A stretch of DNA of 64,000 nucleotides. It comes from an uncultured Planctomycetia bacterium. Its GTDB lineage: Bacteria; Omnitrophota; Gorgyraeia; Duberdicusellales; 4484-171. The stretch covers positions 612,056 to 676,055 of the forward strand of contig CAZVQU010000001.1 of NCBI GenBank assembly GCA_964629655.1, read 5' to 3'. This document shows, piece after piece, positions 1 through 64,000 of the stretch. The position numbers were made by a program, and so were the translations under genes. A model generated the notes under the pieces. That model worked only from the letters and a program-made list of their open reading frames with translations, was not told where the DNA came from and did not search any database. Within the stretch, counting starts at the first letter, position 1, and each line of letters starts with the position of its first letter.

Positions 1-683
1 ATGCTTCCAGGATTCAACAAGTCTCCTTTTCCTGAGAAGTAGTCAAGGGTAGGAAATTGCCCAAGAGCAGCTATGCAATTGTCTTGGAATCCCAGGCAGA
101 AATAAGTAGCCTTATTCTCTTTATGCCCTTCTTCATCAAAGGAAAGGGTTGGTTTAAGGAATATTCCATACTTATCTAGATGGATACGGTTGAGAAGACT
201 GCTTACATGGCGATGGTCTCTTAAGGTATTTTCACCTCTGCCATAAAGAGGAATTAGAGAAGTCGGGGTTATGTTGATACTTTTTGAGCCCCTGTTGGTT
301 ACCTTAACTGACATTACTTCAACTGCCAAGAGTGAGGGAACAAAATTTAAAATTTCTATATCCAGGGGGCCAGATTTTTTTGTTAGTTTATGATAAAGAA
401 AACCTGCTTCTAGCTTATCATTGTGAGGGTCGGATAGTCTTATTATCTTATTATTTGCCTTTATAAAGAATTCTCGGCGGCAGAGGAGGTTGTTCTTAAC
501 ATCAACTATGCTTGCTGGCGGGGTAAGAAAATGACTATTGTCAGTCTTTATGTCTCCTCCCAAATTAGGGCTTATTGAGCTTAAGAGAGTGCCATCTTTA
601 TTAGTGAGAGGAAAGTAGAGATTATAATCCTGGGGGGCCTCGACAGTAAAAGTCCCTTTGTTATCAATGAATTTATAGATCAT
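1..683 (-). CDS. Hypothetical protein, 5'-truncated by the window edge. The N-terminus weakly resembles the N-terminal domain of GH94-type glycoside phosphorylases.
   Basis: Reverse-strand ATG at 681-683 (cat on + strand) gives an open frame to position 1 with no stop (MIYKFIDNKGTFTVEAPQDYNLYFPLTNKDGTLLSSISPNLGGDIKTD...). The pattern F.D...Y.IT.P.TP...NYLGN / ISN.GGG is loosely matched by eye. It is absent from the ORF track because there is no stop in the window. Confidence 0.35.
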   Translation of the reverse strand, partial: MIYKFIDNKGTFTVEAPQDYNLYFPLTNKDGTLLSSISPNLGGDIKTDNSHFLTPPASIVDVKNNLLCRREFFIKANNKIIRLSDPHNDKLEAGFLYHKLTKKSGPLDIEILNFVPSLLAVEVMSVKVTNRGSKSINITPTSLIPLYGRGENTLRDHRHVSSLLNRIHLDKYGIFLKPTLSFDEEGHKENKATYFCLGFQDNCIAALGQFPTLDYFSGKGDLLNPGS

Positions 684-840
684 TTTTACCTTTAATATAC
701 CTGTATTATTGCATACTTATTGGAATATATTCTACAACAAAACTTAGGTTTTTCCCAAGTATTTTTTAAGCCATCAACGATTCGAGCCTAAGGGGCTTTA
801 AGTTGATTTTTAGATACATCCTGATATAATCTTAAACAGA

Positions 841-1971
841 ATGCGAAAAAGTATATTTTTTCTCCTAATTCTCCTAATTCTTCCGATATCTTCCTTTGCT
901 CAAAAAAAGGTAACTGCTACCCTATTCTACTCTACTCATTGTAAAGTCTGCCATGAGTTAAGAGAAGAATTCTTACCCCAAATAGAGGAAAAATATAAAG
1001 GGAGTCTGGATTGGCAGAAGTTTAATACTGCCGAGGATACCGACAGTTTAAGTTTGCTTATATCATTGAGCGAGCAATTTAATTTAAAACAAGCCCTGGT
1101 TCCCAGTATTCTGGTTGGCGATACTATTTTAGTCGGCAAAAAGGATATCGAGAATGGTCTGGAAGCAGCTATAAGAATAGCTCTAGAGACTAAAAAGAGT
1201 CCGTTATCTTTTCTAAGGACAGATGTAGTGGACTTTTTCAAGAAATTTTCTGTATTTACTGTAATCGGAAATGGTTTAATAGACGGAATAAATCCTTGTG
1301 CTTTTGCGGTAATTGTATTTTTCATATCATTCTTAGGTGTCTATGGCTACAAAAGGAGAGAGATAATTTATGTCGGAACGTTCTATTGCCTGGCAGTATT
1401 TATTACCTACCTTTTAATAGGCCTAGGTTTTTTTAACTTTTTCTACTCCCTTGAGCAGGTTTATTGGATTATAAAAGCTTTCTATTACTTCGTAGCTGCC
1501 TTCTGTTTTTTAATGGCCATAGCTGCCCTTTATGACTACTATAAATTCAAAAAGACTGGCCATTCCCAAGAGGCAATCCTGCAACTGCCAAAATTCTTAA
1601 GAAAAAGAATAAATATTGTTATTGGTTCAAGGATGCGGGAGAAAAAAGGCGGGATATGGGGCTTATGCATTAGCTCCTTTATCGTTGGCTTTCTGGTTTC
1701 TTTATTAGAGGCAGTATGCACAGGGCAGGTTTATCTTCCAACCATTGTTTTTATTTTGAAAAATACTAGCTTAAAGTTAAAGGCAGCTACCTATCTTTTT
1801 CTCTACAATTTCATGTTTATCCTTCCTTTAATAGTTATCTTTCTGCTTTCTTTGGCTGGGGTCAGTTCAGCAAAATTCAACAATTTCTTAAAGAAGAATA
1901 TAGGCCGGATAAAGATTTTAATGGCTTTGGTATTCTTCTGTTTGGGTTTTTTTATATTAGTTTTAAGTTAA
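841..1971 (+). CDS. Thiol:disulfide interchange protein. An N-terminal thioredoxin-like domain is fused to a CcdA/DsbD-type transmembrane domain.
   Basis: Signal peptide, then a CxxC motif (HCKVCH) in a Trx-like fold. This is followed by a polytopic membrane domain carrying the two conserved CcdA cysteines (INPCAF in TM1 and CTGQVY later). Confidence 0.65.
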   Translation: MRKSIFFLLILLILPISSFAQKKVTATLFYSTHCKVCHELREEFLPQIEEKYKGSLDWQKFNTAEDTDSLSLLISLSEQFNLKQALVPSILVGDTILVGKKDIENGLEAAIRIALETKKSPLSFLRTDVVDFFKKFSVFTVIGNGLIDGINPCAFAVIVFFISFLGVYGYKRREIIYVGTFYCLAVFITYLLIGLGFFNFFYSLEQVYWIIKAFYYFVAAFCFLMAIAALYDYYKFKKTGHSQEAILQLPKFLRKRINIVIGSRMREKKGGIWGLCISSFIVGFLVSLLEAVCTGQVYLPTIVFILKNTSLKLKAATYLFLYNFMFILPLIVIFLLSLAGVSSAKFNNFLKKNIGRIKILMALVFFCLGFFILVLS

Positions 1972-1981
1972 ACTTCCCCTG

Positions 1982-3244
1982 ATGAATCTACCTTATTTAG
2001 TCTTTTCTGATAAAAAAGGAAAAATCTATCACCATCCTTATCTAAGGATGAGTGTTTCCTCTTTAGAAAAAGTCAGCCTGCCTAAGGAAACCGAGCTAAT
2101 TAGATTACCTGCAGGAAGTACCCTTTTTTATCTTCCCGAGCGCCAGACGATAGGCTTTAACCCAAAGAAGCAACAGTTCGAAGTATTAGATAAGTTTAAA
2201 GGCAGAGAGGTCTTTGCAGTCTCGGCATTTCCTATTCCGGCATTCTTGCGATTACATAACCCAGCTTGTATAACTACCAGTGCAAAGAAGATACTTCCCC
2301 TTTGGGCTTATGCAGCTTGCGGTTATTACAGGGGTAATTTCTATATAACGGCCAAGAGAATAGATAGAAGAGTTCGCCAGAGCCCCCGGTTCTACGACAA
2401 TAAGTTAATTGGTGAGAGGGTGAGAGCCTTCCTCAGAAAGTATCCCGACAGTCGTCTTTATAGGCATTTGGCTAATTGTGCCCTTAATTATAATTGTTTA
2501 GCAGCAAAGAATCTTTTTCTTCAAAGATGGGAAGCACCTCTGCCTACAGCAAGGTCTTGCAATGCCCGGTGTATTGGTTGTCTTAGCCATCAAGAGTCAG
2601 ATTGTGCATCGTCACATCAGAGAATAAGTTTTAGGCCCAGGGTAGATGAGGTATCGGAAGTCATGGCTAATCATTTGAAAGTAGCACCAGAAGCAATAGT
2701 TAGTTTTGGCCAAGGTTGCGAAGGAGAGCCTCTGCTTGAGAGCGACTTAATCACCAAGAGCATAATAAAGGTAAGAGAGAGCGTCGGCAGAGGTACTATA
2801 AATATAAATACAAATGCTAGTGTTCCCAAAAAAATAGAGATGCTTTGCCGGGCCGGTATGGATTCTTTTCGGGTTAGCCTAAACAGCCCCGATGAGAAAC
2901 TCTACAATCTCTACTTTCGGCCCAAAGGCTATAAGTTTTCAGATCTGGTAAAATCAATAGCAATAGCTAAGAAGTATAAGAAGTTTGTTTCAATAAATTT
3001 ATTTACCTTCCCGGGACTTTCTGATTCGTCCCAGCAGATAAAGTCTTTGGTCAAATTCGTAAAAAATACCGGCATTGATATGATTCAGTGGCGTAACTTA
3101 AATATAGATCCCAACTATTACCTAAAGCATATTCCACACAGGAGACTAAACCCTCAGGGAGTCCTTTGCCTCCTGGATACGATAAAGAGGGAATTCCCTA
3201 GCCTAAAGCATGGCTATTTTAACCTCCCCAAAGAGAGTTTCTGA
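1982..3244 (+). CDS. Radical SAM domain protein with an N-terminal extension of about 150 aa of unknown function
   Basis: CNARCIGC (CxxxCxxC) radical-SAM cluster motif in the middle of the protein. Downstream there is a TIM-barrel-like G-rich region (FGQGCEGEPLL). The start is 11 nt after the preceding gene. Confidence 0.6.
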   Translation: MNLPYLVFSDKKGKIYHHPYLRMSVSSLEKVSLPKETELIRLPAGSTLFYLPERQTIGFNPKKQQFEVLDKFKGREVFAVSAFPIPAFLRLHNPACITTSAKKILPLWAYAACGYYRGNFYITAKRIDRRVRQSPRFYDNKLIGERVRAFLRKYPDSRLYRHLANCALNYNCLAAKNLFLQRWEAPLPTARSCNARCIGCLSHQESDCASSHQRISFRPRVDEVSEVMANHLKVAPEAIVSFGQGCEGEPLLESDLITKSIIKVRESVGRGTININTNASVPKKIEMLCRAGMDSFRVSLNSPDEKLYNLYFRPKGYKFSDLVKSIAIAKKYKKFVSINLFTFPGLSDSSQQIKSLVKFVKNTGIDMIQWRNLNIDPNYYLKHIPHRRLNPQGVLCLLDTIKREFPSLKHGYFNLPKESF

Positions 3245-3283
3245 CCCTTCTAATCTCCCTCTAAAAAATTTTTATTTTTCTCC

Positions 3284-3311
3284 TTGACAAGAGGAAAATG
3301 CGTGGTATATT
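3284..3311 (+). promoter_or_regulatory. Sigma70-like promoter for the sulfur/siroheme operon
   Basis: TTGACA at 3284-3289, a 16-nt spacer, then an extended -10 TGgTATATT ending at 3311. Confidence 0.4.
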
Positions 3312-3438
3312 CTAATTACTAGGGAAGCAATAGAAATAGTAGTAATTGATAAATGGTAATGTTCTGGGGGCTTATTGGGTCTCTATTTTTTTAAAGATAT
3401 TCACTATTAATCTGATAGAAAAGGTAGTATTAATACAT

Positions 3439-3660
3439 ATGGAACATCCTAAAAGATCAGCGGTAAAGGCTTTAACCTGGCGGATTATAGCATTTCTGGT
3501 GACTATAATTGCCGTCTATATCTATAGCCGAGATGTTAAGGAAGCTCTTGTTATAGGAATAAGCGCTAACTTTGTAAAAATATTTTTATATTACATCCAT
3601 GAAAGAATTTGGAATAGAGTTAAATTTGGCAGGGTAAAGATTCCAGAGTATCAGATTTAA
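3439..3660 (+). CDS. DUF2061-family small membrane protein. The ORF track begins at 3346; the ATG at 3439 is the more likely start.
   Basis: KALTWRIIAF...YIHERIWN matches the DUF2061 core, and there are two hydrophobic helices. This family characteristically sits beside PAPS/APS reductase genes. Confidence 0.5.
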   Translation: MEHPKRSAVKALTWRIIAFLVTIIAVYIYSRDVKEALVIGISANFVKIFLYYIHERIWNRVKFGRVKIPEYQI

Positions 3661-3692
3661 AGTTTATTACACAAAGAAAGAGGAGGTTTGAG

Positions 3693-4403
3693 ATGAGTCT
3701 ATTAGGTAAGAGAGAAGACCTAAAAATATTGGTTGAAAAGTTGAATTTTAAGGAGAAGGTTGAGCGTTCCTTAGCCCTTATTGAGGAGGCTTACCAGAAG
3801 TATCGAAATGGTTTAGTTGTCGCTAACAGTCTGGGCAAGGATTCAGTTGTAGTTTGGGATCTCGCCAAGCGGGTTAATCCAAAAATACCGGGGTTCATAG
3901 TAACTACAAGATTTAAACCCAAAGAGACCATCCAATTCATGGATGAAGAGGTAGCAAGATATCCGGAATTAAAGGTGTACAAGAATGATATTGAAATACC
4001 TGATAAGTTGTATGAGACCGATCCCGACCGGTGTTGTGATTTATTAAAGGTCGAACCAGTAAAGCGTGCAGTAGAAGAGTTAAAGGTTACTTGTTGGGTT
4101 ACCGGCCTGCGCTGTACAGAAGGCCGTACCCGTACAGATTATGGAGAGGTTGAAGAGAGGGACAAGGGGTTGATTAAACTGAATCCAATTCTTATTTGGA
4201 AAGAGAGAGAAGTATGGCAGTATTTAGCTCTTTATGGAGTTAAGGTAAATCCTTTGTATGGTGAGGGGTATAGGTCTTTAGGCTGTCAACCCTGCACTAA
4301 GATTACCAATGATGATAACGAGCGGGCTGGACGCTGGATAGGTACTAGTAAGTGTGGCGGAGAGTGTGGAATTCACACTCGGCCTTTAAAGGCAGAAAAG
4401 TAG
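3693..4403 (+). CDS. cysH: Phosphoadenylyl-sulfate / adenylyl-sulfate reductase (thioredoxin-dependent, Fe-S type)
   Basis: PP-loop SLGKDSVV, a CC...CxxC cysteine set (DRCCDLL and GCQPCT) typical of [4Fe-4S] APS reductases, and a C-terminal ECGIH motif. The RBS is AGGAGG. Confidence 0.8.
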   Translation: MSLLGKREDLKILVEKLNFKEKVERSLALIEEAYQKYRNGLVVANSLGKDSVVVWDLAKRVNPKIPGFIVTTRFKPKETIQFMDEEVARYPELKVYKNDIEIPDKLYETDPDRCCDLLKVEPVKRAVEELKVTCWVTGLRCTEGRTRTDYGEVEERDKGLIKLNPILIWKEREVWQYLALYGVKVNPLYGEGYRSLGCQPCTKITNDDNERAGRWIGTSKCGGECGIHTRPLKAEK

Positions 4404-4417
4404 GCAGGGAGGGGGAG

Positions 4418-4891
4418 ATGGATTACCTTCCGATTGCAATAAACCTAAGGAATAAGCGAGTAATCGTGGTTGGCGGCGGAGGAGTTGCTCAGCGTAAGAT
4501 TAAGACTCTTCTGGATGCTAAGGCTTTAGTGGTTATCATCGCCCCAGAGGTAACCTCTAGAATCAGGTTGTTAATCAATAAAGGAACTATTAACTGGAAG
4601 AGCCGCAGAGTACAGGAGTCGGACATAAGAGAGGCTAAGCTGGTTGTCGCTGCTACTGATAGTGAAGAGGTCAACAAAGATATAAGCCGCTGGGCTAGGC
4701 AGTCTAAGATTTTAGTTAACGTTGCCGACAGACAACTAATCAGTGATTTTATTTCACCGGCTCTTTTGCAGCAGCATAAGGCACTTATTGCTGTGTATAC
4801 CGACGGTAGGGACCCGGTGCTCTCGAGAGATCTAAAGAATTATCTGAAGGAGAAGTGGGATGATTTTTTATTGTTTAGGAATAGATCATAA
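4418..4891 (+). CDS. sirC: Precorrin-2 dehydrogenase / sirohydrochlorin ferrochelatase (the siroheme synthase N-terminal-type domain). The track start at 4352 is probably too early.
   Basis: Rossmann motif VIVVGGGGVAQRK near the N-terminus, as in CysG-N and SirC. A GAGGGGGAG RBS sits before the ATG at 4418. Confidence 0.7.
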   Translation: MDYLPIAINLRNKRVIVVGGGGVAQRKIKTLLDAKALVVIIAPEVTSRIRLLINKGTINWKSRRVQESDIREAKLVVAATDSEEVNKDISRWARQSKILVNVADRQLISDFISPALLQQHKALIAVYTDGRDPVLSRDLKNYLKEKWDDFLLFRNRS

Positions 4892-5879
4892 AAGGACAAA
4901 ATTAGAGGTTCGAGAAGTAGTCTCGAGGAAGCGAGATTTAATAGCTCGTTTTTGGCAGAGTCTTAATCAAGCCTCGGCAGTACTGTTTACTTGTAATAGG
5001 GCTGAGTTGTACGGCGTTGCCCCAAACCCGTCCTCTATGGCTAGTGCTGTTAATGCCTTAAGAAGAGAATTCCCAATTCTTTTTAGAGATGCTTATTTAA
5101 GGCAGGGTAAGGAAAGAGTGATTAGGCATGCTTTGGAATTAGCTTCTGGTTTGCATTCGCAAATTCTAGGCGAGCCCCAGATACATCAACAGTTGAGTTC
5201 TTGGGTAAGGCAGAGTTCAGTTTCTCAAGTAATTAAAGATCTCTGGGTTAAGGTTTTGCCCTTGGCCCAGGATATAAGAGCCAAGTTAGGCTTAAGCGCA
5301 GAGGAGACCGACATTGCTGACATTGTCTTAGGTGATTTAGCTTATCATTGTTCGGCTAAACCAAAAGAAATTGTAGTGGTGGGTACCGGTAAGATTGCCG
5401 GGCTTATCGCTGAGGGGAGAATACCCGGGGTTAACTTATGCTTTGTTTCTCGGAAAAGGGAGAGTAAGGCAAAACAACTAGCCAAAGCCTCAGGCGGGAG
5501 AGCTATTTTGTTTGATGATTTGCTTGATGTCCTTACTTCTGCTGATAGCCTAATAAGTGCAACAACTAGCCCTCATTATATATTAGCAAGAGAAGAGCTT
5601 CTAAAAGTTGTTAAAAGGAGAGATAAACTTCTTTATATCTACGATTTGGCCGTGCCTAGAGATATTGAGCCTAAGATAAGAGATATTCAAGGAGTTTCAT
5701 TGCAAAACCTCGATGATTTGGATCTCCTTTTTAAAGAACATAAGAGAAAATTAAGGCATTGTGTCCGGCAAACAGAGCCCCTTATCGAAGAATCAATAAG
5801 AACTATTGAGGAGGAATTTTATGAATCTTCTTATCAGGGCCGGCACCAGGCCGAGCTCATTAGCCTTAAGGCAGGCTGA
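4860..5879 (+). CDS. hemA: Glutamyl-tRNA reductase. It is short: the usual C-terminal dimerisation region is reduced.
   Basis: N-terminal LGIDHKRTKLEVRE (the HemA catalytic motif) and a central NAD(P)-binding VVGTGKIAGL. Confidence 0.8.
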   Translation: MIFYCLGIDHKRTKLEVREVVSRKRDLIARFWQSLNQASAVLFTCNRAELYGVAPNPSSMASAVNALRREFPILFRDAYLRQGKERVIRHALELASGLHSQILGEPQIHQQLSSWVRQSSVSQVIKDLWVKVLPLAQDIRAKLGLSAEETDIADIVLGDLAYHCSAKPKEIVVVGTGKIAGLIAEGRIPGVNLCFVSRKRESKAKQLAKASGGRAILFDDLLDVLTSADSLISATTSPHYILAREELLKVVKRRDKLLYIYDLAVPRDIEPKIRDIQGVSLQNLDDLDLLFKEHKRKLRHCVRQTEPLIEESIRTIEEEFYESSYQGRHQAELISLKAG

Positions 5880-6474
5880 AGAGATTGAACAACGCTTTAA
5901 GGATATTAGCTTTGTTCGGGTTACGATTGAGACAAAAGGGGATAAAGATAAGATAACTTCCTTAACTTTAAGAGAGAATAGTAATTTCTTTACCGATGAG
6001 CTCGAAGAAGCTCTATTAAATAAGGAAATCGATATTGCTATACATAGTGCCAAAGATTTAGAAGAGGATATTCGGCCAGAGTTAATCATAGCGGCAACCA
6101 CTAAGTCGATAAATGAATTTGACTGTTTAGTCTCTCGGGGAAACTTCACCTTGGGTACGCTTCCGGTAAACTCAAAAGTTGGCACCAGTAGTATTAACAG
6201 GCGTAAGGGAATAATAAATTACCGTAACGATTTAATTTGCAAGGATATACGCGGCAACATTGAGGAAAGATTAGCCCAATTAGACCGGGGTGATTTTGAT
6301 GCCATTGTGGTTGCCCAGGCAGCTTTGATAAGATTAGGTTTAGAAGCTTTAAAGTTTCATATTATCCCTTTTGAGATTATTAGACCTCATCCTTTGCAAG
6401 GCCGGCTAGCAATACAGATTTTAAAAGAGAGAGAAGATTTAGCTAATATTTTTAAAGAGTTAGATGGTAAATAA
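5821..6474 (+). CDS. hemC: Porphobilinogen deaminase, domains 1-2 only; the cofactor-binding domain 3 is missing (see findings)
   Basis: IRAGTRPSSLALRQA matches the HemC N-terminus, and the end of domain 1/2 (PLQGRLAIQ) is recognisable. There is an RBS GAGGAGG before the ATG at 5821. The track start at 5806 lies inside hemA. Confidence 0.7.
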   Translation: MNLLIRAGTRPSSLALRQAEEIEQRFKDISFVRVTIETKGDKDKITSLTLRENSNFFTDELEEALLNKEIDIAIHSAKDLEEDIRPELIIAATTKSINEFDCLVSRGNFTLGTLPVNSKVGTSSINRRKGIINYRNDLICKDIRGNIEERLAQLDRGDFDAIVVAQAALIRLGLEALKFHIIPFEIIRPHPLQGRLAIQILKEREDLANIFKELDGK

Positions 6475-7219
6475 AAAAGGTAAAGTATATATAGTAGGGG
6501 CAGGTCCGGGGGACCCGGAATTAATCAGTTTGAAAGGATTAAAAGCTTTAATGCGTGCTGACTGTCTGCTTTATGACTTTCTCTCAGCCCCGGAGTTACT
6601 AGGAGAGGCTAAGTCTTCTTGTGAGAAGATCTGTGTTGGGAAGGCTGATCGATTGCATTTAAAAGAGCAAGACCAGATAAACAAATTGCTATACGAGAAG
6701 TCTCTTGTCTTTGAAAATGTAGTTCGCCTTAAGGGCGGAGATCCGTTCATTTTTAGCCGTGGACACGAAGAGGCAAGATATCTTATTGGTAAGGGTGTAG
6801 AAGTTGAAGTTATTCCCGGGATAACTTCAGCTATCGCCGCAGCCGAAAGCTTTGGCATACCTTTGACTATTAAGAATCGGATATCATCAGTAGCTATACT
6901 AACCGGCAGGAAGAAAGATCCTAAGGCCAAGATTGACGCTCCCTGTTGCGGTACACTTATCTATCTAATGGCTGTTGCTAATATAGCTAATGTTGTTAAA
7001 GCTTTACGCCGGAGTAAAAGAAGCGAGGATACTCCTTGTGCTTTTATAGAGAAAGCAAGCAGAAAGGACTCTCGAGCTGTTTTTGCAACTATTAAGACTA
7101 TAGAGAAAAAGGCTCATAAGTTTAATGTTCGACCGCCAGCAGTGCTAGTTGTCGGCGAAGTGGTAAAAAGGGGTAAGAGAATTCAAGATGAAGGCTCTAG
7201 AGGAAATAAGACTCAATAA
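6464..7219 (+). CDS. cobA: Uroporphyrinogen-III C-methyltransferase (SUMT)
   Basis: VYIVGAGPGDPELISLKGL SAM-binding motif and the tetrapyrrole methylase fold. There is no fused HemD domain. Confidence 0.85.
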   Translation: MVNKKGKVYIVGAGPGDPELISLKGLKALMRADCLLYDFLSAPELLGEAKSSCEKICVGKADRLHLKEQDQINKLLYEKSLVFENVVRLKGGDPFIFSRGHEEARYLIGKGVEVEVIPGITSAIAAAESFGIPLTIKNRISSVAILTGRKKDPKAKIDAPCCGTLIYLMAVANIANVVKALRRSKRSEDTPCAFIEKASRKDSRAVFATIKTIEKKAHKFNVRPPAVLVVGEVVKRGKRIQDEGSRGNKTQ

Positions 7220-8135
7220 GTGGAAGAGTATCTCAGTTAGGAAGCTGATTTACCCTTTGTTTGTAAGGGAGGGTAGAGGAGTGATTGAAGAAATTTCTTC
7301 TATGCCCGGGGTCTATAGATTTTCCCCAGATACTTTAATTAGTGAAGTAGCAAACCTTGAGAAACTAGGCCTTGAATATCTATTGATTTTTGGAATACCT
7401 GAGAATAAAGATTGGCAAGGAAGTTCTGCTCTCAAGAATAGTAATGTTGTCAGTGAGTCAGTACGATTAGTAAAGAAGTGTTTTCCTCAAATTAAAGTCA
7501 TTACTGATATATGCTTATGCGCGTATACTTCTCATGGGCATTGTGGAGTTATCAGAGATGGAGCCAGGGAGATAGATAGTCAGGCTACTCTAGGAGCTAT
7601 CTCTGAGATGGCTTTGTTACATGCTCAAGTCGGCGCAGATTACGTTGCTCCTTCTGCTATGGCTAATACTCAAGTGCAGGCCATAAGGAGAACTTTAGAT
7701 AGCCAAGGTTATCAATATACCAAAATTATGGGATATTCAGCTAAGTTTGCTTCTAATTTTTATGGTCCGTTCAGAGATGTTGCTGACTCAGCTCCTCGGT
7801 TTGGCAACCGGCATGGATACCAGCTTAATTATAGCGATAGCAAAGCTGCACTGTCTAAGGTTGAACAAGATATAAAGGAGGGGGCAGATATTGTTATGGT
7901 GAAGCCGGCTCTTGGATATTTGGATATAGTGAAGAAAGTTAAGAGTGAATTTAGCTATCCTTTGGCAGTTTACAATGTAAGCGGAGAGTATGCTATGGTT
8001 AAGGCTGGAGCTGGGGTCGGGTCTTGGGATGAAAAAGAGATGGTGTTTGAGATTATAAGTTCAATAAAACGGGCTGGTGCAGATTTTATTATTACCTACC
8101 ATGCAAAAGATATAGCGGGATGGTTGAGGAAATAG
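7188..8135 (+). CDS. hemB: Porphobilinogen synthase (ALA dehydratase), zinc type
   Basis: Cys-rich zinc site DICLCAYTSHGHCG and an active-site Lys region. Confidence 0.85.
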   Translation: MKALEEIRLNKWKSISVRKLIYPLFVREGRGVIEEISSMPGVYRFSPDTLISEVANLEKLGLEYLLIFGIPENKDWQGSSALKNSNVVSESVRLVKKCFPQIKVITDICLCAYTSHGHCGVIRDGAREIDSQATLGAISEMALLHAQVGADYVAPSAMANTQVQAIRRTLDSQGYQYTKIMGYSAKFASNFYGPFRDVADSAPRFGNRHGYQLNYSDSKAALSKVEQDIKEGADIVMVKPALGYLDIVKKVKSEFSYPLAVYNVSGEYAMVKAGAGVGSWDEKEMVFEIISSIKRAGADFIITYHAKDIAGWLRK

Positions 8136-8137
8136 GG

Positions 8138-9397
8138 ATGAAAAGAGATACAAAGAATAGAGCACTTTTTGACCGGGCTAAGGAACATCTAGTTGGTGGG
8201 GTAAATAGTCCGGTGCGTTCGTTTAACTATATTGGTGCAGAGCCAATATTAATTAAACAAGGCAAAGGCTCTAGAGTTTTCGACTATGACCGAAATAGTT
8301 ATATTGATTATGTTCTTTCGTTCGGGGCTTTATTCTTAGGCCATGCTCATAAAAGAGTTGTCAAAAGCATAAGGAGAAGAGCAAAAAAAGGCTTTGGATT
8401 TGGGGCTACGAGTTTTGAGGAGATAGAACTGGCAAGATTAATTAGTGAAGCGATTCCAGTTTTGGAGAAAATCCGTTTTGTTAATTCTGGGACTGAAAGT
8501 CTGATGAGTGCAATTCGTTTGGCAAGAGGTTATACCGGCAGAGAAAAAATAGTAAAATTTAACAATGCCTATCACGGACATGCTGATTACCTTTTAACTA
8601 AAGGTGGGTCAGGCTTAGCTACCTTAAATATATCTAGTAGTCAGGGTGTACCCGATGATTTTATAAAACATACAATTGTGTTAGATTGCGCCGATAAGGC
8701 TTTGATAAAGGAGACATTTCAAAAACATGCTCAAGATATAGCCGCAGTCGTTATAGAACCAATAGGCGGAAATTACGGGGTGGTTAGGCCTGATAAAGGT
8801 TTTCTTCAATATTTAAGAGAGATCACCCAAAGATATAAAGCCCTACTCATATTTGATGAGGTTATTACAGGTTTTAGATTTAGATTTGGCTCGGTAGCAG
8901 AAATTTTTGGGGTTTGTCCGGATTTAATTTGTTTGGGGAAGATTATTGGCGGAGGATTACCAATAGGTGCTTTTGGCGGCAAGAGAAACATTATGGATAA
9001 ACTCGCTCCCCTAGGAGAAGTCTACCAAGCATCAACCTTTGCTGGAAATCCGATTGTGATGAAAGCAGGATTTGCTACTCTGAGTGCATTGGCATCGCTT
9101 AAGGATAGGTATAGCTTAGTAGAGCAATTGGCCGGCGAACTCGTATATAGCTTTAAGCAAGTAGCTAAACACCACAATATTGATTTAACAATATCTAGTT
9201 ATCGGACAATGTTCAGCTTAAAGTTTAAACAAAAGAATAAATTCCGTTTGTTTTACAAGAGAATGCTTGAAGAAGGAGTCTATCTTGCTCCTTCGGAATT
9301 TGAGGCGAACTTTTTGTCTTTCGCACACACCAAGAGAGATGTCGAGGAGACAAAACAGGCGGCTAGGAGAGCCTTTAAGAGTATAAGTATATATTAG
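8138..9397 (+). CDS. hemL: Glutamate-1-semialdehyde 2,1-aminomutase
   Basis: LVGGVNSPVRSF N-terminal motif and a class-III aminotransferase fold. The ATG at 8138 is preferred over the track start at 8120. Confidence 0.85.
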   Translation: MKRDTKNRALFDRAKEHLVGGVNSPVRSFNYIGAEPILIKQGKGSRVFDYDRNSYIDYVLSFGALFLGHAHKRVVKSIRRRAKKGFGFGATSFEEIELARLISEAIPVLEKIRFVNSGTESLMSAIRLARGYTGREKIVKFNNAYHGHADYLLTKGGSGLATLNISSSQGVPDDFIKHTIVLDCADKALIKETFQKHAQDIAAVVIEPIGGNYGVVRPDKGFLQYLREITQRYKALLIFDEVITGFRFRFGSVAEIFGVCPDLICLGKIIGGGLPIGAFGGKRNIMDKLAPLGEVYQASTFAGNPIVMKAGFATLSALASLKDRYSLVEQLAGELVYSFKQVAKHHNIDLTISSYRTMFSLKFKQKNKFRLFYKRMLEEGVYLAPSEFEANFLSFAHTKRDVEETKQAARRAFKSISIY

Positions 9398-9415
9398 GTA
9401 AAGAGAGAGGATGAG

Positions 9416-10132
9416 ATGAGTGAGAAAAATATTGACTATGGTGGTTTAAAGAAACGAGGGTTTTTAAGAGAAAGACAAGAAGGCTTCTTTACTCTGAGAA
9501 CACGTGGGCCTTCAGGAAATTATAGCCAGAAGCACTTAGCAGGCTTAGCTAAAATTTCAGAGGACTATGCTCGAGGGTTTGTCCATCTTACGGTTCGTCA
9601 AGGAATCGAGATTCCTTTTATAAAGTTTGAACATATATTAAAAGTTGAGAAAGAAGTAAACCGGCTCGGTGTTAAGTTCGGGACTTCCGGGCTGCGTTTG
9701 AGAGCTACTACTGCCTGTCCGGGCAGCAATTGGTGCAAAAGTGGTCTTGTTGATACCTTTTTTCTTTTTAACCGGATAGAAGAAAAGGGAATCAGTTGTG
9801 GTTTAGAATTGCCGCATAAATTTAAAATTGTTATTTCCGGGTGCCCCAATACTTGTACAAGGGTTCAAGCCTCTGAGATAGGAATTCATGGAGCAGTGGA
9901 TGCAGAGAGTCCGGATAAAAGAATTGGCTATTGTCTATATTTAGGTGGGTGTGGCGGAAAGACTCCGCGTATCGGATTTAAGCTAAGTAAAATTTTTACT
10001 GAAGATGAGGTTCTATCCGTGATTGAGAGGGTAGTTATTTTCTATAAAGAAAATGCTAAGCCACGCCAACGCTTTGCTTTGTTGATTGAGGAGATCGGTA
10101 AGGATAATTTCTTAAAGCAAATAGGCTTTTAA
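9416..10132 (+). CDS. Small siroheme-dependent sulfite/nitrite reductase hemoprotein (low-molecular-weight assimilatory type)
   Basis: Nitrite/sulfite reductase ferredoxin-like half-domain with the siroheme-[4Fe-4S] cysteine motifs TACPGSNWC and SGCPNTC. The RBS is AGAGAGG. Confidence 0.65.
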   Translation: MSEKNIDYGGLKKRGFLRERQEGFFTLRTRGPSGNYSQKHLAGLAKISEDYARGFVHLTVRQGIEIPFIKFEHILKVEKEVNRLGVKFGTSGLRLRATTACPGSNWCKSGLVDTFFLFNRIEEKGISCGLELPHKFKIVISGCPNTCTRVQASEIGIHGAVDAESPDKRIGYCLYLGGCGGKTPRIGFKLSKIFTEDEVLSVIERVVIFYKENAKPRQRFALLIEEIGKDNFLKQIGF

Positions 10133-10160
10133 GACTAAAAAGAATAGATATTATTGCTTC

Positions 10161-10188
10161 TTGACAATTTTTTACTTAGTAATACAAT
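10161..10188 (+). promoter_or_regulatory. Sigma70-like promoter upstream of the Rrf2 regulator gene
   Basis: TTGACA 10161-10166, a 16-nt spacer, TACAAT 10183-10188. Confidence 0.45.
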
Positions 10189-10217
10189 TTGAATACTAAG
10201 ACTATTTAATTAATTGG

Positions 10218-10229
10218 ATTACTAGTAAT
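10218..10229. promoter_or_regulatory. Perfect 12-bp palindrome in the 5' leader of the Rrf2 gene (candidate autoregulatory operator)
   Basis: ATTACTAGTAAT is self-complementary. It is flanked by AATT and lies between the predicted -10 and the RBS GGGAGGAG. Confidence 0.35.
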
Positions 10230-10241
10230 TGGGAGGAGATT

Positions 10242-10682
10242 ATGAAAATTTCAACACGTACCAGATATGGAACAAGATTAATGCTAAGTCTAGCTTTAAA
10301 TTACGGTAAAGGACCATTTTTGTTGAAAGATGTTGCTGAGGGAGAACAGATCTCAGAAAAATATTTAAGCCAGATAATTATACCTTTAAAAGCTAAAGGG
10401 TTGGTGAATTCTTTTCGCGGTGCTCACGGAGGATATACTTTGGCAAAGGTGCCTTCTCAAATAAGTATCAAAGAAATAGTTGAAGCCTTAGAAGGAGGGC
10501 TTAATCTCGTAGGACGGGTCAAAGACGCTTCTTCTTGCAGCCAGGTCTCGATACGGGTTACTCACAATATTTGGAATGAGTTAAGTGAGAAAATGGCTAA
10601 GACGCTTGGTTCAATAACCTTAGATGATTTAGTGAAGGAGTCTAAGGCAAAAGGCAATAGGGTTTTAATGTACAACATCTAA
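10242..10682 (+). CDS. Rrf2-family transcriptional regulator (CymR/IscR-like)
   Basis: N-terminal wHTH TRYGTRLMLSLA...GPFLLKDVAE...ISEKYLSQII and the GGYTLAK motif. It has only two Cys, so it is probably not a cluster-binding IscR. Confidence 0.8.
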   Translation: MKISTRTRYGTRLMLSLALNYGKGPFLLKDVAEGEQISEKYLSQIIIPLKAKGLVNSFRGAHGGYTLAKVPSQISIKEIVEALEGGLNLVGRVKDASSCSQVSIRVTHNIWNELSEKMAKTLGSITLDDLVKESKAKGNRVLMYNI

Positions 10683-10693
10683 TAGGCCATAGC

Positions 10694-10711
10694 TTGTTAA
10701 ATAGTTAACAA
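10694..10711. promoter_or_regulatory. Inverted repeat TTGTTAA-ATAG-TTAACAA immediately upstream of the ThiI-like gene start
   Basis: 7-bp arms with a 4-nt spacer, ending 5 nt before the ATG at 10716. It could be an operator or an RBS-occluding hairpin. Confidence 0.3.
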
Positions 10712-10715
10712 TATA

Positions 10716-11705
10716 ATGAAAGCAATTGCCTTATTCTCCGGTGGACTGGATAGTACCTTAGCGATAAAGACCATTACTGAACAAGGGGTAGATGTTATAG
10801 CCTTGAATTTCTTTACTCCCTTCTGTCGTTGCGAGAGGTCAAAAGGCTGTGGGTCATTAATCAAGGATATGGCTAAGGAGCTTGGCGTAAAGATAAAAAT
10901 GGTTTGTTTAGGCCAGGATTATTTAGATATGATAAAAGACCCCGAACATGGATATGGTAAAAATATCAATCCCTGTATTGATTGTAGAATATTTAAGTTT
11001 AGACGAGCTAAAGGGGTTATGAAAGAAGAAGGGGCATCTTTTGTTATTACCGGGGAGGTCTTAGGACAAAGGCCGATGTCTCAGCATCGCCAGGCTTTGC
11101 GAACAATTGAAACCAAGGCCGGTCTAGAAGGGTTGGTTTTAAGACCTTTGTCGGCAAAGCTTTTTGCTCCTACTATAGCTGAAGAGCAAGGATGGGTAAG
11201 GAGAGAGGATTTACTGGAGATAAGTGGCAGGACTCGGAAGCCTCAGATTCGGTTAGCTTCTCATTGGGGGATAAAGAATTATCCTTGTCCAGCTGGAGGC
11301 TGTCTCTTAACAGATCATCATTTTTGCCAAAGACTAAAGGATCTTCTTAAACACGAAGAAATTAATATTAATAATACCGAGCTTTTAAAACTTGGCAGGC
11401 ATTTTCGCCTGAATCCTAAATTCAAACTAATTGTAGGCAGAGACGAAAAGGAAAACCAGAAGATTTTAAACTTAGCTCAAGAAGGAGATTTTTGCTTTGA
11501 ACCTAAAGATTTGCCAGGACCAACAGGAATCGGCAGGGGCCAACTTGATGAATCTGTAAAGATATTGTCTTCTCGGATAATAGCCCGTTACACTTCTCAA
11601 GAAGAAAAAGTAGATGTATTAGTCAGAACTATTCCCCAGAACCGGGGAGAAACCCTTTCTGTGAAGGCTATCGGCCAAGAGAAGATTAGAGAATACATAA
11701 TCTAA
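10716..11705 (+). CDS. ThiI-like PP-loop ATP pyrophosphatase / sulfurtransferase that lacks a THUMP domain and carries a Cys cluster
   Basis: [11 protein letters not shown]-loop in the first 15 residues. [14 protein letters not shown] and LRPL match the ThiI adenylation domain. Extra cysteines (CRCERSKGC and PCIDC) suggest a sulfide-dependent enzyme with an [Fe-S] cluster. Confidence 0.6.
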
Positions 11706-11730
11706 GCATACAGTGAAAAAGGAGGATAAA

Positions 11731-12642
11731 ATGAACATTGCCGAAAATATCACTCAACTAGTAGGGAATACTCCTTTGGTGAAGCTAGGCAAGCTCAGTG
11801 CCGGGATTGATGCTACCTTAGTAGTCAAACTAGAGTCTTTTAACCCTTGTTCAAGCGTTAAAGACAGAATTGGGTTGGCGATGATAGAAGATGCTGAGAG
11901 GAAGGGAAAGATTAACAAAGATACCGTTATTGTTGAACCGACTAGCGGCAATACCGGGATTGCTTTGGCTTTTGTCTGTGCTCAAAGAGGATATCGATTG
12001 GTTTTAACTATGCCCGAGAGCATGTCTTTGGAGAGAAGAAAACTACTATCCTGGTTTGGTGCCGAGCTAGTTTTGACACCGGCTGAGGGAGGGATGAAAG
12101 GTGCGATTGAAGAGGCCGAGGAGCTTCTTAAAAAGTATCCTAATGCTTTTATGCCCCAACAATTTAAGAACCCGGCTAATCCTAAAATACACCAAGAGGT
12201 TACAGCTGAAGAGATTTGGCGCGATACTAATGGGGAAATTGATATTTTAATCTCCGGTGTTGGTACCGGAGGAACAATTACCGGCGTAGCGGAGGCTCTT
12301 AAGAAAAAGAAGCCTGAGTTTGAAGCAATCGCTTTAGAGCCAGCAAAATCTCCTATTCTCTCTGGCGGTAAACCCGGTTCACACAAGATCCAAGGCATTG
12401 GCGCAGGTTTTGTTCCTGAGGTATTAAGGAGAGATTTAATAGATGAGATAATTTGCATAGAGGATGAAGATGCAATCTCTATGGCTGATCGGATTGCAAA
12501 AGAGGAAGGAATCCTGGTAGGGAATTCTAGCGGAGCAGCAGTCTGGGCCGGTTTAGAAATTGCTAGGCGTCCAGAAAATAAAGGTAAACTTATTGTAGTA
12601 ATCTTACCAGATACAGGGGAGAGATACTTATCTACTTGGTAG
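11731..12642 (+). CDS. cysK: Cysteine synthase (O-acetylserine or O-phosphoserine sulfhydrylase, PLP-dependent). The track start at 11713 is a GTG; the ATG at 11731 follows AAAAGGAGG.
   Basis: [10 protein letters not shown], the SVKDRIG PLP-lysine motif, and the GTGGT glycine loop. Confidence 0.8.
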
Positions 12643-12671
12643 TAAGTAACCCTGTAATATCAAGGAGGTGA

Positions 12672-13889
12672 ATGATGTCTAAGACAATAGCTGAGATTAA
12701 TGAAAAGATTAAGAAAGGGCAGGTGGTTGTTGTCACTGCTGAGGAGATGATAGGAATCGTTAAAGAAAAAGGAGCTAAAGCTGCGGCCGAAGAAGTGGAT
12801 GTAGTAACTACAGCTACCTTTGGCCCAATGTGTTCTTCAGGTGCCTATCTCAACATCGGGCATGCTAAGCCTAAGATAAAGCTAGGTGGGGGAAAGACTA
12901 CCCTAAATAAAATTGATACATATGCGGGTTTTGCTGCAGTTGATCTTTACATTGGAGCAACTGCCCTAGCTGACGATGATCCCAGGAATAAAGTTTTTCC
13001 GGGAAAATTCAAGTATGGCGGTGGGCATGTAATTGAAGATTTAGCAGCCGGGAAAGATATTGTTTTAGAGGGTGCTGCTTATGGGACAGATTGCTATCCA
13101 GGTAAAGAGCTTAAGACACTGATTAACATAAAAGACATCAACGAAGCAGTGCTTTTCAATCCTAGGAATCTGTATCAAAATTACAATATTGCTGTTAACT
13201 TATCTGACAAGACCATTTATACCTATATGGGAACCTTAAGACCAAAGGTAGGCAATGCAAACTATTGTAGTGCTGGACAACTTTCCCCATTTCTTAATGA
13301 CCCTCTTTACAGAACTATTGGTATTGGTACCAAGATATTCTTAGGCGGAGGCATTGGTTATGTTTCTTGGTGGGGAACTCAACATAATCCTGGAGTTAAG
13401 AGAGCTGACAATAAGACTCCTCTTACGCCAGCAGGAACAGCTGCTGTTATTGGTGACTTAAAACAGATGAGCGATAAGTGGCTTAAGGGGGTTAGTTTCT
13501 TAGGGTATGGAGTAACTCTTAGTGTGGGAATTGGTGTACCTATTCCGATACTCGATGAAGAAATGGCTCAGTTTACTGCTGTATCTGATGATCAACTCTC
13601 TGCGAGCATAGTCGATTATAGTAAAGCTTACCCTCAAGGAATTCCTGAATCTTTAGGAAGAGCTACTTATGCGGAACTTAAAACTGGGAAAATAACTGTA
13701 AGAGGAAGAGAAGTTCCTACCGGGGCAATATCAAGCTATCCTAAGGCAAGAGAGATAGCTGATGAACTTAAAACCTGGATTAAGAAAGGCGACTTTCTTT
13801 TGACTGAGCCAGTGGCTGAATTTCCCGGCCCGGATTCGGGATACAAATTTAAACCTTTAAAGGTCAGAGAAGTAAAAGGAGGTAAGTAG
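12672..13889 (+). CDS. COG1900/DUF39-family protein (the methanogen MA1821-type enzyme for sulfide-dependent homocysteine formation)
   Basis: About 400 aa with the characteristic Gly-rich blocks (KLGGGKTTLN, KYGGGHVIEDL, FLGGGIGYVSWWG). The RBS is AAGGAGG. Confidence 0.6.
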   Translation: MMSKTIAEINEKIKKGQVVVVTAEEMIGIVKEKGAKAAAEEVDVVTTATFGPMCSSGAYLNIGHAKPKIKLGGGKTTLNKIDTYAGFAAVDLYIGATALADDDPRNKVFPGKFKYGGGHVIEDLAAGKDIVLEGAAYGTDCYPGKELKTLINIKDINEAVLFNPRNLYQNYNIAVNLSDKTIYTYMGTLRPKVGNANYCSAGQLSPFLNDPLYRTIGIGTKIFLGGGIGYVSWWGTQHNPGVKRADNKTPLTPAGTAAVIGDLKQMSDKWLKGVSFLGYGVTLSVGIGVPIPILDEEMAQFTAVSDDQLSASIVDYSKAYPQGIPESLGRATYAELKTGKITVRGREVPTGAISSYPKAREIADELKTWIKKGDFLLTEPVAEFPGPDSGYKFKPLKVREVKGGK

Positions 13890-13891
13890 TT

Positions 13892-14299
13892 ATGTACTCC
13901 AAAAAAATAGTTCTACACTTTCCTTCCGATCTTGTTAACAAGTCGATAATTTATAGATTATCAAAAGACTTTGATTTAGAGTTCAATATTCTCAAAGCTC
14001 TTGTTAATCCTGACGAGGAAGGATTGATGGTCCTTGAGCTAAAGGGTGAGAAAGATGAGTATACCAGAGCAGTAAAATACCTAGAAAAAGAGAAGGTTAG
14101 AATTCAGACCTTATCTAAAGATGTAATTCGCGATGAAGATAAGTGTGTTGATTGCGGATTATGTGTCGCTGTCTGTCCGGTAGAGGCCTTTGAAGTAGAT
14201 TCTGATTCAAGAAAGATAGAATTCCACGACGATAAGTGTATTGCTTGTGAGATGTGCGTGAAAGTTTGTCCTTACAAGGCTATGGAGGTAAACTTCTAA
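13892..14299 (+). CDS. NIL-domain ferredoxin with 2x[4Fe-4S] (the MA1822-type partner of COG1900)
   Basis: N-terminal NIL-like domain (about 75 aa), then CVDCGLCVAVCP and CIACEMCVKVCP. The start is 3 nt after the previous stop. Confidence 0.6.
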   Translation: MYSKKIVLHFPSDLVNKSIIYRLSKDFDLEFNILKALVNPDEEGLMVLELKGEKDEYTRAVKYLEKEKVRIQTLSKDVIRDEDKCVDCGLCVAVCPVEAFEVDSDSRKIEFHDDKCIACEMCVKVCPYKAMEVNF

Positions 14300-14308
14300 G
14301 CGAAATTT

Positions 14309-14581
14309 ATGGCAGTAATAAGAATACCTTTGTTATTTCAAGAGGCAGTAGGTGGAGCTACCCAATTAGAGGTTAAGGCAGATAATATTAGCGAGTTGAT
14401 TGGTAACTTAACTAATGAATTTCCTGATCTCAAAGAGAAATTCTATGATACCCAAGGGAGTTTAAGTAAGTTTATCAACATCTATGTTAATGGGGAAGAT
14501 TCCCGGTTTTTAGAAGGCGAGAAAACTCACCTCAATGATAGAGATATCATAGATATTATTCTTCCTATTGCCGGAGGGTAG
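14309..14581 (+). CDS. ThiS/MoaD/CysO-family sulfur-carrier protein ending in Gly-Gly
   Basis: 90 aa with a beta-grasp-like composition. The C-terminal ...LPIAGG stop is the hallmark diglycine for adenylation and thiocarboxylation. Confidence 0.6.
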   Translation: MAVIRIPLLFQEAVGGATQLEVKADNISELIGNLTNEFPDLKEKFYDTQGSLSKFINIYVNGEDSRFLEGEKTHLNDRDIIDIILPIAGG

Positions 14582-14596
14582 GAAAGATTAATTAAG

Positions 14597-15379
14597 ATGG
14601 CACTTAGTCAAGAACAACTCACCAGATACCGGCGAAATATAACCATTCCGGCCATAGGCAGCAAGGGTCAAGAAAAGCTTCTTAACTCGAAGGTGTTAAT
14701 TATTGGTACCGGTGGCCTAGGCTCATCTTGTGCCTATTATTTAGCCGCTGCCGGCATTGGAAAGATTGGCCTAGTTGATTTTGATTTGGTAGAATTAGAT
14801 AACTTGCAGAGGCAAATTCTTCATGCAACCAGAGATATTGGAAAGTCGAAGGTTATATCCGCCAAAGATAAGCTTAACAATCTCAATCCCGAGATAGAGA
14901 TTACTCCCCATAAAGTTAAGTTATCTTCTGAGAATATATTAGATATTGTTAAAGACTATTTGTTATTAGTAGAGTGCTCAGATAACTTTTTAACAAAATA
15001 TCTATTAAATGATACCGCTATTCTTACTAAAAAACCATTGTTCTATGCAGCAGTGTTAAGATTTGAGGGTCAAGCTATGACTATTCTTCCCAGGCAGACT
15101 GCCTGTTATCGCTGTCTATTCCCTAAACCACCCTCCGAAAACGAATTCATCTCACCCAAAGATGCCGGGATTCTAGGAGCTGTTGCTGGGACGATAGGGT
15201 TGGTCCAGGCCAACGAAGTCTTAAAATACATTCTAAATATAGGAGAATTATTGACCAATAAGCTCTTAACTTTTGATTCTCTTGCTACAACTTTTAAGAA
15301 AATAAAAGTTCAGCCTAATCCGAGTTGTCCGGTATGCGGCCAAAATCCTACAATAAGAGAGATTACCGGCAGTAAATAA
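14597..15379 (+). CDS. ThiF/MoeB/HesA-family E1-like adenylyltransferase with a zinc CxxC...CxxC motif and no rhodanese domain
   Basis: LIIGTGGLGSSCAYYLAAAGIGKIGLVDFD nucleotide-binding motif, plus ACYRC and SCPVC. Confidence 0.8.
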   Translation: MALSQEQLTRYRRNITIPAIGSKGQEKLLNSKVLIIGTGGLGSSCAYYLAAAGIGKIGLVDFDLVELDNLQRQILHATRDIGKSKVISAKDKLNNLNPEIEITPHKVKLSSENILDIVKDYLLLVECSDNFLTKYLLNDTAILTKKPLFYAAVLRFEGQAMTILPRQTACYRCLFPKPPSENEFISPKDAGILGAVAGTIGLVQANEVLKYILNIGELLTNKLLTFDSLATTFKKIKVQPNPSCPVCGQNPTIREITGSK

Positions 15380-15486
15380 CTCTTCCTGAATGATCAAATA
15401 CAAGGATTGTAAATATATTTAAATCTGGTAGAATATCGCTTGCGTTAGATAGGTAAAGTTAGATAAATTCAAAGTAAGGGGGAGAT

Positions 15487-16272
15487 ATGACCAAGAAGAT
15501 TTTTAGTAGTGTAGGAGAAAAAGAAGTTACCCGGGCAATTGTCGATGAATTTTCAAAGCAGTTCTCAGAGTATACTGAGAGTGATGTAATTATTATTGGT
15601 GCTGGCCCCAGTGGACTTATGGCTGGTAAAGAATTAGCGCTCGCAGGGCTTAAAGTGCTTATTGTCGAGAGAAATAATTACCTTGGCGGCGGTTTCTGGA
15701 TTGGCGGTTATCTTATGAATAAACTTACCGTAAGGGCACCGGCTGAAGAAATTCTAAAAGAGCTGGGAGTTCCTTACAAAGAAACTAATCCCGGGCTTTT
15801 TGTTGCTGATGGCCCCCATGCTTGCTCTAAGCTTATTGCTGCTGCTTGTGATGCCGGGGTTAAAATAGCTAATATGACTGTCTTTGAAGATATTGTCTTA
15901 AGAGAGAAAAATCGTGTAGCTGGCGCAGTAATTAACTGGACTCCGGTTCAAGCCTTACCGCGGCAAATTACCTGCGTTGATCCGGTAGCTATAGAGGGAA
16001 AGATTGTGATTGATGCTACCGGCCATGATGCGATGGTTTGCCAGAAGATGGAAGAAAGAGACCTGCTTAAAACTAGAGGCTATGGAGCAATGTGGGTTGA
16101 GCGCTCTGAGGATTTATTGGTTGAGCATACCGGCGAAGTATCTCCTGGCCTCATAGTCATTGGTATGGCGGTATCGACTATGTATGGGCTTCCTCGAATG
16201 GGCCCTACTTTCGGCGGAATGCTTCTTTCCGGTAAAAGAGGCGCTGAAGTTGTAAAAGAAAAATTAAAGTAG
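15487..16272 (+). CDS. thi4: Thi4-family thiazole synthase. By eye it is the non-suicide, sulfide-dependent type: the yeast catalytic Cys position reads Thr in ...IDATGHDA....
   Basis: FAD-binding [10 protein letters not shown] and the conserved VAGAVINWT...CVDP...IDATGHDA block. The RBS is AAGGGGGAG. Confidence 0.75.
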
Positions 16273-16284
16273 TCTAAGAATAAA

Positions 16285-17103
16285 ATGTCTAGGCGAAGTC
16301 ATCCCGCCAGGGGTACCATTTCTTCTATTTATCTTTATGGGAGTAGTGGCCTGCCAGAGTATAAAGCAGAAGAAATCACCGACTACCTAAAAAACATATA
16401 TCCTAAAGCAAAAACAGAGCAGAGAGGAGATTTCTTCTCCTTCTTGCTTAAAAGTCCGGACTCTCCTGATATTGAGGAGCTTGCCAGAAAAATTACCTGC
16501 TCCCGGGTTCATAGCGTTAGTGAGCAGCTGAAAGAGTTTTCACCCCTTCCCTTAGAGATTGAATATGAGAAAAAAAGGCTTTTGGGGAATAAACAACTAA
16601 AGGGTGTAATCTACGATGGTTTTCATTTACAAAAAATCTGCAGAGAGCTTCTTGGCTTAAAGGAATTTAAACCTTCATCCTGCCATATAATATTTACCAA
16701 CCAGCTATTAGCTAGTTTCGATAGCAATGATCGGCGCTATCATGTCAGAGTCGGTATCTATGGCCGGCCTAATATCATCTCTGTTCCGGGATTAGTAGAA
16801 GCTTTAGCTAAGCCTAAGGAGTACTACATAAAGATGCAGATGGGTGAGGATACCTTGACCTTAAGTCAGGAATTTAAAGGAGAGATTATCGAGTATGAAG
16901 ATACCCGGATTACAGAATTATTAAAAGGTTATTGCCTTCAAGCCCTTTTCTATCACTTGACCGGAGATCCTTTTTGCTCCGATAAAAAATGCCGCCTTTA
17001 TAATGCTCATTGGCAAAAGGAAGCAATCGAAGCCCAGATAGAGGCTGAGTATGAATTTTGCCTCAAGCATGCTGAGATTACTTCACAGTGGAAAAATAGA
17101 TAA
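16285..17103 (+). CDS. Hypothetical protein with conserved Cys/His (possible metal site). It weakly resembles archaemetzincin-type CX4C motifs.
   Basis: 272 aa, no TM segments. Cys/His-containing motifs are CHIIF, H(V)RVGIYGRP and FYHLTGDPFCSDKKCRLYNAHW. It sits between thi4 and the csoR promoter. Confidence 0.35.
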   Translation: MSRRSHPARGTISSIYLYGSSGLPEYKAEEITDYLKNIYPKAKTEQRGDFFSFLLKSPDSPDIEELARKITCSRVHSVSEQLKEFSPLPLEIEYEKKRLLGNKQLKGVIYDGFHLQKICRELLGLKEFKPSSCHIIFTNQLLASFDSNDRRYHVRVGIYGRPNIISVPGLVEALAKPKEYYIKMQMGEDTLTLSQEFKGEIIEYEDTRITELLKGYCLQALFYHLTGDPFCSDKKCRLYNAHWQKEAIEAQIEAEYEFCLKHAEITSQWKNR

Positions 17104-17145
17104 TAAATACAAGGTATTTCTAAGACGGAAAAGATTACTTTTATC

Positions 17146-17176
17146 TTGACATACCCTAGGGGGGTATGGTATAAAT
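17146..17176 (+). promoter_or_regulatory. Promoter with an embedded CsoR-type operator (GC-rich inverted repeat ATACCC-TAGG-GGGGTAT)
   Basis: TTGACA 17146-17151 overlaps ATACCCTAGGGGGGTATGG, and TATAAAT at 17170-17176 is the -10. The repeat arms ATACCC and GGGTAT are reverse complements. It lies 58 nt upstream of csoR. Confidence 0.55.
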
Positions 17177-17233
17177 GGTTTAGGGATAATAGAGATATAA
17201 CAAGGGTATTGGTTTTAAAATACGAGGTGATAA

Positions 17234-17515
17234 ATGGCGCATAAAACAACTCATAGTGAAAATTTGATTGCTCTGCGAAGAATTGAGGGCCAGATTAAAG
17301 GTATCCAGAAAATGGTTGAAGAAAAGAAATATTGTATAGATATCGTCAATCAGGTTCATGCTTCAATAAGTGCTCTTCGCCGAGTAGCTGAGAAAATTCT
17401 CTCTAAACATATGGAACATTGCGTAGTAGATGCCATAAAGGGGAAATCAGAGTCGCAAAGAAAAGAAAAGATAGATGAGGTAATGAGTGTAATAAGAAAA
17501 ATACATAAGATATGA
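17234..17515 (+). CDS. csoR: CsoR/RcnR/FrmR-family metal-sensing transcriptional repressor
   Basis: 93 aa, all-helical. Conserved Cys (KYCIDI) and the H-x-x-x-C pair (HMEHC) sit at CsoR Cu(I)-ligand positions. The RBS is GAGGTG. Confidence 0.75.
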   Translation: MAHKTTHSENLIALRRIEGQIKGIQKMVEEKKYCIDIVNQVHASISALRRVAEKILSKHMEHCVVDAIKGKSESQRKEKIDEVMSVIRKIHKI

Positions 17516-18528
17516 GAGTAGCTAAAACAATTTTTATCTTGACCTTTATTTTAAGCCTAACAGTTCTACATAACGAAATAAAAGCAGGCTCTCTTTACAA
17601 GGAAATAAATATTATTGGTGGTTATTCCGATCTCAACAAATCGGTTGGTAAGGATAATAGGTCATTAAAGAATTCAATTGGCTTTGAGTATTATGATAAG
17701 TTTTCTGACCAATACGGAGATTATTTAACTGCCGATCTTCAAGTGAGATTAGCTTATGATTCTTTAAAGAATTCCAATGATGCCTGGGCTCTTGAGGTTC
17801 ACAATGCTTTTCTAGATTACAAATTAGGCTTAGGTAAGGCTTTACGTGTAGGGCATTTTGATCCCTCATTTGGGCTTGAACCGGTTCTGGATACGCACGG
17901 TACTTTATTCCAGACCTTAGCTCGCAAGAACATTGGTTTTAAAAAAGATTGGGGCACTGGCATAAGAGGTATTCTTGGTGAGTTTGACTATGAACTTTCT
18001 GCTCAAATTGGCTCGGGGATGGGTATTGAGAGAAAAGACGGAAGTTTTTTGCTCAGTAGCAGGCTCGGGACAGCCCAGGATAGAGATTTTCAATACGGGA
18101 TATCTTTGCTCTATGGTGAAGTGCTTGCCAGTAACGAAACAAAGACTATTCCGGCCCCGGAGCTTATCTCAAACCAGGCTATTCTTAAGAAGAGGATAGG
18201 TTTAGATGGCCAATATTCATCCGGCCCTTATCTACTAAAGGGAGAGTTAGTTTATGGCCAGGATTCCAACGATGATATTCTGGGATCGCTCCTTGAGGTT
18301 GATTACGTTCCTCGGTCTATTCAAGAGTTAGAATTTAAACTGCAAGGTCAGTTTTTCTCAAAAGATTTAGGAAATTCTAATCTTCAAGATATAATTGTTG
18401 GCGCTGGATTGGGCTACAAGCTTAATTCTGACCTTACTCTACGGTTAGCTTATTTTCATGATTTTCGCTCATCAAGCGTAGATAAGGATAGGCAGGTGCT
18501 TTTGCAAGTATACTATTATGGGCTTTAA
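17512..18528 (+). CDS. Putative outer-membrane beta-barrel protein (porin-like)
   Basis: Signal peptide, alternating amphipathic beta-strand pattern with many Y/G/D/N, and a C-terminal aromatic end ...VYYYGL. It overlaps the csoR stop by 4 nt. Confidence 0.45.
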   Translation: MRVAKTIFILTFILSLTVLHNEIKAGSLYKEINIIGGYSDLNKSVGKDNRSLKNSIGFEYYDKFSDQYGDYLTADLQVRLAYDSLKNSNDAWALEVHNAFLDYKLGLGKALRVGHFDPSFGLEPVLDTHGTLFQTLARKNIGFKKDWGTGIRGILGEFDYELSAQIGSGMGIERKDGSFLLSSRLGTAQDRDFQYGISLLYGEVLASNETKTIPAPELISNQAILKKRIGLDGQYSSGPYLLKGELVYGQDSNDDILGSLLEVDYVPRSIQELEFKLQGQFFSKDLGNSNLQDIIVGAGLGYKLNSDLTLRLAYFHDFRSSSVDKDRQVLLQVYYYGL

Positions 18529-18529
18529 G

Positions 18530-19213
18530 ATGAGAAAATTTATTTTAAGTTTAATGCTGTGTTTTTTATCAACTTTTGCTTACTCTGATGATGCGTCTGC
18601 AGCAGTTGGCTGTACCTTAAACGACCCGGATCGTGATGTAATCCGTATTTTCCCAGAATCTACCGGTTATCGAACTGATTTTATAAGCATAAAGGAGAAG
18701 GGTGGGGAGATTTTAGCAGAAGAAATAGAAAAGAAGCTCGGCGATAAACTAGATTCTGCTTATGAGTCTTTAGATGTGCCTTATTCTTACTATACCATTC
18801 TTAAAGGCATGGAGGTCATTGGCTACATTCATGGTGTTAACCAGAAAGGAACTTTTGGAGGAATACAGATTATCTTAGCCAGTGATTTAGAGGGTAAGAT
18901 AATAAATCTTTATTATCAGAAGATATCTTCTCCTGAGGCCAGTAAATTTAGAAACAAAAGATTTGTTGACCAGTTCACAGGACTAACACTGGCAGATTTC
19001 TATCGTCATGATGCTTTAGGGGGTAACGAATATTCTTATGACAAAATAGCAGAAATCAAAGATCCAAGCGAAAACAGCAATCAAGATTTTAAAGCCACCT
19101 TAAGAGGCATAAAGAAGAATTTAATCTTACTTGATGAGTTTATATTAAATAGTAAGTATGATCAGGATTATAACAAGATTAATAAAGGAGGTAATAATGA
19201 GAGTGATGATTAG
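18530..19213 (+). CDS. Secreted protein with an FMN-binding-like domain (similar to the NosR/RnfG/NqrC periplasmic domain). The flavinylation motif is not evident.
   Basis: Signal peptide MRKFILSLMLCFLSTFAYS. The core GVNQKGTFGGIQIILASDLEGKIINLYY...FVDQFTG fits an FMN_bind domain. The track start at 18518 precedes the porin stop. Confidence 0.4.
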   Translation: MRKFILSLMLCFLSTFAYSDDASAAVGCTLNDPDRDVIRIFPESTGYRTDFISIKEKGGEILAEEIEKKLGDKLDSAYESLDVPYSYYTILKGMEVIGYIHGVNQKGTFGGIQIILASDLEGKIINLYYQKISSPEASKFRNKRFVDQFTGLTLADFYRHDALGGNEYSYDKIAEIKDPSENSNQDFKATLRGIKKNLILLDEFILNSKYDQDYNKINKGGNNESDD

Positions 19214-19568
19214 CATTTCAGTATGTCTATTGATTATTTTCACCGGAGCATTAATAAGTGGGTGTGGCCGCTTAGAAGAGTATGGAGAAAGAATCTCCAA
19301 TCAAGAAATCACAAAAATTAGTGATATTCTCAAGAAACCAAAGAGTTATGACCAGAAAACACTTATTATTGAGGGCAAGATCATGGTTGAATGTCCTGCT
19401 GGCTGTTGGTTTACTTTAAGAGATGACTCAGGAGTTATCTATGTTGACCTTGGGCCTTCAGGGTTTGCCATAGCTCAGCATACAGGAGATGAGGTTTTAG
19501 TCGTTGGAGAGATTGTAGATAAGAAACCAAATCCAATAATGATCGGAAAAGGGGTGAAGATAAAATGA
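19197..19568 (+). CDS. Small lipoprotein, OB-fold-like, with a CxxGC motif
   Basis: AGGAGG RBS, then an ATG at 19197. There is a lipobox LISGC. The motif ECPAGCWF is followed by beta-rich sequence. The track start at 19158 is upstream of the RBS. Confidence 0.45.
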   Translation: MRVMISISVCLLIIFTGALISGCGRLEEYGERISNQEITKISDILKKPKSYDQKTLIIEGKIMVECPAGCWFTLRDDSGVIYVDLGPSGFAIAQHTGDEVLVVGEIVDKKPNPIMIGKGVKIK

Positions 19569-20749
19569 AATTAGCAATATTAGCCTTTAAGAATCTCAAA
19601 AGAAAAAAGATTCGTTCTTTCCTGACCATAGGAGGAGTTGCTATTGCTGTGGCGGTGTTAGTGAGCCTGATGGGTTTCAATCTTGGCTATCAAAAAGCTC
19701 TAGGCAGTGATATTGATAAGATGGGATATCAGCTCTTAGTTACTGCCAAAGGGTGTCCTTATGAGGCTGCAACGTTAATGTTAAAGGGCGGCGGCGGGTT
19801 ACGCTACATGGAAGAGGATGTATACAATAAGATTGTCCAAGATAGCCGTATAGACAAAGTCACTCCTCAATTAATATACACTGTCTTTGATCCTCAAAGA
19901 AGCGAAGGCCAAGGTGGCTTTGCGATGTACATGGGGATTTTAGATTCTTATCTGGAGTTAAAACCTTGGACTAAATTTAAGAGTGGCCGATGGTTTTCTG
20001 GTGAGGATGTTGAAGAGGTTGTTATGGGCTATGAGGCTGCCGAGGTTGAACAACGTTTGGTTGGTGATAAAATTTTCATTCCAGGCATTGATAGAGTTCT
20101 TAAAGTCGTAGGTATATTTGATAGAACCGGCACCCAAGATGACGGAGTGATATTTTTACCTCTAGCAACTTCACAAAGGATATTTAACCTTCCTGCTAAA
20201 TTAACTGGAATTGGCATAAAGTTAAAAGACATAAGAAAATTAGCAGAGTTTGAAGAAGATTTGTATGATGAGCCAGGCATCCAGGTAATCAGCATGGCTC
20301 AAGTAAGGGGAACAATTCTTAATCTCATATCTTCGGCAAAGATTTTAGTAAACTCAGTAGCGGTAATAGCTATTTTTATAGCAATAATCGGAGTAATAAA
20401 TACTATCCTAATGTCTGTATTTGAGCGAACTCAAGAAATTGGCGTAATGAAAGCTATTGGTGCTTCCAAGCTAGATATTTTTCAAATTATCTGGATCGAA
20501 ACAACTCTTATTTGTGTCTTAGGCGGGGTTGCCGGCAGCCTCGTAGCTATTTTAGGCGGAAACGTAATTGAGCACATATTAAAACAAATCTTGCCTTATG
20601 CTCCTAGTGGGAAGTTAGTGCTTATTACTCCAAATCTTCTCCTAGCCTCATTCCTCGGGGCTATTATTTTGGGATTGATCTCAGGGATTTACCCGGCAGC
20701 TCGGGCAGCATCAATGAGACCGATTGAGGCAATCAGGCGCGGAGGATAA
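19565..20749 (+). CDS. ABC transporter permease of the FtsX/MacB/LolCE family
   Basis: TM1, then a periplasmic domain of about 220 aa, then three C-terminal TM helices with the conserved FtsX region (LMSVFERTQEIGVMKAIGAS). Confidence 0.8.
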   Translation: MKLAILAFKNLKRKKIRSFLTIGGVAIAVAVLVSLMGFNLGYQKALGSDIDKMGYQLLVTAKGCPYEAATLMLKGGGGLRYMEEDVYNKIVQDSRIDKVTPQLIYTVFDPQRSEGQGGFAMYMGILDSYLELKPWTKFKSGRWFSGEDVEEVVMGYEAAEVEQRLVGDKIFIPGIDRVLKVVGIFDRTGTQDDGVIFLPLATSQRIFNLPAKLTGIGIKLKDIRKLAEFEEDLYDEPGIQVISMAQVRGTILNLISSAKILVNSVAVIAIFIAIIGVINTILMSVFERTQEIGVMKAIGASKLDIFQIIWIETTLICVLGGVAGSLVAILGGNVIEHILKQILPYAPSGKLVLITPNLLLASFLGAIILGLISGIYPAARAASMRPIEAIRRGG

Positions 20750-20752
20750 AAT

Positions 20753-21445
20753 ATGAGTGAGTGTATAGTAAGAGGGAAAAAACTAAAAAAAATATATAGG
20801 CTTCCAGCTGAGGACATTGTTGCCTTGAAAGGAATAGACTTTGAAATCCAAAAGGGTGAGTTTGTGGCTGTTATTGGTCCTTCTGGTGCTGGCAAAACTA
20901 CGCTTCTTAATCTCATCGGGTGCTTAGACGGAGTCTCTTCAGGTAATTTAGAGGTCTTAGGATATGATTTATCTAAAGCCAAAGAGAAACATTTGCCTAA
21001 AATACGGAGGAAGAATATCGGGTTTATATTCCAGGAATTCTATTTAATTCCTTCTTTAACTGCTTTGGAGAACGTAGAGCTTTCTTTGCATTTTTCTAGG
21101 CTACCTAAAGAGAACGGCAGAGCAACAGAGATTTTGAAAAGTGTCGGATTGGGAAAACGAATTAACCATTTTCCTAGAGAGCTTTCCGGAGGCGAGATGC
21201 AAAGAGTTGCGATTGCCAGAGCTTTAATTACTTCTCCAGAGATACTTTTAGCTGATGAACCCACAGGAAATTTAGATACTAGAAACACTCAAGGAATTTT
21301 TAGCCTTTTCAGAGAGCTAAATCAAACTGAGGGCATAACTATAGTAGTAGCAACCCATAATATTAAGTTTGGTTATCAATCCGATAAGGTTATCCATTTA
21401 GTTGATGGTAATATTGACAGAGAAGAGAGGATAAAGCATGGATAA
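20753..21445 (+). CDS. ABC transporter ATP-binding protein (MacB/LolD type)
   Basis: Walker A GPSGAGKTT, signature LSGGEMQRV, Walker B LLADEPTG, H-loop ATHN. Confidence 0.85.
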   Translation: MSECIVRGKKLKKIYRLPAEDIVALKGIDFEIQKGEFVAVIGPSGAGKTTLLNLIGCLDGVSSGNLEVLGYDLSKAKEKHLPKIRRKNIGFIFQEFYLIPSLTALENVELSLHFSRLPKENGRATEILKSVGLGKRINHFPRELSGGEMQRVAIARALITSPEILLADEPTGNLDTRNTQGIFSLFRELNQTEGITIVVATHNIKFGYQSDKVIHLVDGNIDREERIKHG

Positions 21446-22130
21446 AGCTATTGAGGCTATCAATTTAAAGAAATACTACACTCGGGGTTCAGAACTGGTT
21501 AAGGCTCTTGATGGAGTTAACATTGCCATAAGAAAAGGTGAAATTATCTCGATAGTCGGGCCGTCTGGCTCAGGTAAGACGACTTTACTTAATTTGGTCA
21601 GCTGTCTGGATCTGCCAACTGACGGAAATATAAAGATAAACGGAGAGGATATTACTAAATTTAAAGAGTCGCAGCTAATTGAAATCAGGCGAAAAAACTT
21701 AGGCTTTATTTTTCAACAGTTCCATCTTATACTTACCTTAACAGTTAGAGAGAACGTAGAGTTACCGTTAATTTTTGCTAAGAAAAATATAAATGCAAAG
21801 AAGATTTCTCAAACCTTAGAAAGAGTCGGGTTAAAAGGGAAAGAAAACCTCAGAGTTGATACCTTAAATGGAGGGGACAAGCAGAGAGTAGCTATTGCCC
21901 GTGCCCTTGTGAATGATCCCAAGATCCTTATTGCCGATGAGCCTACTGGAGAGCTGGAGACAGAAGTCCGCAACTCTATTTTAGATCTTTTTAGAAAGTT
22001 AGCCCAGTCAGGTTTAGCGATTGTTGTTGCGACTCATGATCTAGAGCTTGCTGAGGCCGCGGAGAGAATAATCTATCTTCAGGATGGTAAAATAGTATCA
22101 AAGTCTGAATCAAGCCTGTACTTTAGTTAA
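21438..22130 (+). CDS. Second ABC transporter ATP-binding protein, with a variant signature motif
   Basis: Walker A GPSGSGKTT, signature LNGGDKQRV (Ser to Asn), Walker B ILIADEPTGELE. It overlaps the upstream ATPase by 8 nt. Confidence 0.8.
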   Translation: MDKAIEAINLKKYYTRGSELVKALDGVNIAIRKGEIISIVGPSGSGKTTLLNLVSCLDLPTDGNIKINGEDITKFKESQLIEIRRKNLGFIFQQFHLILTLTVRENVELPLIFAKKNINAKKISQTLERVGLKGKENLRVDTLNGGDKQRVAIARALVNDPKILIADEPTGELETEVRNSILDLFRKLAQSGLAIVVATHDLELAEAAERIIYLQDGKIVSKSESSLYFS

Positions 22131-22138
22131 AGGAGAAA

Positions 22139-23113
22139 ATGAAAAGAGCAGAGAGAGACGCAGATTGTATAATCCTCAAGGAATTAAAGGATAATGATGG
22201 TTATACTTCCGGAGAAGAGTTAGCCAACAAGCTAAAGATTAGCCGTCAGGCTTTATGGAAGCATATTGGCAAGCTTACTGATAAAGGTTATGACATTGTA
22301 GCCATTCCTCATCTAGGGTATAAGCTTATTTCCTGTCCTGATAAATTTTATCCTTGGGAAATTCAATATAATTTAAACACTCATTTTATCGGCAAAGAGA
22401 TTCACCATCAGGAGATAATAGATTCTACTCAAGATTTCACTTGGCAATTAGGGTTGAAAGGGGCAGCAGAGGGCACAGTAGTATTTGCCGAGACCCAGAA
22501 AAAGGGGAGAGGTCGTATCCAGAGGCAGTGGATTTCTCCGCGAGGAGGAATTTATTTCTCACTACTCCTAAAGCCTTACTTTCTTTCTATCCAGGAGGTT
22601 CCTCAAATCACTCTCCTTATTGCTTTAGGTTGTCTGCGCGGTATAAAAAAAGCAACCGGTGTAGAGTGTTCAGTGAAATGGCCTAATGATATTTATCTTA
22701 AAGGAAAAAAGTTAGGCGGAATACTTTGTGAAATGAATGCTGAGGCTGATAGAATTCATTTTGTAGTAGCAGGCCTAGGTATTAATATTAACTCTAAAGA
22801 CCTGCCTCTTCAGGCCACTTCCTTATTCCTAAATTTAAAGAAGAAAGTGTCACGGGTAGAGATTGCTAAAAGAATACTTGAAGAAATAGAAGTTTGCTAT
22901 CGACAGGCCCAAGGTGAAGGATTTTCTAATTTGCTTAAAGAATGGAGTCGATTTTGTTCTCTCTGGGGCAAACGGATAAAAGTAAAGGTTTTTAACAAAC
23001 GGATAGAGGGTGAAGCTGCCGGAATAGATGAGAAAGGATATCTACTCCTGCGTAAAGACAATGGCCTGGTAGAGAAAGTTTCTGCCGGCGACGTTACAAA
23101 ACTTGCTCTCTGA
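22139..23113 (+). CDS. birA: Bifunctional biotin-[acetyl-CoA-carboxylase] ligase / biotin operon repressor
   Basis: N-terminal HTH (SGEELANKLKISRQALWKHI), a BPL catalytic domain with the GRGRxxxxW-like motif KKGRGRIQRQW, and a C-terminal SH3-like tail. Confidence 0.8.
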   Translation: MKRAERDADCIILKELKDNDGYTSGEELANKLKISRQALWKHIGKLTDKGYDIVAIPHLGYKLISCPDKFYPWEIQYNLNTHFIGKEIHHQEIIDSTQDFTWQLGLKGAAEGTVVFAETQKKGRGRIQRQWISPRGGIYFSLLLKPYFLSIQEVPQITLLIALGCLRGIKKATGVECSVKWPNDIYLKGKKLGGILCEMNAEADRIHFVVAGLGININSKDLPLQATSLFLNLKKKVSRVEIAKRILEEIEVCYRQAQGEGFSNLLKEWSRFCSLWGKRIKVKVFNKRIEGEAAGIDEKGYLLLRKDNGLVEKVSAGDVTKLAL

Positions 23114-23152
23114 AATTCCTAGCTCGGGAAGGTTGAGTTTTAAGGAGATTTA

Positions 23153-23590
23153 GTGAAAAAAGCAATAAGCTGCGTTATCGTACTTTTCATATTGTTTGGT
23201 GGATCGCAAGCATTTAGCGAATCAGGACCAAGAATTAAACTTAGTGAAGAATATTGGGATTTCGGCCAATTAAAAGAGCCAGAGATAGCTGAGAAAGTAT
23301 TTTTGGTAGAAAATACCGGGGATCGGGATTTGGTAATCAAGACTATTCTTACGACTTGCGGGTGCGTTACTACAGAAATTTCTTCAAACAACATTGGCCC
23401 TCAAAGCAGTGAAGAGTTAAAGGCGATTTACAATACAAAAGGGAAATCTTTTGGCAGGGACAGTAAGGATATTTATGTTGTTTCTAATGATTTATTCAAT
23501 CCCAGGATGAGAATCACGATTGAGGCAACGATTATATCGGACGAGGATTACTCTAGGCAAGATTTGTTAGAAAAAGGAGGAAGAAAATGA
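23153..23590 (+). CDS. Secreted DUF1573-domain protein
   Basis: GTG start after AAGGAG, and a signal peptide. The DUF1573 motif is VENTGDRDLVIKTILTTCGCVT. Confidence 0.5.
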   Translation: MKKAISCVIVLFILFGGSQAFSESGPRIKLSEEYWDFGQLKEPEIAEKVFLVENTGDRDLVIKTILTTCGCVTTEISSNNIGPQSSEELKAIYNTKGKSFGRDSKDIYVVSNDLFNPRMRITIEATIISDEDYSRQDLLEKGGRK

Positions 23591-24273
23591 TTAGGGCGGT
23601 AAAAATTATTATTATTTCACTTATTGTATTTTCTAATAGCATTGCTTTTGCTGATATTAAAGAAGATATTTATTCGAAATTAAAATGCTGCAGTTGCCCC
23701 AAGCTATTTGCATCTTGTTCTTGTAGGCACTCTAAAGAGATAAAAGCATATATCGATACTTTTCCGGAGAAAGCCTTAAGCCAAGAAGAGATCCTCGTAA
23801 AAATAGCAAAGAAATTTGGCTTAGATACCATCGTTGACCCGGAATCAAGAAAGCTAGTTGAGAAAGAATTGATAGCTGAGGTTGGGGAAAAACGACCAGA
23901 GATCTTCATCGATCCTACCCGATACAACTTAGGAGAAGTTAGTAAAGCCAGTGGGGAATTAAGGGTCGAGGTAAAATTACAAAATAAGGGTAGGAGGAAA
24001 TTGAAGATAACCGATTTAAAGCCATCGTGCCCTTGCACTACGGTTAAATTGAAAAAAAAGAAATACATCAGCCCTGCTTTTGGGACCAAAGGCGCAAAAC
24101 CAGGCTGGGCGGTAAGCATAAGACCCAAAGAAGTAGGAGAGCTGATTATAATTGTCGACCTCAATCATGCCAGTATCGATTTGGGAGGGATGCTAAGAAC
24201 GATTGAGGTTAAAAGTAATGACCCCTTGAAACCCTCAATTAAGATAGAATTAGAAGCTCAAATAATAGAGTAA
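23587..24273 (+). CDS. Secreted protein with an N-terminal Cys-rich stretch and a C-terminal DUF1573 domain
   Basis: Signal peptide, then CCSCPKLFASCSCRH, later LQNKGRRKLKITDLKPSCPCTT. The RBS is AAAGGAGG. Confidence 0.5.
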   Translation: MIRAVKIIIISLIVFSNSIAFADIKEDIYSKLKCCSCPKLFASCSCRHSKEIKAYIDTFPEKALSQEEILVKIAKKFGLDTIVDPESRKLVEKELIAEVGEKRPEIFIDPTRYNLGEVSKASGELRVEVKLQNKGRRKLKITDLKPSCPCTTVKLKKKKYISPAFGTKGAKPGWAVSIRPKEVGELIIIVDLNHASIDLGGMLRTIEVKSNDPLKPSIKIELEAQIIE

Positions 24274-24325
24274 CCATTAGAGCAATCTAAAAGCCTGCAT
24301 GTGAGTTGAATCTTTCCTTTTGAAA

Positions 24326-24357
24326 TTGTAAACCTTTAGTGTTAAAATGGGTGACAA
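24326..24357. promoter_or_regulatory. Candidate BirA operator (bioO): TTGTAAACC half-site with a degenerate partner GGTGACAA
   Basis: TTGTAAACC at 24326-24334 equals the left half-site of E. coli bioO. About 15 nt downstream, GGTGACAA approximates GGTTTACAA. It sits directly at the bioB start. Confidence 0.35.
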
Positions 24358-25265
24358 TGGAGATAAAATCTTTATTAAACCTACCAATACCGGAGTTACT
24401 CTCTTTAGCCAATAAGACTCGAAAAGACTATTTAGGCTCTAAGCTAGAATTATGTAGCATTATAAATGCTAAATCCGGTTATTGTAACCAAGATTGTAAG
24501 TTCTGTGCTCAGTCAACTCATCACTCCGCTGATATAGCTACCTATCCTTTAAAAAGAAAAGAAGAAATTCTAAAGGCTGCCAGGAAGGCAAAGGATATTG
24601 GAGCTGAGAAGTTTGGTATTGTAACCAGTGGAAACTGTTTAGAGGCTAAAGAGCTAGAGGAAATAATTTTAGCAATTTCCGAGATAAAAAAAGAAATCGG
24701 TATTATTGTCTGCGCTTCTCTAGGAGCCTTAAAGGAGGATGAGCTAAAGAGATTAAGAGAAGCCGGCCTCACCCGTTATCATCATAATATTGAAACCTCG
24801 CCACGATTTTACAAACAAATTGTTTCAACTCATGATTTTAGTCAGAGAATCGACACAGTAAGAGCTGCCAAAGCAGCCGGCTTAGAGGTCTGTAGCGGCG
24901 GTATAATCGGTATCGGTGAGACTTGGCAAGATAGAATTGATATGGCTCATACTTTGAAAAGGCTAGATGTAGATTCAGTGCCGATAAACATTCTGGTTCC
25001 GATAAAAGGAACTTCCCTAGAGAATTTAAAGCCGATTTCCTGCAATGATGTTATTAGAACTTTATGTATTTTTAGAGTAATTTTAAAAGATAAACTTATA
25101 AAGATAGCAGCCGGAAGAGAGAGCGCTTTAGGAGATTTCCAAGGTCTAGGTTTTATGGCCGGAGCCAATGGAATGCTTATTGGAGGCTATTTAACTGTTA
25201 AGGGAAGGGAACTTGAAGCTGACTATAAGCTTATAGAAGAAGTAAAAAAATTATGGGACGAATAG
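24357..25265 (+). CDS. bioB: Biotin synthase
   Basis: Radical SAM YCNQDCKFC, plus downstream Cys for the [2Fe-2S] cluster. The ATG at 24357 (MEIKSLLN) is preferred over the track's GTG at 24339. Confidence 0.9.
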   Translation: MEIKSLLNLPIPELLSLANKTRKDYLGSKLELCSIINAKSGYCNQDCKFCAQSTHHSADIATYPLKRKEEILKAARKAKDIGAEKFGIVTSGNCLEAKELEEIILAISEIKKEIGIIVCASLGALKEDELKRLREAGLTRYHHNIETSPRFYKQIVSTHDFSQRIDTVRAAKAAGLEVCSGGIIGIGETWQDRIDMAHTLKRLDVDSVPINILVPIKGTSLENLKPISCNDVIRTLCIFRVILKDKLIKIAAGRESALGDFQGLGFMAGANGMLIGGYLTVKGRELEADYKLIEEVKKLWDE

Positions 25266-26413
25266 AAGAATTCTTAAAGATAAGGAAACAAGATAATCTG
25301 TTAAGAGTCTTAAAGCCGGCGACTTCCCGGGGCCAGGGATTAAGGTCCTCAGATGGCAGAGAGTATATTGATTTATCTTCTAATGATTACTTAGGTTTTT
25401 CAACTGATCCTAAATTAAAGGCAGCTGCAAAATATTGGATAGATAAATTAGGCGTAGGCTCATCAGCTTCCAGGCTTTTAAGCGGAGATTCAGATATTTA
25501 CCACGAACTAGAAGAAAAAACAGCTCAATTTAAAGGTAAAGAAAGAGCCTTAATTTTTAACTCCGGTTATCAGGCTAATGTCGGTATAATTAGTGCTTTT
25601 TGTCACAGAGGCGATGTTATCTTTTCCGATAAGCTAAACCATGCCAGCATAATTGACGGAATAGTCTTGTCTCGGGCTAAACCTTTGCGTTTTTTACATA
25701 ATGACCTAAACCACCTAGAGCAATTATTAAAGGAGCAGAGACATAAGTTTAAGGAAGCATTGATAATAACCGAGAGCGTATTTAGTATGGATGGCGATAA
25801 GCCGGCATTAGGAGAATTAGTTAACTTGAGGAAAAAATACAATTGTAGATTAATCGTAGATGAGGCTCATGCTACCGGGATATTTGGTAAGAACGGAGCC
25901 GGTGTAGCTGAAGAAGAGGGAGTAGTTAAAGAAGTAGACTTAATAATGGGTACATTTAGCAAGGCTTTGGGAAGTTTTGGCGGTTATGTTGCTTGTTCAA
26001 AAGTTTTAGTTGATTACCTAATAAACACAGCTAGAAGTTTTATATACTCTACAGCTCTTCCACCTTCGGTAATTGCAACTAATTTAGCTAGCTTAGAATT
26101 AGTAGAAGAGGAACCGCAGCGCAGAAGAGGCCTTATTAGTAATGCTGATTATTTTCGCAAGAATTTAAAAGAAGCAGGATTTAAAGTAAAAGGGTCATCC
26201 CAGATAGTGCCGGTGATTGTCTCCGATAATCAGAGAGTAGTCAAGGCTAGCAAAGAGCTGCAGAGAAAAGGTTACTGGGCTCTCCCGATACGTCCACCGA
26301 CTGTGCCCCAAGGAGAATCTCGGTTAAGGTTTTCATTAACTCACCATCATTCAAGAGAAATATTAGGGAAACTAGTTAAAGACTTATGCAAAACCCGAGT
26401 TTTAAATATTTAG
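25253..26413 (+). CDS. bioF: 8-amino-7-oxononanoate synthase
   Basis: Class-II aminotransferase; the PLP-Lys region is GTFSKALGSFGG. Confidence 0.85.
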   Translation: MGRIEEFLKIRKQDNLLRVLKPATSRGQGLRSSDGREYIDLSSNDYLGFSTDPKLKAAAKYWIDKLGVGSSASRLLSGDSDIYHELEEKTAQFKGKERALIFNSGYQANVGIISAFCHRGDVIFSDKLNHASIIDGIVLSRAKPLRFLHNDLNHLEQLLKEQRHKFKEALIITESVFSMDGDKPALGELVNLRKKYNCRLIVDEAHATGIFGKNGAGVAEEEGVVKEVDLIMGTFSKALGSFGGYVACSKVLVDYLINTARSFIYSTALPPSVIATNLASLELVEEEPQRRRGLISNADYFRKNLKEAGFKVKGSSQIVPVIVSDNQRVVKASKELQRKGYWALPIRPPTVPQGESRLRFSLTHHHSREILGKLVKDLCKTRVLNI

Positions 26414-27069
26414 ACCGGGGCCAGAAGAAAACTATTCTGCTTATCCCGGGTTGGGCCACTGACTGCAGGATTTTTGATTCACTGAATCTGAAATTTAATT
26501 ATTTACTACCCCTTGATTTTTTCCCCCTTACCTTTGAGAATAGCGTTCTTAATACTTTGGAGGAGAAGGGGATAGAGAAGATTTCTCTATTAGGCTGGTC
26601 CTTAGGTGGATTCCTGGCAGCTGAGTTTGCCTCAAAGCATCCTAAGCTAGTCGAAGAGCTAGTCTTAGTAAGCATAAGGAAGAAGTATAAAAAGGAGGAT
26701 ATAGAGGAAATAGGAGAACTTCTTAAAAAGAGCAAGAAGGGTTATCTTTACAAGTTCTATGGGCAGTGTTTCTCGAAAAAGACAAGCTTAAGCTGGTTTA
26801 AGAAAAACTTACTTAAAAGTTATTGTGAGAGGTTCGATTTAGAATATTTACTCAAGACCTTAGATTATCTAGAGAAATCTTGGATAAATACTCAAGAGTT
26901 ATCCGGGATAGGAAGAATAAAGATTATCCACGGAGAGAATGATAAAATAGCGCCTGTTGATGAAGCTAGAGAAGTTAAGGAAGCTATAGCAGGTGCTGAG
27001 TTAATAACTATTAAAGATTGCGGCCATATTCCTTTTTTAGAAGAGGATTTAGGTAAGTATATATGGTAA
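26386..27069 (+). CDS. bioH: Alpha/beta-hydrolase, BioH-like pimeloyl-ACP methyl ester esterase
   Basis: Nucleophile elbow GWSLGG, and an Asp/His near the C-terminus (GENDK...CGHIPF). Its position between bioF and bioC supports the call. Confidence 0.6.
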   Translation: MQNPSFKYLDRGQKKTILLIPGWATDCRIFDSLNLKFNYLLPLDFFPLTFENSVLNTLEEKGIEKISLLGWSLGGFLAAEFASKHPKLVEELVLVSIRKKYKKEDIEEIGELLKKSKKGYLYKFYGQCFSKKTSLSWFKKNLLKSYCERFDLEYLLKTLDYLEKSWINTQELSGIGRIKIIHGENDKIAPVDEAREVKEAIAGAELITIKDCGHIPFLEEDLGKYIW

Positions 27070-27830
27070 ATAAAAGAGTAATAGAAGAAAATTTCTCAAA
27101 GCATGCCCGGGATTATGATCAGCACTCAAGAATTCAGAATCTCTGTGCTTCTATGCTTATTAAGGAAGTTAATGCTAATGGTTTCTCAAGTATTTTAGAT
27201 ATTGGCTGTGGGACCGGAAATTACACTAGGCTTCTTAAGAGTAGATTTCCCCAGGCTAAGATAAAAGCCGTAGATATATCAGCTGAGATGATTAAAGTTG
27301 CCAAGGAGAAGCTTGGGTCCGAAGACGTAGAATTCATTGTTGCTGATGCCGAAAGCCTTAGTCTAGAGGAAGAGTTTGATCTGATAAGTTCTAATGCCAG
27401 TTTCCAGTGGTTTGGGGATTTGAAATCAGATTTAACGAGATACAAACAAGCTCTTAGTAAGGGAGGTTTTATTTTATTCTCTACCTTTGGCCCGGAGACT
27501 TTTTTCCAGCTGCATAGCTGTCTGGAGGAGTTTCTCGGTAAGCCTCTTTCGATAAGCGCCAGTAATTTTTTAAAAAGAGAAGAGGTAGAGACTATATTAA
27601 AAGGTATTTTTTCCGAGGTCGTAGTAAAAGAAGAGATTTACAATCAAAATTATAATTCATTATTAGAATTACTAGAAAGCTTAAGGTGCACCGGGACAAG
27701 AGGCGATGGTTTAAGAGGGGAAATCTTCTGGACTCCTCGAAGGATAGCCTCAATAGAGAAGATTTACAGGGAGAGGTTTAAAAATATAGTGGCTACTTAT
27801 CAGATGTTTTTTTGTCGAGGTAGAGTATGA
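27063..27830 (+). CDS. bioC: Malonyl-ACP O-methyltransferase
   Basis: SAM-binding ILDIGCGTGNYT, and its position in the bio operon. Confidence 0.75.
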   Translation: MVNKRVIEENFSKHARDYDQHSRIQNLCASMLIKEVNANGFSSILDIGCGTGNYTRLLKSRFPQAKIKAVDISAEMIKVAKEKLGSEDVEFIVADAESLSLEEEFDLISSNASFQWFGDLKSDLTRYKQALSKGGFILFSTFGPETFFQLHSCLEEFLGKPLSISASNFLKREEVETILKGIFSEVVVKEEIYNQNYNSLLELLESLRCTGTRGDGLRGEIFWTPRRIASIEKIYRERFKNIVATYQMFFCRGRV

Positions 27831-28522
27831 GAGGGATTTTTGTTACCGGAACAGATACCGGGGTAGGTAAGACGATTGTAACCGGTTTATTGGCCAAGTT
27901 TCTAAATGATAAGGGTTATAGAGTCATAACTCAAAAGTGGGTTGAGACCGGTTCAATAGGCTTTTCTAAAGATGTCAGCCTTCATTTAAAGTTGGCTGAT
28001 AAGAGGAAGAAAGAGTTTAAGAATTATCTCTCGGATATTTCTCCCTATACTTTTAAATTTCCGTCTTCTCCTCATCTTGCTTCAAGCCTGGAGAGGAGAA
28101 AGATAAGCACAGAAAGGATAAAAAAAAGTTTTGGGTCCTTACAAAAAACTTTTGACTTTGTAATGGTTGAAGGAATAGGAGGGGCCTTAGTTCCCTTGAA
28201 TAGGAGAAAATTAGTAATAGATGTAGCTAAAGAATTAAATCTCCCAGCGTTAGTTGTAGTTGGCAATAAGTTAGGGGCGATTAATCACACTCTTCTGACC
28301 ATAGAAGCTCTTAAAGCTAGAAAGATGAGAATAGTCGGAGTTGTATTCAATAATTTAAACGATAATAAAGAAAATAATATAATCTTAAAAGATAACCCTA
28401 AGATAATAGAGGTAATAAGCGGCCAGAAGTCTTCGGGAAGTTTGCTCTGGACTAAAGATACAGATAGATTGTGTAAAAGTTTTAAGAAAATAGGTAAAAA
28501 GATATTATCTAATTTAAAATAA
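27827..28522 (+). CDS. bioD: ATP-dependent dethiobiotin synthetase
   Basis: N-terminal P-loop GIFVTGTDTGVGKT. Confidence 0.85.
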   Translation: MRGIFVTGTDTGVGKTIVTGLLAKFLNDKGYRVITQKWVETGSIGFSKDVSLHLKLADKRKKEFKNYLSDISPYTFKFPSSPHLASSLERRKISTERIKKSFGSLQKTFDFVMVEGIGGALVPLNRRKLVIDVAKELNLPALVVVGNKLGAINHTLLTIEALKARKMRIVGVVFNNLNDNKENNIILKDNPKIIEVISGQKSSGSLLWTKDTDRLCKSFKKIGKKILSNLK

Positions 28523-28532
28523 ATATTGAAGA

Positions 28533-29873
28533 ATGGATAAGTGGATTAGAAAAGATCTAAAATACATTTGGCATCCTTACACTCAGGCTAAGGACTGTGA
28601 GAAGTTTCCTCCGATTCTAATTGAGAGAGCAAAGGGAATAAAACTCTATGATAACAAGGGAAATTGTTACTATGATACTATATCCAGCTGGTGGTGTAAT
28701 ATCCACGGCCATAACCACCCAAAGATAAACAAGGCTATTAGCACTCAGCTAAATTCCTTTGAACACGTCTTATTTGCCGGTTTCACCCATAAGCCGGCAA
28801 TTAAATTAGCCGAGCAATTGGTTGCAATTATCCCGAATAATTTAACTAAAGTCTTCTTCTCTGACAATGGCTCAACAGCAGTTGAAGTGGCATTGAAGAT
28901 GTCATTTCAATATTGGCAGAATATTGGAAAAAACAAAAAGACAAAATTCCTATCTTTAGATTCTGGTTATCATGGTGATACCATCGGAGCGATGAGCGTA
29001 AGCGGAGTGGATTTATTTAATAAGACCTTCTCACCTCTTTTCTTTAAGAGTTTTAAAGCTGCTTCGCCTTATTGCTATCGGTGTCCGGTAGGAAAAGATA
29101 AATCTACTTGTAGCATCGAGTGCATAAACTCCTTAGAAACTATACTAAGAAAAAGGAGCAAAGAAATTGCTGCTTTGATTTTAGAACCAATGGTTATGGC
29201 TGCCGGGGGTATGATTATTTATCCTGCCGAGTATCTTAACAAGGCTGCTGGATTAGCTAAGAAGTATAATATTCATTTAATTTTGGATGAAGTAGCCAGT
29301 GGTTTTGGACGGACCGGAAAGATGTTTGCCTGTGAGCATGCAAAGGTAAAGCCAGATTTTATCTGCCTTTCAAAAGGAATAACCTCAGGCTATCTTCCCT
29401 TTGCAGCAACCTTAACCACCAATAAAATCTACAATCTGTTTTATGGAGATTATGAAAAAAGAAAGACTTTCTATCATGGCCATACTTATACGGCTAATCC
29501 TATTTCCTGTGCAGCAGCTTTAGCCAGTTTGAAGGTATACAGTCAGGAGAATACTTTAAAAAAGATTAATAAGCTTATTCCCGAATTTCACAAAAGGCTG
29601 GAAGCTTTTAAAGGCCTGCCTTTAGTCGGTGATGTAAGATGTATAGGCATGGTCGGAGCAACAGAGCTGGTAAAGAATAAGAAGACAAAAGAACCTTTTG
29701 GCCTAAAAAATAGAATAGGATTAAAAGTTTACCAAAGAGGCTTGGAGCAGGGGCTTATTTTGCGTCCCCTAGGTAGTATTGTCTATTTTTTTCTACCCCT
29801 ATGTATAAAAAAGGGCCAGATCATTGAGGTCCTAGATAAGACCTACCGGATTATTAAGAGTTTAAGAAAATAG
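28533..29873 (+). CDS. bioA: Adenosylmethionine-8-amino-7-oxononanoate aminotransferase
   Basis: Class-III aminotransferase; WHPYTQ N-terminus and the ILDEVASGFGRTGKMFA PLP-Lys motif. Confidence 0.85.
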   Translation: MDKWIRKDLKYIWHPYTQAKDCEKFPPILIERAKGIKLYDNKGNCYYDTISSWWCNIHGHNHPKINKAISTQLNSFEHVLFAGFTHKPAIKLAEQLVAIIPNNLTKVFFSDNGSTAVEVALKMSFQYWQNIGKNKKTKFLSLDSGYHGDTIGAMSVSGVDLFNKTFSPLFFKSFKAASPYCYRCPVGKDKSTCSIECINSLETILRKRSKEIAALILEPMVMAAGGMIIYPAEYLNKAAGLAKKYNIHLILDEVASGFGRTGKMFACEHAKVKPDFICLSKGITSGYLPFAATLTTNKIYNLFYGDYEKRKTFYHGHTYTANPISCAAALASLKVYSQENTLKKINKLIPEFHKRLEAFKGLPLVGDVRCIGMVGATELVKNKKTKEPFGLKNRIGLKVYQRGLEQGLILRPLGSIVYFFLPLCIKKGQIIEVLDKTYRIIKSLRK

Positions 29874-29874
29874 G

Positions 29875-29918
29875 TTGACAGAAGCTAGATTTTAGCTATA
29901 ATTGATTTTGAATTTCAA
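29875..29918 (+). promoter_or_regulatory. fur promoter (TTGACA, 16-nt spacer, TATAAT) overlapping a candidate Fur box TTGAATTTCAA
   Basis: TTGACA 29875-29880 and TATAAT 29897-29902. The AT-rich near-palindrome TTGAATTTCAA at 29908-29918 recurs upstream of feoB. Confidence 0.4.
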
Positions 29919-29935
29919 TATCAATAGGAGGGAAT

Positions 29936-30385
29936 ATGTTAGAAGAAAGAACCATACTTATCTACTTTTTAAGGCAAAAGGGGTTAAAGCTTACCCGGCA
30001 GAGAGAAGAGATTCTAGAGGCTTTTCTTAATATCGAAGAGCACCTTAGCACCGAAGATCTTTACAAAGTTGCCAAACGTAAAAACCCCAGCATTGGCCAT
30101 GCCACAGTCTTTCGAACCTTAAAGCTTCTAATTGAGGCTGGTATAGCTAAGGAGGTATATTTAGGTGATAGGAGGGTACAGTTTGAACATGCACATGGGC
30201 ATCGGCACCATGATCATTTAGTCTGTCAATCTTGTTCAAAACTAATAGAGACTGCAGACTCTGAGATTGAGAGGCTGCAAGATGATCTATGTAAGAAATT
30301 TGATTTTACCCCGATGAGCCACAGGCTTCAGATATTTGGAGTATGCAAAGAGTGCAGGGGGAGGGGGAAAAGTAAGGGAGAATAA
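29936..30385 (+). CDS. fur: Ferric uptake regulator family protein
   Basis: wHTH plus an HxHxxH metal site (HAHGHRHHDH) and the CxxC pairs CQSC and CKEC. Confidence 0.8.
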   Translation: MLEERTILIYFLRQKGLKLTRQREEILEAFLNIEEHLSTEDLYKVAKRKNPSIGHATVFRTLKLLIEAGIAKEVYLGDRRVQFEHAHGHRHHDHLVCQSCSKLIETADSEIERLQDDLCKKFDFTPMSHRLQIFGVCKECRGRGKSKGE

Positions 30386-30412
30386 GGATATTTTTTTAAA
30401 GTATAACTGAAA

Positions 30413-30423
30413 TTGAATTTCAA
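30413..30423. promoter_or_regulatory. Second copy of the TTGAATTTCAA motif (candidate Fur box) upstream of feoB
   Basis: Exact 11-mer shared with 29908-29918, embedded in AAATTGAATTTCAAAAT, 30 nt upstream of the feoB ATG. Confidence 0.3.
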
Positions 30424-30452
30424 AATCAAGAAGGGGTAAGAGGTAAGGATTA

Positions 30453-32417
30453 ATGAGTCTAGCAAAAGTTGTCATTGTTGGTGCACCCAACGTAGGCAAA
30501 TCTTCAATTTTTAATAATTTGAGCGGCCGTTATGCTACGGTTTCAAATTACCCCGGGACTACGGTTGAGCTTTTCAAAGCAAATATAAATATAGGCAGTA
30601 GACAGTTTCAGTTGATAGATACTCCGGGAATGTATTCTTTTCTCCCTTTAAGCGAAGAAGAGAGAATCGCCAGGCTTATCTTGTTTAAAGATAACCCTGA
30701 GCTGGTTATTCATGTTGGGGCTGCAAAGGACCTGGAGAGAACTCTGCCTTTAACCTTACAGCTTATTGAGGCTGGTCTTCCGGTTATTTTAGTATTAAAT
30801 ATTATCGATGAGGCTAGCAAAGCCGGTATATCTATTGATATTGAGAAGTTAGAGAAAACCTTAGGAATCCCGGTTGTTGCTACAGTTTCGGTAAGGGGTG
30901 AGGGCATAAGAGAACTGAAGAAAAAAATAGAACAAGTTTTAAGCTCAAAGGAATCAGCATTACCCATAAAGAAAGAGCCGTTGGTCAAATACACTCCGCC
31001 TATCGAAGAAGCTATTAAAAGAATAAATCAAGAACTAGGGGGAAGCTATTCTCTAGATAAGAATATCTTAAGCTTGCTATTATTAGAGGGCGATAGAGAA
31101 ATTTATGAGCTAGTTAAGGAAAAGCAGGACCGAGAAAATTTAGAAGAGATAGAAAGGATAAGGAATCGGGCTAGGGAAAAGTCATCTCAACCGATAGAAT
31201 ATTCAATCAATCTGGCTTTGAGAAGAAGGACCGAGACGATTATCAGGAACGTAGTAAGAGAGAAGAAGAGAAAAACCAGGAATATCTCACGTGTTTTAGG
31301 AGAGCTAACCTTAAGGCCTGTTGTTGGAATACCTTTGCTGGGCTGCTTTCTTTATTTTGGTATATATAAATTAGTTGGAGAGTTCGGCGCCGGAGTCTGT
31401 GTAGATTTTTTGGAGACCAAGGTATTTGGAAACTATATTAATCCTTTTTTTGTCTCTATTTTTGATAAATTAATACCTTTTGAGTGGATTAAATCACTTT
31501 TTGTCGGAGAATACGGAATAATCACCCTAGGTATTCGTTATGCTATTGCTATTGTTCTTCCTATTGTCGGAATATTCTTTTTTGTGTTTAGTTTTGCTGA
31601 AGATACCGGTTATCTGCCGCGGGTAGGAGCTATGATGGATAGAATGTTTAAAAAAATTGGCTTAAGCGGAAGAGCTGTTATTCCTATCGTTTTAGGATTA
31701 GGCTGTGATACTATGGCTACGATGGTAACTCGAATTCTGCCGACTAAGCGAGAAAGAATAATTGCTACTCTCCTGCTCTCATTGAGTGTTCCTTGTTCGG
31801 CCCAGTTAGGGGTTATAATCGCTGTACTTTCAAAGCAACCCGGAGCATTAGCTCTATGGTTTTTAGTTATTCCAGCAGTATTTGCAACCACCGGGTTTTT
31901 TCTTAATAAGGTTTTAAAAGGAAAGCGCCCAACGTTTCATATTGAACTTCCTCCTTTGCGTATGCCTCGGATAAGCAATATTTTTACCAAGACCTACACT
32001 AGGTTAAAGTGGTATTTTCAAGAAGTATTGCCGATATTTATCTGGGCTAGCGTATTAATTTGGCTTGGTAAAATCACTAAAGTTTTTGATTTTATAATTT
32101 CAATGTTAGCTTATCCGGTAAGGCTCATCGGTTTGCCCTTAGAGATGGCTAAAATTTTCTTATTCGGCTTTTTCAGAAGAGACTACGGTGCTGCCGGACT
32201 TTATGACTTGGAAAAACAAGGGCTGCTTTCAGGCCGGGAAATAATCGTTGCCGCAGTAGTTCTAACTCTTTTTCTGCCTTGTATCGCCCAGTTCTTAATG
32301 AATATAAAGGAAAGGGGTATTAAATTTGCCATGGGTATAGCAGTCTTTATTTTATTTTTTTCTTTTTCAATAGGATTTATTTTAAATAAAATATTAGTAA
32401 TTTGGGGGGTGAATTGA
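30453..32417 (+). CDS. feoB: Ferrous iron transport protein B
   Basis: N-terminal G domain GAPNVGKSS, DTPG and NIID motifs, and a large polytopic C-terminal domain with gate motifs. Confidence 0.9.
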   Translation: MSLAKVVIVGAPNVGKSSIFNNLSGRYATVSNYPGTTVELFKANINIGSRQFQLIDTPGMYSFLPLSEEERIARLILFKDNPELVIHVGAAKDLERTLPLTLQLIEAGLPVILVLNIIDEASKAGISIDIEKLEKTLGIPVVATVSVRGEGIRELKKKIEQVLSSKESALPIKKEPLVKYTPPIEEAIKRINQELGGSYSLDKNILSLLLLEGDREIYELVKEKQDRENLEEIERIRNRAREKSSQPIEYSINLALRRRTETIIRNVVREKKRKTRNISRVLGELTLRPVVGIPLLGCFLYFGIYKLVGEFGAGVCVDFLETKVFGNYINPFFVSIFDKLIPFEWIKSLFVGEYGIITLGIRYAIAIVLPIVGIFFFVFSFAEDTGYLPRVGAMMDRMFKKIGLSGRAVIPIVLGLGCDTMATMVTRILPTKRERIIATLLLSLSVPCSAQLGVIIAVLSKQPGALALWFLVIPAVFATTGFFLNKVLKGKRPTFHIELPPLRMPRISNIFTKTYTRLKWYFQEVLPIFIWASVLIWLGKITKVFDFIISMLAYPVRLIGLPLEMAKIFLFGFFRRDYGAAGLYDLEKQGLLSGREIIVAAVVLTLFLPCIAQFLMNIKERGIKFAMGIAVFILFFSFSIGFILNKILVIWGVN

Positions 32418-32418
32418 A

Positions 32419-33066
32419 ATGCATAAATTATCAGATGCCGAGGAGGAGATATTAGAATCTCTATGGATTGAGATTGAAGAGAAGAAGGAAAGACCTAGTA
32501 CTCGGGTCTTAAAGGATGAGCCAGCCTTTAAGGAATTAGTAGAGAAGGGGTTAATTGACATAAATAAGAGTGACTTTTTCACTAAAGAAGGATTAAAAGA
32601 AGCCAGAGGCTGTGTCCGGCGGCATCGTTTAGCTGAAAGGCTTGTTGCTGATGTATTGGACGTAAGGGACCCTTTAATGCATGAGGCAAGCTGTAAGCTT
32701 GAGCACGGCTTGCACTATGGCTTAGAAGATAATGTTTGCACTCTTCTTGGACATCCTAAGGTTTGCCCTCATGGTAAAAGCATACCGGCTGGAGCTTGCT
32801 GCCGGAGTTTTGAAAAGATTCCCAAGAGATTAATTGTTACCTTGCACAATATGGCTGCCGGCGATAGCGGTAAGATAAGCTATATAAATACTCACGATAG
32901 TGAAATCTTAAAAAAGCTAATCTCAATGGGCATTCTCCCCGGAAATAAGATAAAATTACTTCACCGTTTTCCGTCATTTGTATTTGAAATGGATAACTCC
33001 TCTTTTGCTGTTGATAAAGATTTAGCTGAGAATATTCATGTTCTTCTATTAAAAGGGGAAAAATAA
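32419..33066 (+). CDS. DtxR/MntR-family metal-dependent repressor with a C-terminal FeoA/SH3-like domain
   Basis: RRHRLAERLVADVL...HEASCKLEH...CPHGKSIP matches the DtxR metal-binding/dimerisation core. The C-terminal GDSGKISYI...GILPGNKIKLL is FeoA-like. The gene starts 1 nt after the feoB stop. Confidence 0.6.
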   Translation: MHKLSDAEEEILESLWIEIEEKKERPSTRVLKDEPAFKELVEKGLIDINKSDFFTKEGLKEARGCVRRHRLAERLVADVLDVRDPLMHEASCKLEHGLHYGLEDNVCTLLGHPKVCPHGKSIPAGACCRSFEKIPKRLIVTLHNMAAGDSGKISYINTHDSEILKKLISMGILPGNKIKLLHRFPSFVFEMDNSSFAVDKDLAENIHVLLLKGEK

Positions 33067-33083
33067 GTAAAGAGGAGGGTTTT

Positions 33084-33482
33084 ATGAACCAGAAGGTAGA
33101 GGTAAAATTCTTAAGCAAAGATAAATTTGAAGTTAGAGCAGTATCTTCAGCAACTACAATCTATGTTGATAAAAAAGAGCCTGATAGTATTCCCTCCGGG
33201 CCAAATCCTTTAGAACTTTTTCTCTCATCGTTGGCTTCCTGCACTGGAGTTTTTGCTAAAAAGTACTTAGAACGCCACAATTTAGAGTTTAAAGAGTTAA
33301 GAGTAGAGGCCCAAGCAGAGTTTACCACGCAGGCTCCGATGAGATTAACTAAGATAAAGGCCAAGGTTCATACTGACGCCGATTTAGGAGATAAGAGAGA
33401 AGTTTTTCTAAGATTCATCGAGGGCTGCCCGATTCACAATACCGTTCTTTACACTAGCAAGATAGATATCGAATTAAGCTAG
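33084..33482 (+). CDS. OsmC/Ohr-family peroxiredoxin-like protein
   Basis: GPNPLELFLSSLASCTG motif with the catalytic Cys. The RBS is AGAGGAGGG. Confidence 0.8.
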   Translation: MNQKVEVKFLSKDKFEVRAVSSATTIYVDKKEPDSIPSGPNPLELFLSSLASCTGVFAKKYLERHNLEFKELRVEAQAEFTTQAPMRLTKIKAKVHTDADLGDKREVFLRFIEGCPIHNTVLYTSKIDIELS

Positions 33483-34331
33483 CAGAGTTGAGCCGTCACA
33501 ATTAGCAGTATTTAAACTATTAAATCCTTCCCGGCAGCTAGAGAATTTTAACTTCTCGCTAAGGGCGATTTCTCTTACCTTATTTATTAAATCTTTCCTT
33601 AAAGTTTGCGGCAGATAAGTATAGCCACCAATTTTTTCTCCTTGCTTAAGATAAAGCTTCTGCCATAATTCTTTATATTCGGGGAAAGCAACAACCATTC
33701 TTTTAAAGTTATCAGGCTTTACCTTATAAGTAGAGGCAATGACTTGTTTTGCTCCTGCTATTTTGATTTTTCTTATTGAGTCTTTAATTTCTTCGGTATT
33801 TAAGGGGTAAATTAAAGGATCAAGCCGAACAGCTACCGGTAGATATGAAGCGAGCTCCCTAACTGCTTTTAATCTTTCTTGAGGGGAGCAAGAGCGAGGT
33901 TCTAATTTTCTTGCTAATTCTTTATCTAGGGTAGTAAGGGAAATACTGGCTACTATTTTTTTAAAACTTTTTAATATATCTAAATCCCTTAAGATCAGAG
34001 AGGACTTTGTGACAATATTTATGCTCAGATCATGTTTTCCCATTATCTTTAAAGCAGCTCGAGTTAAGCCTAGCTCTTCCTCGAGGGGAAGATAAGGGTC
34101 AGAAGAGTTAGCCATGGCGATGAGAGAATCTTTAGGGATTTTATCGATTTCCTTCTCCAGCCTTTTTAAAAAGTCTTTTTTCTCGCGTGGTTGGTAAAAG
34201 TCTCTTATATATGATGAAGCATAGCAGTAGAGGCAATTGTGAGAACAACCAGTATAGGCTGATAAGCTATATTTAGCCGGGCAGGTACATAGATTGCCTT
34301 TCCAAGGGTCAAATCTGGTAATTAAGCTCAT
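33474..34331 (-). CDS. Radical SAM protein of the SPL / DNA-photolyase-like family
   Basis: GCSHNCLYC (CxxxCxxC) near the N-terminus and the family-typical length and composition. Convergent with osmC; the two overlap by 9 nt. Confidence 0.6.
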   Translation of the reverse strand: MSLITRFDPWKGNLCTCPAKYSLSAYTGCSHNCLYCYASSYIRDFYQPREKKDFLKRLEKEIDKIPKDSLIAMANSSDPYLPLEEELGLTRAALKIMGKHDLSINIVTKSSLILRDLDILKSFKKIVASISLTTLDKELARKLEPRSCSPQERLKAVRELASYLPVAVRLDPLIYPLNTEEIKDSIRKIKIAGAKQVIASTYKVKPDNFKRMVVAFPEYKELWQKLYLKQGEKIGGYTYLPQTLRKDLINKVREIALSEKLKFSSCREGFNSLNTANCDGSTLLA

Positions 34332-34426
34332 ATCTTATCTTATTTTAGGTAAACAGAAGGGCAAGTCAATGATTTCCTAGAATTTGAATTTTGTGCTATA
34401 ATTAGGCAAAGAAAAGGAGGTGGGTT

Positions 34427-34786
34427 GTGATAGCTAAGATCATTGGAACCATTTGGGTTATCTGGGGTATTTTAATTCTTGTTAAACCGGAAATTTTACA
34501 GAAGAAGTTGCAGACAAAAGGGCTCAAAAAGCTAAAAAAGAACCTATTTTTACTGACATTATTTCTTTCAATCACTTTGATTATAGCCTCTTTTAAGGCC
34601 GAGGGTTTATTGCCCAAGGTATTGCTAGTTTTGGGTATTATAGGTATATTTAAGGCTTTCATTTTTCTTAAATCTAAAGCTTCTGATAAGCTGATAGCCT
34701 TCTCAAGCAACCTTTCTTTAACTGTTTATCGCCTCGCAGGGGCAGTTTATATTGCTATTGGCTTTAGTATAATGAAATTTCTCTAA
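34427..34786 (+). CDS. Small integral membrane protein (three predicted TM helices); GTG start
   Basis: AAGGAGG RBS 7 nt before the GTG at 34427, with hydrophobic helices. The antisense ORF 34402-34710 is rejected. Confidence 0.4.
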   Translation: MIAKIIGTIWVIWGILILVKPEILQKKLQTKGLKKLKKNLFLLTLFLSITLIIASFKAEGLLPKVLLVLGIIGIFKAFIFLKSKASDKLIAFSSNLSLTVYRLAGAVYIAIGFSIMKFL

Positions 34787-34868
34787 AATTTCACTATCCA
34801 GATTTAGCCTTTTTATCTAAAGCTATTTGTGGTATCATAAAATTTACCTAAAATAGGTATTTTAGCGT

Positions 34869-36485
34869 ATGAGTAGCAAATATTCTTTTAAATCTGTGAT
34901 TTTCGACCTCGACGGCGTGATTACCAAGACTGCCCTTGTTCATGCAGCAGCCTGGAAAGAGGCTTTTGATCAGTATTTACGCTTAAGAGAGTCAAGAGAC
35001 AAAGAGCCTTTCGCTGAGTTTACTCACCAAGATGACTATCTTCCCTATGTTGATGGAAAACCTCGCTACAAAGGGGTAAAGAGCTTTCTAGAGTCAAGAA
35101 ACATCAATATTCCTTATGGTGAGCCAACTGATTCTCCGGATGCCGAGACTATTTGCGGCATAGGGAATAATAAGAATGCAAAGTTTTGTCAGGTCTTAAA
35201 AGCTAAGGGAGTTGAGGTTTATCCTTCAACTATTGAATTAATCAAAGAATTAGAGGCTTCAGGGGTAAAAATAGGAGTAGCTTCTTCTTCAAAAAACTGC
35301 AAAGAGATTTTAGAAGTTGCTGAAATTGAAAATTTCTTCAAAACAAGAGTAGATGGTGTAGTCTCAGTACAACTGGGCCTTAAGGGAAAACCCGAAGGAG
35401 ATATCTTTACAACAGCAGCTTTTAATCTTGGAACTATACCAGCTGAGTCGATAGTTGTTGAAGACGCGTCTTCAGGGGTAGCAGCCGGGCGTAATGGCGG
35501 GTTTGGCTTAGTCATCGGTCTAGCTAGAGAGAAGAATCAGAAAGAATTACTCGAGAATGGAGCCGATTTAGTAGTTACTGACCTATCAGAGATAAACTTA
35601 GAGTTAATCGAGCAGTGGTTTCATAAGAAGCCGAGAGATTTACTCCAAAATTGGGACAAGCAGAGTGAGAGAATAGAGTCTTTAGAGGGCAAAGAGAAAG
35701 AAACCGGAGCAATTATTAACCCTTCTTATCTGGGTAGCGGAAAATCTTACCTCTTTAGCGGAAAAAAAATAGTTTTCTTCCTGGATTATGATGGAACTCT
35801 AACACCGATAGTTTCCCGTCCCGAGCTAGCAGTGATTTCTAGCCAGATGCAGGATATGATAAAGAAATTATCCCAAAAATATACTACTGCGATTGTAAGC
35901 GGGAGAATGAGAGAGGATGTTGAGAAGCTTGTCGGTATTCAAGGATTAATCTATGCCGGAAGCCACGGCTTTGATATCAAGGGTCCACAAGTTACGATGG
36001 TGCAGCCACAGGCTAAAGAAACTATACCGTTAGTTTCTAAGATAATTGAAAGGTTAAAAAAAGAATTATCTAATCTTGAGGGCTTGATAATAGAGGAGAA
36101 GAAATTTAGCGTAGCTGTGCATTATCGTCTGGTCGAGAGAGAAGAAATCCCGGCAATAAAGACTTTAGTTGGCGGGTTGATCCAAGAGAATAAGTCTTTA
36201 CGTTTGATGAAGGGGAAAAAAGTCTTTGAGATCCTTCCAGCTATAGATTGGAATAAAGGTAAGGCTGTAAAGTGGGTAATGAATGCCTTAGGGATTAACT
36301 GGGAAGATTTTTCTGTAATTTATATAGGAGATGACACAACCGACGAGGATGCTTTCAGAGTAGTTGCTACTCGCGGAATGAGTATTTTGGTTTCGGATAA
36401 ACCCAAAGCTTCGGCGGCTGATTTTGTGTTGTCTTCGCCAAAACAAGTAAAGGAATTATTTGAAAGAGTCCTCACAACTACTTAA
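34869..36485 (+). CDS. Fusion protein: beta-phosphoglucomutase (HAD) N-terminal domain plus trehalose-6-phosphate phosphatase (OtsB-like) C-terminal domain
   Basis: N-terminal domain: FDLDGVIT, KIGVASSSKN, VEDASSGVAAG (beta-PGM motifs I-III). C-terminal domain: FFLDYDGTLTPIV and GDDTTDEDAF (OtsB motifs). Confidence 0.8.
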   Translation: MSSKYSFKSVIFDLDGVITKTALVHAAAWKEAFDQYLRLRESRDKEPFAEFTHQDDYLPYVDGKPRYKGVKSFLESRNINIPYGEPTDSPDAETICGIGNNKNAKFCQVLKAKGVEVYPSTIELIKELEASGVKIGVASSSKNCKEILEVAEIENFFKTRVDGVVSVQLGLKGKPEGDIFTTAAFNLGTIPAESIVVEDASSGVAAGRNGGFGLVIGLAREKNQKELLENGADLVVTDLSEINLELIEQWFHKKPRDLLQNWDKQSERIESLEGKEKETGAIINPSYLGSGKSYLFSGKKIVFFLDYDGTLTPIVSRPELAVISSQMQDMIKKLSQKYTTAIVSGRMREDVEKLVGIQGLIYAGSHGFDIKGPQVTMVQPQAKETIPLVSKIIERLKKELSNLEGLIIEEKKFSVAVHYRLVEREEIPAIKTLVGGLIQENKSLRLMKGKKVFEILPAIDWNKGKAVKWVMNALGINWEDFSVIYIGDDTTDEDAFRVVATRGMSILVSDKPKASAADFVLSSPKQVKELFERVLTTT

Positions 36486-38913
36486 AAGTACTAATATCGA
36501 AACTTCACCTCCTTGGGCAATAGTCTATGAGAGGTTTGAGCCGGCCGAGGAAGCTTTAAGGGAAGCGCTCTGCACATTAGGTAATGGTTACTTTGCAACC
36601 CGAGGCGCTGTCTCTGAATCAGTAGCTTCCAAGATCCACTATCCGGGAACCTATATTGCTGGGCTCTACAATCGCCTGGCAACTCACATAGCCGGCAGGA
36701 CAGTTGTTAACGAAGATATGGTGAATTGTCCTAATTGGATCTTTTTAACCTTTAAGATCGGCGATAGTGAGTGGTTTTATCCTTCAATGACCAGAATACT
36801 CTCCTTTAAGCAGAAACTTGATATGCGAAAAGGCATATTAAGTAGAAAAATCCGTTTTCAGAATCGAAAAGGGCATAAGACTTTTGTTGAGATGAATAGG
36901 ATTGTGCATATGGATAATCCTCATTGCGGGGCTTTTGAATATATTATTATTCCTGAAAATTACAATGAGTGGATTACTGTGAGGACAATGCTCGATGGCA
37001 CTGTACTTAATACCGGTGTAGAGAGGTATCGTCAGCTTAACTCTAAGCATTGGAAAGCTTCCTCTTTGGGTAGCTTTGAGAGAAACGGAATATTTCTTTC
37101 AATGAAAACTAGCCGCTCAAAGATTGAAGTTGCCGAGGCTGCCAAGACTCGGGTTTTTGCTTCTGAGAGAGAGATAAAGCCTGGTATCCGGCATCTTATG
37201 AAAGGTAAAGAGAGAATTGGTCAAGAGTTTAAATTTTTTGCCCGAGCAAGATCATCCTATCGAATTGAGAAAATAGTTTCAATTTATACCTCTAAGGATG
37301 AAGATGCCAGCGATCCGGTTTCAAGCTCAATTGCCTCTCTAAGGAAGCCACAGCGTTTTAAAAAACTACTTAAGACTCATCAGAAGAGGTGGGAGGAACT
37401 TTGGAAGAAGTTTGACATAAAAATCGAAGGCCATACCTTTTCACAGCGGATACTACGTTTTCATATCTTTCATCTCCTTCAAACTGCTTCTTTGCACAAT
37501 GTGAAGATTGACGCCGGCCTTCCGGCTCGAGGTTTGCATGGTGAAGCTTATCGTGGGCACATATTCTGGGATGAAATTTTTGCCATGCATTTGTATGATT
37601 TACACCTCCCTGATATTACCAAGGCCCTACTTCTTTATCGCTATAGGCGTCTTCCTAAAGCTAGAGAATATGCCAAGGAAGAAGGCTATAAGGGTGCGAT
37701 GTTTCCTTGGCAGAGTGGTTCTTCAGGCAAGGAAGAGACCCAAACAGTTCACTTAAACCCTCTTTCCGGTGAGTGGGGTCCTGACTATAGCCATCGCCAG
37801 AGGCATATTTCTTTTGCTATTTGCTACAATACTTGGCAGCATTGGAAGAGAACCGGTGATTTCGGCTTTTTAGTCCGTTATGGAGCTGAGATGATTCTTT
37901 CGATTGCCCGTTTTTGGGGAAGCTTGGTAAGGTACGACTCAAGTGAGGGAAGGTATTACACCAAGGGCGTTATGGGTCCGGATGAGTTTCATGAAAAGCT
38001 TCCCGGTTCATCGAGGCCAGGGTTAAAAGATAATGCTTATACTAATTTTATGGTTACTTGGACCTTGCTTAAAGCCCAAGAAGTTATTCGTCTTTTGCCC
38101 GAAGGCGGTAAGAGGCGGATTATGAAGAAGCTAAAGTTGGAGCAGAAAGAGCTTGCACGATGGGATAGGATTGCACATAAGATGAAGATAATAATAAACG
38201 ATAAAGGTATTATAAGCCAATTTGACGGTTATTTTGATTTAAAAGAATTAGATTGGCAGGGTTACAAGAGTGAATATGAGAATATCCAGAGGCTGGATAG
38301 GATTCTAAAGGCTGAAGGTGAATCACCGGATGCTTACAAGGTTTCAAAGCAGGCTGATCTACTAATGATATTTTACCTTCTGCCTCTTTTTGAGATAGAA
38401 GCTATTTTTAAAAGATTAGGTTATAATCTTGACAAAGATACTCTAAGAAAGAATTATAATTATTATGTCAGAAGAACTTCTCATGGCTCAACGATGAGCA
38501 AGGTTACTCATTGTTTTATTGCTCAAGCTTTAGGTAAGCCGAAAAGAGCCTGGGAGGGATTTCTGGATGTTCTTGAGTCAGACATTTATGATACCCAAGG
38601 TGGGACCACGCCTGAGGGCATTCATGTCGGAGTTATGGGTGGTTCTATTGATGTAGTCATAAGGGGTTTTGCCGGGGTGCGTATTGCTGAGGATAGAATT
38701 ATTGTTGAACCCAGGCTGCCCTTGAAGTGGCGTAGCATGAAATTCGGGTTTGTCTATAAAGGAATATGGATCTCGTTAATAATTACTAAACGCCAGGTAT
38801 CAGTCTTGGTCCAAGGCCAAATTACTATCCCGATAGAAATCAATGGTAAGGCCTATTATCCTCTCCTAGATAAGGTTTTAAAGGTTCCTTTCCGGAGAAA
38901 ACGCGTCAAATAA
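36460..38913 (+). CDS. Glycoside hydrolase family 65 disaccharide phosphorylase (trehalose / trehalose-6-P / kojibiose phosphorylase type); TTG start
   Basis: LGNGYFATRG N-terminal motif, YRGHIFWDE, the catalytic-acid region GVMGPDEFHE, and a C-terminal beta-sandwich. Confidence 0.8.
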   Translation: MKESSQLLKSTNIETSPPWAIVYERFEPAEEALREALCTLGNGYFATRGAVSESVASKIHYPGTYIAGLYNRLATHIAGRTVVNEDMVNCPNWIFLTFKIGDSEWFYPSMTRILSFKQKLDMRKGILSRKIRFQNRKGHKTFVEMNRIVHMDNPHCGAFEYIIIPENYNEWITVRTMLDGTVLNTGVERYRQLNSKHWKASSLGSFERNGIFLSMKTSRSKIEVAEAAKTRVFASEREIKPGIRHLMKGKERIGQEFKFFARARSSYRIEKIVSIYTSKDEDASDPVSSSIASLRKPQRFKKLLKTHQKRWEELWKKFDIKIEGHTFSQRILRFHIFHLLQTASLHNVKIDAGLPARGLHGEAYRGHIFWDEIFAMHLYDLHLPDITKALLLYRYRRLPKAREYAKEEGYKGAMFPWQSGSSGKEETQTVHLNPLSGEWGPDYSHRQRHISFAICYNTWQHWKRTGDFGFLVRYGAEMILSIARFWGSLVRYDSSEGRYYTKGVMGPDEFHEKLPGSSRPGLKDNAYTNFMVTWTLLKAQEVIRLLPEGGKRRIMKKLKLEQKELARWDRIAHKMKIIINDKGIISQFDGYFDLKELDWQGYKSEYENIQRLDRILKAEGESPDAYKVSKQADLLMIFYLLPLFEIEAIFKRLGYNLDKDTLRKNYNYYVRRTSHGSTMSKVTHCFIAQALGKPKRAWEGFLDVLESDIYDTQGGTTPEGIHVGVMGGSIDVVIRGFAGVRIAEDRIIVEPRLPLKWRSMKFGFVYKGIWISLIITKRQVSVLVQGQITIPIEINGKAYYPLLDKVLKVPFRRKRVK

Positions 38914-39015
38914 TCCTTTTTTAACTATTTTTTTCGCTTTTGGAAGATTTTTCTTTATGCTATAATAAGGCTTCAAAATTCTATATAGGTATATTATATA
39001 AAAGATAGGTTAAGA

Positions 39016-39666
39016 GTGGCTAAAGTGTCTAAAAAAATAGGTTGGGAGATAGCAAAGACAATTTCCTTTCCGATACTTCTTTTTCTGCTATTTTTAAGCG
39101 CTTATGCATTTTACAAACTAAGAGTAGCGTCTTATGTATCGGTCGAACTACAGGAAGATTTAAAAAAGTATCTTCTGACCATAGTGATTATTATAATAGG
39201 TTTTATTATCAAAAGGGTTATTGCCGGAGTCTCAACCTGGTATAAGGAGAATATTGCTTCTAAGACAGCTAGTAGTCTGGATGATCAGTTAATTCCTATC
39301 GCCAGACGACTATTAAAAGTTGCGGTTTGGATTGTCGTTCTTTTAATTATCCTGCCTCTTTACGGAATCGATATAAGTGCCTTAATTACTGCCTTAGGAG
39401 TAAGTTCTTTAGCGATTGCCTTGGCTGCCAAAGATACCATTGCCAATATTATTTCCGGGTTTATGATTATGATTGACAGGCCTTTTAGGATAGGTGATAG
39501 AGTTAAGATTCCTTCAGGAGAAGTGGTCGATGTTTTAGAAATCGGAGTAAGGCGTTCAAAGTTTTTATCCCAAGATAAAGCGATAGTAATTGTACCTAAT
39601 TTAGAGTTAAGCAAAAGCAAAATCATCAACTATACTTACGGAGAAGAGAGGAATGCCAAAGACTAA
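39016..39666 (+). CDS. Small-conductance mechanosensitive channel (MscS family); GTG start
   Basis: N-terminal TM helices, then the conserved MscS beta-domain (IISGFMIMIDRPFRIGDRVKI...GEVVDV). Confidence 0.7.
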   Translation: MAKVSKKIGWEIAKTISFPILLFLLFLSAYAFYKLRVASYVSVELQEDLKKYLLTIVIIIIGFIIKRVIAGVSTWYKENIASKTASSLDDQLIPIARRLLKVAVWIVVLLIILPLYGIDISALITALGVSSLAIALAAKDTIANIISGFMIMIDRPFRIGDRVKIPSGEVVDVLEIGVRRSKFLSQDKAIVIVPNLELSKSKIINYTYGEERNAKD

Positions 39667-41986
39667 AGATATCTATTCTAACTATATCAATGATGAGCTC
39701 TGGTTGATAAAGGAGACCGGGTGGGCAAAGGAGTCTCAGAGTGTGAAAGAGTCCCAGTTCTCTTTGGGTAATGGCTATTTAGGCACAAGAGGTATTTATG
39801 AGGAGATACCTTATGATTGCGCACCGGGAACTTATATCGCTGGGATTTATGACAAGATGGCTTCTCAGGTCTCTGAAATGGTCAATTTTCCCAATCCAAT
39901 TAACTTTAAGTTTGCTGTTGGGGGTGAGAAGCTTGGCTTAATCGCTATGGATACAATTGACCATAAGAGAATTCTTAATATGAAAAAGGCTGTGTTAGCA
40001 AGGCATACTATATATAAAGATAGCAAAAATAGATGCTATGATTACCAGTCAGCAAGATTCATTTCCCGACACGATAAAAATATAGGAGTTATGCAAATAG
40101 CATTAACCCCTTTAGATTCTGCCTGCGTATTGGATGTAAATACTGGTATCGATACTTCTGTTTCTAATGTTGGAGTTTTAACCGAGGGCCGGAAAAAGCA
40201 TTTTCGTATCAAGGAGCTAGGCCAGTATAAGGGGGCTGGTTTTCTTATTCAGGAAACCTTTGAGAAAAAATACACGGTAGTATATTGGGCCGGGTTTTAT
40301 TATCATATCAATAATAAAAAAGTATTGCCTAAGGATAATATATTTAGTCTTAAACTTAAGAAGAACCAGACAGTGGTGTTCACTAAGGTATTTTGTATAA
40401 AACATTACCCTTCCAAAGGCAGTCACGCAGCTCAAAAAAGAGATGCTTTTAATATATTCCACAAGTCTTTTAAGAGTGATTTTTCAACCCTTCTTAAAAA
40501 CCATATTGATGCCTGGGATAAACTATGGAAGAGGGCCGATGTTGTTATTGAGGGGACAGCTAATATTCAGCAGAATATGCGTTTCAATATATATCATATG
40601 CTCACCTGCCTTCATTGCGATAATGGGTTTTCAAGTATTGGTGCAAGAACCTTAAGTGGCGAAGGATATCGGGGACACATATTTTGGGATGCAGAGATTT
40701 TTCTCCTGCCGTTTTATCTCTTTACTTTTCCTAAAGCAGCAAAGAATATGCTTCTCTATCGCTACCAAAGGTTAGAAGAATCAAGAAAAATCGCTAAAGG
40801 GAATGGCTATAAAGGTGTGCAGTTTGCCTGGGAGTCAGCCGGTACCGGGGAAGAAGAGACTCCAACCTGGGCTATAGATATTGACCGGACAATTATCAAG
40901 ATACATACCCATAAGATGGAGCACCATTTAACTGCTGATATTGCTTATGCTATTAACAAGTATTATATAGCTACTGGTGATGATAAATTTATGCAAGATG
41001 CTGGATATGAAATGCTTATAGAGACAGCAAGATTCTGGGCTTCACGGGTTAAGTATAATAAGAAGAAGGATAAGTATGAGATCAAACAGGTTATTGGCCC
41101 GGATGAGTTTCACGTTGCCGTAGATAATAATGCTTTTACCAATATGATGGCTAAGTGGAATTTATTATTGGTAGTTAAGATGCTGGAGAGGCTAAAGAAA
41201 AAAGCTAAAGTTTACAATAAGATAAGTAAAAAATTAGATTTAAAAGATAAGGAAATAAAGTCCTGGAAGAGAATCGCTTCCAAGATAATTACTCGGATGA
41301 ATAAGAAGAATATCATTGAACAGTCTGATGGTTTTTTTAAATTAAAAAAAGTCGCTCTTAATAGAACCGATGAGAACGGTATTCCGCTTATACCTTCAAA
41401 GATAAGAGCAAAGGATTTAGGCAAGACTCAGATAGTAAAGCAGGCCGATGTTTTAATGCTTATTTATCTACTTGGTGATATATTCAGTGCAAAGACAAAA
41501 CTTGCTAACTATGATTTTTATATCTCTCGTACAGTACATAAGTCTTCTCTAAGTGCTCCGATGCATGCTTTCATTGCTTCTGAGGTTGGAGATTTACAGA
41601 GGGCCTATAGTCTTTTTAATGTTGCTATGCGCACAGATATAAGTAATCTTTACGGAAATACTGCCGAGGGAGTCCATGCTGCATCTTTGGGAGGTACCTG
41701 GCAGGCTCTGGTTTTTGGTTTTGGTGGGGTTGTTATTAGGAATAGTGAATTATTTATAAATCCTCGCATGCCCCGTTCTTGGCGTAAGCTTAAGTTTTCT
41801 TTAAGTTGGCGAGACAGCTTAATCAAATTGCAAGTAACTAACGATATCATAAAGATAAAAGTATCTTGCTCTAAGCACAAAAAGACAAAAATAGGCATAT
41901 TTGATAAGTTGAGGATTATCAAAACCAACAAAATTCATACTTTCAAAAGGCATATTCATGGAGCGGTGAAGGAGGCGTATTACTAA
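39653..41986 (+). CDS. Second GH65-family disaccharide phosphorylase
   Basis: LGNGYLGTRG, YRGHIFWDAE and QVIGPDEFH motifs. About 30% identical by eye to the upstream GH65. Confidence 0.8.
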   Translation: MPKTKDIYSNYINDELWLIKETGWAKESQSVKESQFSLGNGYLGTRGIYEEIPYDCAPGTYIAGIYDKMASQVSEMVNFPNPINFKFAVGGEKLGLIAMDTIDHKRILNMKKAVLARHTIYKDSKNRCYDYQSARFISRHDKNIGVMQIALTPLDSACVLDVNTGIDTSVSNVGVLTEGRKKHFRIKELGQYKGAGFLIQETFEKKYTVVYWAGFYYHINNKKVLPKDNIFSLKLKKNQTVVFTKVFCIKHYPSKGSHAAQKRDAFNIFHKSFKSDFSTLLKNHIDAWDKLWKRADVVIEGTANIQQNMRFNIYHMLTCLHCDNGFSSIGARTLSGEGYRGHIFWDAEIFLLPFYLFTFPKAAKNMLLYRYQRLEESRKIAKGNGYKGVQFAWESAGTGEEETPTWAIDIDRTIIKIHTHKMEHHLTADIAYAINKYYIATGDDKFMQDAGYEMLIETARFWASRVKYNKKKDKYEIKQVIGPDEFHVAVDNNAFTNMMAKWNLLLVVKMLERLKKKAKVYNKISKKLDLKDKEIKSWKRIASKIITRMNKKNIIEQSDGFFKLKKVALNRTDENGIPLIPSKIRAKDLGKTQIVKQADVLMLIYLLGDIFSAKTKLANYDFYISRTVHKSSLSAPMHAFIASEVGDLQRAYSLFNVAMRTDISNLYGNTAEGVHAASLGGTWQALVFGFGGVVIRNSELFINPRMPRSWRKLKFSLSWRDSLIKLQVTNDIIKIKVSCSKHKKTKIGIFDKLRIIKTNKIHTFKRHIHGAVKEAYY

Positions 41987-43182
41987 TGGGGACAAATAGT
42001 CTCAGTATCGCTCATTTTCACTGGGGATTCCCTCCGATAATTGGTGGAGTAGAGACTCATCTTACTATACTCTTACCCCAACTAGTGAAGTTAGGCCATA
42101 AGGTCAGCTTACTTACTGGTTCAATAGAAGGCTCTAAAGCGAGGTCTAAATATGAGGGGGCCCAGATTTACCGGACTCCGATTATGGATTTAAACTGGCT
42201 CTACAAACGGGGCTTAAGTGGTTTGGAAGAAGAGATCAAGAAAACTTTTGCTTCTTTTCTAGAGGATAGCCGTCCTGACATTGTTCATGTTCACAATATG
42301 CATTATTTTAGTCAAATTCATGTCAAGACCTTGGAGGGCCTGAGCAAGAAAAGAGGAATTCCCTTTGTTCTTACTGCCCATAATGTTTGGGATGACATCC
42401 TTTTTCTGGAGCTGACCCATAGGATAGATTGGTCCCAGATTATTGCTGTAAGCCACTTTATAAAAAAGGAAATTATCGGTATCGGCATAGATGATAAGAA
42501 GATTACTGTTGTTCACCATGGGGTAGATCAGGATAGGTTTACTCCCGGAGTAGATACAAAAGCAATATTAGCTAAGTATCCGCAACTTAAGGGTAAGAAA
42601 GTAATATTCCATCCGGCCCGGATTGGTTTAGCTAAAGGTTGTGATTTTAGCATTAAAGCTATGAACATAGTGAGACAGAAGAATCCTGATGCTTTGTTGG
42701 TTCTGGCCGGATCGAAAAACATTATTGATTGGGGAGGCAGCCAACAGAAAGACATTGCTTATTTGGTAGATTTGATAAAACACTTTGATATGGATGATAG
42801 TGTTTTGATAGATATGTATACCCTAGATGAGGTAAAGGAACTATATGAGGTAAGCGATATTTGTCTCTACCCTTCTTCTGCGCCTGAACCTTTCGGGTTA
42901 ACTATGCTTGAGGCTATGTCTATGGCTAAGCCGATGATCGTTACCAATATGGGGGGAATGCCCGAAATTATTAAGCATGGGATTAACGGCTTTGTTGTCC
43001 CGGTTAGGGATTTTGAGGCTATGGCAGGAAAGGTATGCCAATTGTTAGAGGATACAAAATTAAAAGAAAGGTTTGGCTATACCGGAAGACAAATGGTTGA
43101 GTCACAGTATACTAAAGAAAAAGTGACCGAGGAGACCCTGGGGGTTTATAAAAAAGTGATGAGTAGCAAAATAAGGAGTTAG
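41986..43182 (+). CDS. GT4-family (GT-B) glycosyltransferase
   Basis: N-terminal GGVETH, and a C-terminal EPFGLTMLEAMSMAKPMIVTNMGG...E motif (the GT4 E-x7-E region). The start overlaps the upstream stop. Confidence 0.75.
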   Translation: MGTNSLSIAHFHWGFPPIIGGVETHLTILLPQLVKLGHKVSLLTGSIEGSKARSKYEGAQIYRTPIMDLNWLYKRGLSGLEEEIKKTFASFLEDSRPDIVHVHNMHYFSQIHVKTLEGLSKKRGIPFVLTAHNVWDDILFLELTHRIDWSQIIAVSHFIKKEIIGIGIDDKKITVVHHGVDQDRFTPGVDTKAILAKYPQLKGKKVIFHPARIGLAKGCDFSIKAMNIVRQKNPDALLVLAGSKNIIDWGGSQQKDIAYLVDLIKHFDMDDSVLIDMYTLDEVKELYEVSDICLYPSSAPEPFGLTMLEAMSMAKPMIVTNMGGMPEIIKHGINGFVVPVRDFEAMAGKVCQLLEDTKLKERFGYTGRQMVESQYTKEKVTEETLGVYKKVMSSKIRS

Positions 43183-43183
43183 A

Positions 43184-45067
43184 GTGACTAAAGATTATTC
43201 CAATTTTTTAAAGGGGAAATTAAGTAAGGAGAGTTTTGAGAAGCTTTTGGCTTTAGAAAATTCTAAGGTTATTGACTTTGTTGGAGAGTATGTGGAGCTT
43301 TGTAACCCGGATTCAGTTTTTATCCGCACAGATACTCTTGCCGATTCAACTTACCTAAGAGAAAAGGCTAAGGCTTTGAGTGAAGAGAAGAGTTTAAAAA
43401 TCCAAGGCCACACAATTCATTTTGATAGCCCGCTTGATCAGGCCCGAGATAAAAAGAATACCAAGTATCTTGTCTCTAAAGACCTAAAGGCTCAAAGCTA
43501 TTTAAATAGTCTTGATTATGACCAGGGGACGGCTGAGGTAAGAGGGATATTAAAGGATATCATGAAGGGCAAAGAGATGTTTGTGTGTTTCTTCTGTTTA
43601 GGCCCGGTTGATTCTGACTTTTCGATTTTAGCAGTGCAGATTACTGACTCCTCTTATGTAGTCCACTCCGAGGATATCCTTTATCGACCAGGCTATGAGC
43701 AGTTGAAGAAAAACAAAGGCCAGGGAGAATTTTTTTCGTTTGTGCATTCGGCCGGAGTTTTAGAGAATAATGTAAGTAAAAATGTAGATAAACGAAGAGT
43801 GTATATTGACTTGGAGAATAATTTAGTCTATAGCGTAAATACTCAATACGCCGGTAATACCGTAGGTTTGAAAAAACTTTCCCTAAGGCTTGCCATAAAA
43901 AAGGCTTACCAGGAAGGCTGGCTTGCTGAGCATATGTTCGTAATGAATGTTGCAAGAGAAGACGGAAAAAAGGCTTATTTTTGCGGAGCTTATCCCAGCA
44001 TGTGTGGTAAGACTTCTACAGCTATGCTTCAGGGCGAATCAATTATCGGAGATGATATAGCTTATTTGCGAGCCAAAGACGGCAAAGCTTATGCTGTAAA
44101 CGTAGAGAGGGGTATTTTTGGTATTATCAAAGATGTAAATCCTAAAGATGATCCAGTGCTGTTTGAATCTTTGACTAAGCAAGGAGAGGTTATCTTTTCT
44201 AATATTTTAATCGATGAAGACAAGGAAGTCTTCTGGATTGGCAAGAGCAAGGAAGTCCCTCCCAGAGGGATCAATTATGCTGGAGCCTGGAGACCGGGGC
44301 AAACTAACGCCGAAGGCGGGGAAATTACGCCATCGCATAAGAATGCTCGTTACACTATAAGATTAAAAGATTTAAAGAATGTAGACGAGAATTTAGAAAA
44401 ACCCCAAGGGGTTGAGGTCAAAGGGCTAGTTTACGGTGGAAGAGATTCTGACACCTCTGTTCCCGTAGAACAAGCTTTATCTTGGCAGCAGGGGATTATT
44501 ACTAAAGCAGCAAGCCTAGAGTCAGAGACAACAGCTGCTACTTTAGGCAAGGAAGGAGTAAGAGTCTTTAACCCTATGGCTAATATGGATTTTTTATCCA
44601 TTCCTCTGGGAAAATATATAGAGGCAAATTTAGGATTTGCCGAAAAACTAACCGAGGAGCCTCTGATATTTTCAGCCAACTACTTCTTAAGAAATAAGAA
44701 TGGTGAGTTTTTAAATGGAATTCAAGATAAACGGGTTTGGCTTAAGTGGATGAGATTGCGATCCGAAAGCTCGGTAAAGGCGTTAATAAGCCCGACAGGA
44801 TTAATACCCGAATATCGAGATTTAAAGAAACTGTTCAAAGAGATTCTAGATAAAGATTATAGTGAAGCTGAATATGTTGAGCAGTTTACCATAAGAATAC
44901 CAGAGAATCTGGCAAAGATAGAGAGAATTAAAAGTATCTATAAAAAATTAGAGGGAATCCCTTCTGGGCTTTTTACTGAATTAGATGCTCAAAGTGAGCG
45001 CTTAAAAGAAGCTCAAAAGGGAAATGGAGATTATATTAATCCTACAAATTTATCTTGTGAGGTGTAG
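43184..45067 (+). CDS. pckG: Phosphoenolpyruvate carboxykinase (GTP-dependent); GTG start
   Basis: Kinase-1a motif [17 protein letters not shown], and the size and overall pattern of GTP-PEPCK. Confidence 0.75.
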
Positions 45068-45069
45068 CT

Positions 45070-45951
45070 ATGAGTAATGATTTAGGACCGAGGAGTTTAA
45101 AACTGTTTAAAAAAGGAAAAGTGAGGAATGTTTATAATTTAGGAGAGCAATTGTTAATGGTTGCTACTGACAGGATATCTTGTTTTGACTCTGTTTTAGC
45201 TACCCCGATTCCTGATAAAGGGAAAATTCTAACTCAAGTTTCCTTATTTTGGTTTTCATTCTTAAAAGACACAGTAGAAAACCATCTTATCTCAACAAGC
45301 CTAGAAGATCTACCCGATTCGGTCGAAGATAAGAATAAGTTAGAAGGGCGCTTTATGATTACTAAGAAGTGCGAGGTTATACCTTTTGAGTGTGTAGTTA
45401 GAGGTTATCTTTCTGGTTCAGGGTGGAAAGAATACAAAGCTAAACAAAGCGTTTGTGGGATAGAGTTGCCGGCTGGTTTAAAAGAGTCAAGTAAATTAGC
45501 CGAGCCTATCTTTACCCCGGCCACTAAAGCTGAAACCGGGCATGATGAGAATGTAAGTTTTGATTATATGAAGAATTCGATAGGAGAAGATTTAGCTAAC
45601 AGGGTAAGAGACACCAGCATTGCTATTTACAACAAGGCTGCCGAATATGCCCAAAGTAAAGGCGTGATTATTGCTGATACCAAGTTTGAATTTGGTATTT
45701 ATGGCGATACATTCATCTTAATTGATGAAGTTTTAACTCCCGATTCGTCTCGTTTCTGGCCCAAGGATGATTATGAACCTGGAAGGCCACAGGCAAGTTT
45801 TGATAAACAATTCGTTCGTGATTATCTAGAAATTTCCGGTTGGGATAAGACCCCTCCTGCTCCTGTCTTACCCGATGGGGTAGTATCTAAGACTCAAGAG
45901 AAGTACAAGCAAGTTTTGAAGATGCTTACTGGTAGTGATTTCGCCGAATAG
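45070..45951 (+). CDS. purC: Phosphoribosylaminoimidazole-succinocarboxamide synthase
   Basis: GKVRNVY...[19 protein letters not shown] synthetase motifs. Confidence 0.85.
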
Positions 45952-46039
45952 TATTGACAATTGCCAGATATATAGTATTTTATAGTATCATCTTATATTT
46001 ATTAATATTACCAAGAGTTAAGTAAAAAAAGCAGGAATA

Positions 46040-46831
46040 ATGGAGATAGTAGTCTGCATAAAACAAGTCCCCGGTACCACAGATGTAAAGATTAACCCTG
46101 AGACTAATACCTTAATAAGGGAAGGGGTTGAGTCTATCATTAATCCTTTTGATATGTATGCTATCGAGGAAGCAGTAAGATTAAAAGAGCGTTTCGGCGG
46201 TCATGTATCAGTTATTACTATGGGGCCACCTCAAGCCGAGGCTGCTTTAAGAGAGGCTATTTCTTTGGGTATAGATTCAGCAATCCACCTTTGCGATAGA
46301 GCCTTTGCCGGCTCAGATACCTGGGCTACAAGTTTAATCTTAGCTAAAGCTATTGAGAAAATCAATAATTGTGATTTAGTAATTTGTGGCAAACAAGCCT
46401 CAGATGGAGATACTGCTCAGGTAGGCCCAGGTATAGCTACTCACCTCAATCTGCCTCAGGCTACTTATGTTCGCAGAGTAGACTCTGTACATCTTGACAC
46501 TGCCCCTAAAATTATGGTGGTAGAGAGATTGCTTGAGGAAGGTTATGAATTAATAGAGCTTGGACTGCCAGCACTGATTACAGTAGTAAAAGAAATAAAT
46601 GAACCAAGATTACCCTCACTAAGAGGGAAGATGAGTTCGAGAAAGGCTGAAATTGCTCTTTGGGGTAATAAGGATTTGGGTTTGTCTGAAAATCAGATCG
46701 GCCTGAATGGTTCGCCTACTCAAGTAGTTAAGATATTCACACCACCCCACAAAGAGGGTGGAAAGACTTTCCAGGGAGAACCTCAGGAAATAGTAGACAA
46801 ACTATTTGAAGAGATAAAAGATATACTATGA
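46040..46831 (+). CDS. etfB: Electron transfer flavoprotein beta subunit
   Basis: MEIVVCIKQVPGT N-terminus, as in EtfB/FixA. Confidence 0.8.
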   Translation: MEIVVCIKQVPGTTDVKINPETNTLIREGVESIINPFDMYAIEEAVRLKERFGGHVSVITMGPPQAEAALREAISLGIDSAIHLCDRAFAGSDTWATSLILAKAIEKINNCDLVICGKQASDGDTAQVGPGIATHLNLPQATYVRRVDSVHLDTAPKIMVVERLLEEGYELIELGLPALITVVKEINEPRLPSLRGKMSSRKAEIALWGNKDLGLSENQIGLNGSPTQVVKIFTPPHKEGGKTFQGEPQEIVDKLFEEIKDIL

Positions 46832-48021
46832 GTGGCATAAAAATAATTTTAGATAAGTGTGTTGGCTGTGGCCTTTGCCTTAAAGCTTGTCCTCTGGCAG
46901 CTATAGAGCTAAAAGAGATGAAGGCGATAATTGATTTAGATAAGTGCAATCTCTGTGGTGCTTGTATAGAGAGTTGTACTTTTAAGGCTATCAAAATTGA
47001 ACGCAAGGCAATAGTACAAGATGATATATCAAGCTACAAAGGCGTCTGGGTGTTTGCTGAGCAAAGAGATGGCATTATTGCTTCAGTAGTATTTGAGCTT
47101 CTGGCAAAGGCAAAAGAGTTAGCTGGAGATCTTAATACTTATGTTGGAGCAGTATTCCTTGGTTCGGGGATATCAGATAAAGCCGAAGAGTTGATCCATC
47201 GTGGGGCTGATAAGGTATTTGTTGTTGATTCACCAGTGCTGGAGCACTATATTGCTGAGAATTATACCAAAGCTATATCAGGGCTAATTGGAAAACATAA
47301 GCCCGAGATTTTCTTAGCCGGAGCTACTACTACCGGAAGAAGCTTGGTTTCAAGAATAGCTGTAAATATTTATACCGGCCTAACCGCTGATTGCACCGGT
47401 TTAGATATTGATAAAGAGAAGAAAATTCTGATCCAGACTCGTCCGGCCTTTGGTGGTAATATTATGGCTCAGATCATATCTCCAAACTATAGGCCTCAGA
47501 TGGCGACAGTCCGGCATAAGGTAATGCCTGAGGCTAGCGCCGATACCTCAAGAAAGGGTGAAATTATTCAAGAGAGTTTTGATCAGAACTTGCAGGATAA
47601 AAGGATAAAATTTTTGGATTTTATAAAGGAAGCTATTTCTACTGTAAATTTATCTGAAGCTGATATAATTGTTTCTGGCGGCCGAGGCTTGGGTGAAGGA
47701 AAGAATTTTGCTTTGATAGAAGAGTTGGCAGAATGCTTAGGCGCTGCCGTAGGTTCTTCAAGAGCTAGCGTAGATGCCGGCTGGATACCTTATTCTCATC
47801 AGGTCGGACAGACCGGACGAACTGTATGTCCCAAGATATATATTGCTTGCGGCATATCCGGTCAAATTCAACACTTAGTTGGCATGCAATCATCAAAGAC
47901 AATCATTGCTATCAATAAGGATCCTGATGCTCCGATATTTAAAGTTGCAGATTACAGTATTGTTGGAGATCTTTTTAAAATTATTCCCCTCTTAATCAAG
48001 AAACTAAAAGAGGGCCAATAA
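46828..48021 (+). CDS. etfA: Electron transfer flavoprotein alpha subunit with an N-terminal 2x[4Fe-4S] ferredoxin domain (FixB-like)
   Basis: CVGCGLCLKACP and CNLCGACIESC, then the EtfA FAD-binding domain (...ACGISGQIQHLVGM). Confidence 0.8.
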   Translation: MSGIKIILDKCVGCGLCLKACPLAAIELKEMKAIIDLDKCNLCGACIESCTFKAIKIERKAIVQDDISSYKGVWVFAEQRDGIIASVVFELLAKAKELAGDLNTYVGAVFLGSGISDKAEELIHRGADKVFVVDSPVLEHYIAENYTKAISGLIGKHKPEIFLAGATTTGRSLVSRIAVNIYTGLTADCTGLDIDKEKKILIQTRPAFGGNIMAQIISPNYRPQMATVRHKVMPEASADTSRKGEIIQESFDQNLQDKRIKFLDFIKEAISTVNLSEADIIVSGGRGLGEGKNFALIEELAECLGAAVGSSRASVDAGWIPYSHQVGQTGRTVCPKIYIACGISGQIQHLVGMQSSKTIIAINKDPDAPIFKVADYSIVGDLFKIIPLLIKKLKEGQ

Positions 48022-48042
48022 GGTTCGTTTTAAAACAGCTGT

Positions 48043-51000
48043 ATGTATTTAAAAGAATTAGAAATTTTTGGTTTCAAATCCTTCCCTGAAAAGACTTCTC
48101 TTAAATTTGAGTCAGGAATAACCGCAGTAGTGGGCCCCAATGGTTGTGGTAAATCCAATGTATTTGATGCTGTTAAGTGGGCTTTAGGAGAGCAGAGTCC
48201 TAAGTCTTTGCGGGGCACGAAGATGGAGGATATCATTTTTAACGGCACTGAGCGTCAGTCTCCATTAAATTATGCGGAAGTTGGTTTAACTTTTTGCAAC
48301 GAGGATAAGTATTTGCCTATAGATTATAAGGAAGTATCAGTTGCCCGCCGTCTTTATCGCTCCGGTGAGAGCCAATACTTTATAAATAAAAATATAGTCA
48401 GGTTAAAAGATGTTCAAGAGCTGTTCATGGGAACCGGTATCGGAGAAGCTACTTATTCTTTTGTTGAGCAGGGCAAGATCGAAATCTTCCTAAGCTATAA
48501 GCCTGAAGACAAGCGGTTAATATTTGATGAGGCTAGCGGAATAGTAAAGTATAAGGAGAGAAAGAGAGAGACTTTACGCCGGTTGGCTGAAGCTGATGAA
48601 AACTTACTCCGCTTGGAAGATATTCTTTTTGAAGTAAGAAGACAAATACGTTATCTCGACAGGCAGGTCGCTAAAGCAAAGAAATATAAGCAAGTTCAGG
48701 AAAATCTTGTTGAAGTTGAGAAGAAAATCGCTTCTGTTCAATTTTTAGAGTTAGAAGGAAAAATCGGTAAACTCAACCAGGAATTAAGTCTTTTTGAAGA
48801 TAAAGAAAAGGGTAAGGAGGCTCAGCTGCAGGAGGTTAGTAACCGTTGGGAGGAGTTAAACCATCAGCTAAGGCTCCTAAGAAACAAACTGGAAGAAGCC
48901 GCAACCGACATAGTCTCTTTGAACGGTAGAATAGAAAGTTCTGACAGTCATATTAATGTTGATCAACAGAGAATAAGGGAGTTAGAGCAACGAGGTGCTA
49001 ATCTTGAAATGGCCCGTACTAATCTTAACCAGAGATTGCGGTTGCAAGAGCAGAGGAGCCAGGAAGAAGCAGTACGGATGCAAGCTATTAAAGCAGATTT
49101 GGAAGAATTAGAGAAGAGCGTTGAGAGGAAGTTTCAGGAAAAAGAGAGCATTAAGGCAGAAGTAGATAGTGCCAAACGGGAAGTTAATGAGGCCAAGACA
49201 AAGGTATTGGATTTAGAGAGCAAAAGAGTCCAATTTCAAAATACTCTTATTGAAACTCAGACTAAATCAGCTTCTTTAACCAATAGAAAGAAGAGATTGC
49301 TTCTAGATAAGGCCAAGTTGGATACCTTGTTAACAGAGAATAAGGATAATCTAGGATTAGTCAGCGAAGAATCCAAGAAAGTCGAGGATGAGTTAAAAGT
49401 CTTACAGGAAGCAAGAAGCGGCCTAGCCCAAAAAGAAAAAGAATTGGCTGCCTCGATAGAAGATTTACGGTCGAAATTAGTAGACAAAGAGAAAGAACTT
49501 TTAGAGTTAAGAGCTTCCTATGATTTTCTAAAAGATTTAAAGATAAAATATGAAACTTTTTCAGTCCAGAAGAAAGTTACTGTTATCTTTGATGAAGAGC
49601 CAAAAAATATCAATAAGTTAGTTGCTTCTTTGCAGGATGTAGAGTTTAAAAAAGATGGTCGAGGGTTTATCGCCCAGATAGAAGCTAAGGTCGTTTCTTT
49701 TGAAGAGAAGCAATTAGAAGACAAAATCGCTCTTACCGAAAGCCAAATTGAAGGAATAAAGCAAGAGCAAGAAAGCCTAGGCCGGCAGAAAGCTGAGCTT
49801 AGCAAAGATCTTGCAAGTGAAAATACTCAAATTGAAGAGGTAAGGGTAAAAGTACAGCAGAGTTCCCAAGAGAAGGATGGCTTGGCTCGAGAGGTTGAGC
49901 GTCTGGAAGAAGAATCAGAACTTCTCGCTCAGGAAGAAAAGTCTACCCTTGATGATGTTGAGGATTGTGAAAAAAAGCAGAAAGAAATCGAGGATGAATT
50001 AGCGCTTTATCAGGGGAATTTAGATGCGGCCAATGAGAGCTTATCCGTTGCTCATGAAGTTATAACCAACGGTTTAGAGAGAATAAAGAATATAGACCTT
50101 GAGTCAACCCGTGACATTGCTCAGAAGCAATCCTTGCATAAGGAGAGCGAAGCTTTAGAGTCTAAAGTCACACTCTTTCAGGATGAGATAAATAACATTA
50201 AACGTAATTTAGAAGGAGTTGATAAAGAAGGAGAGGAAGGGAAGCTCAAGATTAGCTCTTTCAATAGCCAGATTGAGAGCTTAAAGGCAAAAATAGAGGA
50301 AGATAAGCTCAAAATAGAGGAGCGGATAAAAGGAAAGCAAGGTTTAGAGGAAGAGGAGATATCTTCAAATAAGGATATTGATAAGGTTAAAGAAGATATC
50401 CAAGGCCTGGAGAAAGAAGCCCAAGCCTTACGTGACTCTGCTTATAATAAGAAATTAGAGATTCAAAGTTTAGAATATGAGAAGGAGAAGGTGAGAGATT
50501 ATCTGCGTCAGGTTTATCAGGTTGAGTTTGATGCTCAAGGTCAGCCCGAAGTTCAAGAAGACATAAATACTCTTTCAACCGAGAAAGAAAAGTTACAAAA
50601 ACGGGTTAGGTCTTTGGGTGAGGTTAACCTGGTAGCTATCGAGGAGTTTGAAGAGCTCAAAAAACGTGAACAGTTTTTAGATAGCCAGAAGCAAGATCTA
50701 ATTATCTCCAAAGAGAGCCTAAAGAAAGCAATTTCAAAGATTAACCGTACCTCACGAGAACTCTTCCTAGATACTTTTGGCAAAATAGAACAGGAGTTCA
50801 AGAAGAATTTCAGGTTCTTATTTAATGGCGGTAGAGCCAATCTTATTCTTATTGATAGAGATAATATTTTAGAGTCAGGGGTTGAGATTGAAGTTCAACC
50901 CCCGGGAAAGAAATTGCAGAATGTTTCTCTTCTTTCAGGAGGAGAAAAATCCCTAACAGCCATAGCTTTAATTTTTGCCATTTTTACGGTAAGACCGTCT

Positions 51001-51225
51001 CCTTTATGCGTTCTTGATGAAATAGATGCTCCTTTAGACGAGGCTAATGTTGATAGGTTTAATCATCTCTTAAAGGAATTTGCTTCTTATTCCCAGTTTA
51101 TTTTAATTACCCACAATAAGAAGACTATGAGTAATGCTGATGTCTTGTATGGTGTTACTATGCAGGAGAAGGGTATTTCTAAATTAGTATCAGTAAAGTT
51201 TGCCGCTGAAAAAATTCCTTCCTAA
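48043..51225 (+). CDS. smc: Chromosome segregation protein SMC
   Basis: N-terminal LEIFGFKSF...VVGPNGCGKSN Walker A, long coiled coils with a hinge, and a C-terminal LSGGEKSLTA signature plus Walker B LDEIDAPLDE. Confidence 0.85.
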   Translation: MYLKELEIFGFKSFPEKTSLKFESGITAVVGPNGCGKSNVFDAVKWALGEQSPKSLRGTKMEDIIFNGTERQSPLNYAEVGLTFCNEDKYLPIDYKEVSVARRLYRSGESQYFINKNIVRLKDVQELFMGTGIGEATYSFVEQGKIEIFLSYKPEDKRLIFDEASGIVKYKERKRETLRRLAEADENLLRLEDILFEVRRQIRYLDRQVAKAKKYKQVQENLVEVEKKIASVQFLELEGKIGKLNQELSLFEDKEKGKEAQLQEVSNRWEELNHQLRLLRNKLEEAATDIVSLNGRIESSDSHINVDQQRIRELEQRGANLEMARTNLNQRLRLQEQRSQEEAVRMQAIKADLEELEKSVERKFQEKESIKAEVDSAKREVNEAKTKVLDLESKRVQFQNTLIETQTKSASLTNRKKRLLLDKAKLDTLLTENKDNLGLVSEESKKVEDELKVLQEARSGLAQKEKELAASIEDLRSKLVDKEKELLELRASYDFLKDLKIKYETFSVQKKVTVIFDEEPKNINKLVASLQDVEFKKDGRGFIAQIEAKVVSFEEKQLEDKIALTESQIEGIKQEQESLGRQKAELSKDLASENTQIEEVRVKVQQSSQEKDGLAREVERLEEESELLAQEEKSTLDDVEDCEKKQKEIEDELALYQGNLDAANESLSVAHEVITNGLERIKNIDLESTRDIAQKQSLHKESEALESKVTLFQDEINNIKRNLEGVDKEGEEGKLKISSFNSQIESLKAKIEEDKLKIEERIKGKQGLEEEEISSNKDIDKVKEDIQGLEKEAQALRDSAYNKKLEIQSLEYEKEKVRDYLRQVYQVEFDAQGQPEVQEDINTLSTEKEKLQKRVRSLGEVNLVAIEEFEELKKREQFLDSQKQDLIISKESLKKAISKINRTSRELFLDTFGKIEQEFKKNFRFLFNGGRANLILIDRDNILESGVEIEVQPPGKKLQNVSLLSGGEKSLTAIALIFAIFTVRPSPLCVLDEIDAPLDEANVDRFNHLLKEFASYSQFILITHNKKTMSNADVLYGVTMQEKGISKLVSVKFAAEKIPS

Positions 51226-51233
51226 ACTCTTTT

Positions 51234-52382
51234 TTAAATAAGAACTACTCTATTTTTTCCTCTTTTCTTGGCCTTGTATAAGGCTTGGTCGGCTTTTTCA
51301 ATCAAGATTTTTTTATTCGGCGAGTCTTCGGGGTAGGAAGCAATTCCGATACTAATAGTAAATTTGCTTCTCAGGATTCTTTTATTTTCTACCGATTTTC
51401 TTATTCTTTCACCGAGTAAGGCCGCTTCTTCTTTATTATTGGCCGGTAAGATAAGTGCGAATTCCTCTCCGCCATAACGGCAGATAATATCGATTTTGCG
51501 GCAATTCTCCCTAAAGACTTCTGCTATTCTTTTTAAAGCTTCATCACCTTGGGTATGGCCGCGGGTATCATTAAATTTTTTGAAATCATCAATATCAATC
51601 ATCATTAATGATAAGGCAAGAGAGGTTGTGTTCGATTTGGCTATTTCTTCATCTAGGCGATATTGAAAGTATCCGTAGTTCCAAAGAGAGGTCAAAGGAT
51701 CAGTGTGAGATCGGGTTAAGGTACTTTCAAAACTCTGGGAGTTTTCTAAAGCCCCTTGAGCCTGTTCCATAAACATAGTAAAGATTTTTATGTCGTCACC
51801 GCTTATAGGGTTTTTAGTGATATAGTTATCTACTACTACCACTCCGGTAGGTTTGCCTTTTATCCAGAGAGAAAAGATAAGGAATTCTCCAAGATCCAGA
51901 CTTTTTACTAAAGAATCATTCTTTAGCTTTCTTTCATTACCTTTAACCCAGGCAACATCTTTTTTATAGAGGGTATCAAAAATTAATCCTCCTTTTTTGT
52001 TTAAAGGAAAGGACAAGGACTTAACCAGTTCCATAAATTTTGGTTTTTCTTTGTTTTCTTTTATATGGTTATAATTGGCGATTAAGTCATAGAGGTTCTT
52101 TTTTTCTTCTTCAATGTTATGCCAGATTTGGGTTGCTTCCTGGCTGTCCATCGGGCCAATACCCATAAAACCGTTTATCTTTTTACCTTTTTCATCGACA
52201 AAGAAAATAACTGCTCGGTTGAATCTTAAGCCCTCATTGGCAGTTAAGCCGGTTAAGATAATATAAGTTATTTCATCAAGTCGCAGGGTTGTCCGCATTG
52301 CCTTGGTCAGTTCATAGAAGACATATAGCTGGGAGCGGGCTTTTTCTAACTCTTCTTTGAGTTTGCTTATTTCTTTATTCAT
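51234..52382 (-). CDS. GAF-domain diguanylate cyclase (GGDEF)
   Basis: N-terminal GAF-like region, and a C-terminal GGDEF domain with RYGGEEF and an RxxD-like I-site region. Confidence 0.8.
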   Translation of the reverse strand: MNKEISKLKEELEKARSQLYVFYELTKAMRTTLRLDEITYIILTGLTANEGLRFNRAVIFFVDEKGKKINGFMGIGPMDSQEATQIWHNIEEEKKNLYDLIANYNHIKENKEKPKFMELVKSLSFPLNKKGGLIFDTLYKKDVAWVKGNERKLKNDSLVKSLDLGEFLIFSLWIKGKPTGVVVVDNYITKNPISGDDIKIFTMFMEQAQGALENSQSFESTLTRSHTDPLTSLWNYGYFQYRLDEEIAKSNTTSLALSLMMIDIDDFKKFNDTRGHTQGDEALKRIAEVFRENCRKIDIICRYGGEEFALILPANNKEEAALLGERIRKSVENKRILRSKFTISIGIASYPEDSPNKKILIEKADQALYKAKKRGKNRVVLI

Positions 52383-52589
52383 CCTAAGCTATTAAATAGC
52401 ATATTTATTAACAAAAGTCAAACTCCGATTGAGGCCAGGCCTCACCCCTGAATGTAACCGTTTTCAAAACACTCCCTAGATAGCCTAAAATCCTTACTTT
52501 TATATGTTATATTTATATGGTATCCATCCTATGGGGATAGGTTGGGAAATCCGAGACAAAATTTTGAGAATCCGATAATTAGGGATAAA

Positions 52590-52742
52590 ATGCTGCTATA
52601 TTTAGCAAAACGAAGAGCTAATGTACATTTTAAGCTGATTTTAGCCATTGTGGCTATAGCTTTTGTTATTGCTATTCTTTCAGCTCATCTTCCTAAGTCA
52701 ACAATTACTGATAGTAAGATAAGACCTATAGTTCAGCTTTGA
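52590..52742 (+). CDS. Possible small single-pass membrane protein (low confidence)
   Basis: ORF with a hydrophobic helix ILAIVAIAFVIAILSA; its stop overlaps the next gene's start. The track's TTG start at 52542 lacks an RBS. Confidence 0.2.
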   Translation: MLLYLAKRRANVHFKLILAIVAIAFVIAILSAHLPKSTITDSKIRPIVQL

Positions 52743-52747
52743 GCTAT

Positions 52748-54982
52748 ATGCCTGGGCCTACAGAGCTCATTAATACAACCTCAGATTTTAACCTTCCAAC
52801 CTTAAAAGGAATACAAGTCTATCCTGACAATCCTTTTAAATTTGACTTTATTATCGATGAAGAAGATACGAAGTTTAGCCAGGATAAAATTAAGCAGGAA
52901 TCAACTAAGCTAATTAACTACTTTCTAGCTTCAATAACCATACCTGAAGAGGACTTGTGGGTTAATTTAAGCCCTTATGAGCAAGACAAGATAATCCCCA
53001 AAGAATTAGGCCTAACTAATATGGGAAAAGACTTGTTAGGAGAAGATTATATCCTGAAGCAACTACTTGCTTCATTAACCTATCCCCAGAGCCCTCTGGG
53101 TAAGCGCTTCTGGAAAAAGGTTTACCAGAGGGCTCAACAATTATTCGGGACCACCAAAATTCCTATAAATACCTTTAACAAAATCTGGATAGTGCCGGAT
53201 AAGGCCCTAATCCATGAAGACGATAATAGGGCTTTTATCAAACAAGCAAATCTTAAAGTAATGCTTGAGGAGGATTATCTTTCCTTTGAGAACAGGCAGC
53301 CGGTAACAGATAGCGGAGAAAAGATAGCAGGAGATATCGAATTAAGCGAAGAAGACGAAAAAGGCATTAATAACTTTTCCTTATCGATAATGAGAGAAAT
53401 AGTCCTTCCGGTAATAGAAGAAGAGGTGAATAACGGCGAAAACTTCGCACATCTTCGTCAAATATATCATTCTCTTATTTTGGCTACTTGGTTCAAACAA
53501 AGGCTTAAGCAAAGCTTGTTTAATAGAATCTACATCGATAAGAAGAAGATAAAAGGCATAGACACAAGCGATCCGCAAATTAAAGAAAAAATCTACAACC
53601 AATACGTCCAAGCCTTTAAAAAGGGCGTATATAATTATATCCAGAAAGACTACGATCCTTCTTCAGGTAAGTATATCAGTAGAAAATACTATTCCGGAGG
53701 TTTTGACGGAACCGCAGTAAGTTCGGCGATTACCACTTCTAAATTGCCCAGGGACTTTTCATTAGAGATAATAACCAGTTCTCCGCTAAAAATGGAAATA
53801 GAGTTAGAGCCTTTTGGGGGCAGTTCGGGCGGAGTCGGTATAGGCGAAGGTATAGGAGGAACGGGCAGAGGTGAAGGTCCGGGCGTTGGCGGCGGGCAGA
53901 TAAAAATAGAAGAACTTGAGAAAGAAAATCTTGCTTCTTCGGCGATGGAGGACAAAAACTTGGCTTCCACCCAGCCTTTTACTTATTCAGACTGGCAGAA
54001 TATCCTTTCACAGCACGGTCTTCAAAAAGCAAATATAGAGCATGTTAAAAGAAATGTAAGGGCGGTGGAATACTTTGCGGAACAAGAAGGATTAGATGAC
54101 ATCGACAAAGAGATACTTGAGGCTGCTCTTTGGTTGCATGATATATCCAAAGATAATCCCCTTGAAGACTATATTCCTGAAAACGAAAAATTAGCAAGCA
54201 CGCTAAGATTATTAGTGCATCATTTGGAAGGTGCTGATATCGCAGGAGAAATACTTGCGCAGAATGGTTACGATGAAGAATTTGTGAAACAAGTTAAAAA
54301 CATCATCGTTAAGCACATGGGCCCACTTCAGGGGTCTATTCCTTTTGGTGATAGAAGCGTAGGATTTATGGAGTTGACTCGTTTAGTACACTCAGAGAAT
54401 ATTGGAAAAGCACTCAATGAATCAAGCGTAGCAAGAAAGGGGAAACTCTTGGAATATATAGCTCAACTTAAAAAAGGATTTCCCCAACCAAAAGAGGAAA
54501 GAGAAGATAAAAAAGGAGAAGATAAATTGGCGAGAATAGCCCGTGATATAGACCTTCTTGATTTAGCAGCAGATGGAATAACTAAAGTAGTACATCTGCG
54601 TCAGACTGATTCAGGGTTCTTTAAAAATGGGAGACCAGAAACCATAAAGGAATCATTTGATTCTGCACTGGAGAGCGCAGAATCTGTCCGTAAAAACTTA
54701 TACGCAAATAGCGCAGGACAGATAATAGAAGAGTTAGTCAAGCGTATAGGGAAGTTCAAAAGAGAAGCAGAAAAAGTTTTCATTTCCTTAGAAGAAAGAT
54801 TCCCGGTGGAAGCAAAACCTTCAGAAGAAATATTCAACCGTCGGTCAGAAGAGTCTAAAAAATTATATGATGGGTATGTAAAAAAGAATGAAGTTAGGTA
54901 TGATGGGATATTAAAGATCGGGAAATTCGCTTCTTCGGCGGTGGAAAATCAAAACGTACTTTATTATCGGTTCAGGAGTTGA
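52748..54982 (+). CDS. Large multidomain protein: an unrecognised N-terminal domain (about 350 aa), a Gly-rich linker, and a C-terminal HD-superfamily phosphohydrolase domain
   Basis: HD motifs ALWLHDISKD and VHHLEGADIAGE, plus KHMGP, in the C-terminal third. The linker is FGGSSGGVGIGEGIGGTGRGEGPGVGGGQ. The N-terminal region had no match I could recognise. Confidence 0.5.
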   Translation: MPGPTELINTTSDFNLPTLKGIQVYPDNPFKFDFIIDEEDTKFSQDKIKQESTKLINYFLASITIPEEDLWVNLSPYEQDKIIPKELGLTNMGKDLLGEDYILKQLLASLTYPQSPLGKRFWKKVYQRAQQLFGTTKIPINTFNKIWIVPDKALIHEDDNRAFIKQANLKVMLEEDYLSFENRQPVTDSGEKIAGDIELSEEDEKGINNFSLSIMREIVLPVIEEEVNNGENFAHLRQIYHSLILATWFKQRLKQSLFNRIYIDKKKIKGIDTSDPQIKEKIYNQYVQAFKKGVYNYIQKDYDPSSGKYISRKYYSGGFDGTAVSSAITTSKLPRDFSLEIITSSPLKMEIELEPFGGSSGGVGIGEGIGGTGRGEGPGVGGGQIKIEELEKENLASSAMEDKNLASTQPFTYSDWQNILSQHGLQKANIEHVKRNVRAVEYFAEQEGLDDIDKEILEAALWLHDISKDNPLEDYIPENEKLASTLRLLVHHLEGADIAGEILAQNGYDEEFVKQVKNIIVKHMGPLQGSIPFGDRSVGFMELTRLVHSENIGKALNESSVARKGKLLEYIAQLKKGFPQPKEEREDKKGEDKLARIARDIDLLDLAADGITKVVHLRQTDSGFFKNGRPETIKESFDSALESAESVRKNLYANSAGQIIEELVKRIGKFKREAEKVFISLEERFPVEAKPSEEIFNRRSEESKKLYDGYVKKNEVRYDGILKIGKFASSAVENQNVLYYRFRS

Positions 54983-56172
54983 AGATTGAAGATGTTATGC
55001 CAAGAGGAGGCTCTATTGACAAAGACTATTTTGAGGCCATAAAGGATGTCTTGAGAAGACGTGGCTATATCCTGACCGGAATTCTTAACTTACCGGGAGG
55101 GTCGGTTGATAAGGGATTAACCGGAAATCAAGCCGATGTATTTAGGGGAGTTAAGACTGCCGAAGGCCAAATAGCAGAAAAGGTTGTGGTTAAGATTGAT
55201 CCTGCTTGGAGATCTCCGGATAGAGATGTTCTCACGACTGGTAACTATTCAAGGGAGGTTGGAGAACATTATGGAGAATTATCAAATGGCCAAAAACGCT
55301 ATTTGCAAGATTCAGAAAAGTTTATTAATATTCAAATGGCAGATAATATAACCATCGTAGTTGATGGGCACACGATAAATTTAGCTGTTCAAGTCATAGA
55401 TGAATGGGATGGGGAAGAGATAGCGAACTATTTAGAAAAACACGATAATTTATCAAGCGATTTTGTTCCAACTTTATTAAGCGAATTTTCTGGACTTTTT
55501 CAGGTGGTGGGCGATTTAATTAATTCGGGGATGTCCTATGGTGATTTCTTAGGAGCAGAAAGGCTTCGAAATGTTCTTGTGAATGATAAAGGAGAAACTA
55601 TTGTTATTGATTTAGATTTAATAACAGACGTAGATAGTGCCCCTGATTTTTGGCGCGATAAGCTTCGAATGAGTACTTTAAGAGGTCTAATAAAAGCAAT
55701 AGCAAATACATTGGAAACTATTCAAGAAAGTAAAGTAGAGGGCAAGGATGCGAAGAGCATATTAAATAAGGCAATAAGAACATTAGAACTTGAGCATTCA
55801 CGCGTGGAGTCTAATTTTCGTTACGTCGTAGATGATAGAAAACCCTTTGTAGATAAAACTAGAGAACTTGCTGAGTTCATGGCAGGTATTGCCCAGCAAT
55901 ATGAAGGATCTGCCTCTTCGGCAATAGCAGAGGCGAAGCAAGGCTTAACATTCACAGAACGTGACTGGGAGAAAGGCGGGATTGATTTGAATCCTGACAA
56001 TATGGATATGGAAATAAGAGGGCAGGGAGCGAGTAGCCCGATTATGGATATCCCTTTTGATATTCAAAATTTTCAGGGCTTTACCTTCCAAATTATCAGG
56101 ATAGAGCCGATTAAAGACTTGAGCAATCTATTCGGAGTTCCTCAGGAAAAAGAAGTTAGTTCCTTACCTTAG
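54979..56172 (+). CDS. Hypothetical protein with a protein-kinase-like motif arrangement (atypical kinase or pseudokinase). It is translationally coupled to the HD-domain gene.
   Basis: Gly-rich loop LPGGSVDKG, then VVVKI (a VAIK-like Lys), RNVLVNDKG (catalytic-loop-like) and TIVIDLDLITD (DFG-like). A 4-nt ATGA overlap joins it to the upstream gene. Confidence 0.4.
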   Translation: MKIEDVMPRGGSIDKDYFEAIKDVLRRRGYILTGILNLPGGSVDKGLTGNQADVFRGVKTAEGQIAEKVVVKIDPAWRSPDRDVLTTGNYSREVGEHYGELSNGQKRYLQDSEKFINIQMADNITIVVDGHTINLAVQVIDEWDGEEIANYLEKHDNLSSDFVPTLLSEFSGLFQVVGDLINSGMSYGDFLGAERLRNVLVNDKGETIVIDLDLITDVDSAPDFWRDKLRMSTLRGLIKAIANTLETIQESKVEGKDAKSILNKAIRTLELEHSRVESNFRYVVDDRKPFVDKTRELAEFMAGIAQQYEGSASSAIAEAKQGLTFTERDWEKGGIDLNPDNMDMEIRGQGASSPIMDIPFDIQNFQGFTFQIIRIEPIKDLSNLFGVPQEKEVSSLP

Positions 56173-56241
56173 ATTTGTAACTATCTTTAACAAAGGCTTT
56201 GAACACTTTAACTTTTGTCATTATCTGGTAAAATAACCGAG

Positions 56242-57282
56242 ATGATTAAGGATATTTTTAACGTTTCTCAGTATGATTTCCAAACCCCTAAGAGCTTAAT
56301 AGCCCAAGAGCCGGCTAGCCCCAGAGATAGTTGCCGGCTTCTTGTTTTAGACCGCAAGAATTCTTCTTTAGAGACAAGGGTTTTTAGAGATATAGTCGAT
56401 TACCTTAAAGGAGGGGATATCCTTGTTTTAAACAATACCAAGGTAATTAGAGCTAAGCTTTTAGCCAGAAGAAGTAGTGGAGCTAAGATAGAGATATTGT
56501 TGCTTGCTGAGTTGGAAAAGGGGATTTGGGAGGCTTTAGTCAGGCCGGGAAAACGGGCGAGAGTAGGTGAGACTATTAGCTTTGAACCAGAGAATTGTAA
56601 AGCCAAAATTGTTAACAAAACTCCTAGCGGTTCAAGAATTCTAGATTTCAGGCCCTTAGATGTAGATAATTTTATCTCTAAAGTAGGAGCAGTACCCCTT
56701 CCGCCCTATATAAAAAAGGAAATTCAGGATCCTGGTGACTACCAGACTGTTTATGCCAAGCGTAAAGGCGCAGTGGCTGCGCCTACGGCAGGCTTACACT
56801 TTACCCCTGAGTTAATAAAAACAATAGAAGAAAAAGGTGTAAAGGTGCTTTTCATAACTCTTCACTGCAGTTTAGCTACTTTTCGTCCGGTAAAGTGCGA
56901 GGATATCCGCAATCATCAAATAGAGTCAGAGTGGGTAGAGGTTGGCCCTTTAGTTGCTAAAAGCATAAACAAGGCTAAGAAAAACCAACAGAGAATAATT
57001 GCCGTAGGAACAACTGCAGTTAGGTCTTTGGAGTCAGCGGTTTCTTCAGGCGAAAGCTCTCTGGTTAAGGCTTTTTGCGGCCCAACCAATCTTTATATTA
57101 CTCCTGGTTATAAATTCAAAGTGGTCGACGCTCTTATTACTAATTTCCATACTCCTTCTTCTACTAACCTCATCTTGGTTTCGTCTTTTGCTAAGCCTTC
57201 CCTGATAAGGCAAAGCTATGCTTACGCTAAGGGTGAAAAATTCCGCTTTTACAGCTTTGGTGACGCCATGTTGATCCTCTAA
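56242..57282 (+). CDS. queA: S-adenosylmethionine:tRNA ribosyltransferase-isomerase
   Basis: YDFQTPKSLIAQEP...RDSCRLLVLD N-terminal motif. The ATG at 56242 is preferred over the track start at 56215. Confidence 0.85.
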   Translation: MIKDIFNVSQYDFQTPKSLIAQEPASPRDSCRLLVLDRKNSSLETRVFRDIVDYLKGGDILVLNNTKVIRAKLLARRSSGAKIEILLLAELEKGIWEALVRPGKRARVGETISFEPENCKAKIVNKTPSGSRILDFRPLDVDNFISKVGAVPLPPYIKKEIQDPGDYQTVYAKRKGAVAAPTAGLHFTPELIKTIEEKGVKVLFITLHCSLATFRPVKCEDIRNHQIESEWVEVGPLVAKSINKAKKNQQRIIAVGTTAVRSLESAVSSGESSLVKAFCGPTNLYITPGYKFKVVDALITNFHTPSSTNLILVSSFAKPSLIRQSYAYAKGEKFRFYSFGDAMLIL

Positions 57283-57341
57283 ATTTACCTAACATATTTA
57301 ATATCAAAGAGTTGTAGAAAATAAAAAAAATGGCTGTTTTC

Positions 57342-57370
57342 TTGACGAGCTGCTCTGTTTCAATTATAAT
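57342..57370 (+). promoter_or_regulatory. Sigma70-like promoter upstream of the EF-G paralog
   Basis: TTGACG 57342-57347, a 17-nt spacer, TATAAT 57365-57370. AAAGGAG RBS before the ATG at 57395. Confidence 0.45.
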
Positions 57371-57394
57371 AAAAACTTAAATAAAGGAGCTGCC

Positions 57395-59401
57395 ATGCAG
57401 AGTGATGTAATGAAAAAAAGGACTTTTCTTGTTTGTGGTCATGCCCAATCCGGTAAAACTTCCCTTAGTGAATCCATCCTCTTTAAATCTAAAGCTATTT
57501 CCCGCCTAGGCAAAGTAGACAATGAAACTTCTACTAGCGATTATGAAGATGACGAAAAAAGAAGAAAGAGTTCGATTAATTTATCGGTCTTAGGAGCTGA
57601 CTATAAGGGAAATTCTTTACAATTCATCGATACCCCGGGATATCTTGACTTTATCGGAGAGTTGATAACTAGTGTTCAAGCTGTAGATTTTGCTATTATC
57701 GTGGTCGATGCTATAGAGGGAGTTGGGGTAGGAACAGAGAAAGCCTGGAATATTCTAAAGGAAAAGAATATACCTTGCTTATTTTTTATTAATAAGCTTG
57801 ATAAGGAGAATACTGACTATAAGAAAACTTTAGATGATATAAGAACAAATTTAACTAAGAATGCTGTGAACATGGGCCTTGTCGACGGAAAAAATGTAGT
57901 TAATATTTTAAAAAATAAAGACAAAGATGCTTCAGCTTACAGCAAGATCGTAGAGATGGCTGCTGAAAGCGATGATGCCTTGGTAGAGAAATATCTAGAG
58001 ACCGGAGAATTATCAGAGGCAGAATTTATTCCGGCCCTTAAAAAAGCTATTCTTAATTCTGGAGTTTTTCCGGTAGTCGGGGGAATAGCTACCCAAGAAG
58101 CAGGTGTTGATTGCCTTCTTGATTTGATTGTTGATATTATGCCCTCAGTAGGCGAATCCTTACCTCGGCAGGCTAAGGATAAAGCCTCTCAAGACATAAG
58201 TATTGAGCCTAAGATAGAGGCTCCTTTTTCAGCCCAGGTCTTTAAGACTGTTATTGATCCTTTTGTCGGCCAGCTTACTATTTTTAGAGTATTTTCCGGT
58301 AAGTTGAGCTCTAATAGTGAGTTCTTTAATGCTACTAAGGGCTCAAAAGAGAAGTTTGGCCAGATTTATTTTCTACAAGGCAAGCAGCAGGTAGCCCAGG
58401 AAGCAGTTTCTGCCGGGGATATCGGCGCAGTGGCGAAATTAAAAAGTGCTAAAACTCAGGATACCATTTGTGTATCTTCCCGAGTTGTGGAGTTTCCCAA
58501 GCTGGAGTTTCCTTCTCCGGCTTATTCGGCATCGGTTAAGCCTAAGACCCGTCAGGATGAAGATAAAATATCTTCGGCCTTGCAGCGCCTAACCAGTGAA
58601 GATCCTACTTGCAGCACGTCTCTTGATGCTCAGACTAAAGAGCTTATCATATCCGGTATGGGCGAGTTACATATTAAGGTAATCATCGACAGGATGAAGA
58701 GAAAATATAATGCTAACGTAGAATTAGGTACACCTAAAGTTCCCTACCTTGAAACTCTCACCAAATCAATTCAGGTTTCTTACAAGCATAAAAAACAAAC
58801 CGGAGGCCGTGGCCAGTATGGGGATGTGTCCATAGAAGTAGAACCTTTAGAGAGAGGAAAAAAATTCGAATTCGTTAATAAGATTGTCGGCGGAGCAATC
58901 CCCCGTAATTTTATTCCTTCTGTAGAAAAAGGCTTGCATAGAGCAATGAGCGAAGGATTTATAGCCGGGTATCCAATGGCAGATATACGGGTAACGCTTT
59001 TCGACGGCTCTTACCATCCGGTAGATTCTTCGGATATGGCCTTTCAAATTGCCGCGTCTCATGCTTTAAAGAAAGCTTTTGAGCAAACTGGCGGTGTGTT
59101 GCTGGAGCCGGTTATGAATGTAGAAATAGTTGCCCCTGAAGAAGTTATGGGGCAAATTACCGGAGATATAAATAGCCGGCGAGGTCGGGTGATGGGAATA
59201 GAAGCTAAGGGTAAGAATGAAGTTGTTAAAGCCAGGATTCCTTTAGCCGAGATGTTTAAATATGCTTCAGACCTGCGTTCAGTTACTGGCGGACGAGGCA
59301 GCTATTCAATGAGTTTTTCTAATTATGATATTGTTCCGGCTCGGATTGCTCAAGGGATTGCCGAGAAAGCAAAGCAAGCCAAGCAGGAGAAACATGCCTA
59401 A
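57395..59401 (+). CDS. Elongation factor G-like translational GTPase (EF-G paralog)
   Basis: G1 GHAQSGKTS, G3 DTPGYLDF, G4 NKLD, and EF-G domains II-V. It is 668 aa, slightly shorter than canonical EF-G. Confidence 0.8.
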   Translation: MQSDVMKKRTFLVCGHAQSGKTSLSESILFKSKAISRLGKVDNETSTSDYEDDEKRRKSSINLSVLGADYKGNSLQFIDTPGYLDFIGELITSVQAVDFAIIVVDAIEGVGVGTEKAWNILKEKNIPCLFFINKLDKENTDYKKTLDDIRTNLTKNAVNMGLVDGKNVVNILKNKDKDASAYSKIVEMAAESDDALVEKYLETGELSEAEFIPALKKAILNSGVFPVVGGIATQEAGVDCLLDLIVDIMPSVGESLPRQAKDKASQDISIEPKIEAPFSAQVFKTVIDPFVGQLTIFRVFSGKLSSNSEFFNATKGSKEKFGQIYFLQGKQQVAQEAVSAGDIGAVAKLKSAKTQDTICVSSRVVEFPKLEFPSPAYSASVKPKTRQDEDKISSALQRLTSEDPTCSTSLDAQTKELIISGMGELHIKVIIDRMKRKYNANVELGTPKVPYLETLTKSIQVSYKHKKQTGGRGQYGDVSIEVEPLERGKKFEFVNKIVGGAIPRNFIPSVEKGLHRAMSEGFIAGYPMADIRVTLFDGSYHPVDSSDMAFQIAASHALKKAFEQTGGVLLEPVMNVEIVAPEEVMGQITGDINSRRGRVMGIEAKGKNEVVKARIPLAEMFKYASDLRSVTGGRGSYSMSFSNYDIVPARIAQGIAEKAKQAKQEKHA

Positions 59402-60090
59402 TGAAAATATTTAATCTTGGCCTTGAGATTGAGCCGGGTAAACATGAATATAGACTTGAGGCGGTGGAAAAATTAGTTGAGAAGTTCTCTCCTAAAAAAA
59501 TATCTCCTTACTCGGTTGAATTTATTGACAGTGAGCCTGAAAGCGCTGATGCGATTGTATTTGATCTTAGCAAAAAATTAGACCTTATCCTAATTGATTT
59601 AGAGAAAATAGAGAAGAGACTCTTAAGGGCCGAAGATGAAGCTGAAAAAGTTCTTCTCACTAAGGCACAAAAATTTCTAGAAGAAGAAAAGCTGCTTTTT
59701 GATATTGAGTTTATCCCTGGTGAGGTAGAGACCTTTAAGCTGTTGCAGCTAGTTACTTTCAAACCGTCCTTAGGGGTAGATAAGGTTAGTGATATTGATG
59801 AGCTGATAGGGAAGGTCATTGATAAATCTGACACACTTTTGTTTTTTACCGCCGGCAAAAAGGAAGTTCATGTTTGGAGTATAAAGAAGGGCGAAAATAT
59901 CCTAGAAGCTGCCGGTAAAATCCATAGCGATTTAAAACGGGGGTTTATAAAAGGCGAAATCACTAATTGCAAGGATTTAGATAGTTTTTTTAATATGGCT
60001 GAAGCCCGCTCACGGGGATTCTCAAAAATAGTCGATAGAGATTATATTGTCCAAGAGGGAGATATAATTGATATAAGGTTTAATGTTTAA
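59401..60090 (+). CDS. YchF/OLA1-like protein lacking a functional GTPase P-loop (degenerate G domain). The coiled-coil and TGS-like C-terminus are retained.
   Basis: The C-terminus (LLFFTAGKKEVHVWSIKKGENILEAAGKIHSDLKRGFIKGEI ... DYIVQEGDIIDIRFNV) aligns closely with the YchF TGS domain. The N-terminus reads MKIFNLGLEIEPGKH instead of GLPNVGKST. Confidence 0.6.
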   Translation: MKIFNLGLEIEPGKHEYRLEAVEKLVEKFSPKKISPYSVEFIDSEPESADAIVFDLSKKLDLILIDLEKIEKRLLRAEDEAEKVLLTKAQKFLEEEKLLFDIEFIPGEVETFKLLQLVTFKPSLGVDKVSDIDELIGKVIDKSDTLLFFTAGKKEVHVWSIKKGENILEAAGKIHSDLKRGFIKGEITNCKDLDSFFNMAEARSRGFSKIVDRDYIVQEGDIIDIRFNV

Positions 60091-60092
60091 GT

Positions 60093-61607
60093 ATGTTAAA
60101 AATTAGAAGAGCCTTAATAAGTGTTTGGGATAAAAAAGGAATAGCTGATTTTGCTAAGAAGTTAGCTGAGCTCGGTATTGAGATAGTTTCTACCGGGAAA
60201 ACCGCTACCCTTCTGCGTAGAGCCGGAGTCTCAGTCAAAGATGTCGCGACTTTGACTTCTTTCCCTGAGATACTTTCAGGGAGAGTGAAGACCCTCCACC
60301 CTAAGGTATTCGGAGGTATCCTGGCTAATAAGAAACATCCTTTACATATGGAAGAGATAAGAGGCTTAGGTATCCAGCCGATGGATATGGTAGTGGTTAA
60401 TCTTTATCCTTTTGTTGAGAAGGCAAAAGAGAAGTTAAGTTGGGATGAAATGATAGAATATATAGATATTGGCGGGCCGTCAATAATAAGAGCTGCAGCC
60501 AAGAACTTCAAAAACATTGCTTGTATTAGTGATTCACGACAATATAAGTTGATTTTAGGAGAGCTTCAGAAGAATAAAGGATTTGTGTCCGAGCAAACTT
60601 TAAAAGGTTTAGCCGAGAATGCTTTTTATACTACCAAAGAGTATGATAATGCTATTCATAATTACTTTAAGGGTAAGGACGTCTTTAGCTGGAATCTAGA
60701 AGAAGCCCACTCCTTGCGTTATGGAGAAAATCCTCACCAGAAGGGTGCTTTATTCAAGGTGGTTGATTTTAATAACGTAAAATTTAAACAATTCCAGGGC
60801 AAAGCTTTATCCTATAATAATTTCCTTGATTTAGATACAGCTATGCAGCAGGCAAAAGAGTTCAATGAACCAGCAGCTGTTATCGTTAAACATGCTTCTA
60901 TTTGCGGAGTAGGGGCTGATAAGAAATTAGTTTCAGCCTATAAGAAAGCATACCAGGCTGATAAGATCTCCAGTTTTGGAGGAGTCATTGCTTTAAATAA
61001 AAAGGTAGATAGAGAGACCGCTAGCCAAATCTTAAAGAGTGAATTTAAAGAGTGCGTCATTGCTGTCTCTTATTCCAAAGAAGCCTTGAAGATTTTCTCA
61101 GCTAAGAAGAACCTGCGAGTTCTCGAGGCTGATTTTACTCAAAAGGCAGGCTCTAAAGATATAAAGACTACAATTTTCGGTTATCTTGTTCAGGGCCGGG
61201 ATTCTTTGACCTTGGATAAAAGTAACTTAAAGGTGGTAACTCGCAGGAAGCCTACTCAACGCGAACTCAAAGACCTGATATTTGCTTGGAAGATAGCTAA
61301 GTGGGTAAAGTCTAATGCTATTGTTGTAGCTAAGAATAATTCTGTTTTGGGTATTGGAGGAGGCCAGCCTTCAAGAGTTGGAGCAGTAAAGATAGCTTTA
61401 AGCAAAGCTAAAACATCTCCGCGTTTGGCAGTATTAGCTTCTGATGGATTTTTTCCTAAAGAAGACTCGATAAAGGTTGCTTACAAAAAAGGAATTAAAG
61501 CTATAATCCAGCCCGGAGGTTCGATAAAGGACAAGGATATTATAGAAGCATGTGATAAGCTAGGTATAAGTATGGTTTTCACAGGCATCCGTCACTTCCG
61601 CCACTAA
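60093..61607 (+). CDS. purH: Bifunctional AICAR transformylase / IMP cyclohydrolase
   Basis: MGS-like N-terminus (RALISVWDKKGI) and a C-terminal AICARFT domain. Confidence 0.9.
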   Translation: MLKIRRALISVWDKKGIADFAKKLAELGIEIVSTGKTATLLRRAGVSVKDVATLTSFPEILSGRVKTLHPKVFGGILANKKHPLHMEEIRGLGIQPMDMVVVNLYPFVEKAKEKLSWDEMIEYIDIGGPSIIRAAAKNFKNIACISDSRQYKLILGELQKNKGFVSEQTLKGLAENAFYTTKEYDNAIHNYFKGKDVFSWNLEEAHSLRYGENPHQKGALFKVVDFNNVKFKQFQGKALSYNNFLDLDTAMQQAKEFNEPAAVIVKHASICGVGADKKLVSAYKKAYQADKISSFGGVIALNKKVDRETASQILKSEFKECVIAVSYSKEALKIFSAKKNLRVLEADFTQKAGSKDIKTTIFGYLVQGRDSLTLDKSNLKVVTRRKPTQRELKDLIFAWKIAKWVKSNAIVVAKNNSVLGIGGGQPSRVGAVKIALSKAKTSPRLAVLASDGFFPKEDSIKVAYKKGIKAIIQPGGSIKDKDIIEACDKLGISMVFTGIRHFRH

Positions 61608-61643
61608 ATTTTTCTTTCCCCCAAGTTTACTCACAAGAGGGAT

Positions 61644-62990
61644 ATGATTGATAAATACCAAAAAGCAAAAGGTTATTTAGATTCTTTTCTGGATTACGAG
61701 AAGATTTCCTACTTTCCCTACAAGCGTTCTTTCAATTTAGAAAGAATGCGCATTTTGCTTAAGCATCTAAAGATTCCCTATCAGGAGCTAAAAGTAATTC
61801 ATATCGCTGGTACAAAGGGTAAGGGTTCCACCGCTCACTTCCTAGCTTATTTACTTGCTGCCTCTGGCTTTAGAGCAGGACTGTTTACTTCACCGCATCT
61901 TTTTAATTTCAGGGAAAGAATTCAGATAGTTGAAAATTTAGAGTCTAAAGCCCAAAGCAGTTTGATTTCTAAGAAAGATCTCTGCAAGATTGTTGAAGAA
62001 TTCAGATCTGGCCTAAAGAATTTAGAAACCTTGGCTCAAAATTTAGGCCAGGTAACTTTCTTCGAACTCCTTACTGCTGTTGCCTTTAAGTATTTCCTCC
62101 AGAAGCGTCTAGACTTTGTTATTTTAGAGAGCGGTTTAGGCGGAAGATTAGATTCTACCAACGTGGTTAATCCCTTAGTCAGCATAATCACTCATATCGG
62201 CTATGATCATACTGATAAATTAGGAAAAAAGTTGGCTGAGATTGCTAACGAAAAAGCAGGGATTATAAAGAGAAATACACCTGTAATATGTTCAGTGCAG
62301 CGGCCGTCTTGCCTGGAGGCGATTAAGAATAAATGTAAGAGTAAGGGTGCTCGGCTCCTTCTTCTTGGGCGAGATTTCAAAACCGAGAATATAAGGTTTA
62401 AACAGGAGCATACTTTTTTTAATTTTAGATTCAATAGCTTTGCTTTGGGAGATTTAAAAATTAATCTTAAAGGAGAGCGTCAGGTTGAGAATGCATCTTT
62501 AGCCTTAGCCGCAATCTCCCTTTTAGAGACCAAAGGGATAGTAAGAAAAAAAATAGACTATAAAGGCGGGCTTAAGGCATCTCGTATTCCGGGAAGATTT
62601 GAGGTTGTAAAGAAATCTCCTTTGACTATTGTCGATATTGCTCATAATGTTTCTTCATTCAAAGCTTTAAGGAATAGCCTAGGCAGATACTTTCCGCAAA
62701 AGAAGATTATTTTAATATTTGCCTGTTCTCAAGATAAAGATGCTAAGAATATGCTTAAGGAAATAGACTATTCTTACCTTATCCTTACTCATTTTAATAA
62801 TCCTCGGTCTCAGGAGCCTCTAAAACTTGTAAGAATGGTTAGGCCCGAGAAGGTTTGCCTGGCTGGAAATATAGGAGAAGCTTTGAAGCAGGCTAGGCAA
62901 AAGTATAAACACAATTCGGCTATTGTTATTAGTGGTTCTTTATTCTTGGTAAGTGAGGCTATCGAGCTCTTACGATTACAAGGCAATTAA
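61644..62990 (+). CDS. folC: Folylpolyglutamate synthase / dihydrofolate synthase
   Basis: Mur-ligase P-loop IHIAGTKGKGST, plus the central and C-terminal Mur ligase domains. Confidence 0.85.
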   Translation: MIDKYQKAKGYLDSFLDYEKISYFPYKRSFNLERMRILLKHLKIPYQELKVIHIAGTKGKGSTAHFLAYLLAASGFRAGLFTSPHLFNFRERIQIVENLESKAQSSLISKKDLCKIVEEFRSGLKNLETLAQNLGQVTFFELLTAVAFKYFLQKRLDFVILESGLGGRLDSTNVVNPLVSIITHIGYDHTDKLGKKLAEIANEKAGIIKRNTPVICSVQRPSCLEAIKNKCKSKGARLLLLGRDFKTENIRFKQEHTFFNFRFNSFALGDLKINLKGERQVENASLALAAISLLETKGIVRKKIDYKGGLKASRIPGRFEVVKKSPLTIVDIAHNVSSFKALRNSLGRYFPQKKIILIFACSQDKDAKNMLKEIDYSYLILTHFNNPRSQEPLKLVRMVRPEKVCLAGNIGEALKQARQKYKHNSAIVISGSLFLVSEAIELLRLQGN

Positions 62991-63038
62991 ACAAAAGAGA
63001 CTGGATTTTTTAGTAATTACCTATAAAATACTCTTACT

Positions 63039-64000
63039 ATGAGTGAATTTAGATTAAAGGATTACAAGTTAGGGGATACCATTGCTGCTATTGCTACTTT
63101 TCCCGGAAAATCTGCTTTAGGAGTAGTTAAGGTTTCCGGCCTCAAGGCATTGGCAATCGCATCTAAGATATTTAAGCCCCAGAGAAAGAAGAATATTAGG
63201 CAGGTAAAGACCCATACTCTTCACTATGGATGGATTGTAGATAAGCCTAAAATTTGTTTGGCAAAGCCTCGGTGTAGGCAGACCCCGGCGGGGAAGGAAA
63301 AAACAGTAGATGAGGTTCTATTAAGTGTTATGCGCAAGCCTTCCACTTACACTAAAGAAGATGTTATTGAAATCTCTTCTCACGGAGGAGTAGCAGTATT
63401 AAATAAGATTTTAGAGTTAGTATTAAAGCAAGGGGCTCGGCTGGCTCTACCCGGTGAGTTTACTTACCGGGCTTTGCTCGGGGGAAGAATTGACCTTCTC
63501 CAAGCCGAGAGCATTCGAGGAATCGTTGATGCTAAGAGCGAAAATGCCCTTGCTTTGGCTTCTTCGCAATTAAGAGGCCAAGCAACTTTAAAGCTAAAGC
63601 AATTAAAGAGTGAGTTAAAAGAATTGTTCGTTCAAACTGAGAGTGTGATAAATTTCCCTGAGGATGATGTTGATATTTCTTCTTTGAACTTAGAGATGAG
63701 AGTAGAAGCCCTGGCTAAGGAAGTAGATGATCTTACCGAAGGCAGCCGGGAAGCAGAGATTATGCGTGAGGGGTTTAAATGTGTTATTTGCGGTAAGGCT
63801 AATGTCGGCAAATCTACCCTGTTTAATCGGCTGCTTAAAGAAGAGAGAGTTATAGTTAGTAGATTTTCCGGCACTACCCGTGATGTTGTTGAAGAGACTA
63901 TAAATATAAGGGGAGTTCCTTTGCGGATTTACGATACTGCCGGAATCATTGAACCCAAAGATTTAATCACTAAGAAAGCTTTAAAAAAGGCCTTAAGAAT
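63039..64000 (+). CDS. mnmE: tRNA modification GTPase MnmE, 3'-truncated by the window end
   Basis: The N-terminal domain ([15 protein letters not shown]...ISSHGG), a helical domain, and the G domain start ([22 protein letters not shown]). The frame is open to the window edge. Confidence 0.85.

Follow-up and report, generated by a model that had tools for sequence, protein, structure and literature searches.

A predicted CsoR operator within the promoter spacer of an operon that carries an envelope/ABC-transporter cassette in an uncultured Omnitrophota bacterium

Type 2 CsoR sites consist of two short G/C tracts that are separated by a few bases and bordered on the outside by AT-rich inverted repeats (PMC3902906). 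The streptomycete consensus, ATATACCCCTNAGGGGTATAT, is 21 nt long and is most conserved at positions 3 to 8 and 14 to 19, with N5 between these two blocks, and the sequence 5'-TAC-X9-GTA-3' is common to the sites of S. lividans, S. aureus, L. monocytogenes, and B. subtilis (PMC3902906). In S. lividans, the exchange of any base of the TAC-X9-GTA dyad abolishes CsoR binding, and two CsoR tetramers occupy each operator (PMC3902906). The Ni-sensing protein InrS was found by way of the same CsoR/CstR consensus repeat (PMC3320959); hence, an operator alone does not identify the effector of its repressor. The W-X-Y-Z pattern of the protein, when taken alone, is also said not to predict the metal, while a tyrosine at the second-shell position A predicts Cu(I) selectivity (PMC4235346). 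This tyrosine is absent from all known Ni sensors; where it occurs, position Y is always His, position B is Glu or Asp, and position C is never acidic (PMC4235346).

The window analyzed here is a 64-kb stretch of DNA from an uncultured Omnitrophota bacterium, in which a GC-rich inverted repeat lies upstream of a csoR gene. The labels of homologues put the organism in Candidatus Omnitrophota. We know of no cultured representative of the Omnitrophota and of no characterized metal sensor from this phylum. CsoR canonically regulates copA and copZ, and classical cus operons are under the control of the CusRS two-component system and not of CsoR. The operator described below is routine in itself and of a type that is already well known; it is the host phylum that is uncharacterized with respect to metal sensing. 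We consider it likely that the repeat is the operator of the CsoR repressor encoded 59 nt downstream, which would make the operon negatively autoregulated and copper inducible.

Layout of the promoter-operator module

The module and the gene that follows it comprise these features:

17146-17151, + strand: -35 hexamer TTGACA (6/6), read from the sequence; invariant in 10 aligned orthologous promoters
17150-17168, no strand: predicted operator, inverted repeat CATACCC-TAGGG-GGGTATG, a type 2 CsoR-family site filling the promoter spacer
17167-17175, + strand: extended -10 element TGgTATAAA, with the TG at 17167-17168, the hexamer at 17170-17175, and an 18-nt spacer from the -35 hexamer
17224-17229, + strand: Shine-Dalgarno-like GAGGTG, 4 nt before the csoR ATG, read from the sequence
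17234-17515, + strand: csoR, encoding a 93-aa CsoR/RcnR-family repressor (PF02583, E=2.8e-27; closest PDB entry, 4ADZ; fingerprint residues)

In order, the window reads TTTTATC, TTGACA, TACCCTAGGGGGGTA, TGG, TATAAAT, and GG, which has the appearance of a near-consensus sigma-70-type promoter whose spacer is filled by the predicted operator. The 17-mer ATACCCTAGGGGGGTAT (ATACCC-TAGGG-GGGTAT) lies at 17151-17167 and contains, at 17152-17166, the core dyad TAC-CCTAGGGGG-GTA, that is, TAC-N9-GTA. The arms are perfect over 7 nt each (17150-17156 and 17162-17168) and are separated by a 5-nt gap, so that the repeat spans 19 bp. The last A of TTGACA is the first base of the ATACCC arm, and the right arm ends in TG, which doubles as the TGn of the extended -10 element. 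The operator thus has bases in common with both promoter elements and occupies the whole interval between them. The module stands 59 nt upstream of the 93-aa gene.

An earlier note on this DNA had placed a GC-rich repeat exactly between TTGACA and TATAAAT (17170-17176), and the coordinates are confirmed from the sequence. The 6-4-7 split given there describes the same 17-mer, the true arms being one base longer on each side (7+5+7). The note had also called such a repeat very unusual in AT-rich DNA. The GC content around the operator is 33 to 36%. The exact pattern ATACCC-N5-GGGTAT has a single copy in 64 kb, and 100 dinucleotide-preserving shuffles contain none, so the claim of rarity holds for the perfect match only. 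When 1 or 2 mismatches are permitted, the pattern in the window is no rarer than expected by chance, and the weight of the signal therefore lies on the perfect match and on its position.

A scan of the 64-kb window for further operator copies found none beyond the site at 17150-17168. This counts against our main reading and means that no wider regulon is visible within the window. A further GGGTAT half-site (17205-17210, within the 5' untranslated region) was rejected as a candidate; it lacks a correctly spaced TAC partner and is not kept in two related loci (L165 and L167). The TTGACA/TATAAA promoter is not listed by a consensus promoter scan of the window. The scanner requires a T at the sixth -10 position and allows spacers of up to 18 nt, and the promoter is missed because TATAAA ends in A. 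The orthologous promoter of L168, which reads TGgTATAAT, scores 12/12 with the TG and an 18-nt spacer.

Could the repeat do without a protein partner? It might be a chance palindrome or form a hairpin that acts as a terminator or attenuator of the upstream DUF6775 gene, in which case its conservation would reflect the promoter elements only. The upstream gene ends at 17103, an 8-bp hairpin is possible in the RNA fold of 17104-17200, and the chance-level frequency of the mismatch-tolerant pattern in the window also fits this explanation. However, the stem is followed by GGTATAAATGG, with no run of T residues, and a terminator scan gives no hit at this position. The stability of the fold does not significantly exceed that of shuffled sequences (z=-1.66), and an Rfam search returned no match. 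Moreover, a repeat between -35 and -10 lies upstream of the likely transcription start, which argues against an RNA hairpin. The sequence of a promoter spacer is normally free to drift; here, the spacer is invariant across orthologues whose flanks cannot be aligned, and the motif tracks csoR in unrelated phyla with different upstream genes. On the basis of the missing T-run, the z-score, the Rfam result, the position, and the invariant spacer, we reject the terminator, RNA-element, and chance readings, and we regard a repeat without any protein partner as highly improbable.

Published operators and the occurrence of the module in relatives

The window site agrees with the streptomycete consensus at 12 of the 12 most conserved positions and has both the N5 spacer and the TAC-N9-GTA dyad; the consensus in this comparison is that of Streptomyces. 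When it is set against the cores of the S. lividans copZA1 and copZA2 operators, which were validated by ITC, 13 of 17 bases are the same in each case. The site has what is expected of a type 2 operator: the arms with N5, the dyad, the overlap with the predicted promoter, and the conservation at orthologous regulons.

We collected 160 loci with csoR homologues from genome and metagenome collections, of which 156 were usable. A GC-rich TAC-N9-GTA motif is present at 1.55 per kb in the region from -300 to +45 of the csoR homologues and at 0.0335 per kb elsewhere in these 156 loci (1.55 Mb). This is a 46-fold enrichment, which extends over many phyla, and 70 of the 156 loci have a site. The identical 15-mer TACCCTAGGGGGGTA is found upstream of csoR in Nocardia, Nonomuraea, Pimelobacter, and alphaproteobacterial metagenome-assembled genomes (MAGs). 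The arrangement of TTGACA abutting TAC...GTA followed by TG is present in Omnitrophota- or Planctomycetota-labeled MAGs (L007, L010, L011, L016, L021, L095, and L104).

In the closest relatives the similarity extends over the entire module. The CsoR proteins of these relatives are 63 to 83% identical to that of the window. The block CTTGACATACCCTAGGGGGGTATGGTATAA is identical in L165, L167, L168/169, and L087, near-identical in L089, and altered by two mismatches in L005; the module is identical in L095 too. An alignment of 10 promoters gives an invariant CTTGACATA...TAGGG..G.A..GTATA block between unalignable flanks, and a conserved module of approximately 30 bp stands at the heads of orthologous Omnitrophota operons. 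Where csoR stands second or third in its operon, as in L087, L089, L165, L167, and L005, the DNA immediately before it contains no site; the site is instead located 0.5 to 1.4 kb further upstream, at the head of the operon. This is expected of an operator embedded in the promoter and not of a sequence tied to the csoR coding region.

The genes that follow csoR in the window form a cassette, here called type B, whose distribution bears on the identity of the factor that would bind the site. In the contexts examined, type B cassettes are present in Omnitrophota and in at least one unrelated neighborhood with an Eisenbacteria-labeled member. In 5 of 9 contexts, csoR heads the cassette; L168/169, L174, L175, and L177 have csoR together with a TAC-N9-GTA motif. 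In the other four, L172/173 (next to TonB-ExbBD), L176, L178, and L179, the cassette has no csoR, which counts against our main reading. The RnfG-fold protein of L175 has an Eisenbacteria label, and Poribacteria-labeled cassettes are without csoR. At the csoR-less cassettes, the motif is reduced to the degenerate, nonpalindromic TACGCGGCAGGGGTA in L172 and is missing from L176, L178, and L179.

One could suppose that a different, unlinked transcription factor binds the site and that csoR is a mere passenger. A single site is visible in the window, and nothing specific speaks in favor of such a factor. Against it stand the co-occurrence of motif and csoR across phyla with 46-fold enrichment, the lack of an intact motif in the four csoR-less contexts, and the match to sites that were experimentally shown to be bound by CsoR (PMC3902906). 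We therefore give this explanation hardly any credence and continue with CsoR as the predicted ligand of the operator.

The earlier note had itself named two observations that would speak against a CsoR operator, namely, a lack of similarity to validated CsoR sites and the absence of the motif upstream of csoR in relatives. Both were checked. The alignment to published sites found similarity, as given above by the consensus positions (12/12) and the S. lividans cores (13/17), and the claim stands, the likeness to B. subtilis copZA being gauged by the TAC-X9-GTA dyad. The motif is present in relatives, where the module heads the operons of L165, L167, L168/169, L087, and L089. These two outcomes support the interpretation of the repeat as a CsoR operator.

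The CsoR protein and its probable effector

The 93-aa protein matches PF02583 (Trns_repr_metal) with 95.3 bits against a cutoff of 22.8 (E=2.8e-27). Among the PDB entries, it matches S. lividans CsoR (4ADZ, E=1e-18) and Geobacillus CsoR (4M1P, 3e-18) best, ahead of InrS (4e-10) and FrmR (3e-3). Tyr33, Cys34, His59, Cys63, and Glu82 do not vary across 30 aligned homologues and correspond to Tyr74, Cys75, His100, Cys104, and Glu122 of the S. lividans protein, with a 3-residue numbering offset that was deduced from the position of the Cys. Positions X-Y-Z are thus Cys34-His59-Cys63, positions A-B are Tyr33-Glu82, and position C (B minus 3) is Lys79, a nonacidic residue. The DNA-contact residues Arg57, which is essential, and Gln81 of S. 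lividans correspond, under a deduced numbering offset, to Arg16 and Gln40. Two properties count against our main reading. The RLXR motif reads A13-L-R-R16, in which the second Arg is kept and the first is replaced by Ala13 in this clade, and an N-terminal His7 is present in at least 90% of the homologues, with His3 also common.

The same data allow the effector to be weighed. Operator and repressor could be as described and respond to something other than copper, such as Ni or Co (as in InrS), persulfide or thiol-reactive sulfur (as in CstR), or another signal; the MacB-type cassette would then deal with that stress. InrS senses Ni and was found with the CsoR/CstR consensus (PMC3320959), and a Cys/His pattern alone is no predictor of the metal (PMC4235346). 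The conserved His7 of this clade, often accompanied by His3, is near the W position, and the window cassette has no known copper gene. Related cassettes are found among genes for cysteine, Fe-S, and sulfur metabolism: L170 has Rrf2, ThiF, cysteine desulfurase, and cysteine synthase, L168 has cysteine desulfurase and NifU, and the window locus itself follows ThiS/ThiF/Thi4. However, a sulfur neighborhood also surrounds the copper-type cassette of L165, which suggests that it reflects the insertion site and not the cargo.

Several observations argue for copper instead. The combination of Tyr at A, Glu at B, and Lys79 at C is the reported Cu(I) signature and is absent from known Ni sensors (PMC4235346). 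The nearest solved structures are those of Cu(I)-CsoRs and not those of InrS or FrmR. His59 is invariant, and to our knowledge CstR-type sensors have no His at position Y. In addition, the closest orthologues (63 to 83% identity) control YHS-cupredoxin and CusCBA-type genes from the identical module. On balance, an effector other than copper appears unlikely, and Cu(I) is the presumed signal in vivo.

We therefore return to a copper-responsive CsoR and propose the following mechanism. We infer that metal-free CsoR would bind the site, anchored on the TAC/GTA dyad and the G-tracts, presumably as two tetramers as in S. lividans. The bound repressor would block RNA polymerase and so repress csoR and the six closely packed genes downstream, which are predicted to share one transcript. 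Binding of Cu(I) at Cys34'-His59-Cys63, coupled via Tyr33 and Glu82, would release CsoR from the DNA and free the promoter, with transcription expected to start near 17182. The operon is, on this evidence, most likely autoregulated and derepressed by Cu(I). Autoregulation and metal-responsive control of the whole downstream operon, as the earlier note had suggested, thus gain support from the operator match, the Cu(I)-CsoR fingerprint, and the conservation at operon heads, all of which are properties of the sequence.

The downstream cassette and its comparison with known systems

The following genes are predicted to be controlled together with csoR:

17512-18528, + strand: 338-aa putative beta-barrel outer membrane protein (OMP); Porin_O_P and OprF matches are weak and below threshold; the start overlaps the csoR stop by 4 nt
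18518-19213, + strand: 231-aa secreted protein or lipoprotein with an RnfG/NqrC-like (FMN_bind) fold, from AF2 and Foldseek; no Pfam match
19197-19568, + strand: 123-aa OB-fold lipoprotein, YgiW/BOF-like, with an invariant Cys66-x-x-Gly-Cys70-Trp71, from AF2 and Foldseek
19565-20749, + strand: MacB-type (type VII ABC) permease (MacB_PCD, E=1.1e-21; FtsX, E=1.1e-20)
20753-21445, + strand: ABC ATPase 1, LolD/FtsE/MacB-like, with a canonical LSGGE signature
21438-22130, + strand: ABC ATPase 2, which shares 49% identity with ATPase 1; its signature, LNGGD, is degenerate

From csoR to the end of the second ATPase gene (22130), neighboring genes overlap by 4 to 11 nt or lie no more than 9 nt apart, six genes follow csoR, and a scan found no terminator-like sites between the genes in this interval. 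Judged by its domain matches, the operon under the predicted operator is an envelope/ABC-transporter cassette and not the usual copper pump. No CopA, CopZ, CusCBA, or multicopper oxidase was recognized in the window operon, which counts against our main reading, and ten large open reading frames scanned elsewhere in the window include no copper gene (no CopA, CusA, or multicopper oxidase).

The 338-aa OMP is kept in the cassettes of L168, L174, L175, L176, and L177. The 231-aa protein probably starts at 18530 (MRKF...). It has 2,577 homologues at E<=0.001, often with approximately 60% identity across phyla, and neither the window protein nor any of the 120 listed homologues has a Pfam domain. 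Its AF2 model has a pLDDT of 90.9 and resembles RnfG in Foldseek (7zc6_G, E=6.9e-5, TM about 0.5). Cys32, which directly follows the signal peptide, and His105 are invariant, and a reading by eye noticed no flavinylation motif. The model of the 123-aa protein (pLDDT 83.7) resembles YgiW in Foldseek (1nnx, E=2e-5), and the sequence has an NCBIfam stress_OB_fold match at E=0.0014. One homologue with 42% identity weakly matches DUF4920, for which a literature search found no description. Pfam and NCBIfam searches gave no usable family for either the 231-aa or the 123-aa protein, and the structure predictions and fold searches yield folds for them, not functions. CusF is absent from the top 50 fold matches of the OB-fold protein; the likeness to CusF that we draw below is for this reason our own analogy. 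Both ATPases match ABC_tran at E values of about 1e-33 to 1e-36. ATPase 2 is absent from most orthologous cassettes: L168, L174, L175, and L177 have one ATPase, and L178 has two.

Sister genomes provide a direct comparison at the same chromosomal position. The window locus follows ThiS/ThiF/Thi4 and the DUF6775 gene, and in the sister genomes L005, L089, L165, and L167, the same position and the same module (with two mismatches in L005) are associated with a copper-type operon. The genes preceding this position are ThiS-ThiF-Thi4-DUF6775 or MetX-MetW, and birA follows it. Encoded in the copper-type operon are a protein with YHS and cupredoxin domains, an RnfD-like membrane protein (PF03116, E=1.8e-6), CsoR, an outer membrane efflux protein (OEP), an HMBD adaptor, and a CusA-like RND pump, and the CsoR of orthologues with this operon is 63 to 83% identical to the window CsoR.

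The presence of a conserved CsoR operator strongly hints at what the genes under it do; in this case, these genes are those of a widespread envelope/ABC cassette. We tentatively suggest, with more doubt than confidence, that the six-gene cassette is an undescribed copper-handling envelope system. A type VII ABC mechanotransmitter together with a CusF-like (OB-fold, Trp-capped) thiolate metallochaperone may extract or expel periplasmic Cu(I). If this were true, the system and CusCBA would be interchangeable under a single portable promoter-operator module of approximately 30 bp. In literature searches that paired CsoR with MacB, FtsX, or Omnitrophota, the top-ranked papers made no mention of CsoR and described no such cassette. 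The natural swap between the type B cassette and CusCBA at one locus makes the question of copper handling accessible to heterologous expression. Apart from the cargo, the locus permits a confident regulatory annotation in uncultured Omnitrophota, and the operator-in-spacer design (TTGACA-TACCC..GGGTA-TGnTAnnnT) recurs from Omnitrophota- and Planctomycetota-labeled MAGs to an Eisenbacteria-linked locus, and Actinobacteria have related sites.

How does the locus compare with the systems described so far? Like the csoR, copZA1, and copZA2 operators of Streptomyces lividans, the window site is a pseudopalindrome of G/C tracts with ATACCC/GGGTAT arms, an N5 center, and TAC-X9-GTA, and as at other type 2 CsoR operators it overlaps the promoter, with csoR predicted to be autoregulated. 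It differs in that the host is an uncultured Omnitrophota bacterium with a local GC content of about 35 to 40% and a single site, that the site lies exactly in the spacer and has bases in common with both promoter elements (-35 hexamer and extended -10 TG), and that the window has AC...GG where the 21-nt Streptomyces consensus is flanked on the outside by AT-rich sequence.

The repressor shares with the Cu(I)-CsoRs of M. tuberculosis (2HH7), S. lividans (4ADZ), Geobacillus (4M1P), and B. subtilis the PF02583 fold, the Cys-His-Cys and Tyr-Glu residues, and the equivalents of Arg57 and Gln81. Unlike these proteins, it is short (93 aa), has Ala in place of the first RLXR Arg, a clade-specific N-terminal H-K-T-T-H, and an alpha2-alpha3 loop that is longer by 2 or 3 residues, and the genes that it is predicted to regulate are not copA and copZ. 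InrS (Ni, Synechocystis) and CstR (persulfide, S. aureus) belong to the same family and use the same class of inverted-repeat operator overlapping the -10 box. In InrS, position A is Pro and position C is acidic (PMC4235346), whereas the window CsoR has Tyr33 and Lys79, and at the positions A, C, and Y that separate InrS and CstR from CsoR it shows the CsoR pattern.

The cargo resembles MacAB-TolC and LolCDE, which work by type VII mechanotransmission, in its permease with MacB_PCD and FtsX domains, its LolD/FtsE-like ATPases, and the outer membrane and periplasmic partners alongside. We considered and rejected a MacAB-TolC pump, because the MacA/HlyD adaptor and the TolC/OEP channel are missing: no cassette gene has an HlyD, Biotin_lipoyl, or OEP domain, and the porin matches of the OMP are all below threshold. 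Instead, the cassette combines a porin-like barrel, an RnfG-fold protein, and an OB-fold Cys-Cys-Trp lipoprotein. A further parallel is that to CusCFBA/CusCBA: the same module in the sister genomes drives an OEP, an HMBD-containing adaptor, a CusA-like RND pump, and a YHS-cupredoxin protein, while in the window a different cassette occupies that position.

A shared slot for two cassettes

A single syntenic slot carries two alternative cassettes, with the same promoter-operator module ahead of each (the window and the related loci L165, L167, L168, L005 and L089). The slot is bordered by Thi4-DUF6775 or MetW before the cassette and by birA after it. The MacB-type cassette occupies it in the window and L168, and the alternative cassette, present in L165, L167, L005 and L089, consists of genes for a YHS-cupredoxin protein, an RnfD-like protein, CsoR and CusCBA. 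The regions and features compared are as follows.

Window 17104-22130: region compared with L165 5586-12890, L167, L005 and L089
Window 16285-17103: DUF6775/DUF7001 gene, "probable metallopeptidase" (E=1.7e-79)
Window 18518-19213: RnfG/NqrC-fold protein of 231 aa, MacB-type cassette
Window 19197-19568: OB-fold lipoprotein with an invariant Cys-x-x-Gly-Cys-Trp
Window 21438-22130: second ABC ATPase, with LNGGD where the LSGGQ/E signature is expected
L165 6271-7011: RnfD/NqrB-like membrane protein (PF03116, E=1.8e-6), CusCBA cassette

The DUF6775/DUF7001 gene lies directly upstream of the operator in the window; in L165 and L167 it keeps its place, there beside the CusCBA-type cassette. Genes for sulfur, cysteine and Fe-S functions recur around the MacB/OB-fold modules and these csoR loci (L170 3691-14474, L168 11323-13120 and window 11713-16272); they encode Rrf2, ThiF, cysteine desulfurase, NifU, cysteine synthase, HcyBio, NIL-ferredoxin, ThiS and Thi4. 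This context could be a coincidence of the insertion site or could mean that copper and sulfur are functionally linked.

The module as a shared sequence and its variants

The Logan contigs L001, L002 and L004 are independent of one another and come from different sequencing runs; all three have at position 1 the same base, which corresponds to window position 17148 within the -35 hexamer, and open with GACATACCC. The common start is likely caused by a branch in the de Bruijn graph, because the module of about 30 bp is identical in co-occurring genomes while both of its flanks differ.

Other csoR loci (L091, L092, L094 and L096, with L093 grouped here too) carry the variant ATAGGGTAGGGGGGTAT in the same promoter frame, which in L091, L092, L094 and L096 lies approximately 45 nt upstream of csoR, and the csoR relatives in question are about 54% identical. 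In the left arm of ATAGGGTAGGGGGGTAT, GGG replaces CCC, which breaks the TAC/GTA dyad and the palindrome and retains everything else. Whereas the window has a single TAC-N9-GTA site, actinobacterial csoR genes are preceded by two or three such sites in tandem, spaced by about 32 to 37 bp (L048, L049, L077 and L082 [Kribbella]; L028 and L066).

Cassette proteins and CsoR

The family of the 231-aa protein is very large (2,577 matches at an E-value of ≤0.001), and its identity is unusually high, at about 55 to 70% across members labelled Omnitrophota, Poribacteria and Eisenbacteria. An AAVGC(T/S)LNDPDRD motif follows the signal peptide; the 120 family matches listed include none with a Pfam domain and none whose name is informative. 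Inspection of the 231-aa protein by eye revealed no flavinylation motif. The RnfG/NqrC-like and RnfD/NqrB-like proteins are homologues of adjacent flavin-carrying Rnf/Nqr subunits, yet they are found within predicted copper-sensor operons.

The second ABC ATPase is present in only some cassettes (the window and L178), which may point to an ATPase heterodimer in which one of the sites is degenerate.

The CsoR clade has a conserved N-terminal H-K-T-T-H (residues 3 to 7; window 17240-17254), in which His7 is shared by at least 90% of 30 homologues, and His3 is frequent among the closest ones. This stretch is close to the "W" position that the Ni/Co sensors of the family use.

In all contexts examined, the gene for the MacB-type permease is located directly downstream of that for the OB-fold lipoprotein, and this pairing also occurs in a Chloroflexi-labelled MAG (L170) and adjoining TonB-ExbBD (L172). 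P0125, a homologue 42% identical to the lipoprotein, has a weak match to DUF4920. CusF is a Cu(I) chaperone with an OB fold and a Trp cap, and the window lipoprotein, which combines a predicted OB fold with a Trp, recalls CusF by analogy only.

Follow-up and report, generated by a model that had tools for sequence, protein, structure and literature searches.

We describe a csoR-headed gene cassette in an uncultured Planctomycetia bacterium that we read, with a probability of about one half, as an envelope export or detoxification machine inducible by Cu(I) or another soft metal and built on a mechanotransmission ABC transporter of the MacB/FtsX type. If this reading is true, the cassette would be a new route for clearing copper or like soft metals from the cell envelope. 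Its function, its substrate and its direction of transport are predictions from sequence. The co-conservation of csoR and its operator, a CsoR of the Cu(I) type, the lack of a CPx-ATPase and the independent metal-linked partners make an undescribed copper or thiophilic-metal envelope system, as the initial annotation had put it, the best current reading, with the function still predicted. No prior description of the cassette was found in the searched literature.

The window, i.e. the whole 64-kb stretch of DNA that was analysed, carries seven tightly packed plus-strand ORFs between 17234 and 22130. The seven-gene operon headed by csoR and ending 8 nt before birA, as originally annotated, was confirmed with all of its coordinates. 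The features are as follows.

17146-17175, + strand: sigma-70 type promoter with an embedded CsoR operator, read directly in the sequence
17234-17515, + strand: csoR, predicted repressor of the CsoR family, Cu(I) type, 93 aa (PF02583, 2.8e-27)
17512-18528, + strand: probable outer-membrane beta-barrel, 338 aa, with a signal peptide and sub-threshold porin matches
18530-19213 (or from a start at 18518), + strand: secreted protein of RnfG/NqrC fold (FMN_bind fold), 227 aa, without a flavinylation motif
19197-19568, + strand: OB-fold lipoprotein, 123 aa, lipobox LISGC
19565-20749, + strand: FtsX/MacB-type permease, 394 aa, with MacB_PCD and FtsX Pfam matches
20753-21445, + strand: ABC ATPase 1, 230 aa, LolD/MacB-like (ABC_tran, 2.8e-33)
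21438-22130, + strand: ABC ATPase 2, 230 aa, an extra paralogue (ABC_tran, 2.7e-36)
22139-23113, + strand: birA (TIGR00121, 6.2e-65), 8 nt 3' of ATPase 2

The csoR/barrel and OB/permease junctions overlap by 4 nt each, as annotated before. The 11-nt overlap given for the barrel and RnfG-like genes exists only with the start at 18518; with the start at 18530, which homologues favour, there is a 1-nt gap. The RnfG-like and OB genes overlap by 17 nt and the two ATPase genes by 8 nt, and a 3-nt gap separates the permease gene from ATPase 1. No terminator-like site was found between ATPase 2 and birA (22130-22139), and birA is possibly co-transcribed with the cassette. We place birA outside the system; in the neighbour survey it was found 3' of the cassette at only two other loci (L008 and L046).

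The promoter consists of a -35 element, TTGACA (17146-17151), and a -10 element, TATAAA (17170-17175), with an 18-nt spacer, and the ribosome binding site of csoR is GAGGTG at 17224-17229. A type-2 CsoR operator, ATACCCTAGGGGGGTAT, at 17151-17167 fills the spacer as a TAC-N9-GTA site. It fits the type-2 G/C-tract pseudopalindromic consensus and the TAC-X9-GTA rule, both of which were defined experimentally (PMC3902906), and it was unique in the window, where 0.11 matches would be expected by chance with up to three mismatches allowed. Of 36 related cassettes, 25 carry the form ATACC[CT]-N5-[GA]GGTAT just 5' of their csoR, against 31 matches over 873 kb of loci. The strong CsoR-type operator claimed for this gene was thus upheld.

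The CsoR protein matched PF02583 (Trns_repr_metal) with 95 bits (cut-off 22.8), and its best NCBIfam match was RicR (5e-22), with RcnR and FrmR only at about 1e-6 to 1e-7. Cu(I)-sensing CsoRs are recognised by x-C-H-C plus a second-shell Tyr and Glu, which are C36/H61/C65, Y35 and E81 in the Mycobacterium tuberculosis protein (PMC8643695). The corresponding C34, H59 and C63 are invariant in all 37 cassette CsoRs, and Y33 and E82 are at least 90% conserved; with all the Cu(I)-sensing residues carried, assignment of the cassette CsoR to the Cu(I)-sensing type is strongly supported. The cassette shares with the CsoR-copZA systems of Bacillus subtilis, Streptomyces lividans and M. tuberculosis the repressor family, the x-C-H-C/Tyr/Glu site, an autoregulated csoR at the head of the operon, and a TAC-N9-GTA G/C-tract operator overlapping the promoter. 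Whereas those systems control a P1B-ATPase and CopZ, csoR here is followed by an envelope cassette of five or six genes. A search for CPx P-type ATPases (proteins with both DKTGT and CPx) found none in the 6 kb around each of the 34 csoR-headed cassettes and none in the 64-kb window.

The core of the cassette, i.e. the barrel, the RnfG/NqrC-fold protein, the OB lipoprotein, the FtsX/MacB permease and an ATPase, was found in at least 398 species genomes from many phyla, mostly of anaerobic bacteria. That the structural genes are a fixed set travelling together across phyla is strongly supported by these sequence comparisons. csoR lies directly 5' of the cassette at 34 of 79 loci, so the co-conservation that the initial annotation had asked for was found. 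The OB gene was present at 63 loci, and at 11 of the 16 loci that lack it the place is taken by a YtkA-like gene, whose product has MPSMxGxHD as an invariant motif; OB and YtkA-like genes are complementary across loci. There are 29 OB-type loci without csoR, of which about 8 end at a contig edge. Cassettes without csoR have other metal-linked partners, namely the YtkA-like protein, secreted YHS proteins or an ArsR/SmtB regulator; another such partner is an ArsP_1-HMA permease, preceded by a second CsoR operator. A divergent but complete cassette was found in cultured Massilia putida, which came from tungsten mine tailing. It is headed by ArsR/SmtB, followed by a DsbD-N protein and located on a conjugative metal-resistance plasmid. 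The cargo of this plasmid further includes DmeF together with an RcnR-like repressor, one more CDF transporter and an RND/TolC efflux pair. In Chloroflexi only OB, FtsX and ATPase genes were found. Chloroflexi have no outer membrane, and the lack of the barrel and the RnfG-fold protein there fits these two as the outer-membrane half of the machine.

By its three-dimensional fold, the RnfG-like protein belongs with the FMN_bind proteins RnfG, NqrC and NosR. It had no Pfam match, PF04205 included; its score against the rnfG model TIGR01947 was E 0.03 (14 bits, cut-off 102), and an hhalign comparison with Escherichia coli RsxG aligned 25 columns and was not significant. The [S/T]GA[S/T] flavinylation motif, the ApbE target (defined in PMC8238504), is absent from the family; in the alignment, the SGAT found in Ralstonia FMN_bind and in E. 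coli RsxG falls opposite a variable SENS, STEH, SQNQ, APAA or DGAD. The earlier label FMN-binding-like therefore stands for the fold and falls for flavin binding. The loss of the flavin site makes it improbable that the protein acts as a reductase. Invariant residues are C28, within an N-terminal AAVGC-x-LNDPDRD, and H101, the latter missing in the Massilia version. Compared with RnfG, NqrC and NosR and with the non-flavinylated Borrelia lipoprotein BB0365, the family has gained the invariant AVGC-x-LNDPDRD stretch, and it occurs outside any Rnf, Nqr or Nos complex.

The lipoprotein was assigned to the OB fold of the periplasmic BOF/DUF4920 proteins. The protein in the window had no BOF/DUF4920 Pfam match and was detected by an NCBIfam OB model alone (1e-3), and its homologues scored 12-28 bits against a BOF/DUF4920 cut-off of 25, with one (P0125) above it. 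C66, W71 and F72 are invariant in an E-C-P-x-G-x-W-F motif located in the beta1-beta2 hairpin loop. CPAGC had been annotated as a Cys motif; however, its second Cys is Gly in most homologues, and the pair is not conserved. No conserved multi-ligand metal site was found in the OB protein, which has a single Cys.

The permease matched PF12704 (MacB_PCD, 1.1e-21) and PF02687 (FtsX, 1.1e-20), and hydropathy placed its transmembrane helices at about 19-37, 260-278, 305-332 and 351-369, which is the MacB topology. Its periplasmic domain carries the subfamily motifs AKGC64PYEAAT..GG.GLRY and GTQDDG; C64 is present in 86 of 90 sequences, and the motif is also retained in Chloroflexi and Massilia. The protein stayed far under every NCBIfam equivalog cut-off for MacB (77 bits against 966), LolC/E (74.6 against 362) and FtsX. 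The permease, the OB lipoprotein and the RnfG-like protein each have one invariant periplasmic Cys, a pattern that suggests a thiolate relay; the single conserved Cys of each periplasmic component is retained in the Massilia and Chloroflexi versions.

Both ATPases have intact Walker A, Walker B and H-loop motifs and scored best against LolD, FtsE and MacB models, reaching 228 (ATPase 1) and 220 bits against the LolD equivalog (cut-off 308). They are 48.8% identical to each other. Of 93 cassette ATPases, 83 are closer to ATPase 1 than to the second one, and by this measure ATPase 1 is the orthologue of the single ATPase of most cassettes. ATPase 2 has a variant signature, LNGGD, and orthologues of 62-68% identity at L008, L012, L041 and L049. 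The two ATPases annotated for the module are therefore correct for the window, and the second is a minority feature among cassettes.

The product of 17512-18528 is a probable outer-membrane beta-barrel. Its Pfam match to Porin_O_P (3e-3) was below threshold, as were all those of its homologues (Porin_4 in 11 of 33, best 9.3e-6; Porin_O_P in 9 of 33). It has no sequence relative in the PDB, and an hhalign comparison with a Porin_O_P protein was not significant. H115, H129, W147 and M170 are conserved, and the gene is the first structural gene of every cassette surveyed.

These features can be arranged into a mechanism. Apo-CsoR would occupy the TAC-N9-GTA operator within the spacer and shut off the operon of which csoR is part, and a rise of cytosolic Cu(I) would release it and allow the operon to be made. 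The OB lipoprotein may then take up periplasmic Cu(I) or another thiophilic ion through Cys66 and Trp71 on its ligand-binding hairpin, a role that the Met/His-rich YtkA-like protein would fill in the second variant. The ion would pass to the invariant Cys64 of the permease periplasmic domain, and Cys28 at the N terminus of the flavin-less RnfG-fold protein may share in the transfer. ATP hydrolysis by the cytoplasmic ATPase dimer would move the permease periplasmic domain, as in MacB and LolCDE. Passage through the outer membrane would fall to the porin-like barrel, with its conserved His, His, Met and Trp, together with the RnfG-fold protein; the two would substitute for the usual membrane-fusion protein and TolC.

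The cassette resembles MacAB-TolC and LolCDE (type VII) in its four-TM permease with MacB_PCD between TM1 and TM2 and in its separate LolD/MacB-like ATPase. MacB-type systems normally require an adaptor and a TolC-like duct. In contrast, the cassette has no HlyD-type adaptor, TolC, LolA or LolB but an OB lipoprotein, a flavin-less RnfG-fold protein and a porin-like barrel, and its one permease gene, accompanied by one or two ATPase genes, encodes the KGCPYEAAT and GTQDDG motifs. Neither an HlyD-family adaptor nor a TolC-family duct was found in the operon or in the neighbour surveys. With CusCFBA the cassette would share the logic of a small periplasmic OB-fold protein delivering a soft metal to an energy-driven envelope exporter, and probably a usefulness mainly under anoxia. 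CusF has an OB fold with a Trp-capped site. Its Met2His ligands differ from the one invariant Cys and Trp of the cassette OB protein, which is a lipoprotein, and CusCFBA is an RND antiporter whereas the cassette would be ATP-driven through an FtsX-type ABC transporter. None of the cassette proteins showed homology to CusF, CusB or CusC. Points counted against the export reading are the missing adaptor and duct, the loss of H101 in Massilia, the single Cys of the OB protein, the barrel call on sub-threshold matches and the OB-type loci without csoR.

Metal acquisition or cofactor insertion, with the barrel importing a metal that the periplasmic proteins chaperone or reduce, is an improbable alternative. 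Uptake would suit a porin-like barrel better than TolC-less efflux, feoB was seen near 6 loci as well as in the window, and YtkA/CtaK-type domains are used for CuA assembly. NosDFY-NosL, which delivers copper to a periplasmic enzyme, likewise combines an ABC ATPase, a lipoprotein and a link to copper, and ATP there and here may power periplasmic work rather than membrane transport. NosY, however, is an ABC-2 permease and the cassette permease is of the FtsX type; no match to NosD, NosY, NosL or NosZ was found in the operon, and none of these is among the most frequent neighbour families. The absence of NosZ and NosD noted earlier was thus borne out for the operon and the neighbour surveys, and the proposed echo of the Nos machinery was not, the flavinylation motif being lost as well. 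P19/FTR1 iron-uptake clusters such as Campylobacter cj1658-cj1665 are also metal-related, and in these the ABC transporter is accompanied by a periplasmic thioredoxin-like thiol protein or one of FMN_bind fold (PMC8238504, PMC6338021). The cassette differs in having no P19 or FTR1, which were also absent from the neighbour counts, a sensor of metal excess as its regulator and no flavin site. For copper uptake, control by a repressor that excess Cu(I) releases is the wrong way round. Neither a site nor a gene for Fur or DtxR was found at the cassette head, and the Massilia copy lies amid efflux determinants. A generic MacB/Lol-like exporter of lipoprotein, peptide or lipid, with the csoR and metal link as regulatory happenstance or hitch-hiking, is more improbable still. 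The best scores of the permease and ATPases against LolD, LolCE and MacB models favour it, the OB lipoprotein could be its cargo, and csoR-less OB-type cassettes are numerous. However, the Lol, MacB and FtsX equivalog cut-offs were all missed widely, three unrelated metal-linked types (CsoR; YtkA-like/YHS; ArsR/SmtB) occur at the head in different lineages, the CsoR operator is conserved, and the subfamily-specific invariant Cys motifs would be left unexplained.

A sulfur-trafficking machine is an unlikely alternative to soft-metal export. Here the three invariant periplasmic Cys would form a persulfide or sulfane-sulfur relay, and the cassette would acquire or dispose of reduced sulfur (polysulfide, S0 or metal-sulfide) for adjacent sulfide-dependent biosyntheses; control by CsoR would be secondary, Cu(I) being a poison of sulfide and Fe-S chemistry. 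Several metal-type features argue against it. The cassette CsoR retains the His by which Cu(I) sensors differ from the persulfide-sensing CstR (PMC8643695), the MPSMxGxHD and YHS partners are of metal type, and the Massilia copy is under ArsR/SmtB amid metal efflux genes. H2S requires no transporter, no selenocysteine variants were found at the conserved Cys positions, and the sulfur-gene synteny within PVC and Omnitrophota may go back to common descent and not to repeated selection. In its favour, the DsbD-N protein follows the Massilia cassette, and the RnfG-like domain was found in fusion with DUF3179, which is counted among the Sec/Cys selenoprotein families. The window cassette ends a sulfide-assimilation supercluster (NIR_SIR-Rrf2-CysK-HcyBio-NIL ferredoxin-ThiS-ThiF-Thi4), with bioB and feoB beyond it; sulfide-assimilation genes lie within 6 kb at 17 of 80 loci, and Rrf2, Aminotran_5 and AhpC/Redoxin recur in the neighbour counts. 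Six csoR-less cassettes begin 3-76 nt after NIR_SIR, ThiF, HcyBio, Thi4, PALP or NifU, and the Chloroflexi OB-FtsX-ATPase module is embedded in an Rrf2-ThiF-IscS...CysK-CysE operon; these implicate sulfur chemistry no less strongly than metals. This frequent embedding among sulfide-assimilation and Fe-S genes, which soft-metal export leaves unexplained, keeps sulfur trafficking alive as a reading. The sulfide-assimilation setting had not been mentioned in the initial annotation and was seen both here and in many other genomes.

The csoR-headed region of the window reads as one operon, because its gene junctions all overlap or are separated by a few bases only. The seven plus-strand ORFs called in the initial annotation were all there, and birA lies 8 nt beyond the last ATPase gene, as had been claimed; no terminator-like site was found in this 8-nt gap. 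The promoter and genes are:

17146-17175, plus strand: promoter, with TTGACA at 17146-17151, an 18-nt spacer and TATAAA at 17170-17175
17234-17515, plus strand: CsoR-family repressor (PF02583, 2.8e-27)
17512-18528, plus strand: 338-aa signal-peptide protein (putative barrel), sub-threshold porin matches only
18530-19213, plus strand: 227-aa secreted protein without a Pfam match (RnfG-like)
19197-19568, plus strand: 123-aa lipoprotein, lipobox LISGC, weak OB-fold match
19565-20749, plus strand: FtsX and MacB_PCD permease
20753-21445 and 21438-22130, plus strand: LolD/MacB-like ABC ATPases 1 and 2, with a mutual identity of 49%

The promoter spacer is occupied by ATACCCTAGGGGGGTAT (17151-17167), whose sole copy in the window this is. 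The sequence agrees with the experimentally defined CsoR type-2 site, both in the consensus ATATACCCCTNAGGGGTATAT and in the TAC-X9-GTA rule (PMC3902906). The operator was read by eye and then confirmed with a pattern search. An inverted-repeat finder gave no output on the promoter, since the operator arms are only 6 nt long.

The best NCBIfam match of the window CsoR was the copper sensor RicR (5e-22), compared with about 1e-6 to 1e-7 for RcnR and FrmR. C34, H59 and C63 were invariant among 37 aligned cassette CsoRs, and Y33 and E82 were conserved. These residues make up the x-C-H-C plus Tyr/Glu set of Cu(I) sensors, which separates them from the persulfide-sensing CstR and from Ni/Co and formaldehyde sensors (PMC8643695). 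The operator pattern ATACC[CT]-N5-[GA]GGTAT was located immediately 5' of 25 of 36 csoR genes. The 873 kb of fetched loci held 31 such sites in total, none of them ahead of a csoR-less cassette. No CPx-type P-ATPase was found within 6 kb of any csoR-headed cassette or in the 64-kb window. As a regulator this is an ordinary Cu(I) CsoR; its regulon is unusual and extends the one known for Cu(I)-sensing CsoR past copZA. In a locus from a Lentisphaerales MAG (L035, 2414-4478), a second perfect CsoR operator, ATACCCCCGTGGGGTAT, was observed 5' of a gene for an ArsP_1 permease with a C-terminal HMA fusion. A DUF2400 gene follows, both genes lie just upstream of the csoR cassette, and the ArsP_1-HMA gene may be an additional member of the regulon.

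Homologues of the 227-aa protein number more than 2750 (90% clusters), share about 60% identity and occur in Omnitrophota, Poribacteria, Eisenbacteria, Coatesbacteria and other groups; every one is annotated as hypothetical and lacks a Pfam domain. When one genome per species was scanned, 398 genomes encoded the protein, and 80 loci were fetched. With HMMs made from the window proteins, the gene order barrel, RnfG-like protein, OB lipoprotein, FtsX permease and ATPase was seen in essentially every locus. The co-conservation with csoR that the initial annotation had put forward as a check was observed in 34 of 79 non-redundant loci, all of the OB type and with csoR directly upstream. Another 29 were OB-type without csoR, about 8 of them interrupted by contig ends, and 16 had neither OB nor csoR. 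The single ATPase usual in cassettes is orthologous to ATPase 1, and a second copy of the ATPase 2 type was present in four other loci (L008, L012, L041 and L049). Selenocysteine (TGA) was found at the conserved Cys positions in none of 90 loci. A single 608-aa ORF joins the RnfG-like and FtsX genes in a Chitinivibrionia MAG (L075, 5932-7758); such a fusion makes little topological sense, and the probable cause is a frameshift in the assembly where the two genes usually overlap by 4 nt.

The 227-aa protein had been described as FMN-binding-like, a description which held for its fold only. The window protein matched a Massilia homologue (27%, 5e-10), which in turn matched a Ralstonia protein annotated as FMN-binding and carrying ISGATLS (27.5%, 6e-10), and this chain of matches supports homology to FMN-binding proteins beyond analogy. 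In a joint alignment, SGAT of the Ralstonia protein, like that of E. coli RsxG, stood opposite a variable stretch of the family (SENS, STEH, SQNQ, APAA, DGAD), so that the ApbE target motif, [S/T]GA[S/T] (PMC8238504), is lost in the family. The family has gained an invariant AAVGC-x-LNDPDRD directly after the signal peptide, together with H101. It is compact, with 424 representatives among 1.84 billion. Reading AAVGC as a lipobox is unlikely, with AFA|DVC in Massilia and charged residues ahead of the motif in several homologues. Since the Massilia sequence is no lipobox, the Cys most probably remains a free thiol close to the N-terminus of the mature protein. T190 (DFKAT) as the flavinylated residue was ruled out by the alignment with true FMN_bind proteins, and it is absent in Massilia.

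Profile comparison of the RnfG-like family with E. coli RsxG (hhalign) was not significant, and the RnfG-like, OB and barrel family profiles gave no meaningful match to PDB sequences. Some members (P0276, P0278 and P0284; about 500 aa) are fused to DUF3179, a domain listed among Sec/Cys selenoprotein families; in one locus (L091, 6001-7605) the fusion gene adjoins a DUF4920-like OB gene, an FtsX gene and an ATPase gene. The Ralstonia matches annotated as FMN-binding belong to a different system, of a di-haem protein, a porin and a genuine FMN_bind protein. On the R. solanacearum megaplasmid (L094, 5332-10128) a gene annotated as diacylglycerol kinase contains two CxxCH motifs and looks di-haem peroxidase-like; the porin follows, and then the FMN_bind protein, which carries ISGATLS. 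Its gene is conserved across 128 Ralstonia plasmid records, and the genes next to it were read in one (OE1-1). The set is a separate, apparently uncharacterised flavinylated envelope system.

In the OB lipoprotein, only C66, W71 and F72 of the motif E-C-P-x-G-x-W-F were invariant. The CPAGC proposed as a Cys motif did not survive comparison, its second Cys being Gly in most homologues. By the DSSP string, the motif sits in the β1-β2 hairpin loop. The permease has MacB topology, with transmembrane helices at 19-37, 260-278, about 305-332 and 351-369, and two invariant periplasmic motifs specific to its subfamily, AKGC64PYEAAT..GG.GLRY and GTQDDG. The 338-aa protein is a predicted β-barrel on the strength of sub-threshold Porin_4 and Porin_O_P matches in one third of homologues, and its conserved residues are H115, H129, W147 and M170. 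Its profile did not match a Ralstonia Porin_O_P protein significantly (hhalign).

The 16 OB-less loci all lack csoR. In 11 of them a YtkA-like gene (PF13115) is located directly 5' of the barrel gene, and for this reason the OB and YtkA-like genes are complementary, as expected of interchangeable periplasmic metal-binding components. The YtkA-like proteins share an invariant M-P-S-M-x-G-x-H-D-S-G, a Met/His motif of the soft-metal type. A secreted YHS/TRASH protein was encoded directly 5' of the barrel position in three loci, and the locus most similar to the window (L008) is ordered operator, YHS, csoR, cassette.

Chloroflexi and Dehalococcoidia, which have no outer membrane, retain the OB, FtsX and ATPase genes only, with GCPYEAAS, GTQDD and ECPAGCWF intact. 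Their loci (L088, 2691-12474; L090, 5042-9275) encode OB proteins of 149-157 aa and no barrel, RnfG-like protein or CsoR. The proteins encoded 5' of the Chloroflexi module show no conservation, and none of them is RnfG-like. From this gene content, the barrel and the RnfG-fold protein appear to be the half of the cassette that serves the outer membrane.

One of 72,556 plasmids carries the cassette, the 78-kb mobilizable plasmid (MOBP, type IV secretion genes) of Massilia putida 6NM-7, whose source is a tungsten mine tailing. This complete, divergent copy (L093, 9756-14356; NZ_CP019036.1, 43373-47973) is ordered ArsR/SmtB repressor, barrel, RnfG-like, OB (periplasmic and not lipidated), FtsX, ATPase and a DsbD-N-domain protein. 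The window HMMs matched its barrel, RnfG-like, OB, FtsX and ATPase proteins at 1.6e-18, 9.4e-21, 1.2e-17, 6e-107 and 1e-97, respectively. All three conserved Cys are retained and H101 is not. The repressor has a Cys-rich C-terminus, and recombinase and transposase genes flank the cassette. Among the other genes on the plasmid are those for DmeF and an RcnR-like repressor, for a second CDF transporter and for an RND/TolC pair. This copy makes the cassette testable in a cultured aerobe.

Directly 5' of the cassette in the window, a sulfide-assimilation supercluster spans 9416-16272:

9416: small NIR_SIR sulfite reductase
10242: Rrf2, followed by a ThiI-like/NFACT-R_2 gene
11713: CysK-like PALP
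12672: HcyBio, followed by NIL plus 2x[4Fe-4S] ferredoxin, ThiS and ThiF
15487: Thi4, followed by DUF6775

On the 3' side are birA, two DUF1573 proteins, biotin genes and feoB. At least one of these sulfur genes was present within 6 kb in 17 of 80 related loci, other phyla included, and feoB was near the cassette in 6 other loci. The most frequent neighbour families were YtkA (6), AhpC/Redoxin (6), YHS (5), NIR_SIR, Rrf2, Thi4 and PALP (4 each) and Aminotran_5 (3). Six csoR-less cassettes start 3-76 nt 3' of NIR_SIR, ThiF, HcyBio, Thi4, PALP or NifU. The counts in PVC/Omnitrophota may be inflated by shared ancestry; the Chloroflexi OB-FtsX-ATPase module, inside an Rrf2-ThiF-IscS ... CysK-CysE-MetB operon, is an independent case. 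This sulfide-assimilation and Fe-S neighbourhood keeps alive the reading of the cassette as a persulfide or sulfur relay for the adjoining sulfide-dependent pathways, which we consider rather unlikely.

We favour, at a probability of about 0.5, an envelope ABC machine under CsoR that removes Cu(I) or another thiophilic ion. The analysis establishes regulator type, operator, gene-set conservation, folds and independent metal-linked partners; induction, substrate, direction and all protein contacts are what we infer. CsoR would repress the operon from the promoter-spacer operator until cytosolic Cu(I) frees the promoter, and the products would form an ATP-driven machine clearing the ion from the periplasm. 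The ion would be captured by the OB lipoprotein or YtkA-like protein and passed to the permease periplasmic Cys64, with Cys28 of the RnfG-fold protein possibly involved. MacB-like mechanotransmission would drive it onward, and it would leave across the outer membrane by way of the RnfG-fold protein and barrel, which would substitute for an adaptor and TolC. Metal acquisition or cofactor insertion of the Nos or P19 kind seems improbable; the Nos analogy first drawn for this operon fails for every defining component. Least probable is a generic Lol/MacB-like exporter whose metal links are incidental; the permease and ATPase motor misses all MacB, Lol and FtsX equivalog cut-offs.

We regard the cassette as a MacB-type envelope system and metal-responsive operon. 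Two of its accessory families lack a curated model, the barrel and the flavin-less FMN_bind-fold protein, whose members are about 60% identical from phylum to phylum. The permease defines a subfamily of its own, marked by an invariant Cys motif on the periplasmic side. The motor is of the FtsX/MacB family and lacks adaptor and TolC partners. Literature searches (cassette, DUF4920, operator strings, copper with FtsX/MacB) turned up no account of the cassette or DUF4920, nor of any FtsX system linked to CsoR or copper. More tentatively, the cassette may represent a new class of machine that spans the envelope, expels soft metals and is widespread among anaerobic diderm phyla. In such a machine a MacB-type motor would drive a three-Cys thiolate relay (OB or YtkA-like protein, permease periplasmic domain, flavin-less RnfG-fold protein) that leads to a dedicated porin-like barrel, and adaptor and TolC would be replaced by this barrel and the RnfG-fold protein; the machine would be tied to the sulfide/Fe-S economy and possibly export metal thiolate or sulfide.

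To our knowledge, copper homeostasis is essentially uncharted in anaerobic and candidate phyla (Omnitrophota, Planctomycetota, Aminicenantes, Lentisphaerota, Cloacimonadota, Eisenbacteria and others), and CueO-type oxidation needs oxygen. If the proposal is true, the cassette would be the main periplasmic defence of these phyla and a new, adaptor- and TolC-free MacB-type transporter architecture. The coupling to sulfide/Fe-S operons may hold a clue to the way in which anaerobes that depend on sulfide accommodate both free sulfide and thiophilic metals.

Several other features of the window were observed. Between Thi4 and the csoR promoter, 16285-17103 encodes a DUF6775/DUF7001 'probable metallopeptidase' (1.7e-79); no DUF6775 gene was found near the cassette in the 80 related loci. 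Two secreted DUF1573 (HYDIN-like Ig) proteins are encoded between birA and bioB (23153-24273), the first with a TTCGC motif and the second with a Cys-rich N-terminal segment, KCCSCPKLFASCSCRH, and PSCPC; DUF1573 is a Sec/Cys (UGC) family in PMC9312934. An iron module lies 3' of the biotin operon, at 29936-33066:

29936-30385: small regulator-like ORF
30453-32417: FeoB (654 aa)
32419-33066: 215-aa ORF

By eye, the ORFs flanking FeoB look like Fur- and DtxR-type regulators. The window (1-64000), with a GC content of about 39% and positive GC skew in all 2-kb bins, has 58 of its 61 called ORFs on the plus strand; it seems to be part of a leading strand, far from origin or terminus.

Follow-up and report, generated by a model that had tools for sequence, protein, structure and literature searches.

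A conserved Omnitrophota gene cluster for the probable synthesis of the stress protectant trehalose from glucose-6-phosphate without OtsA

Sequence analysis of a 64,000-nucleotide stretch of Omnitrophota DNA (hereafter the window) points to a conserved, trehalose-centred sugar cluster made up of two modules, the first of which would make trehalose from glucose-6-phosphate (G6P) alone, a reading that we hold with a probability of about 0.55. In the proposed route, a beta-phosphoglucomutase (beta-PGM) domain would convert G6P to beta-glucose-1-phosphate (beta-G1P), and a GH65 phosphorylase (GH65 #1), working in the synthetic direction, would then combine beta-G1P with a second G6P to give trehalose-6-phosphate (T6P). 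A phosphatase fused to the beta-PGM would dephosphorylate T6P irreversibly and so pull the two preceding, reversible steps forward. The net reaction would be 2 G6P + H2O -> trehalose + 2 Pi, without UDP- or ADP-glucose, the phosphorylase standing in for the OtsA of sister lineages. The second module would handle a second glucoside, of the alpha-1,2 type, with beta-G1P and beta-PGM as a currency common to both modules, and its MscS channel would release solutes upon osmotic downshift.

Layout of the locus

The cluster in the window consists of five genes, all on the plus strand and joined by overlaps or short gaps as verified by an ORF check, and the same gene string is present on independent metagenome contigs. 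The features of the locus are as follows.

34427..34786, + strand: hydrophobic ORF of 119 aa without Pfam or NCBIfam match; conserved upstream neighbour of the cluster
34869-36485, + strand: beta-PGM/T6P-phosphatase fusion, 538 aa
34869..35648, + strand: N-terminal beta-PGM-type HAD domain of the fusion (G6P <-> beta-G1P), predicted from sequence
35649..36485, + strand: C-terminal T6P phosphatase domain of the fusion (TIGR00685, 183 bits; PF02358, 1.5e-52)
36460..38913, + strand: GH65 #1, putative T6P-phosphorylase type (beta-G1P + G6P <-> T6P + Pi), 817 aa, TTG start
39016..39666, + strand: short MscS-like mechanosensitive channel, 216 aa, TM2/3 plus beta-domain only
39653..41986, + strand: GH65 #2, putative kojibiose-phosphorylase (KP) type, 777 aa
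41986..43182, + strand: GT4 retaining glycosyltransferase, 398 aa (PF13439 plus PF00534)
43184..45067, + strand: PEPCK (GTP) (NF003253, 631 bits against a cut-off of 504)

The start of GH65 #1 overlaps the stop of the fusion by 26 nt, GH65 #2 overlaps the MscS gene by 14 nt and GT4 overlaps GH65 #2 by 1 nt, the sole real gap in the five-gene run being the 102 nt between 38913 and 39016. According to Pfam and NCBIfam models, the fusion has a beta-PGM-like HAD domain (residues 8-213) and a Trehalose_PPase domain (residues 304-523), and two cluster genes each encode the N-terminal, catalytic and C-terminal GH65 domains (PF03636, PF03632 and PF03633). The co-directional five-gene cluster of the preliminary description of this DNA is thereby borne out, both in its coordinates and in its domain content.

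PEPCK begins 1 nt after GT4, and the co-directional run thus continues past 43182. The gene closes the cluster in relatives irrespective of whether the last sugar gene is GT4, OtsB or TreT; we regard it as a syntenic flank, possibly cotranscribed with the cluster, and claim no pathway role for it. At the 5' end, the 119-aa ORF adjoins the sugar cluster in relatives whatever its first gene (L004, 78%; L088, 85%; L094, 56%; L096, 47%). The slot delimited by the small ORF and PEPCK occupies the same chromosomal position in relatives, the flanks are housekeeping genes, no tRNA was found at the locus, and the GC content of the cluster (0.37-0.42 per 2-kb bin against 0.36-0.43 across the window) and its skew are like those of the rest of the window. 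The locus is therefore not a genomic island, as the preliminary description had called it, in the horizontal-transfer sense; it is composed of two conserved modules, module 1 (34869-38913) with the fusion and the T6P-type GH65, and module 2 (39016-43182) with the short MscS, the KP-type GH65 and GT4, to which a beta-PGM is sometimes added in relatives.

Enzyme families and catalytic residues

Both halves of the fusion retain all their catalytic residues, and their likely substrates are proposed from these signatures. The best solved relative of the beta-PGM domain is 8h5s (labelled beta-phosphoglucomutase; 1.8e-55), which has the same long cap insertion. Aligned with the Lactococcus lactis beta-PGM (1lvh), D13/D15, T21, H25 and W29 of the domain correspond to D8/D10, T16, H20 and W24; G63, R66 and S139 to G46, R49 and S114; and S141-K142-N143, K174 and E198-D199 to S116-K117-N118, K145 and E169-D170. 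The Asp pair and the distal-phosphate site are present, all residues align, and all are invariant in 12 homologues except T21, K142 and N143, with K142 nearly so. Scored as an isolated domain, it lies below the NCBIfam cut-offs for beta-PGM (TIGR02009 subfamily, 147.2 vs 153.35; TIGR01990 equivalog, 105.4 vs 189.4), and this shortfall coincides with the long cap insertion common to 8h5s. The phosphatase domain passes the TIGR00685 T6P-phosphatase equivalog cut-off (183 bits vs 68), its best solved relative being the trehalose-phosphate phosphatase 5gvx (9e-56). Its HAD-IIB motifs DxDx(T/V), SG(R), K and GDDxxD are all present, and the catalytic residues (D306xD308, S344-G345-R346, K450/K451, D488-D489..D492), including all the catalytic Asp residues, are invariant.

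The specificity motif of GH65 #1, read at positions 64, 392, 394, 402, 416 and 585 of the kojibiose phosphorylase CsKP, is DQGQDE (D86, Q418, G420, Q428, D442, E619), the T6P-phosphorylase motif of GH65 subgroup 22 (De Beul et al. 2021), and is kept as DQ[GAS]QDE in nearly all orthologues. DQGQDE correctly predicted the T6P phosphorylase of Caldithrix abyssi (PMC8537180), and the motif-matched enzymes of Caldithrix, Kuenenia and L. lactis catalyse beta-G1P + G6P <-> T6P + Pi. The best solved relative of GH65 #1 is 9lb6 (4.7e-146, 491 bits); KP scores 402 bits and maltose phosphorylase (MP) 201. GH65 phosphorylases combine a general acid Glu with a phosphate site in which Lys and His are joined by two adjacent Ser/Thr residues; in GH65 hydrolases the phosphate-site residues are replaced and a general-base Glu is added (PMC8626586). 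GH65 #1 has the general acid at E509 and the phosphate site at K630, S677-T678 and H722, with E509, K630 and H722 identical in 72/72 T6P-type orthologues and Ser or Thr at both hydroxyl positions. Judged by these features GH65 #1 is of the T6P-phosphorylase type, in agreement with the preliminary description.

The best solved relative of GH65 #2 is CsKP (3wiq; 5.7e-177, 593 bits), against 345 bits for GGP, 280 for MP and 264 for 9lb6. Its motif, EEAPHR, fits the KP pattern EEAPxx, with EEAP shared by seven of the eight orthologues inspected and DEAP in L019. The W-E pair of the +1 subsite is likewise kept (FAWES, aligned to FPWES of CsKP), as are the catalytic Glu and the phosphate-site K, S-S and H in all eight KP-type sequences. 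By its motif and closest structure, then, GH65 #2 is of the kojibiose-phosphorylase type, one of the possibilities raised earlier for this gene. A maltose-phosphorylase identity was rejected for both GH65 proteins, the motif KV[MF]NES being absent from both and the MP structure 1h54 reaching only 201 and 280 bits; with the phosphatase Asp residues kept as well, neither of the findings that the preliminary description had named as speaking against its proposal (GH65 enzymes of the maltose type, an inactive phosphatase) was obtained.

The MscS-like protein (PF21088 plus PF00924) has the pore-lining TM3 and the beta-domain, and its best solved relatives are YnaI and MscS (1e-16 to 1e-11), with matches ending at about residue 180 of the 286-aa MscS. 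Canonical MscS ends in an alpha/beta cytoplasmic cage domain that is missing here, the protein stopping at residue 216, just past the beta-domain. Truncation was considered and rejected, as the ORF is intact in 24 orthologues, at 210-233 aa; structures have been solved for MscS-like channels of 171-174 aa. The short MscS lies upstream of the GH65-GT4 pair in 24/46 evaluable loci and is absent at the "Candidatus Susulua stagnicola" locus. GT4 has an invariant EX7E motif (E301..E309) and BshA 5d00 as its best solved relative (1.5e-28), and reaches no specific NCBIfam equivalog (BshA, 118 vs a cut-off of 273.7).

An orthologue of GT4 directly follows GH65 #2 in 71/73 evaluable loci, and this invariant pair, together with the short MscS, seems to mark an uncharacterised alpha-1,2-glucoside system. 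OtsA is directly downstream of GT4 in 19/53 related loci, and genes for OtsA, OtsB, TreT and an SNF-family transporter occur in related clusters; no sugar transporter gene is adjacent to the cluster in the window. Since GT4 enzymes use NDP-sugars, the label "nucleotide-sugar-independent" that the preliminary description gave to the whole locus does not hold. Its suggestion of osmo-adaptation fares better in part: the conserved short MscS and the related clusters with OtsA, OtsB, TreT or SNF transporter genes are consistent with a link to osmotic stress. The argument from an upstream OsmC gene fails, as a radical-SAM gene on the opposite strand and a small membrane ORF lie between that gene (33084-33482) and the cluster, and an OsmC-like gene is missing from the syntenic "Ca. 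Susulua stagnicola" locus.

Conservation of module 1 and direction of flux

The fusion is encoded in at least 573 genome stretches, and a T6P-type GH65 is directly downstream of it in 71 of the 73 evaluable genome loci, which span many phyla. In five loci from five lineages, a single HAD-T6Pase-GH65 polypeptide of 1332-1460 aa is found. When one such tri-domain protein was compared with the databases, all of its 120 best homologues had beta-PGM-type HAD, trehalose-phosphatase and GH65 Pfam domains, with lengths of about 1150-1390 aa; among tri-domain homologues, lengths of 1310-1340 aa are common. Cultured Nitrosococcus species encode such proteins, as do metagenome-assembled genomes classed as Sulfurimonas and Desulfohalobiaceae.

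The small ORF and PEPCK enclose MscS-bPGM-KP-GT4-OtsA-OtsB in L096 and L100 and fusion-TrePP-MscS-KP-GT4 in the window, L088-L090 and L094. This exchange of OtsA for the phosphorylase at the same position in close relatives speaks for trehalose formation from G6P without OtsA. No OtsA, TreT or standalone OtsB was found in the 64-kb window, and across the genome loci OtsA lies within 8 kb in 9/80 and is absent from most. Among the best 120 matches, no OtsA orthologue of at least 53% identity falls on a contig with the length of the window's own (762,369 bp) or of the Susulua, L006 or L010 contigs; by this weak contig-length heuristic, OtsA may also be absent elsewhere in the genome. Gene adjacency, tri-domain fusions and the OtsA exchange thus strengthen the route from G6P through beta-G1P and T6P to trehalose that the preliminary description had outlined, the direction of flux being what we infer. 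In vitro, T6P phosphorylases form T6P from beta-G1P and G6P, also with beta-PGM in the same pot (PMC11442529), and the equilibrium of the reaction is reported to favour T6P (PMC13121652).

The same enzymes could run the other way, which we consider unlikely. T6P would come from an OtsA encoded elsewhere or from imported trehalose, GH65 #1 would phosphorolyse it, the beta-PGM would return beta-G1P to G6P and the fused phosphatase would be the cell's OtsB, so that the pair would buffer or remove T6P. In several Omnitrophota relatives (L014, L027, L038, L109, L111, L118, L128, L130) the fusion directly follows OtsA, so that its phosphatase could there simply act as OtsB alongside that OtsA, with the phosphorylase perhaps accessory; the order OtsA-fusion-DUF5752-TreT in L126 and L131, without an adjacent phosphorylase, implies that the fusion does not need the phosphorylase. 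The beta-PGM step is uphill from G6P, its equilibrium favouring G6P. An Rv3400-type beta-PGM works catabolically in Mycobacterium tuberculosis, and the T6P phosphorylase of L. lactis, the only one physiologically studied and hence the sole in vivo precedent, is catabolic. Reviews list T6P phosphorylase as a degradative route only (PMC12125463). Against a catabolic pair, neither a phosphotransferase system (PTS) nor a trehalose kinase turned up in the window, and without these T6P would come only from a synthase, making its phosphorolysis a futile loop. Moreover, the tri-domain fusions join the phosphatase to the phosphorylase, an odd arrangement if the two served opposing fates of T6P, and both the scarcity of OtsA near the pair and its exchange for the phosphorylase at one locus argue the same way.

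It is improbable that the two phosphorylases are instead coupled, with GH65 #2 phosphorolysing an alpha-1,2-glucoside (possibly made by GT4) to beta-G1P from which GH65 #1 would form T6P, one glucoside pool being converted into trehalose and the beta-PGM merely balancing the beta-G1P pool. The two modules adjoin each other in the window as in many Omnitrophota relatives, the standalone beta-PGM seen ahead of GH65 #2 in other clusters is mostly missing where the fusion is present (exceptions, L008 and L025), and in vitro cascades of a second GH65 phosphorylase with a T6P phosphorylase work well; however, outside Omnitrophota the fusion-phosphorylase pair occurs without a KP-type GH65 nearby. 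Decidedly improbable is an NDP-sugar-dependent scheme in which GT4 would be a T6P synthase, or an activator of one, and the fusion would dephosphorylate the product. GT4 has its EX7E motif intact, a T6P synthase of GT4 type is known from Sulfolobus acidocaldarius (PMC7688234), and the msc (197 aa)-gt (GT4, 387 aa)-tpsp order of Thermoproteus tenax (PMC3634074) resembles the MscS (216 aa)...GT4 (398 aa)-OtsA order of the 19/53 loci above. Yet GT4 has the KP-type GH65, and neither OtsA nor the fusion, as its invariant partner (71/73 loci), the solved structure closest to it is BshA rather than TreT or PimA, and it coexists with canonical OtsA in relatives, so that it does not replace OtsA. Finally, chance neighbourhood without functional link in a compact, strand-biased genome, with which the nearly uniform plus-strand orientation and short gaps of the window genes and promoter and terminator scans yielding nothing above shuffled expectation would agree, is effectively refuted by the conservation data, i.e., adjacency in 71/73 and 71/73 loci across many phyla and contexts, and the gene fusions.

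Staying with synthesis from G6P, we suggest tentatively, at somewhat less than even odds, that the split pair and the fused form constitute a self-contained, G6P-only trehalose synthase, a further natural pathway present in thousands of bacteria. Under the G6P-only reading, the ratio of G6P squared to phosphate would determine the flux; the carriers would be mostly uncultured, anaerobic or salt-adapted, and would be missed by standard annotation.

Trehalose synthesis is normally inferred from OtsA/OtsB, TreYZ, TreS or TreT. Susulua and Saelkia both carry the fusion-phosphorylase pair, and a published reconstruction scored them for glycogen synthesis and not for trehalose synthesis (PMC8542988); if the pair makes trehalose, genome-based reconstructions such as this one under-call the trait. 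The route would save a nucleotide-sugar activation step, relevant to energy-limited anaerobes such as Omnitrophota, and would assign a function to the long unexplained tri-domain proteins of the M. tuberculosis OtsB1 type.

Relation to known systems

The trePP-pgmB system of L. lactis has the same two activities, the same GH65 specificity motif and beta-G1P as intermediate. There, T6P comes from PTS uptake, flux is catabolic and no T6P phosphatase takes part, whereas the window shows no sign of a PTS and joins the beta-PGM to a T6P phosphatase in one protein, with flux proposed to run towards synthesis. With OtsA/OtsB (TPS/TPP) the cluster would share the T6P intermediate and the last step, and relatives carry OtsA or OtsB within the cluster; in the window, by contrast, T6P would be formed from beta-G1P by an inverting GH65 and not by a GT20 synthase using UDP- or ADP-glucose.

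M. tuberculosis OtsB1 (Rv2006, 1327 aa) presumably shares all three domains and their order (HAD, T6P phosphatase, GH65), the window counterpart being split into two overlapping genes. As a point against the synthetic reading, OtsB1 is dispensable, and its T6P-phosphatase activity is reported to be undetectable (PMC11046441). In vitro T6P cascades, in which maltose phosphorylase is combined with T6P phosphorylase with or without beta-PGM (Taguchi 2020, PMC13121652), use identical, coenzyme-free T6P-forming chemistry. They are engineered and described as new-to-nature, and the window would hold a natural, genetically linked counterpart, with a phosphatase added, to the cascades being engineered for T6P production.

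T. tenax msc-gt-tpsp is a precedent for the osmotic context and resembles the locus in that genes for a GT4 and for a short MscS-like channel (~200 aa) are linked to trehalose synthesis genes; trehalose is proposed there to be made under stress and released via the channel (PMC3634074). T. tenax has no GH65 enzymes and no beta-PGM, and its GT activates TPSP; the two GT4s are likened by gene order and length. As to the kojibiose phosphorylase systems (CsKP; Escherichia coli YcjT-YcjU), GH65 #2 has the KP motif and the W-E pair of the +1 subsite, and the standalone beta-PGM of relatives adjoins the KP-type GH65 as YcjU adjoins YcjT. Unlike in those systems, GH65 #2 is invariably accompanied by a GT4, and often by an MscS, beside trehalose genes.

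Gene cluster and genomic surroundings

The five genes are co-directional and joined by short or overlapping junctions, as the preliminary description had claimed:

34869-36485, +, fusion of a beta-PGM-type HAD domain and a trehalose-6-phosphate (T6P) phosphatase domain, 538 aa
36460-38913, +, first GH65 protein (GH65 #1), 817 aa, TTG start, 26-nt overlap with the upstream stop
39016-39666, +, MscS-like channel, 216 aa
39653-41986, +, second GH65 protein (GH65 #2), 777 aa, 14-nt overlap
41986-43182, +, GT4 glycosyltransferase, 398 aa, 1-nt overlap

Pfam and NCBIfam recognized a beta-PGM-like HAD/trehalose-phosphatase fusion, two three-domain GH65 proteins, an MscS-like channel, and a GT4 protein. 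The TTG is the only in-frame start ahead of the conserved N terminus of GH65 #1, and the sole real gap in the cluster (102 nt) lies ahead of the channel gene. The identical gene string occurs on independent metagenome contigs, and the nearest named relative of this Omnitrophota member is "Candidatus Susulua stagnicola," with a fusion protein 84% identical.

The cluster had also been called an island, a term that does not hold in the sense of horizontal transfer: its GC content and skew are those of the remaining window, tRNA and Rfam scans of the whole window returned no features, and the neighbors are housekeeping genes (FeoB, a DtxR-like regulator, PEPCK, PurC, EtfAB, and SMC), with sulfur, tetrapyrrole, thiamine, and biotin genes farther upstream. 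The PEPCK-GTP gene begins 1 nt after GT4. An OsmC-like gene, previously cited as a sign of osmo-adaptation, is not adjacent, since a radical-SAM gene on the opposite strand and a small membrane ORF intervene. The OsmC-like gene is missing from the syntenic Susulua locus, and the NCBIfam matches of its OsmC family here include a peroxiredoxin model, for which reasons we rejected it as evidence. Promoter and terminator scanning of 32.4 to 46.2 kb gave 37 and 11 sites versus 32.7 and 11.1 in shuffled sequence and was thus uninformative on operon boundaries; extended -10-like sequences seen by eye in the gaps before 34869 and 39016 were given no weight.

Several other features of the region were recorded. 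A 119-aa hydrophobic ORF without a family match (34427-34786, +) is kept directly 5' of the sugar cluster in relatives, whatever the first gene there, with 31 to 85% identity in L004, L008, L088-L089, L093-L094, L096, L100, L108, and L111 (L numbers denote related loci from genome and metagenome scans, L004 being that of Susulua). The radical-SAM protein (33474-34331, -) is PA0069/DUF1848-like, falls under all equivalog cutoffs, and keeps its position beside the cluster in L004, L008, L093, L094, and L100. Its gene and that at 51234-52382 are the only two long minus-strand genes in the window, where 51 of the 55 ORFs of at least 140 aa lie on the plus strand and GC skew is positive in each 2-kb bin, an extreme bias that fits a long leading-strand stretch. 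The sulfur/tetrapyrrole run (3693-13889) encodes PAPS reductase, glutamyl-tRNA reductase, a tetrapyrrole methylase, ALAD, a class III aminotransferase, a small sulfite-reductase-like protein, a PLP enzyme, and an HcyBio homocysteine-synthesis enzyme (PF01837). The ORFs at 16285-17103, 841-1971, and 17512-19213 comprise one protein with DUF6775 and DUF7001, a probable metallopeptidase, and three ORFs of 231 to 376 aa without a Pfam match.

Assignment of the GH65 and fusion proteins

Both GH65 proteins were assigned to subgroups by combining a published specificity motif with comparative bit scores against PDB-derived sequences. According to De Beul et al., six correlated positions (64, 392, 394, 402, 416, and 585 in the numbering of CsKP, structure 3wiq) discriminate GH65 specificities, reading DQGQDE in T6P phosphorylases, EEAPxx in kojibiose phosphorylases, KV[MF]NES in maltose phosphorylases, and TRIGPP in trehalose phosphorylases; the T6P phosphorylase of Caldithrix abyssi was predicted from DQGQDE and then confirmed (PMC8537180). 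Aligned to 3wiq, GH65 #1 has D86, Q418, G420, Q428, D442, and E619, i.e., DQGQDE, and GH65 #2 has E, E, A, P, H, and R. The two proteins are only 31% identical to each other.

Bit scores of the two GH65 proteins against reference sequences
Reference: GH65 #1; GH65 #2
9lb6: 491; 264
CsKP: 402; 593
Glucosylglycerol phosphorylase: 269; 345
Maltose phosphorylase: 201; 280

The general acid Glu and the phosphate-site Lys, His, and Ser-Ser/Thr are present in both proteins. Since GH65-family hydrolases replace these phosphate-site residues (PMC8626586), both are classed as phosphorylases. The GH65 chain 9lb6, whose motif is identical to that of GH65 #1, was named "trehalose-6-phosphate hydrolase" by its depositors; a hydrolase function for GH65 #1 was ruled out, its phosphate site being intact and free of hydrolase-type replacements. 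Judged by these sequence features, GH65 #1 is a T6P-type and GH65 #2 a kojibiose-type phosphorylase, and neither is a maltose phosphorylase. The enzyme-level assignments made earlier, including the two GH65 phosphorylases, are supported.

The closest solved relative of the N-terminal domain of the fusion is 8h5s (1.8e-55), a 260-aa beta-phosphoglucomutase with which it has a long cap insertion in common and which, from its numbering, we take to be Mycobacterium tuberculosis Rv3400. Without Rv3400, beta-G1P in M. tuberculosis rises 30-fold in vivo. Relative to Lactococcus lactis beta-PGM, the domain keeps both catalytic Asp residues (nucleophile and acid-base), the hinge Thr, H20, and W24, as well as the distal-phosphate site (R49/S116-K117-N118, K145, and E169-D170). 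Across 12 homologues most of these columns are invariant and K142 is nearly so; T21 and N143 belong to neither class. The domain scores under the NCBIfam beta-PGM cutoffs (147.2 versus 153.35 and 105.4 versus 189.4) and is therefore named beta-PGM-type, a label short of established membership. In the C-terminal domain the T6P-phosphatase equivalog cutoff is exceeded, with 183 bits versus 68. Neither of the weaknesses foreseen in the preliminary description, GH65 proteins of the maltose-phosphorylase kind and a dead phosphatase, was found, the motifs being of other types and all HAD-IIB motifs being in place.

Module conservation in related genomes

In a scan that took a single genome for each species, at least 573 stretches encode the full-length fusion. 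The best 80 of these come from Omnitrophota, Atribacterota, Auribacterota, Elusimicrobia, Gemmatimonadota, Binatia, Desulfobacterales, Desulfohalobiaceae, Planctomycetota, Chlamydiae, Synergistales, one cyanobacterium, and alpha-, beta-, and gamma-proteobacteria, and include the cultured hosts Modicisalibacter xianhensis and Lutibaculum baratangense. The gene immediately 3' of the fusion is a GH65 #1 orthologue in 71 of 73 loci with sufficient downstream sequence, nearly always with DQ[GAS]QDE. In five loci the pair (module 1) forms a single ORF of 1332 to 1460 aa with the Pfam order HAD, trehalose phosphatase, GH65; a further candidate, L029, was dropped because of a stop at the junction. With one of these tri-domain proteins as query, the best 120 database matches (approximately 1150 to 1390 aa) all combine a beta-PGM-type HAD with trehalose-phosphatase and GH65 domains by Pfam, and include Nitrosococcus halophilus, N. 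oceani, N. wardiae, Sulfurimonas, and Desulfohalobiaceae. M. tuberculosis OtsB1 presumably has the same HAD/T6P-phosphatase/GH65 architecture, which we regard as a lead, not a result. OtsB1 (Rv2006) is a 1327-aa protein of unknown function (PMC11046441). The fusion can also occur without an adjacent phosphorylase: in L126 (9171-14087) and L131 (7926-12945) the order is OtsA, fusion, and a DUF5752-TreT pair with no GH65 phosphorylase between, and in L024 and L066 the phosphorylase is likewise missing downstream of the fusion.

Module 2 (channel, GH65 #2, and GT4) was examined in 80 loci retrieved by a metagenome scan with GT4 alignment (60 to 89% identity). A kojibiose-type GH65 gene lies directly 5' of GT4 in 71 of 73 evaluable loci; farther upstream, the 46 loci that were long enough contain a standalone beta-PGM in 21 cases, above the TIGR02009 cutoff, and a short MscS in 24. 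In close relatives this beta-PGM sits between the short MscS and the GH65 gene (L008:13500-14135 and L025:3719-4348). The standalone gene is missing in the window, where the MscS stop overlaps the GH65 #2 start by 14 nt, leaving the fused domain as the only beta-PGM of the cluster. The channel ORF measures 210 to 233 aa in 24 orthologues, so the short form is genuine and a truncated pseudogene was ruled out; solved MscS-like channels of 171 to 174 aa are known. In GT4 the EX7E motif is invariant; its best solved relative is BshA (1.5e-28), which glycosylates a small acid, and no equivalog cutoff is reached. Loci devoid of trehalose genes have unrelated housekeeping genes 3' of GT4, which gives no clue to its product. 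Module 2 is most simply read as a pair of enzymes, one making an alpha-1,2-glucoside and the other phosphorolyzing it.

Of 53 related loci, 19 have a canonical OtsA (GT20) gene immediately 3' of GT4. Either OtsB or the fusion plus GH65 #1 comes after it, then often a DUF5752-TreT pair, and in one case an SNF-family transporter. The clusters fall into three types, all within the same family.

Gene orders in related loci (KP, kojibiose-type GH65; TrePP, T6P-type GH65)
Type a: MscS-bPGM-KP-GT4-OtsA-OtsB(-DUF5752-TreT); L096, L100, L116, L135, L138, L139, L156, L158
Type b: MscS-KP-GT4-OtsA-fusion-TrePP(-DUF5752-TreT); L038, L109, L111, L118, L128, L130
Type c: fusion-TrePP-(MscS)-KP-GT4-PEPCK; window, L004, L088-L094

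The pair of DUF5752 and a TreT-type trehalose synthase (PF21269) stands at the 3' end of trehalose clusters (e.g., L139:11790-13672) in L025, L030, L109, L116, L126, L128, L130, L131, L135, L138, L139, and L158, and this recurrence suggests that DUF5752 is probably trehalose related; L027 has a partial DUF5752 match only. In L139 (671-kb contig) a YGGT-family membrane protein (9184-9486) lies between GT4 and OtsA, and an SNF-family sodium symporter (14957-16522) ends the trehalose cluster.

Types a and c share one chromosomal slot, from the conserved 119-aa ORF to PEPCK, and differ in having OtsA versus a T6P-type phosphorylase and separate versus fused beta-PGM and phosphatase. From gene order, it looks as though an analogous enzyme that forms T6P has replaced OtsA, and of all the evidence this speaks most strongly for flux in the synthetic direction. 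Type b, however, points the other way in that the fused phosphatase could there be no more than a partner to OtsA.

The 64-kb window encodes no OtsA, TreT, DUF5752, or standalone OtsB. When an Omnitrophota OtsA was used as query, none of the 120 best matches, which reached down to 53% identity, lay on a contig with the length recorded as longest for the fusion protein (762,369 bp), with that of Susulua (261,687 bp), or with those of the two chromosome-level Omnitrophota records (1,275,267 and 1,516,639 bp) that carry the pair with no adjacent OtsA. This is a weak indication, since it would miss an OtsA of divergent sequence or one encoded on a different contig. In Williams et al., glycogen synthesis alone is given for Susulua stagnicola and Saelkia tenebricola, and trehalose synthesis for other Ace Lake Omnitrophota (PMC8542988); the pair is present in both species (L004 and L022). 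An overview paper on Omnitrophota makes no mention of trehalose.

A candidate route to trehalose

In the proposed pathway, the beta-PGM domain would convert G6P to beta-G1P, GH65 #1 would form T6P and Pi from beta-G1P and G6P, and the phosphatase domain would irreversibly release trehalose and Pi, the sum being 2 G6P + H2O -> trehalose + 2 Pi. The beta-PGM equilibrium lies far towards G6P, making the first step unfavorable. The T6P-phosphorylase equilibrium has been reported to favor T6P (PMC13121652), and synthesis by this enzyme has been used preparatively, also in one pot with beta-PGM (PMC11442529). By our estimate the sum should be exergonic, because two phosphoester bonds are traded for one glycosidic bond. 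With both reversible steps near equilibrium, T6P would be proportional to G6P squared over phosphate, and module 1 would then, we infer, act as a valve through which surplus hexose phosphate spills over into trehalose.

The putative OtsA-bypassing route of the preliminary description is strengthened by the conservation of the pair, the fusions, and the locus-level swap, and complicated by relatives that have OtsA beside the fusion. As read from the genes, a pathway from G6P to trehalose is plausible. Live alternatives concern GT4, which by analogy may itself be a T6P synthase, as with the Sulfolobus GT4 that has this activity (PMC7688234), or a synthase activator, as in the msc-gt-tpsp locus of Thermoproteus tenax, where trehalose synthesis is linked to a GT4 and an approximately 200-aa MscS-like channel and the glycosyltransferase activates the synthase (PMC3634074). 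A catabolic role for module 1 is harder to justify, as the window shows neither a PTS nor a trehalose kinase to supply T6P and the phosphatase step would be irreversible.

In a 2025 review of T6P metabolism the phosphorylase figures solely in T6P degradation (PMC12125463), and in the open literature searched the titles, abstract openings, and review passages covered assign no natural biosynthetic role to T6P phosphorylase. The question raised by module 1 bears also on the widespread tri-domain OtsB1-type proteins. Compared with known systems, trehalose utilization in L. lactis has enzymes in common with module 1, but that route is catabolic and lacks the phosphatase; OtsAB has the last step in common; and the T6P cascades published as new-to-nature match its steps in their chemistry. 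What is proposed here is a set of known enzyme families in a natural pathway topology not previously described.
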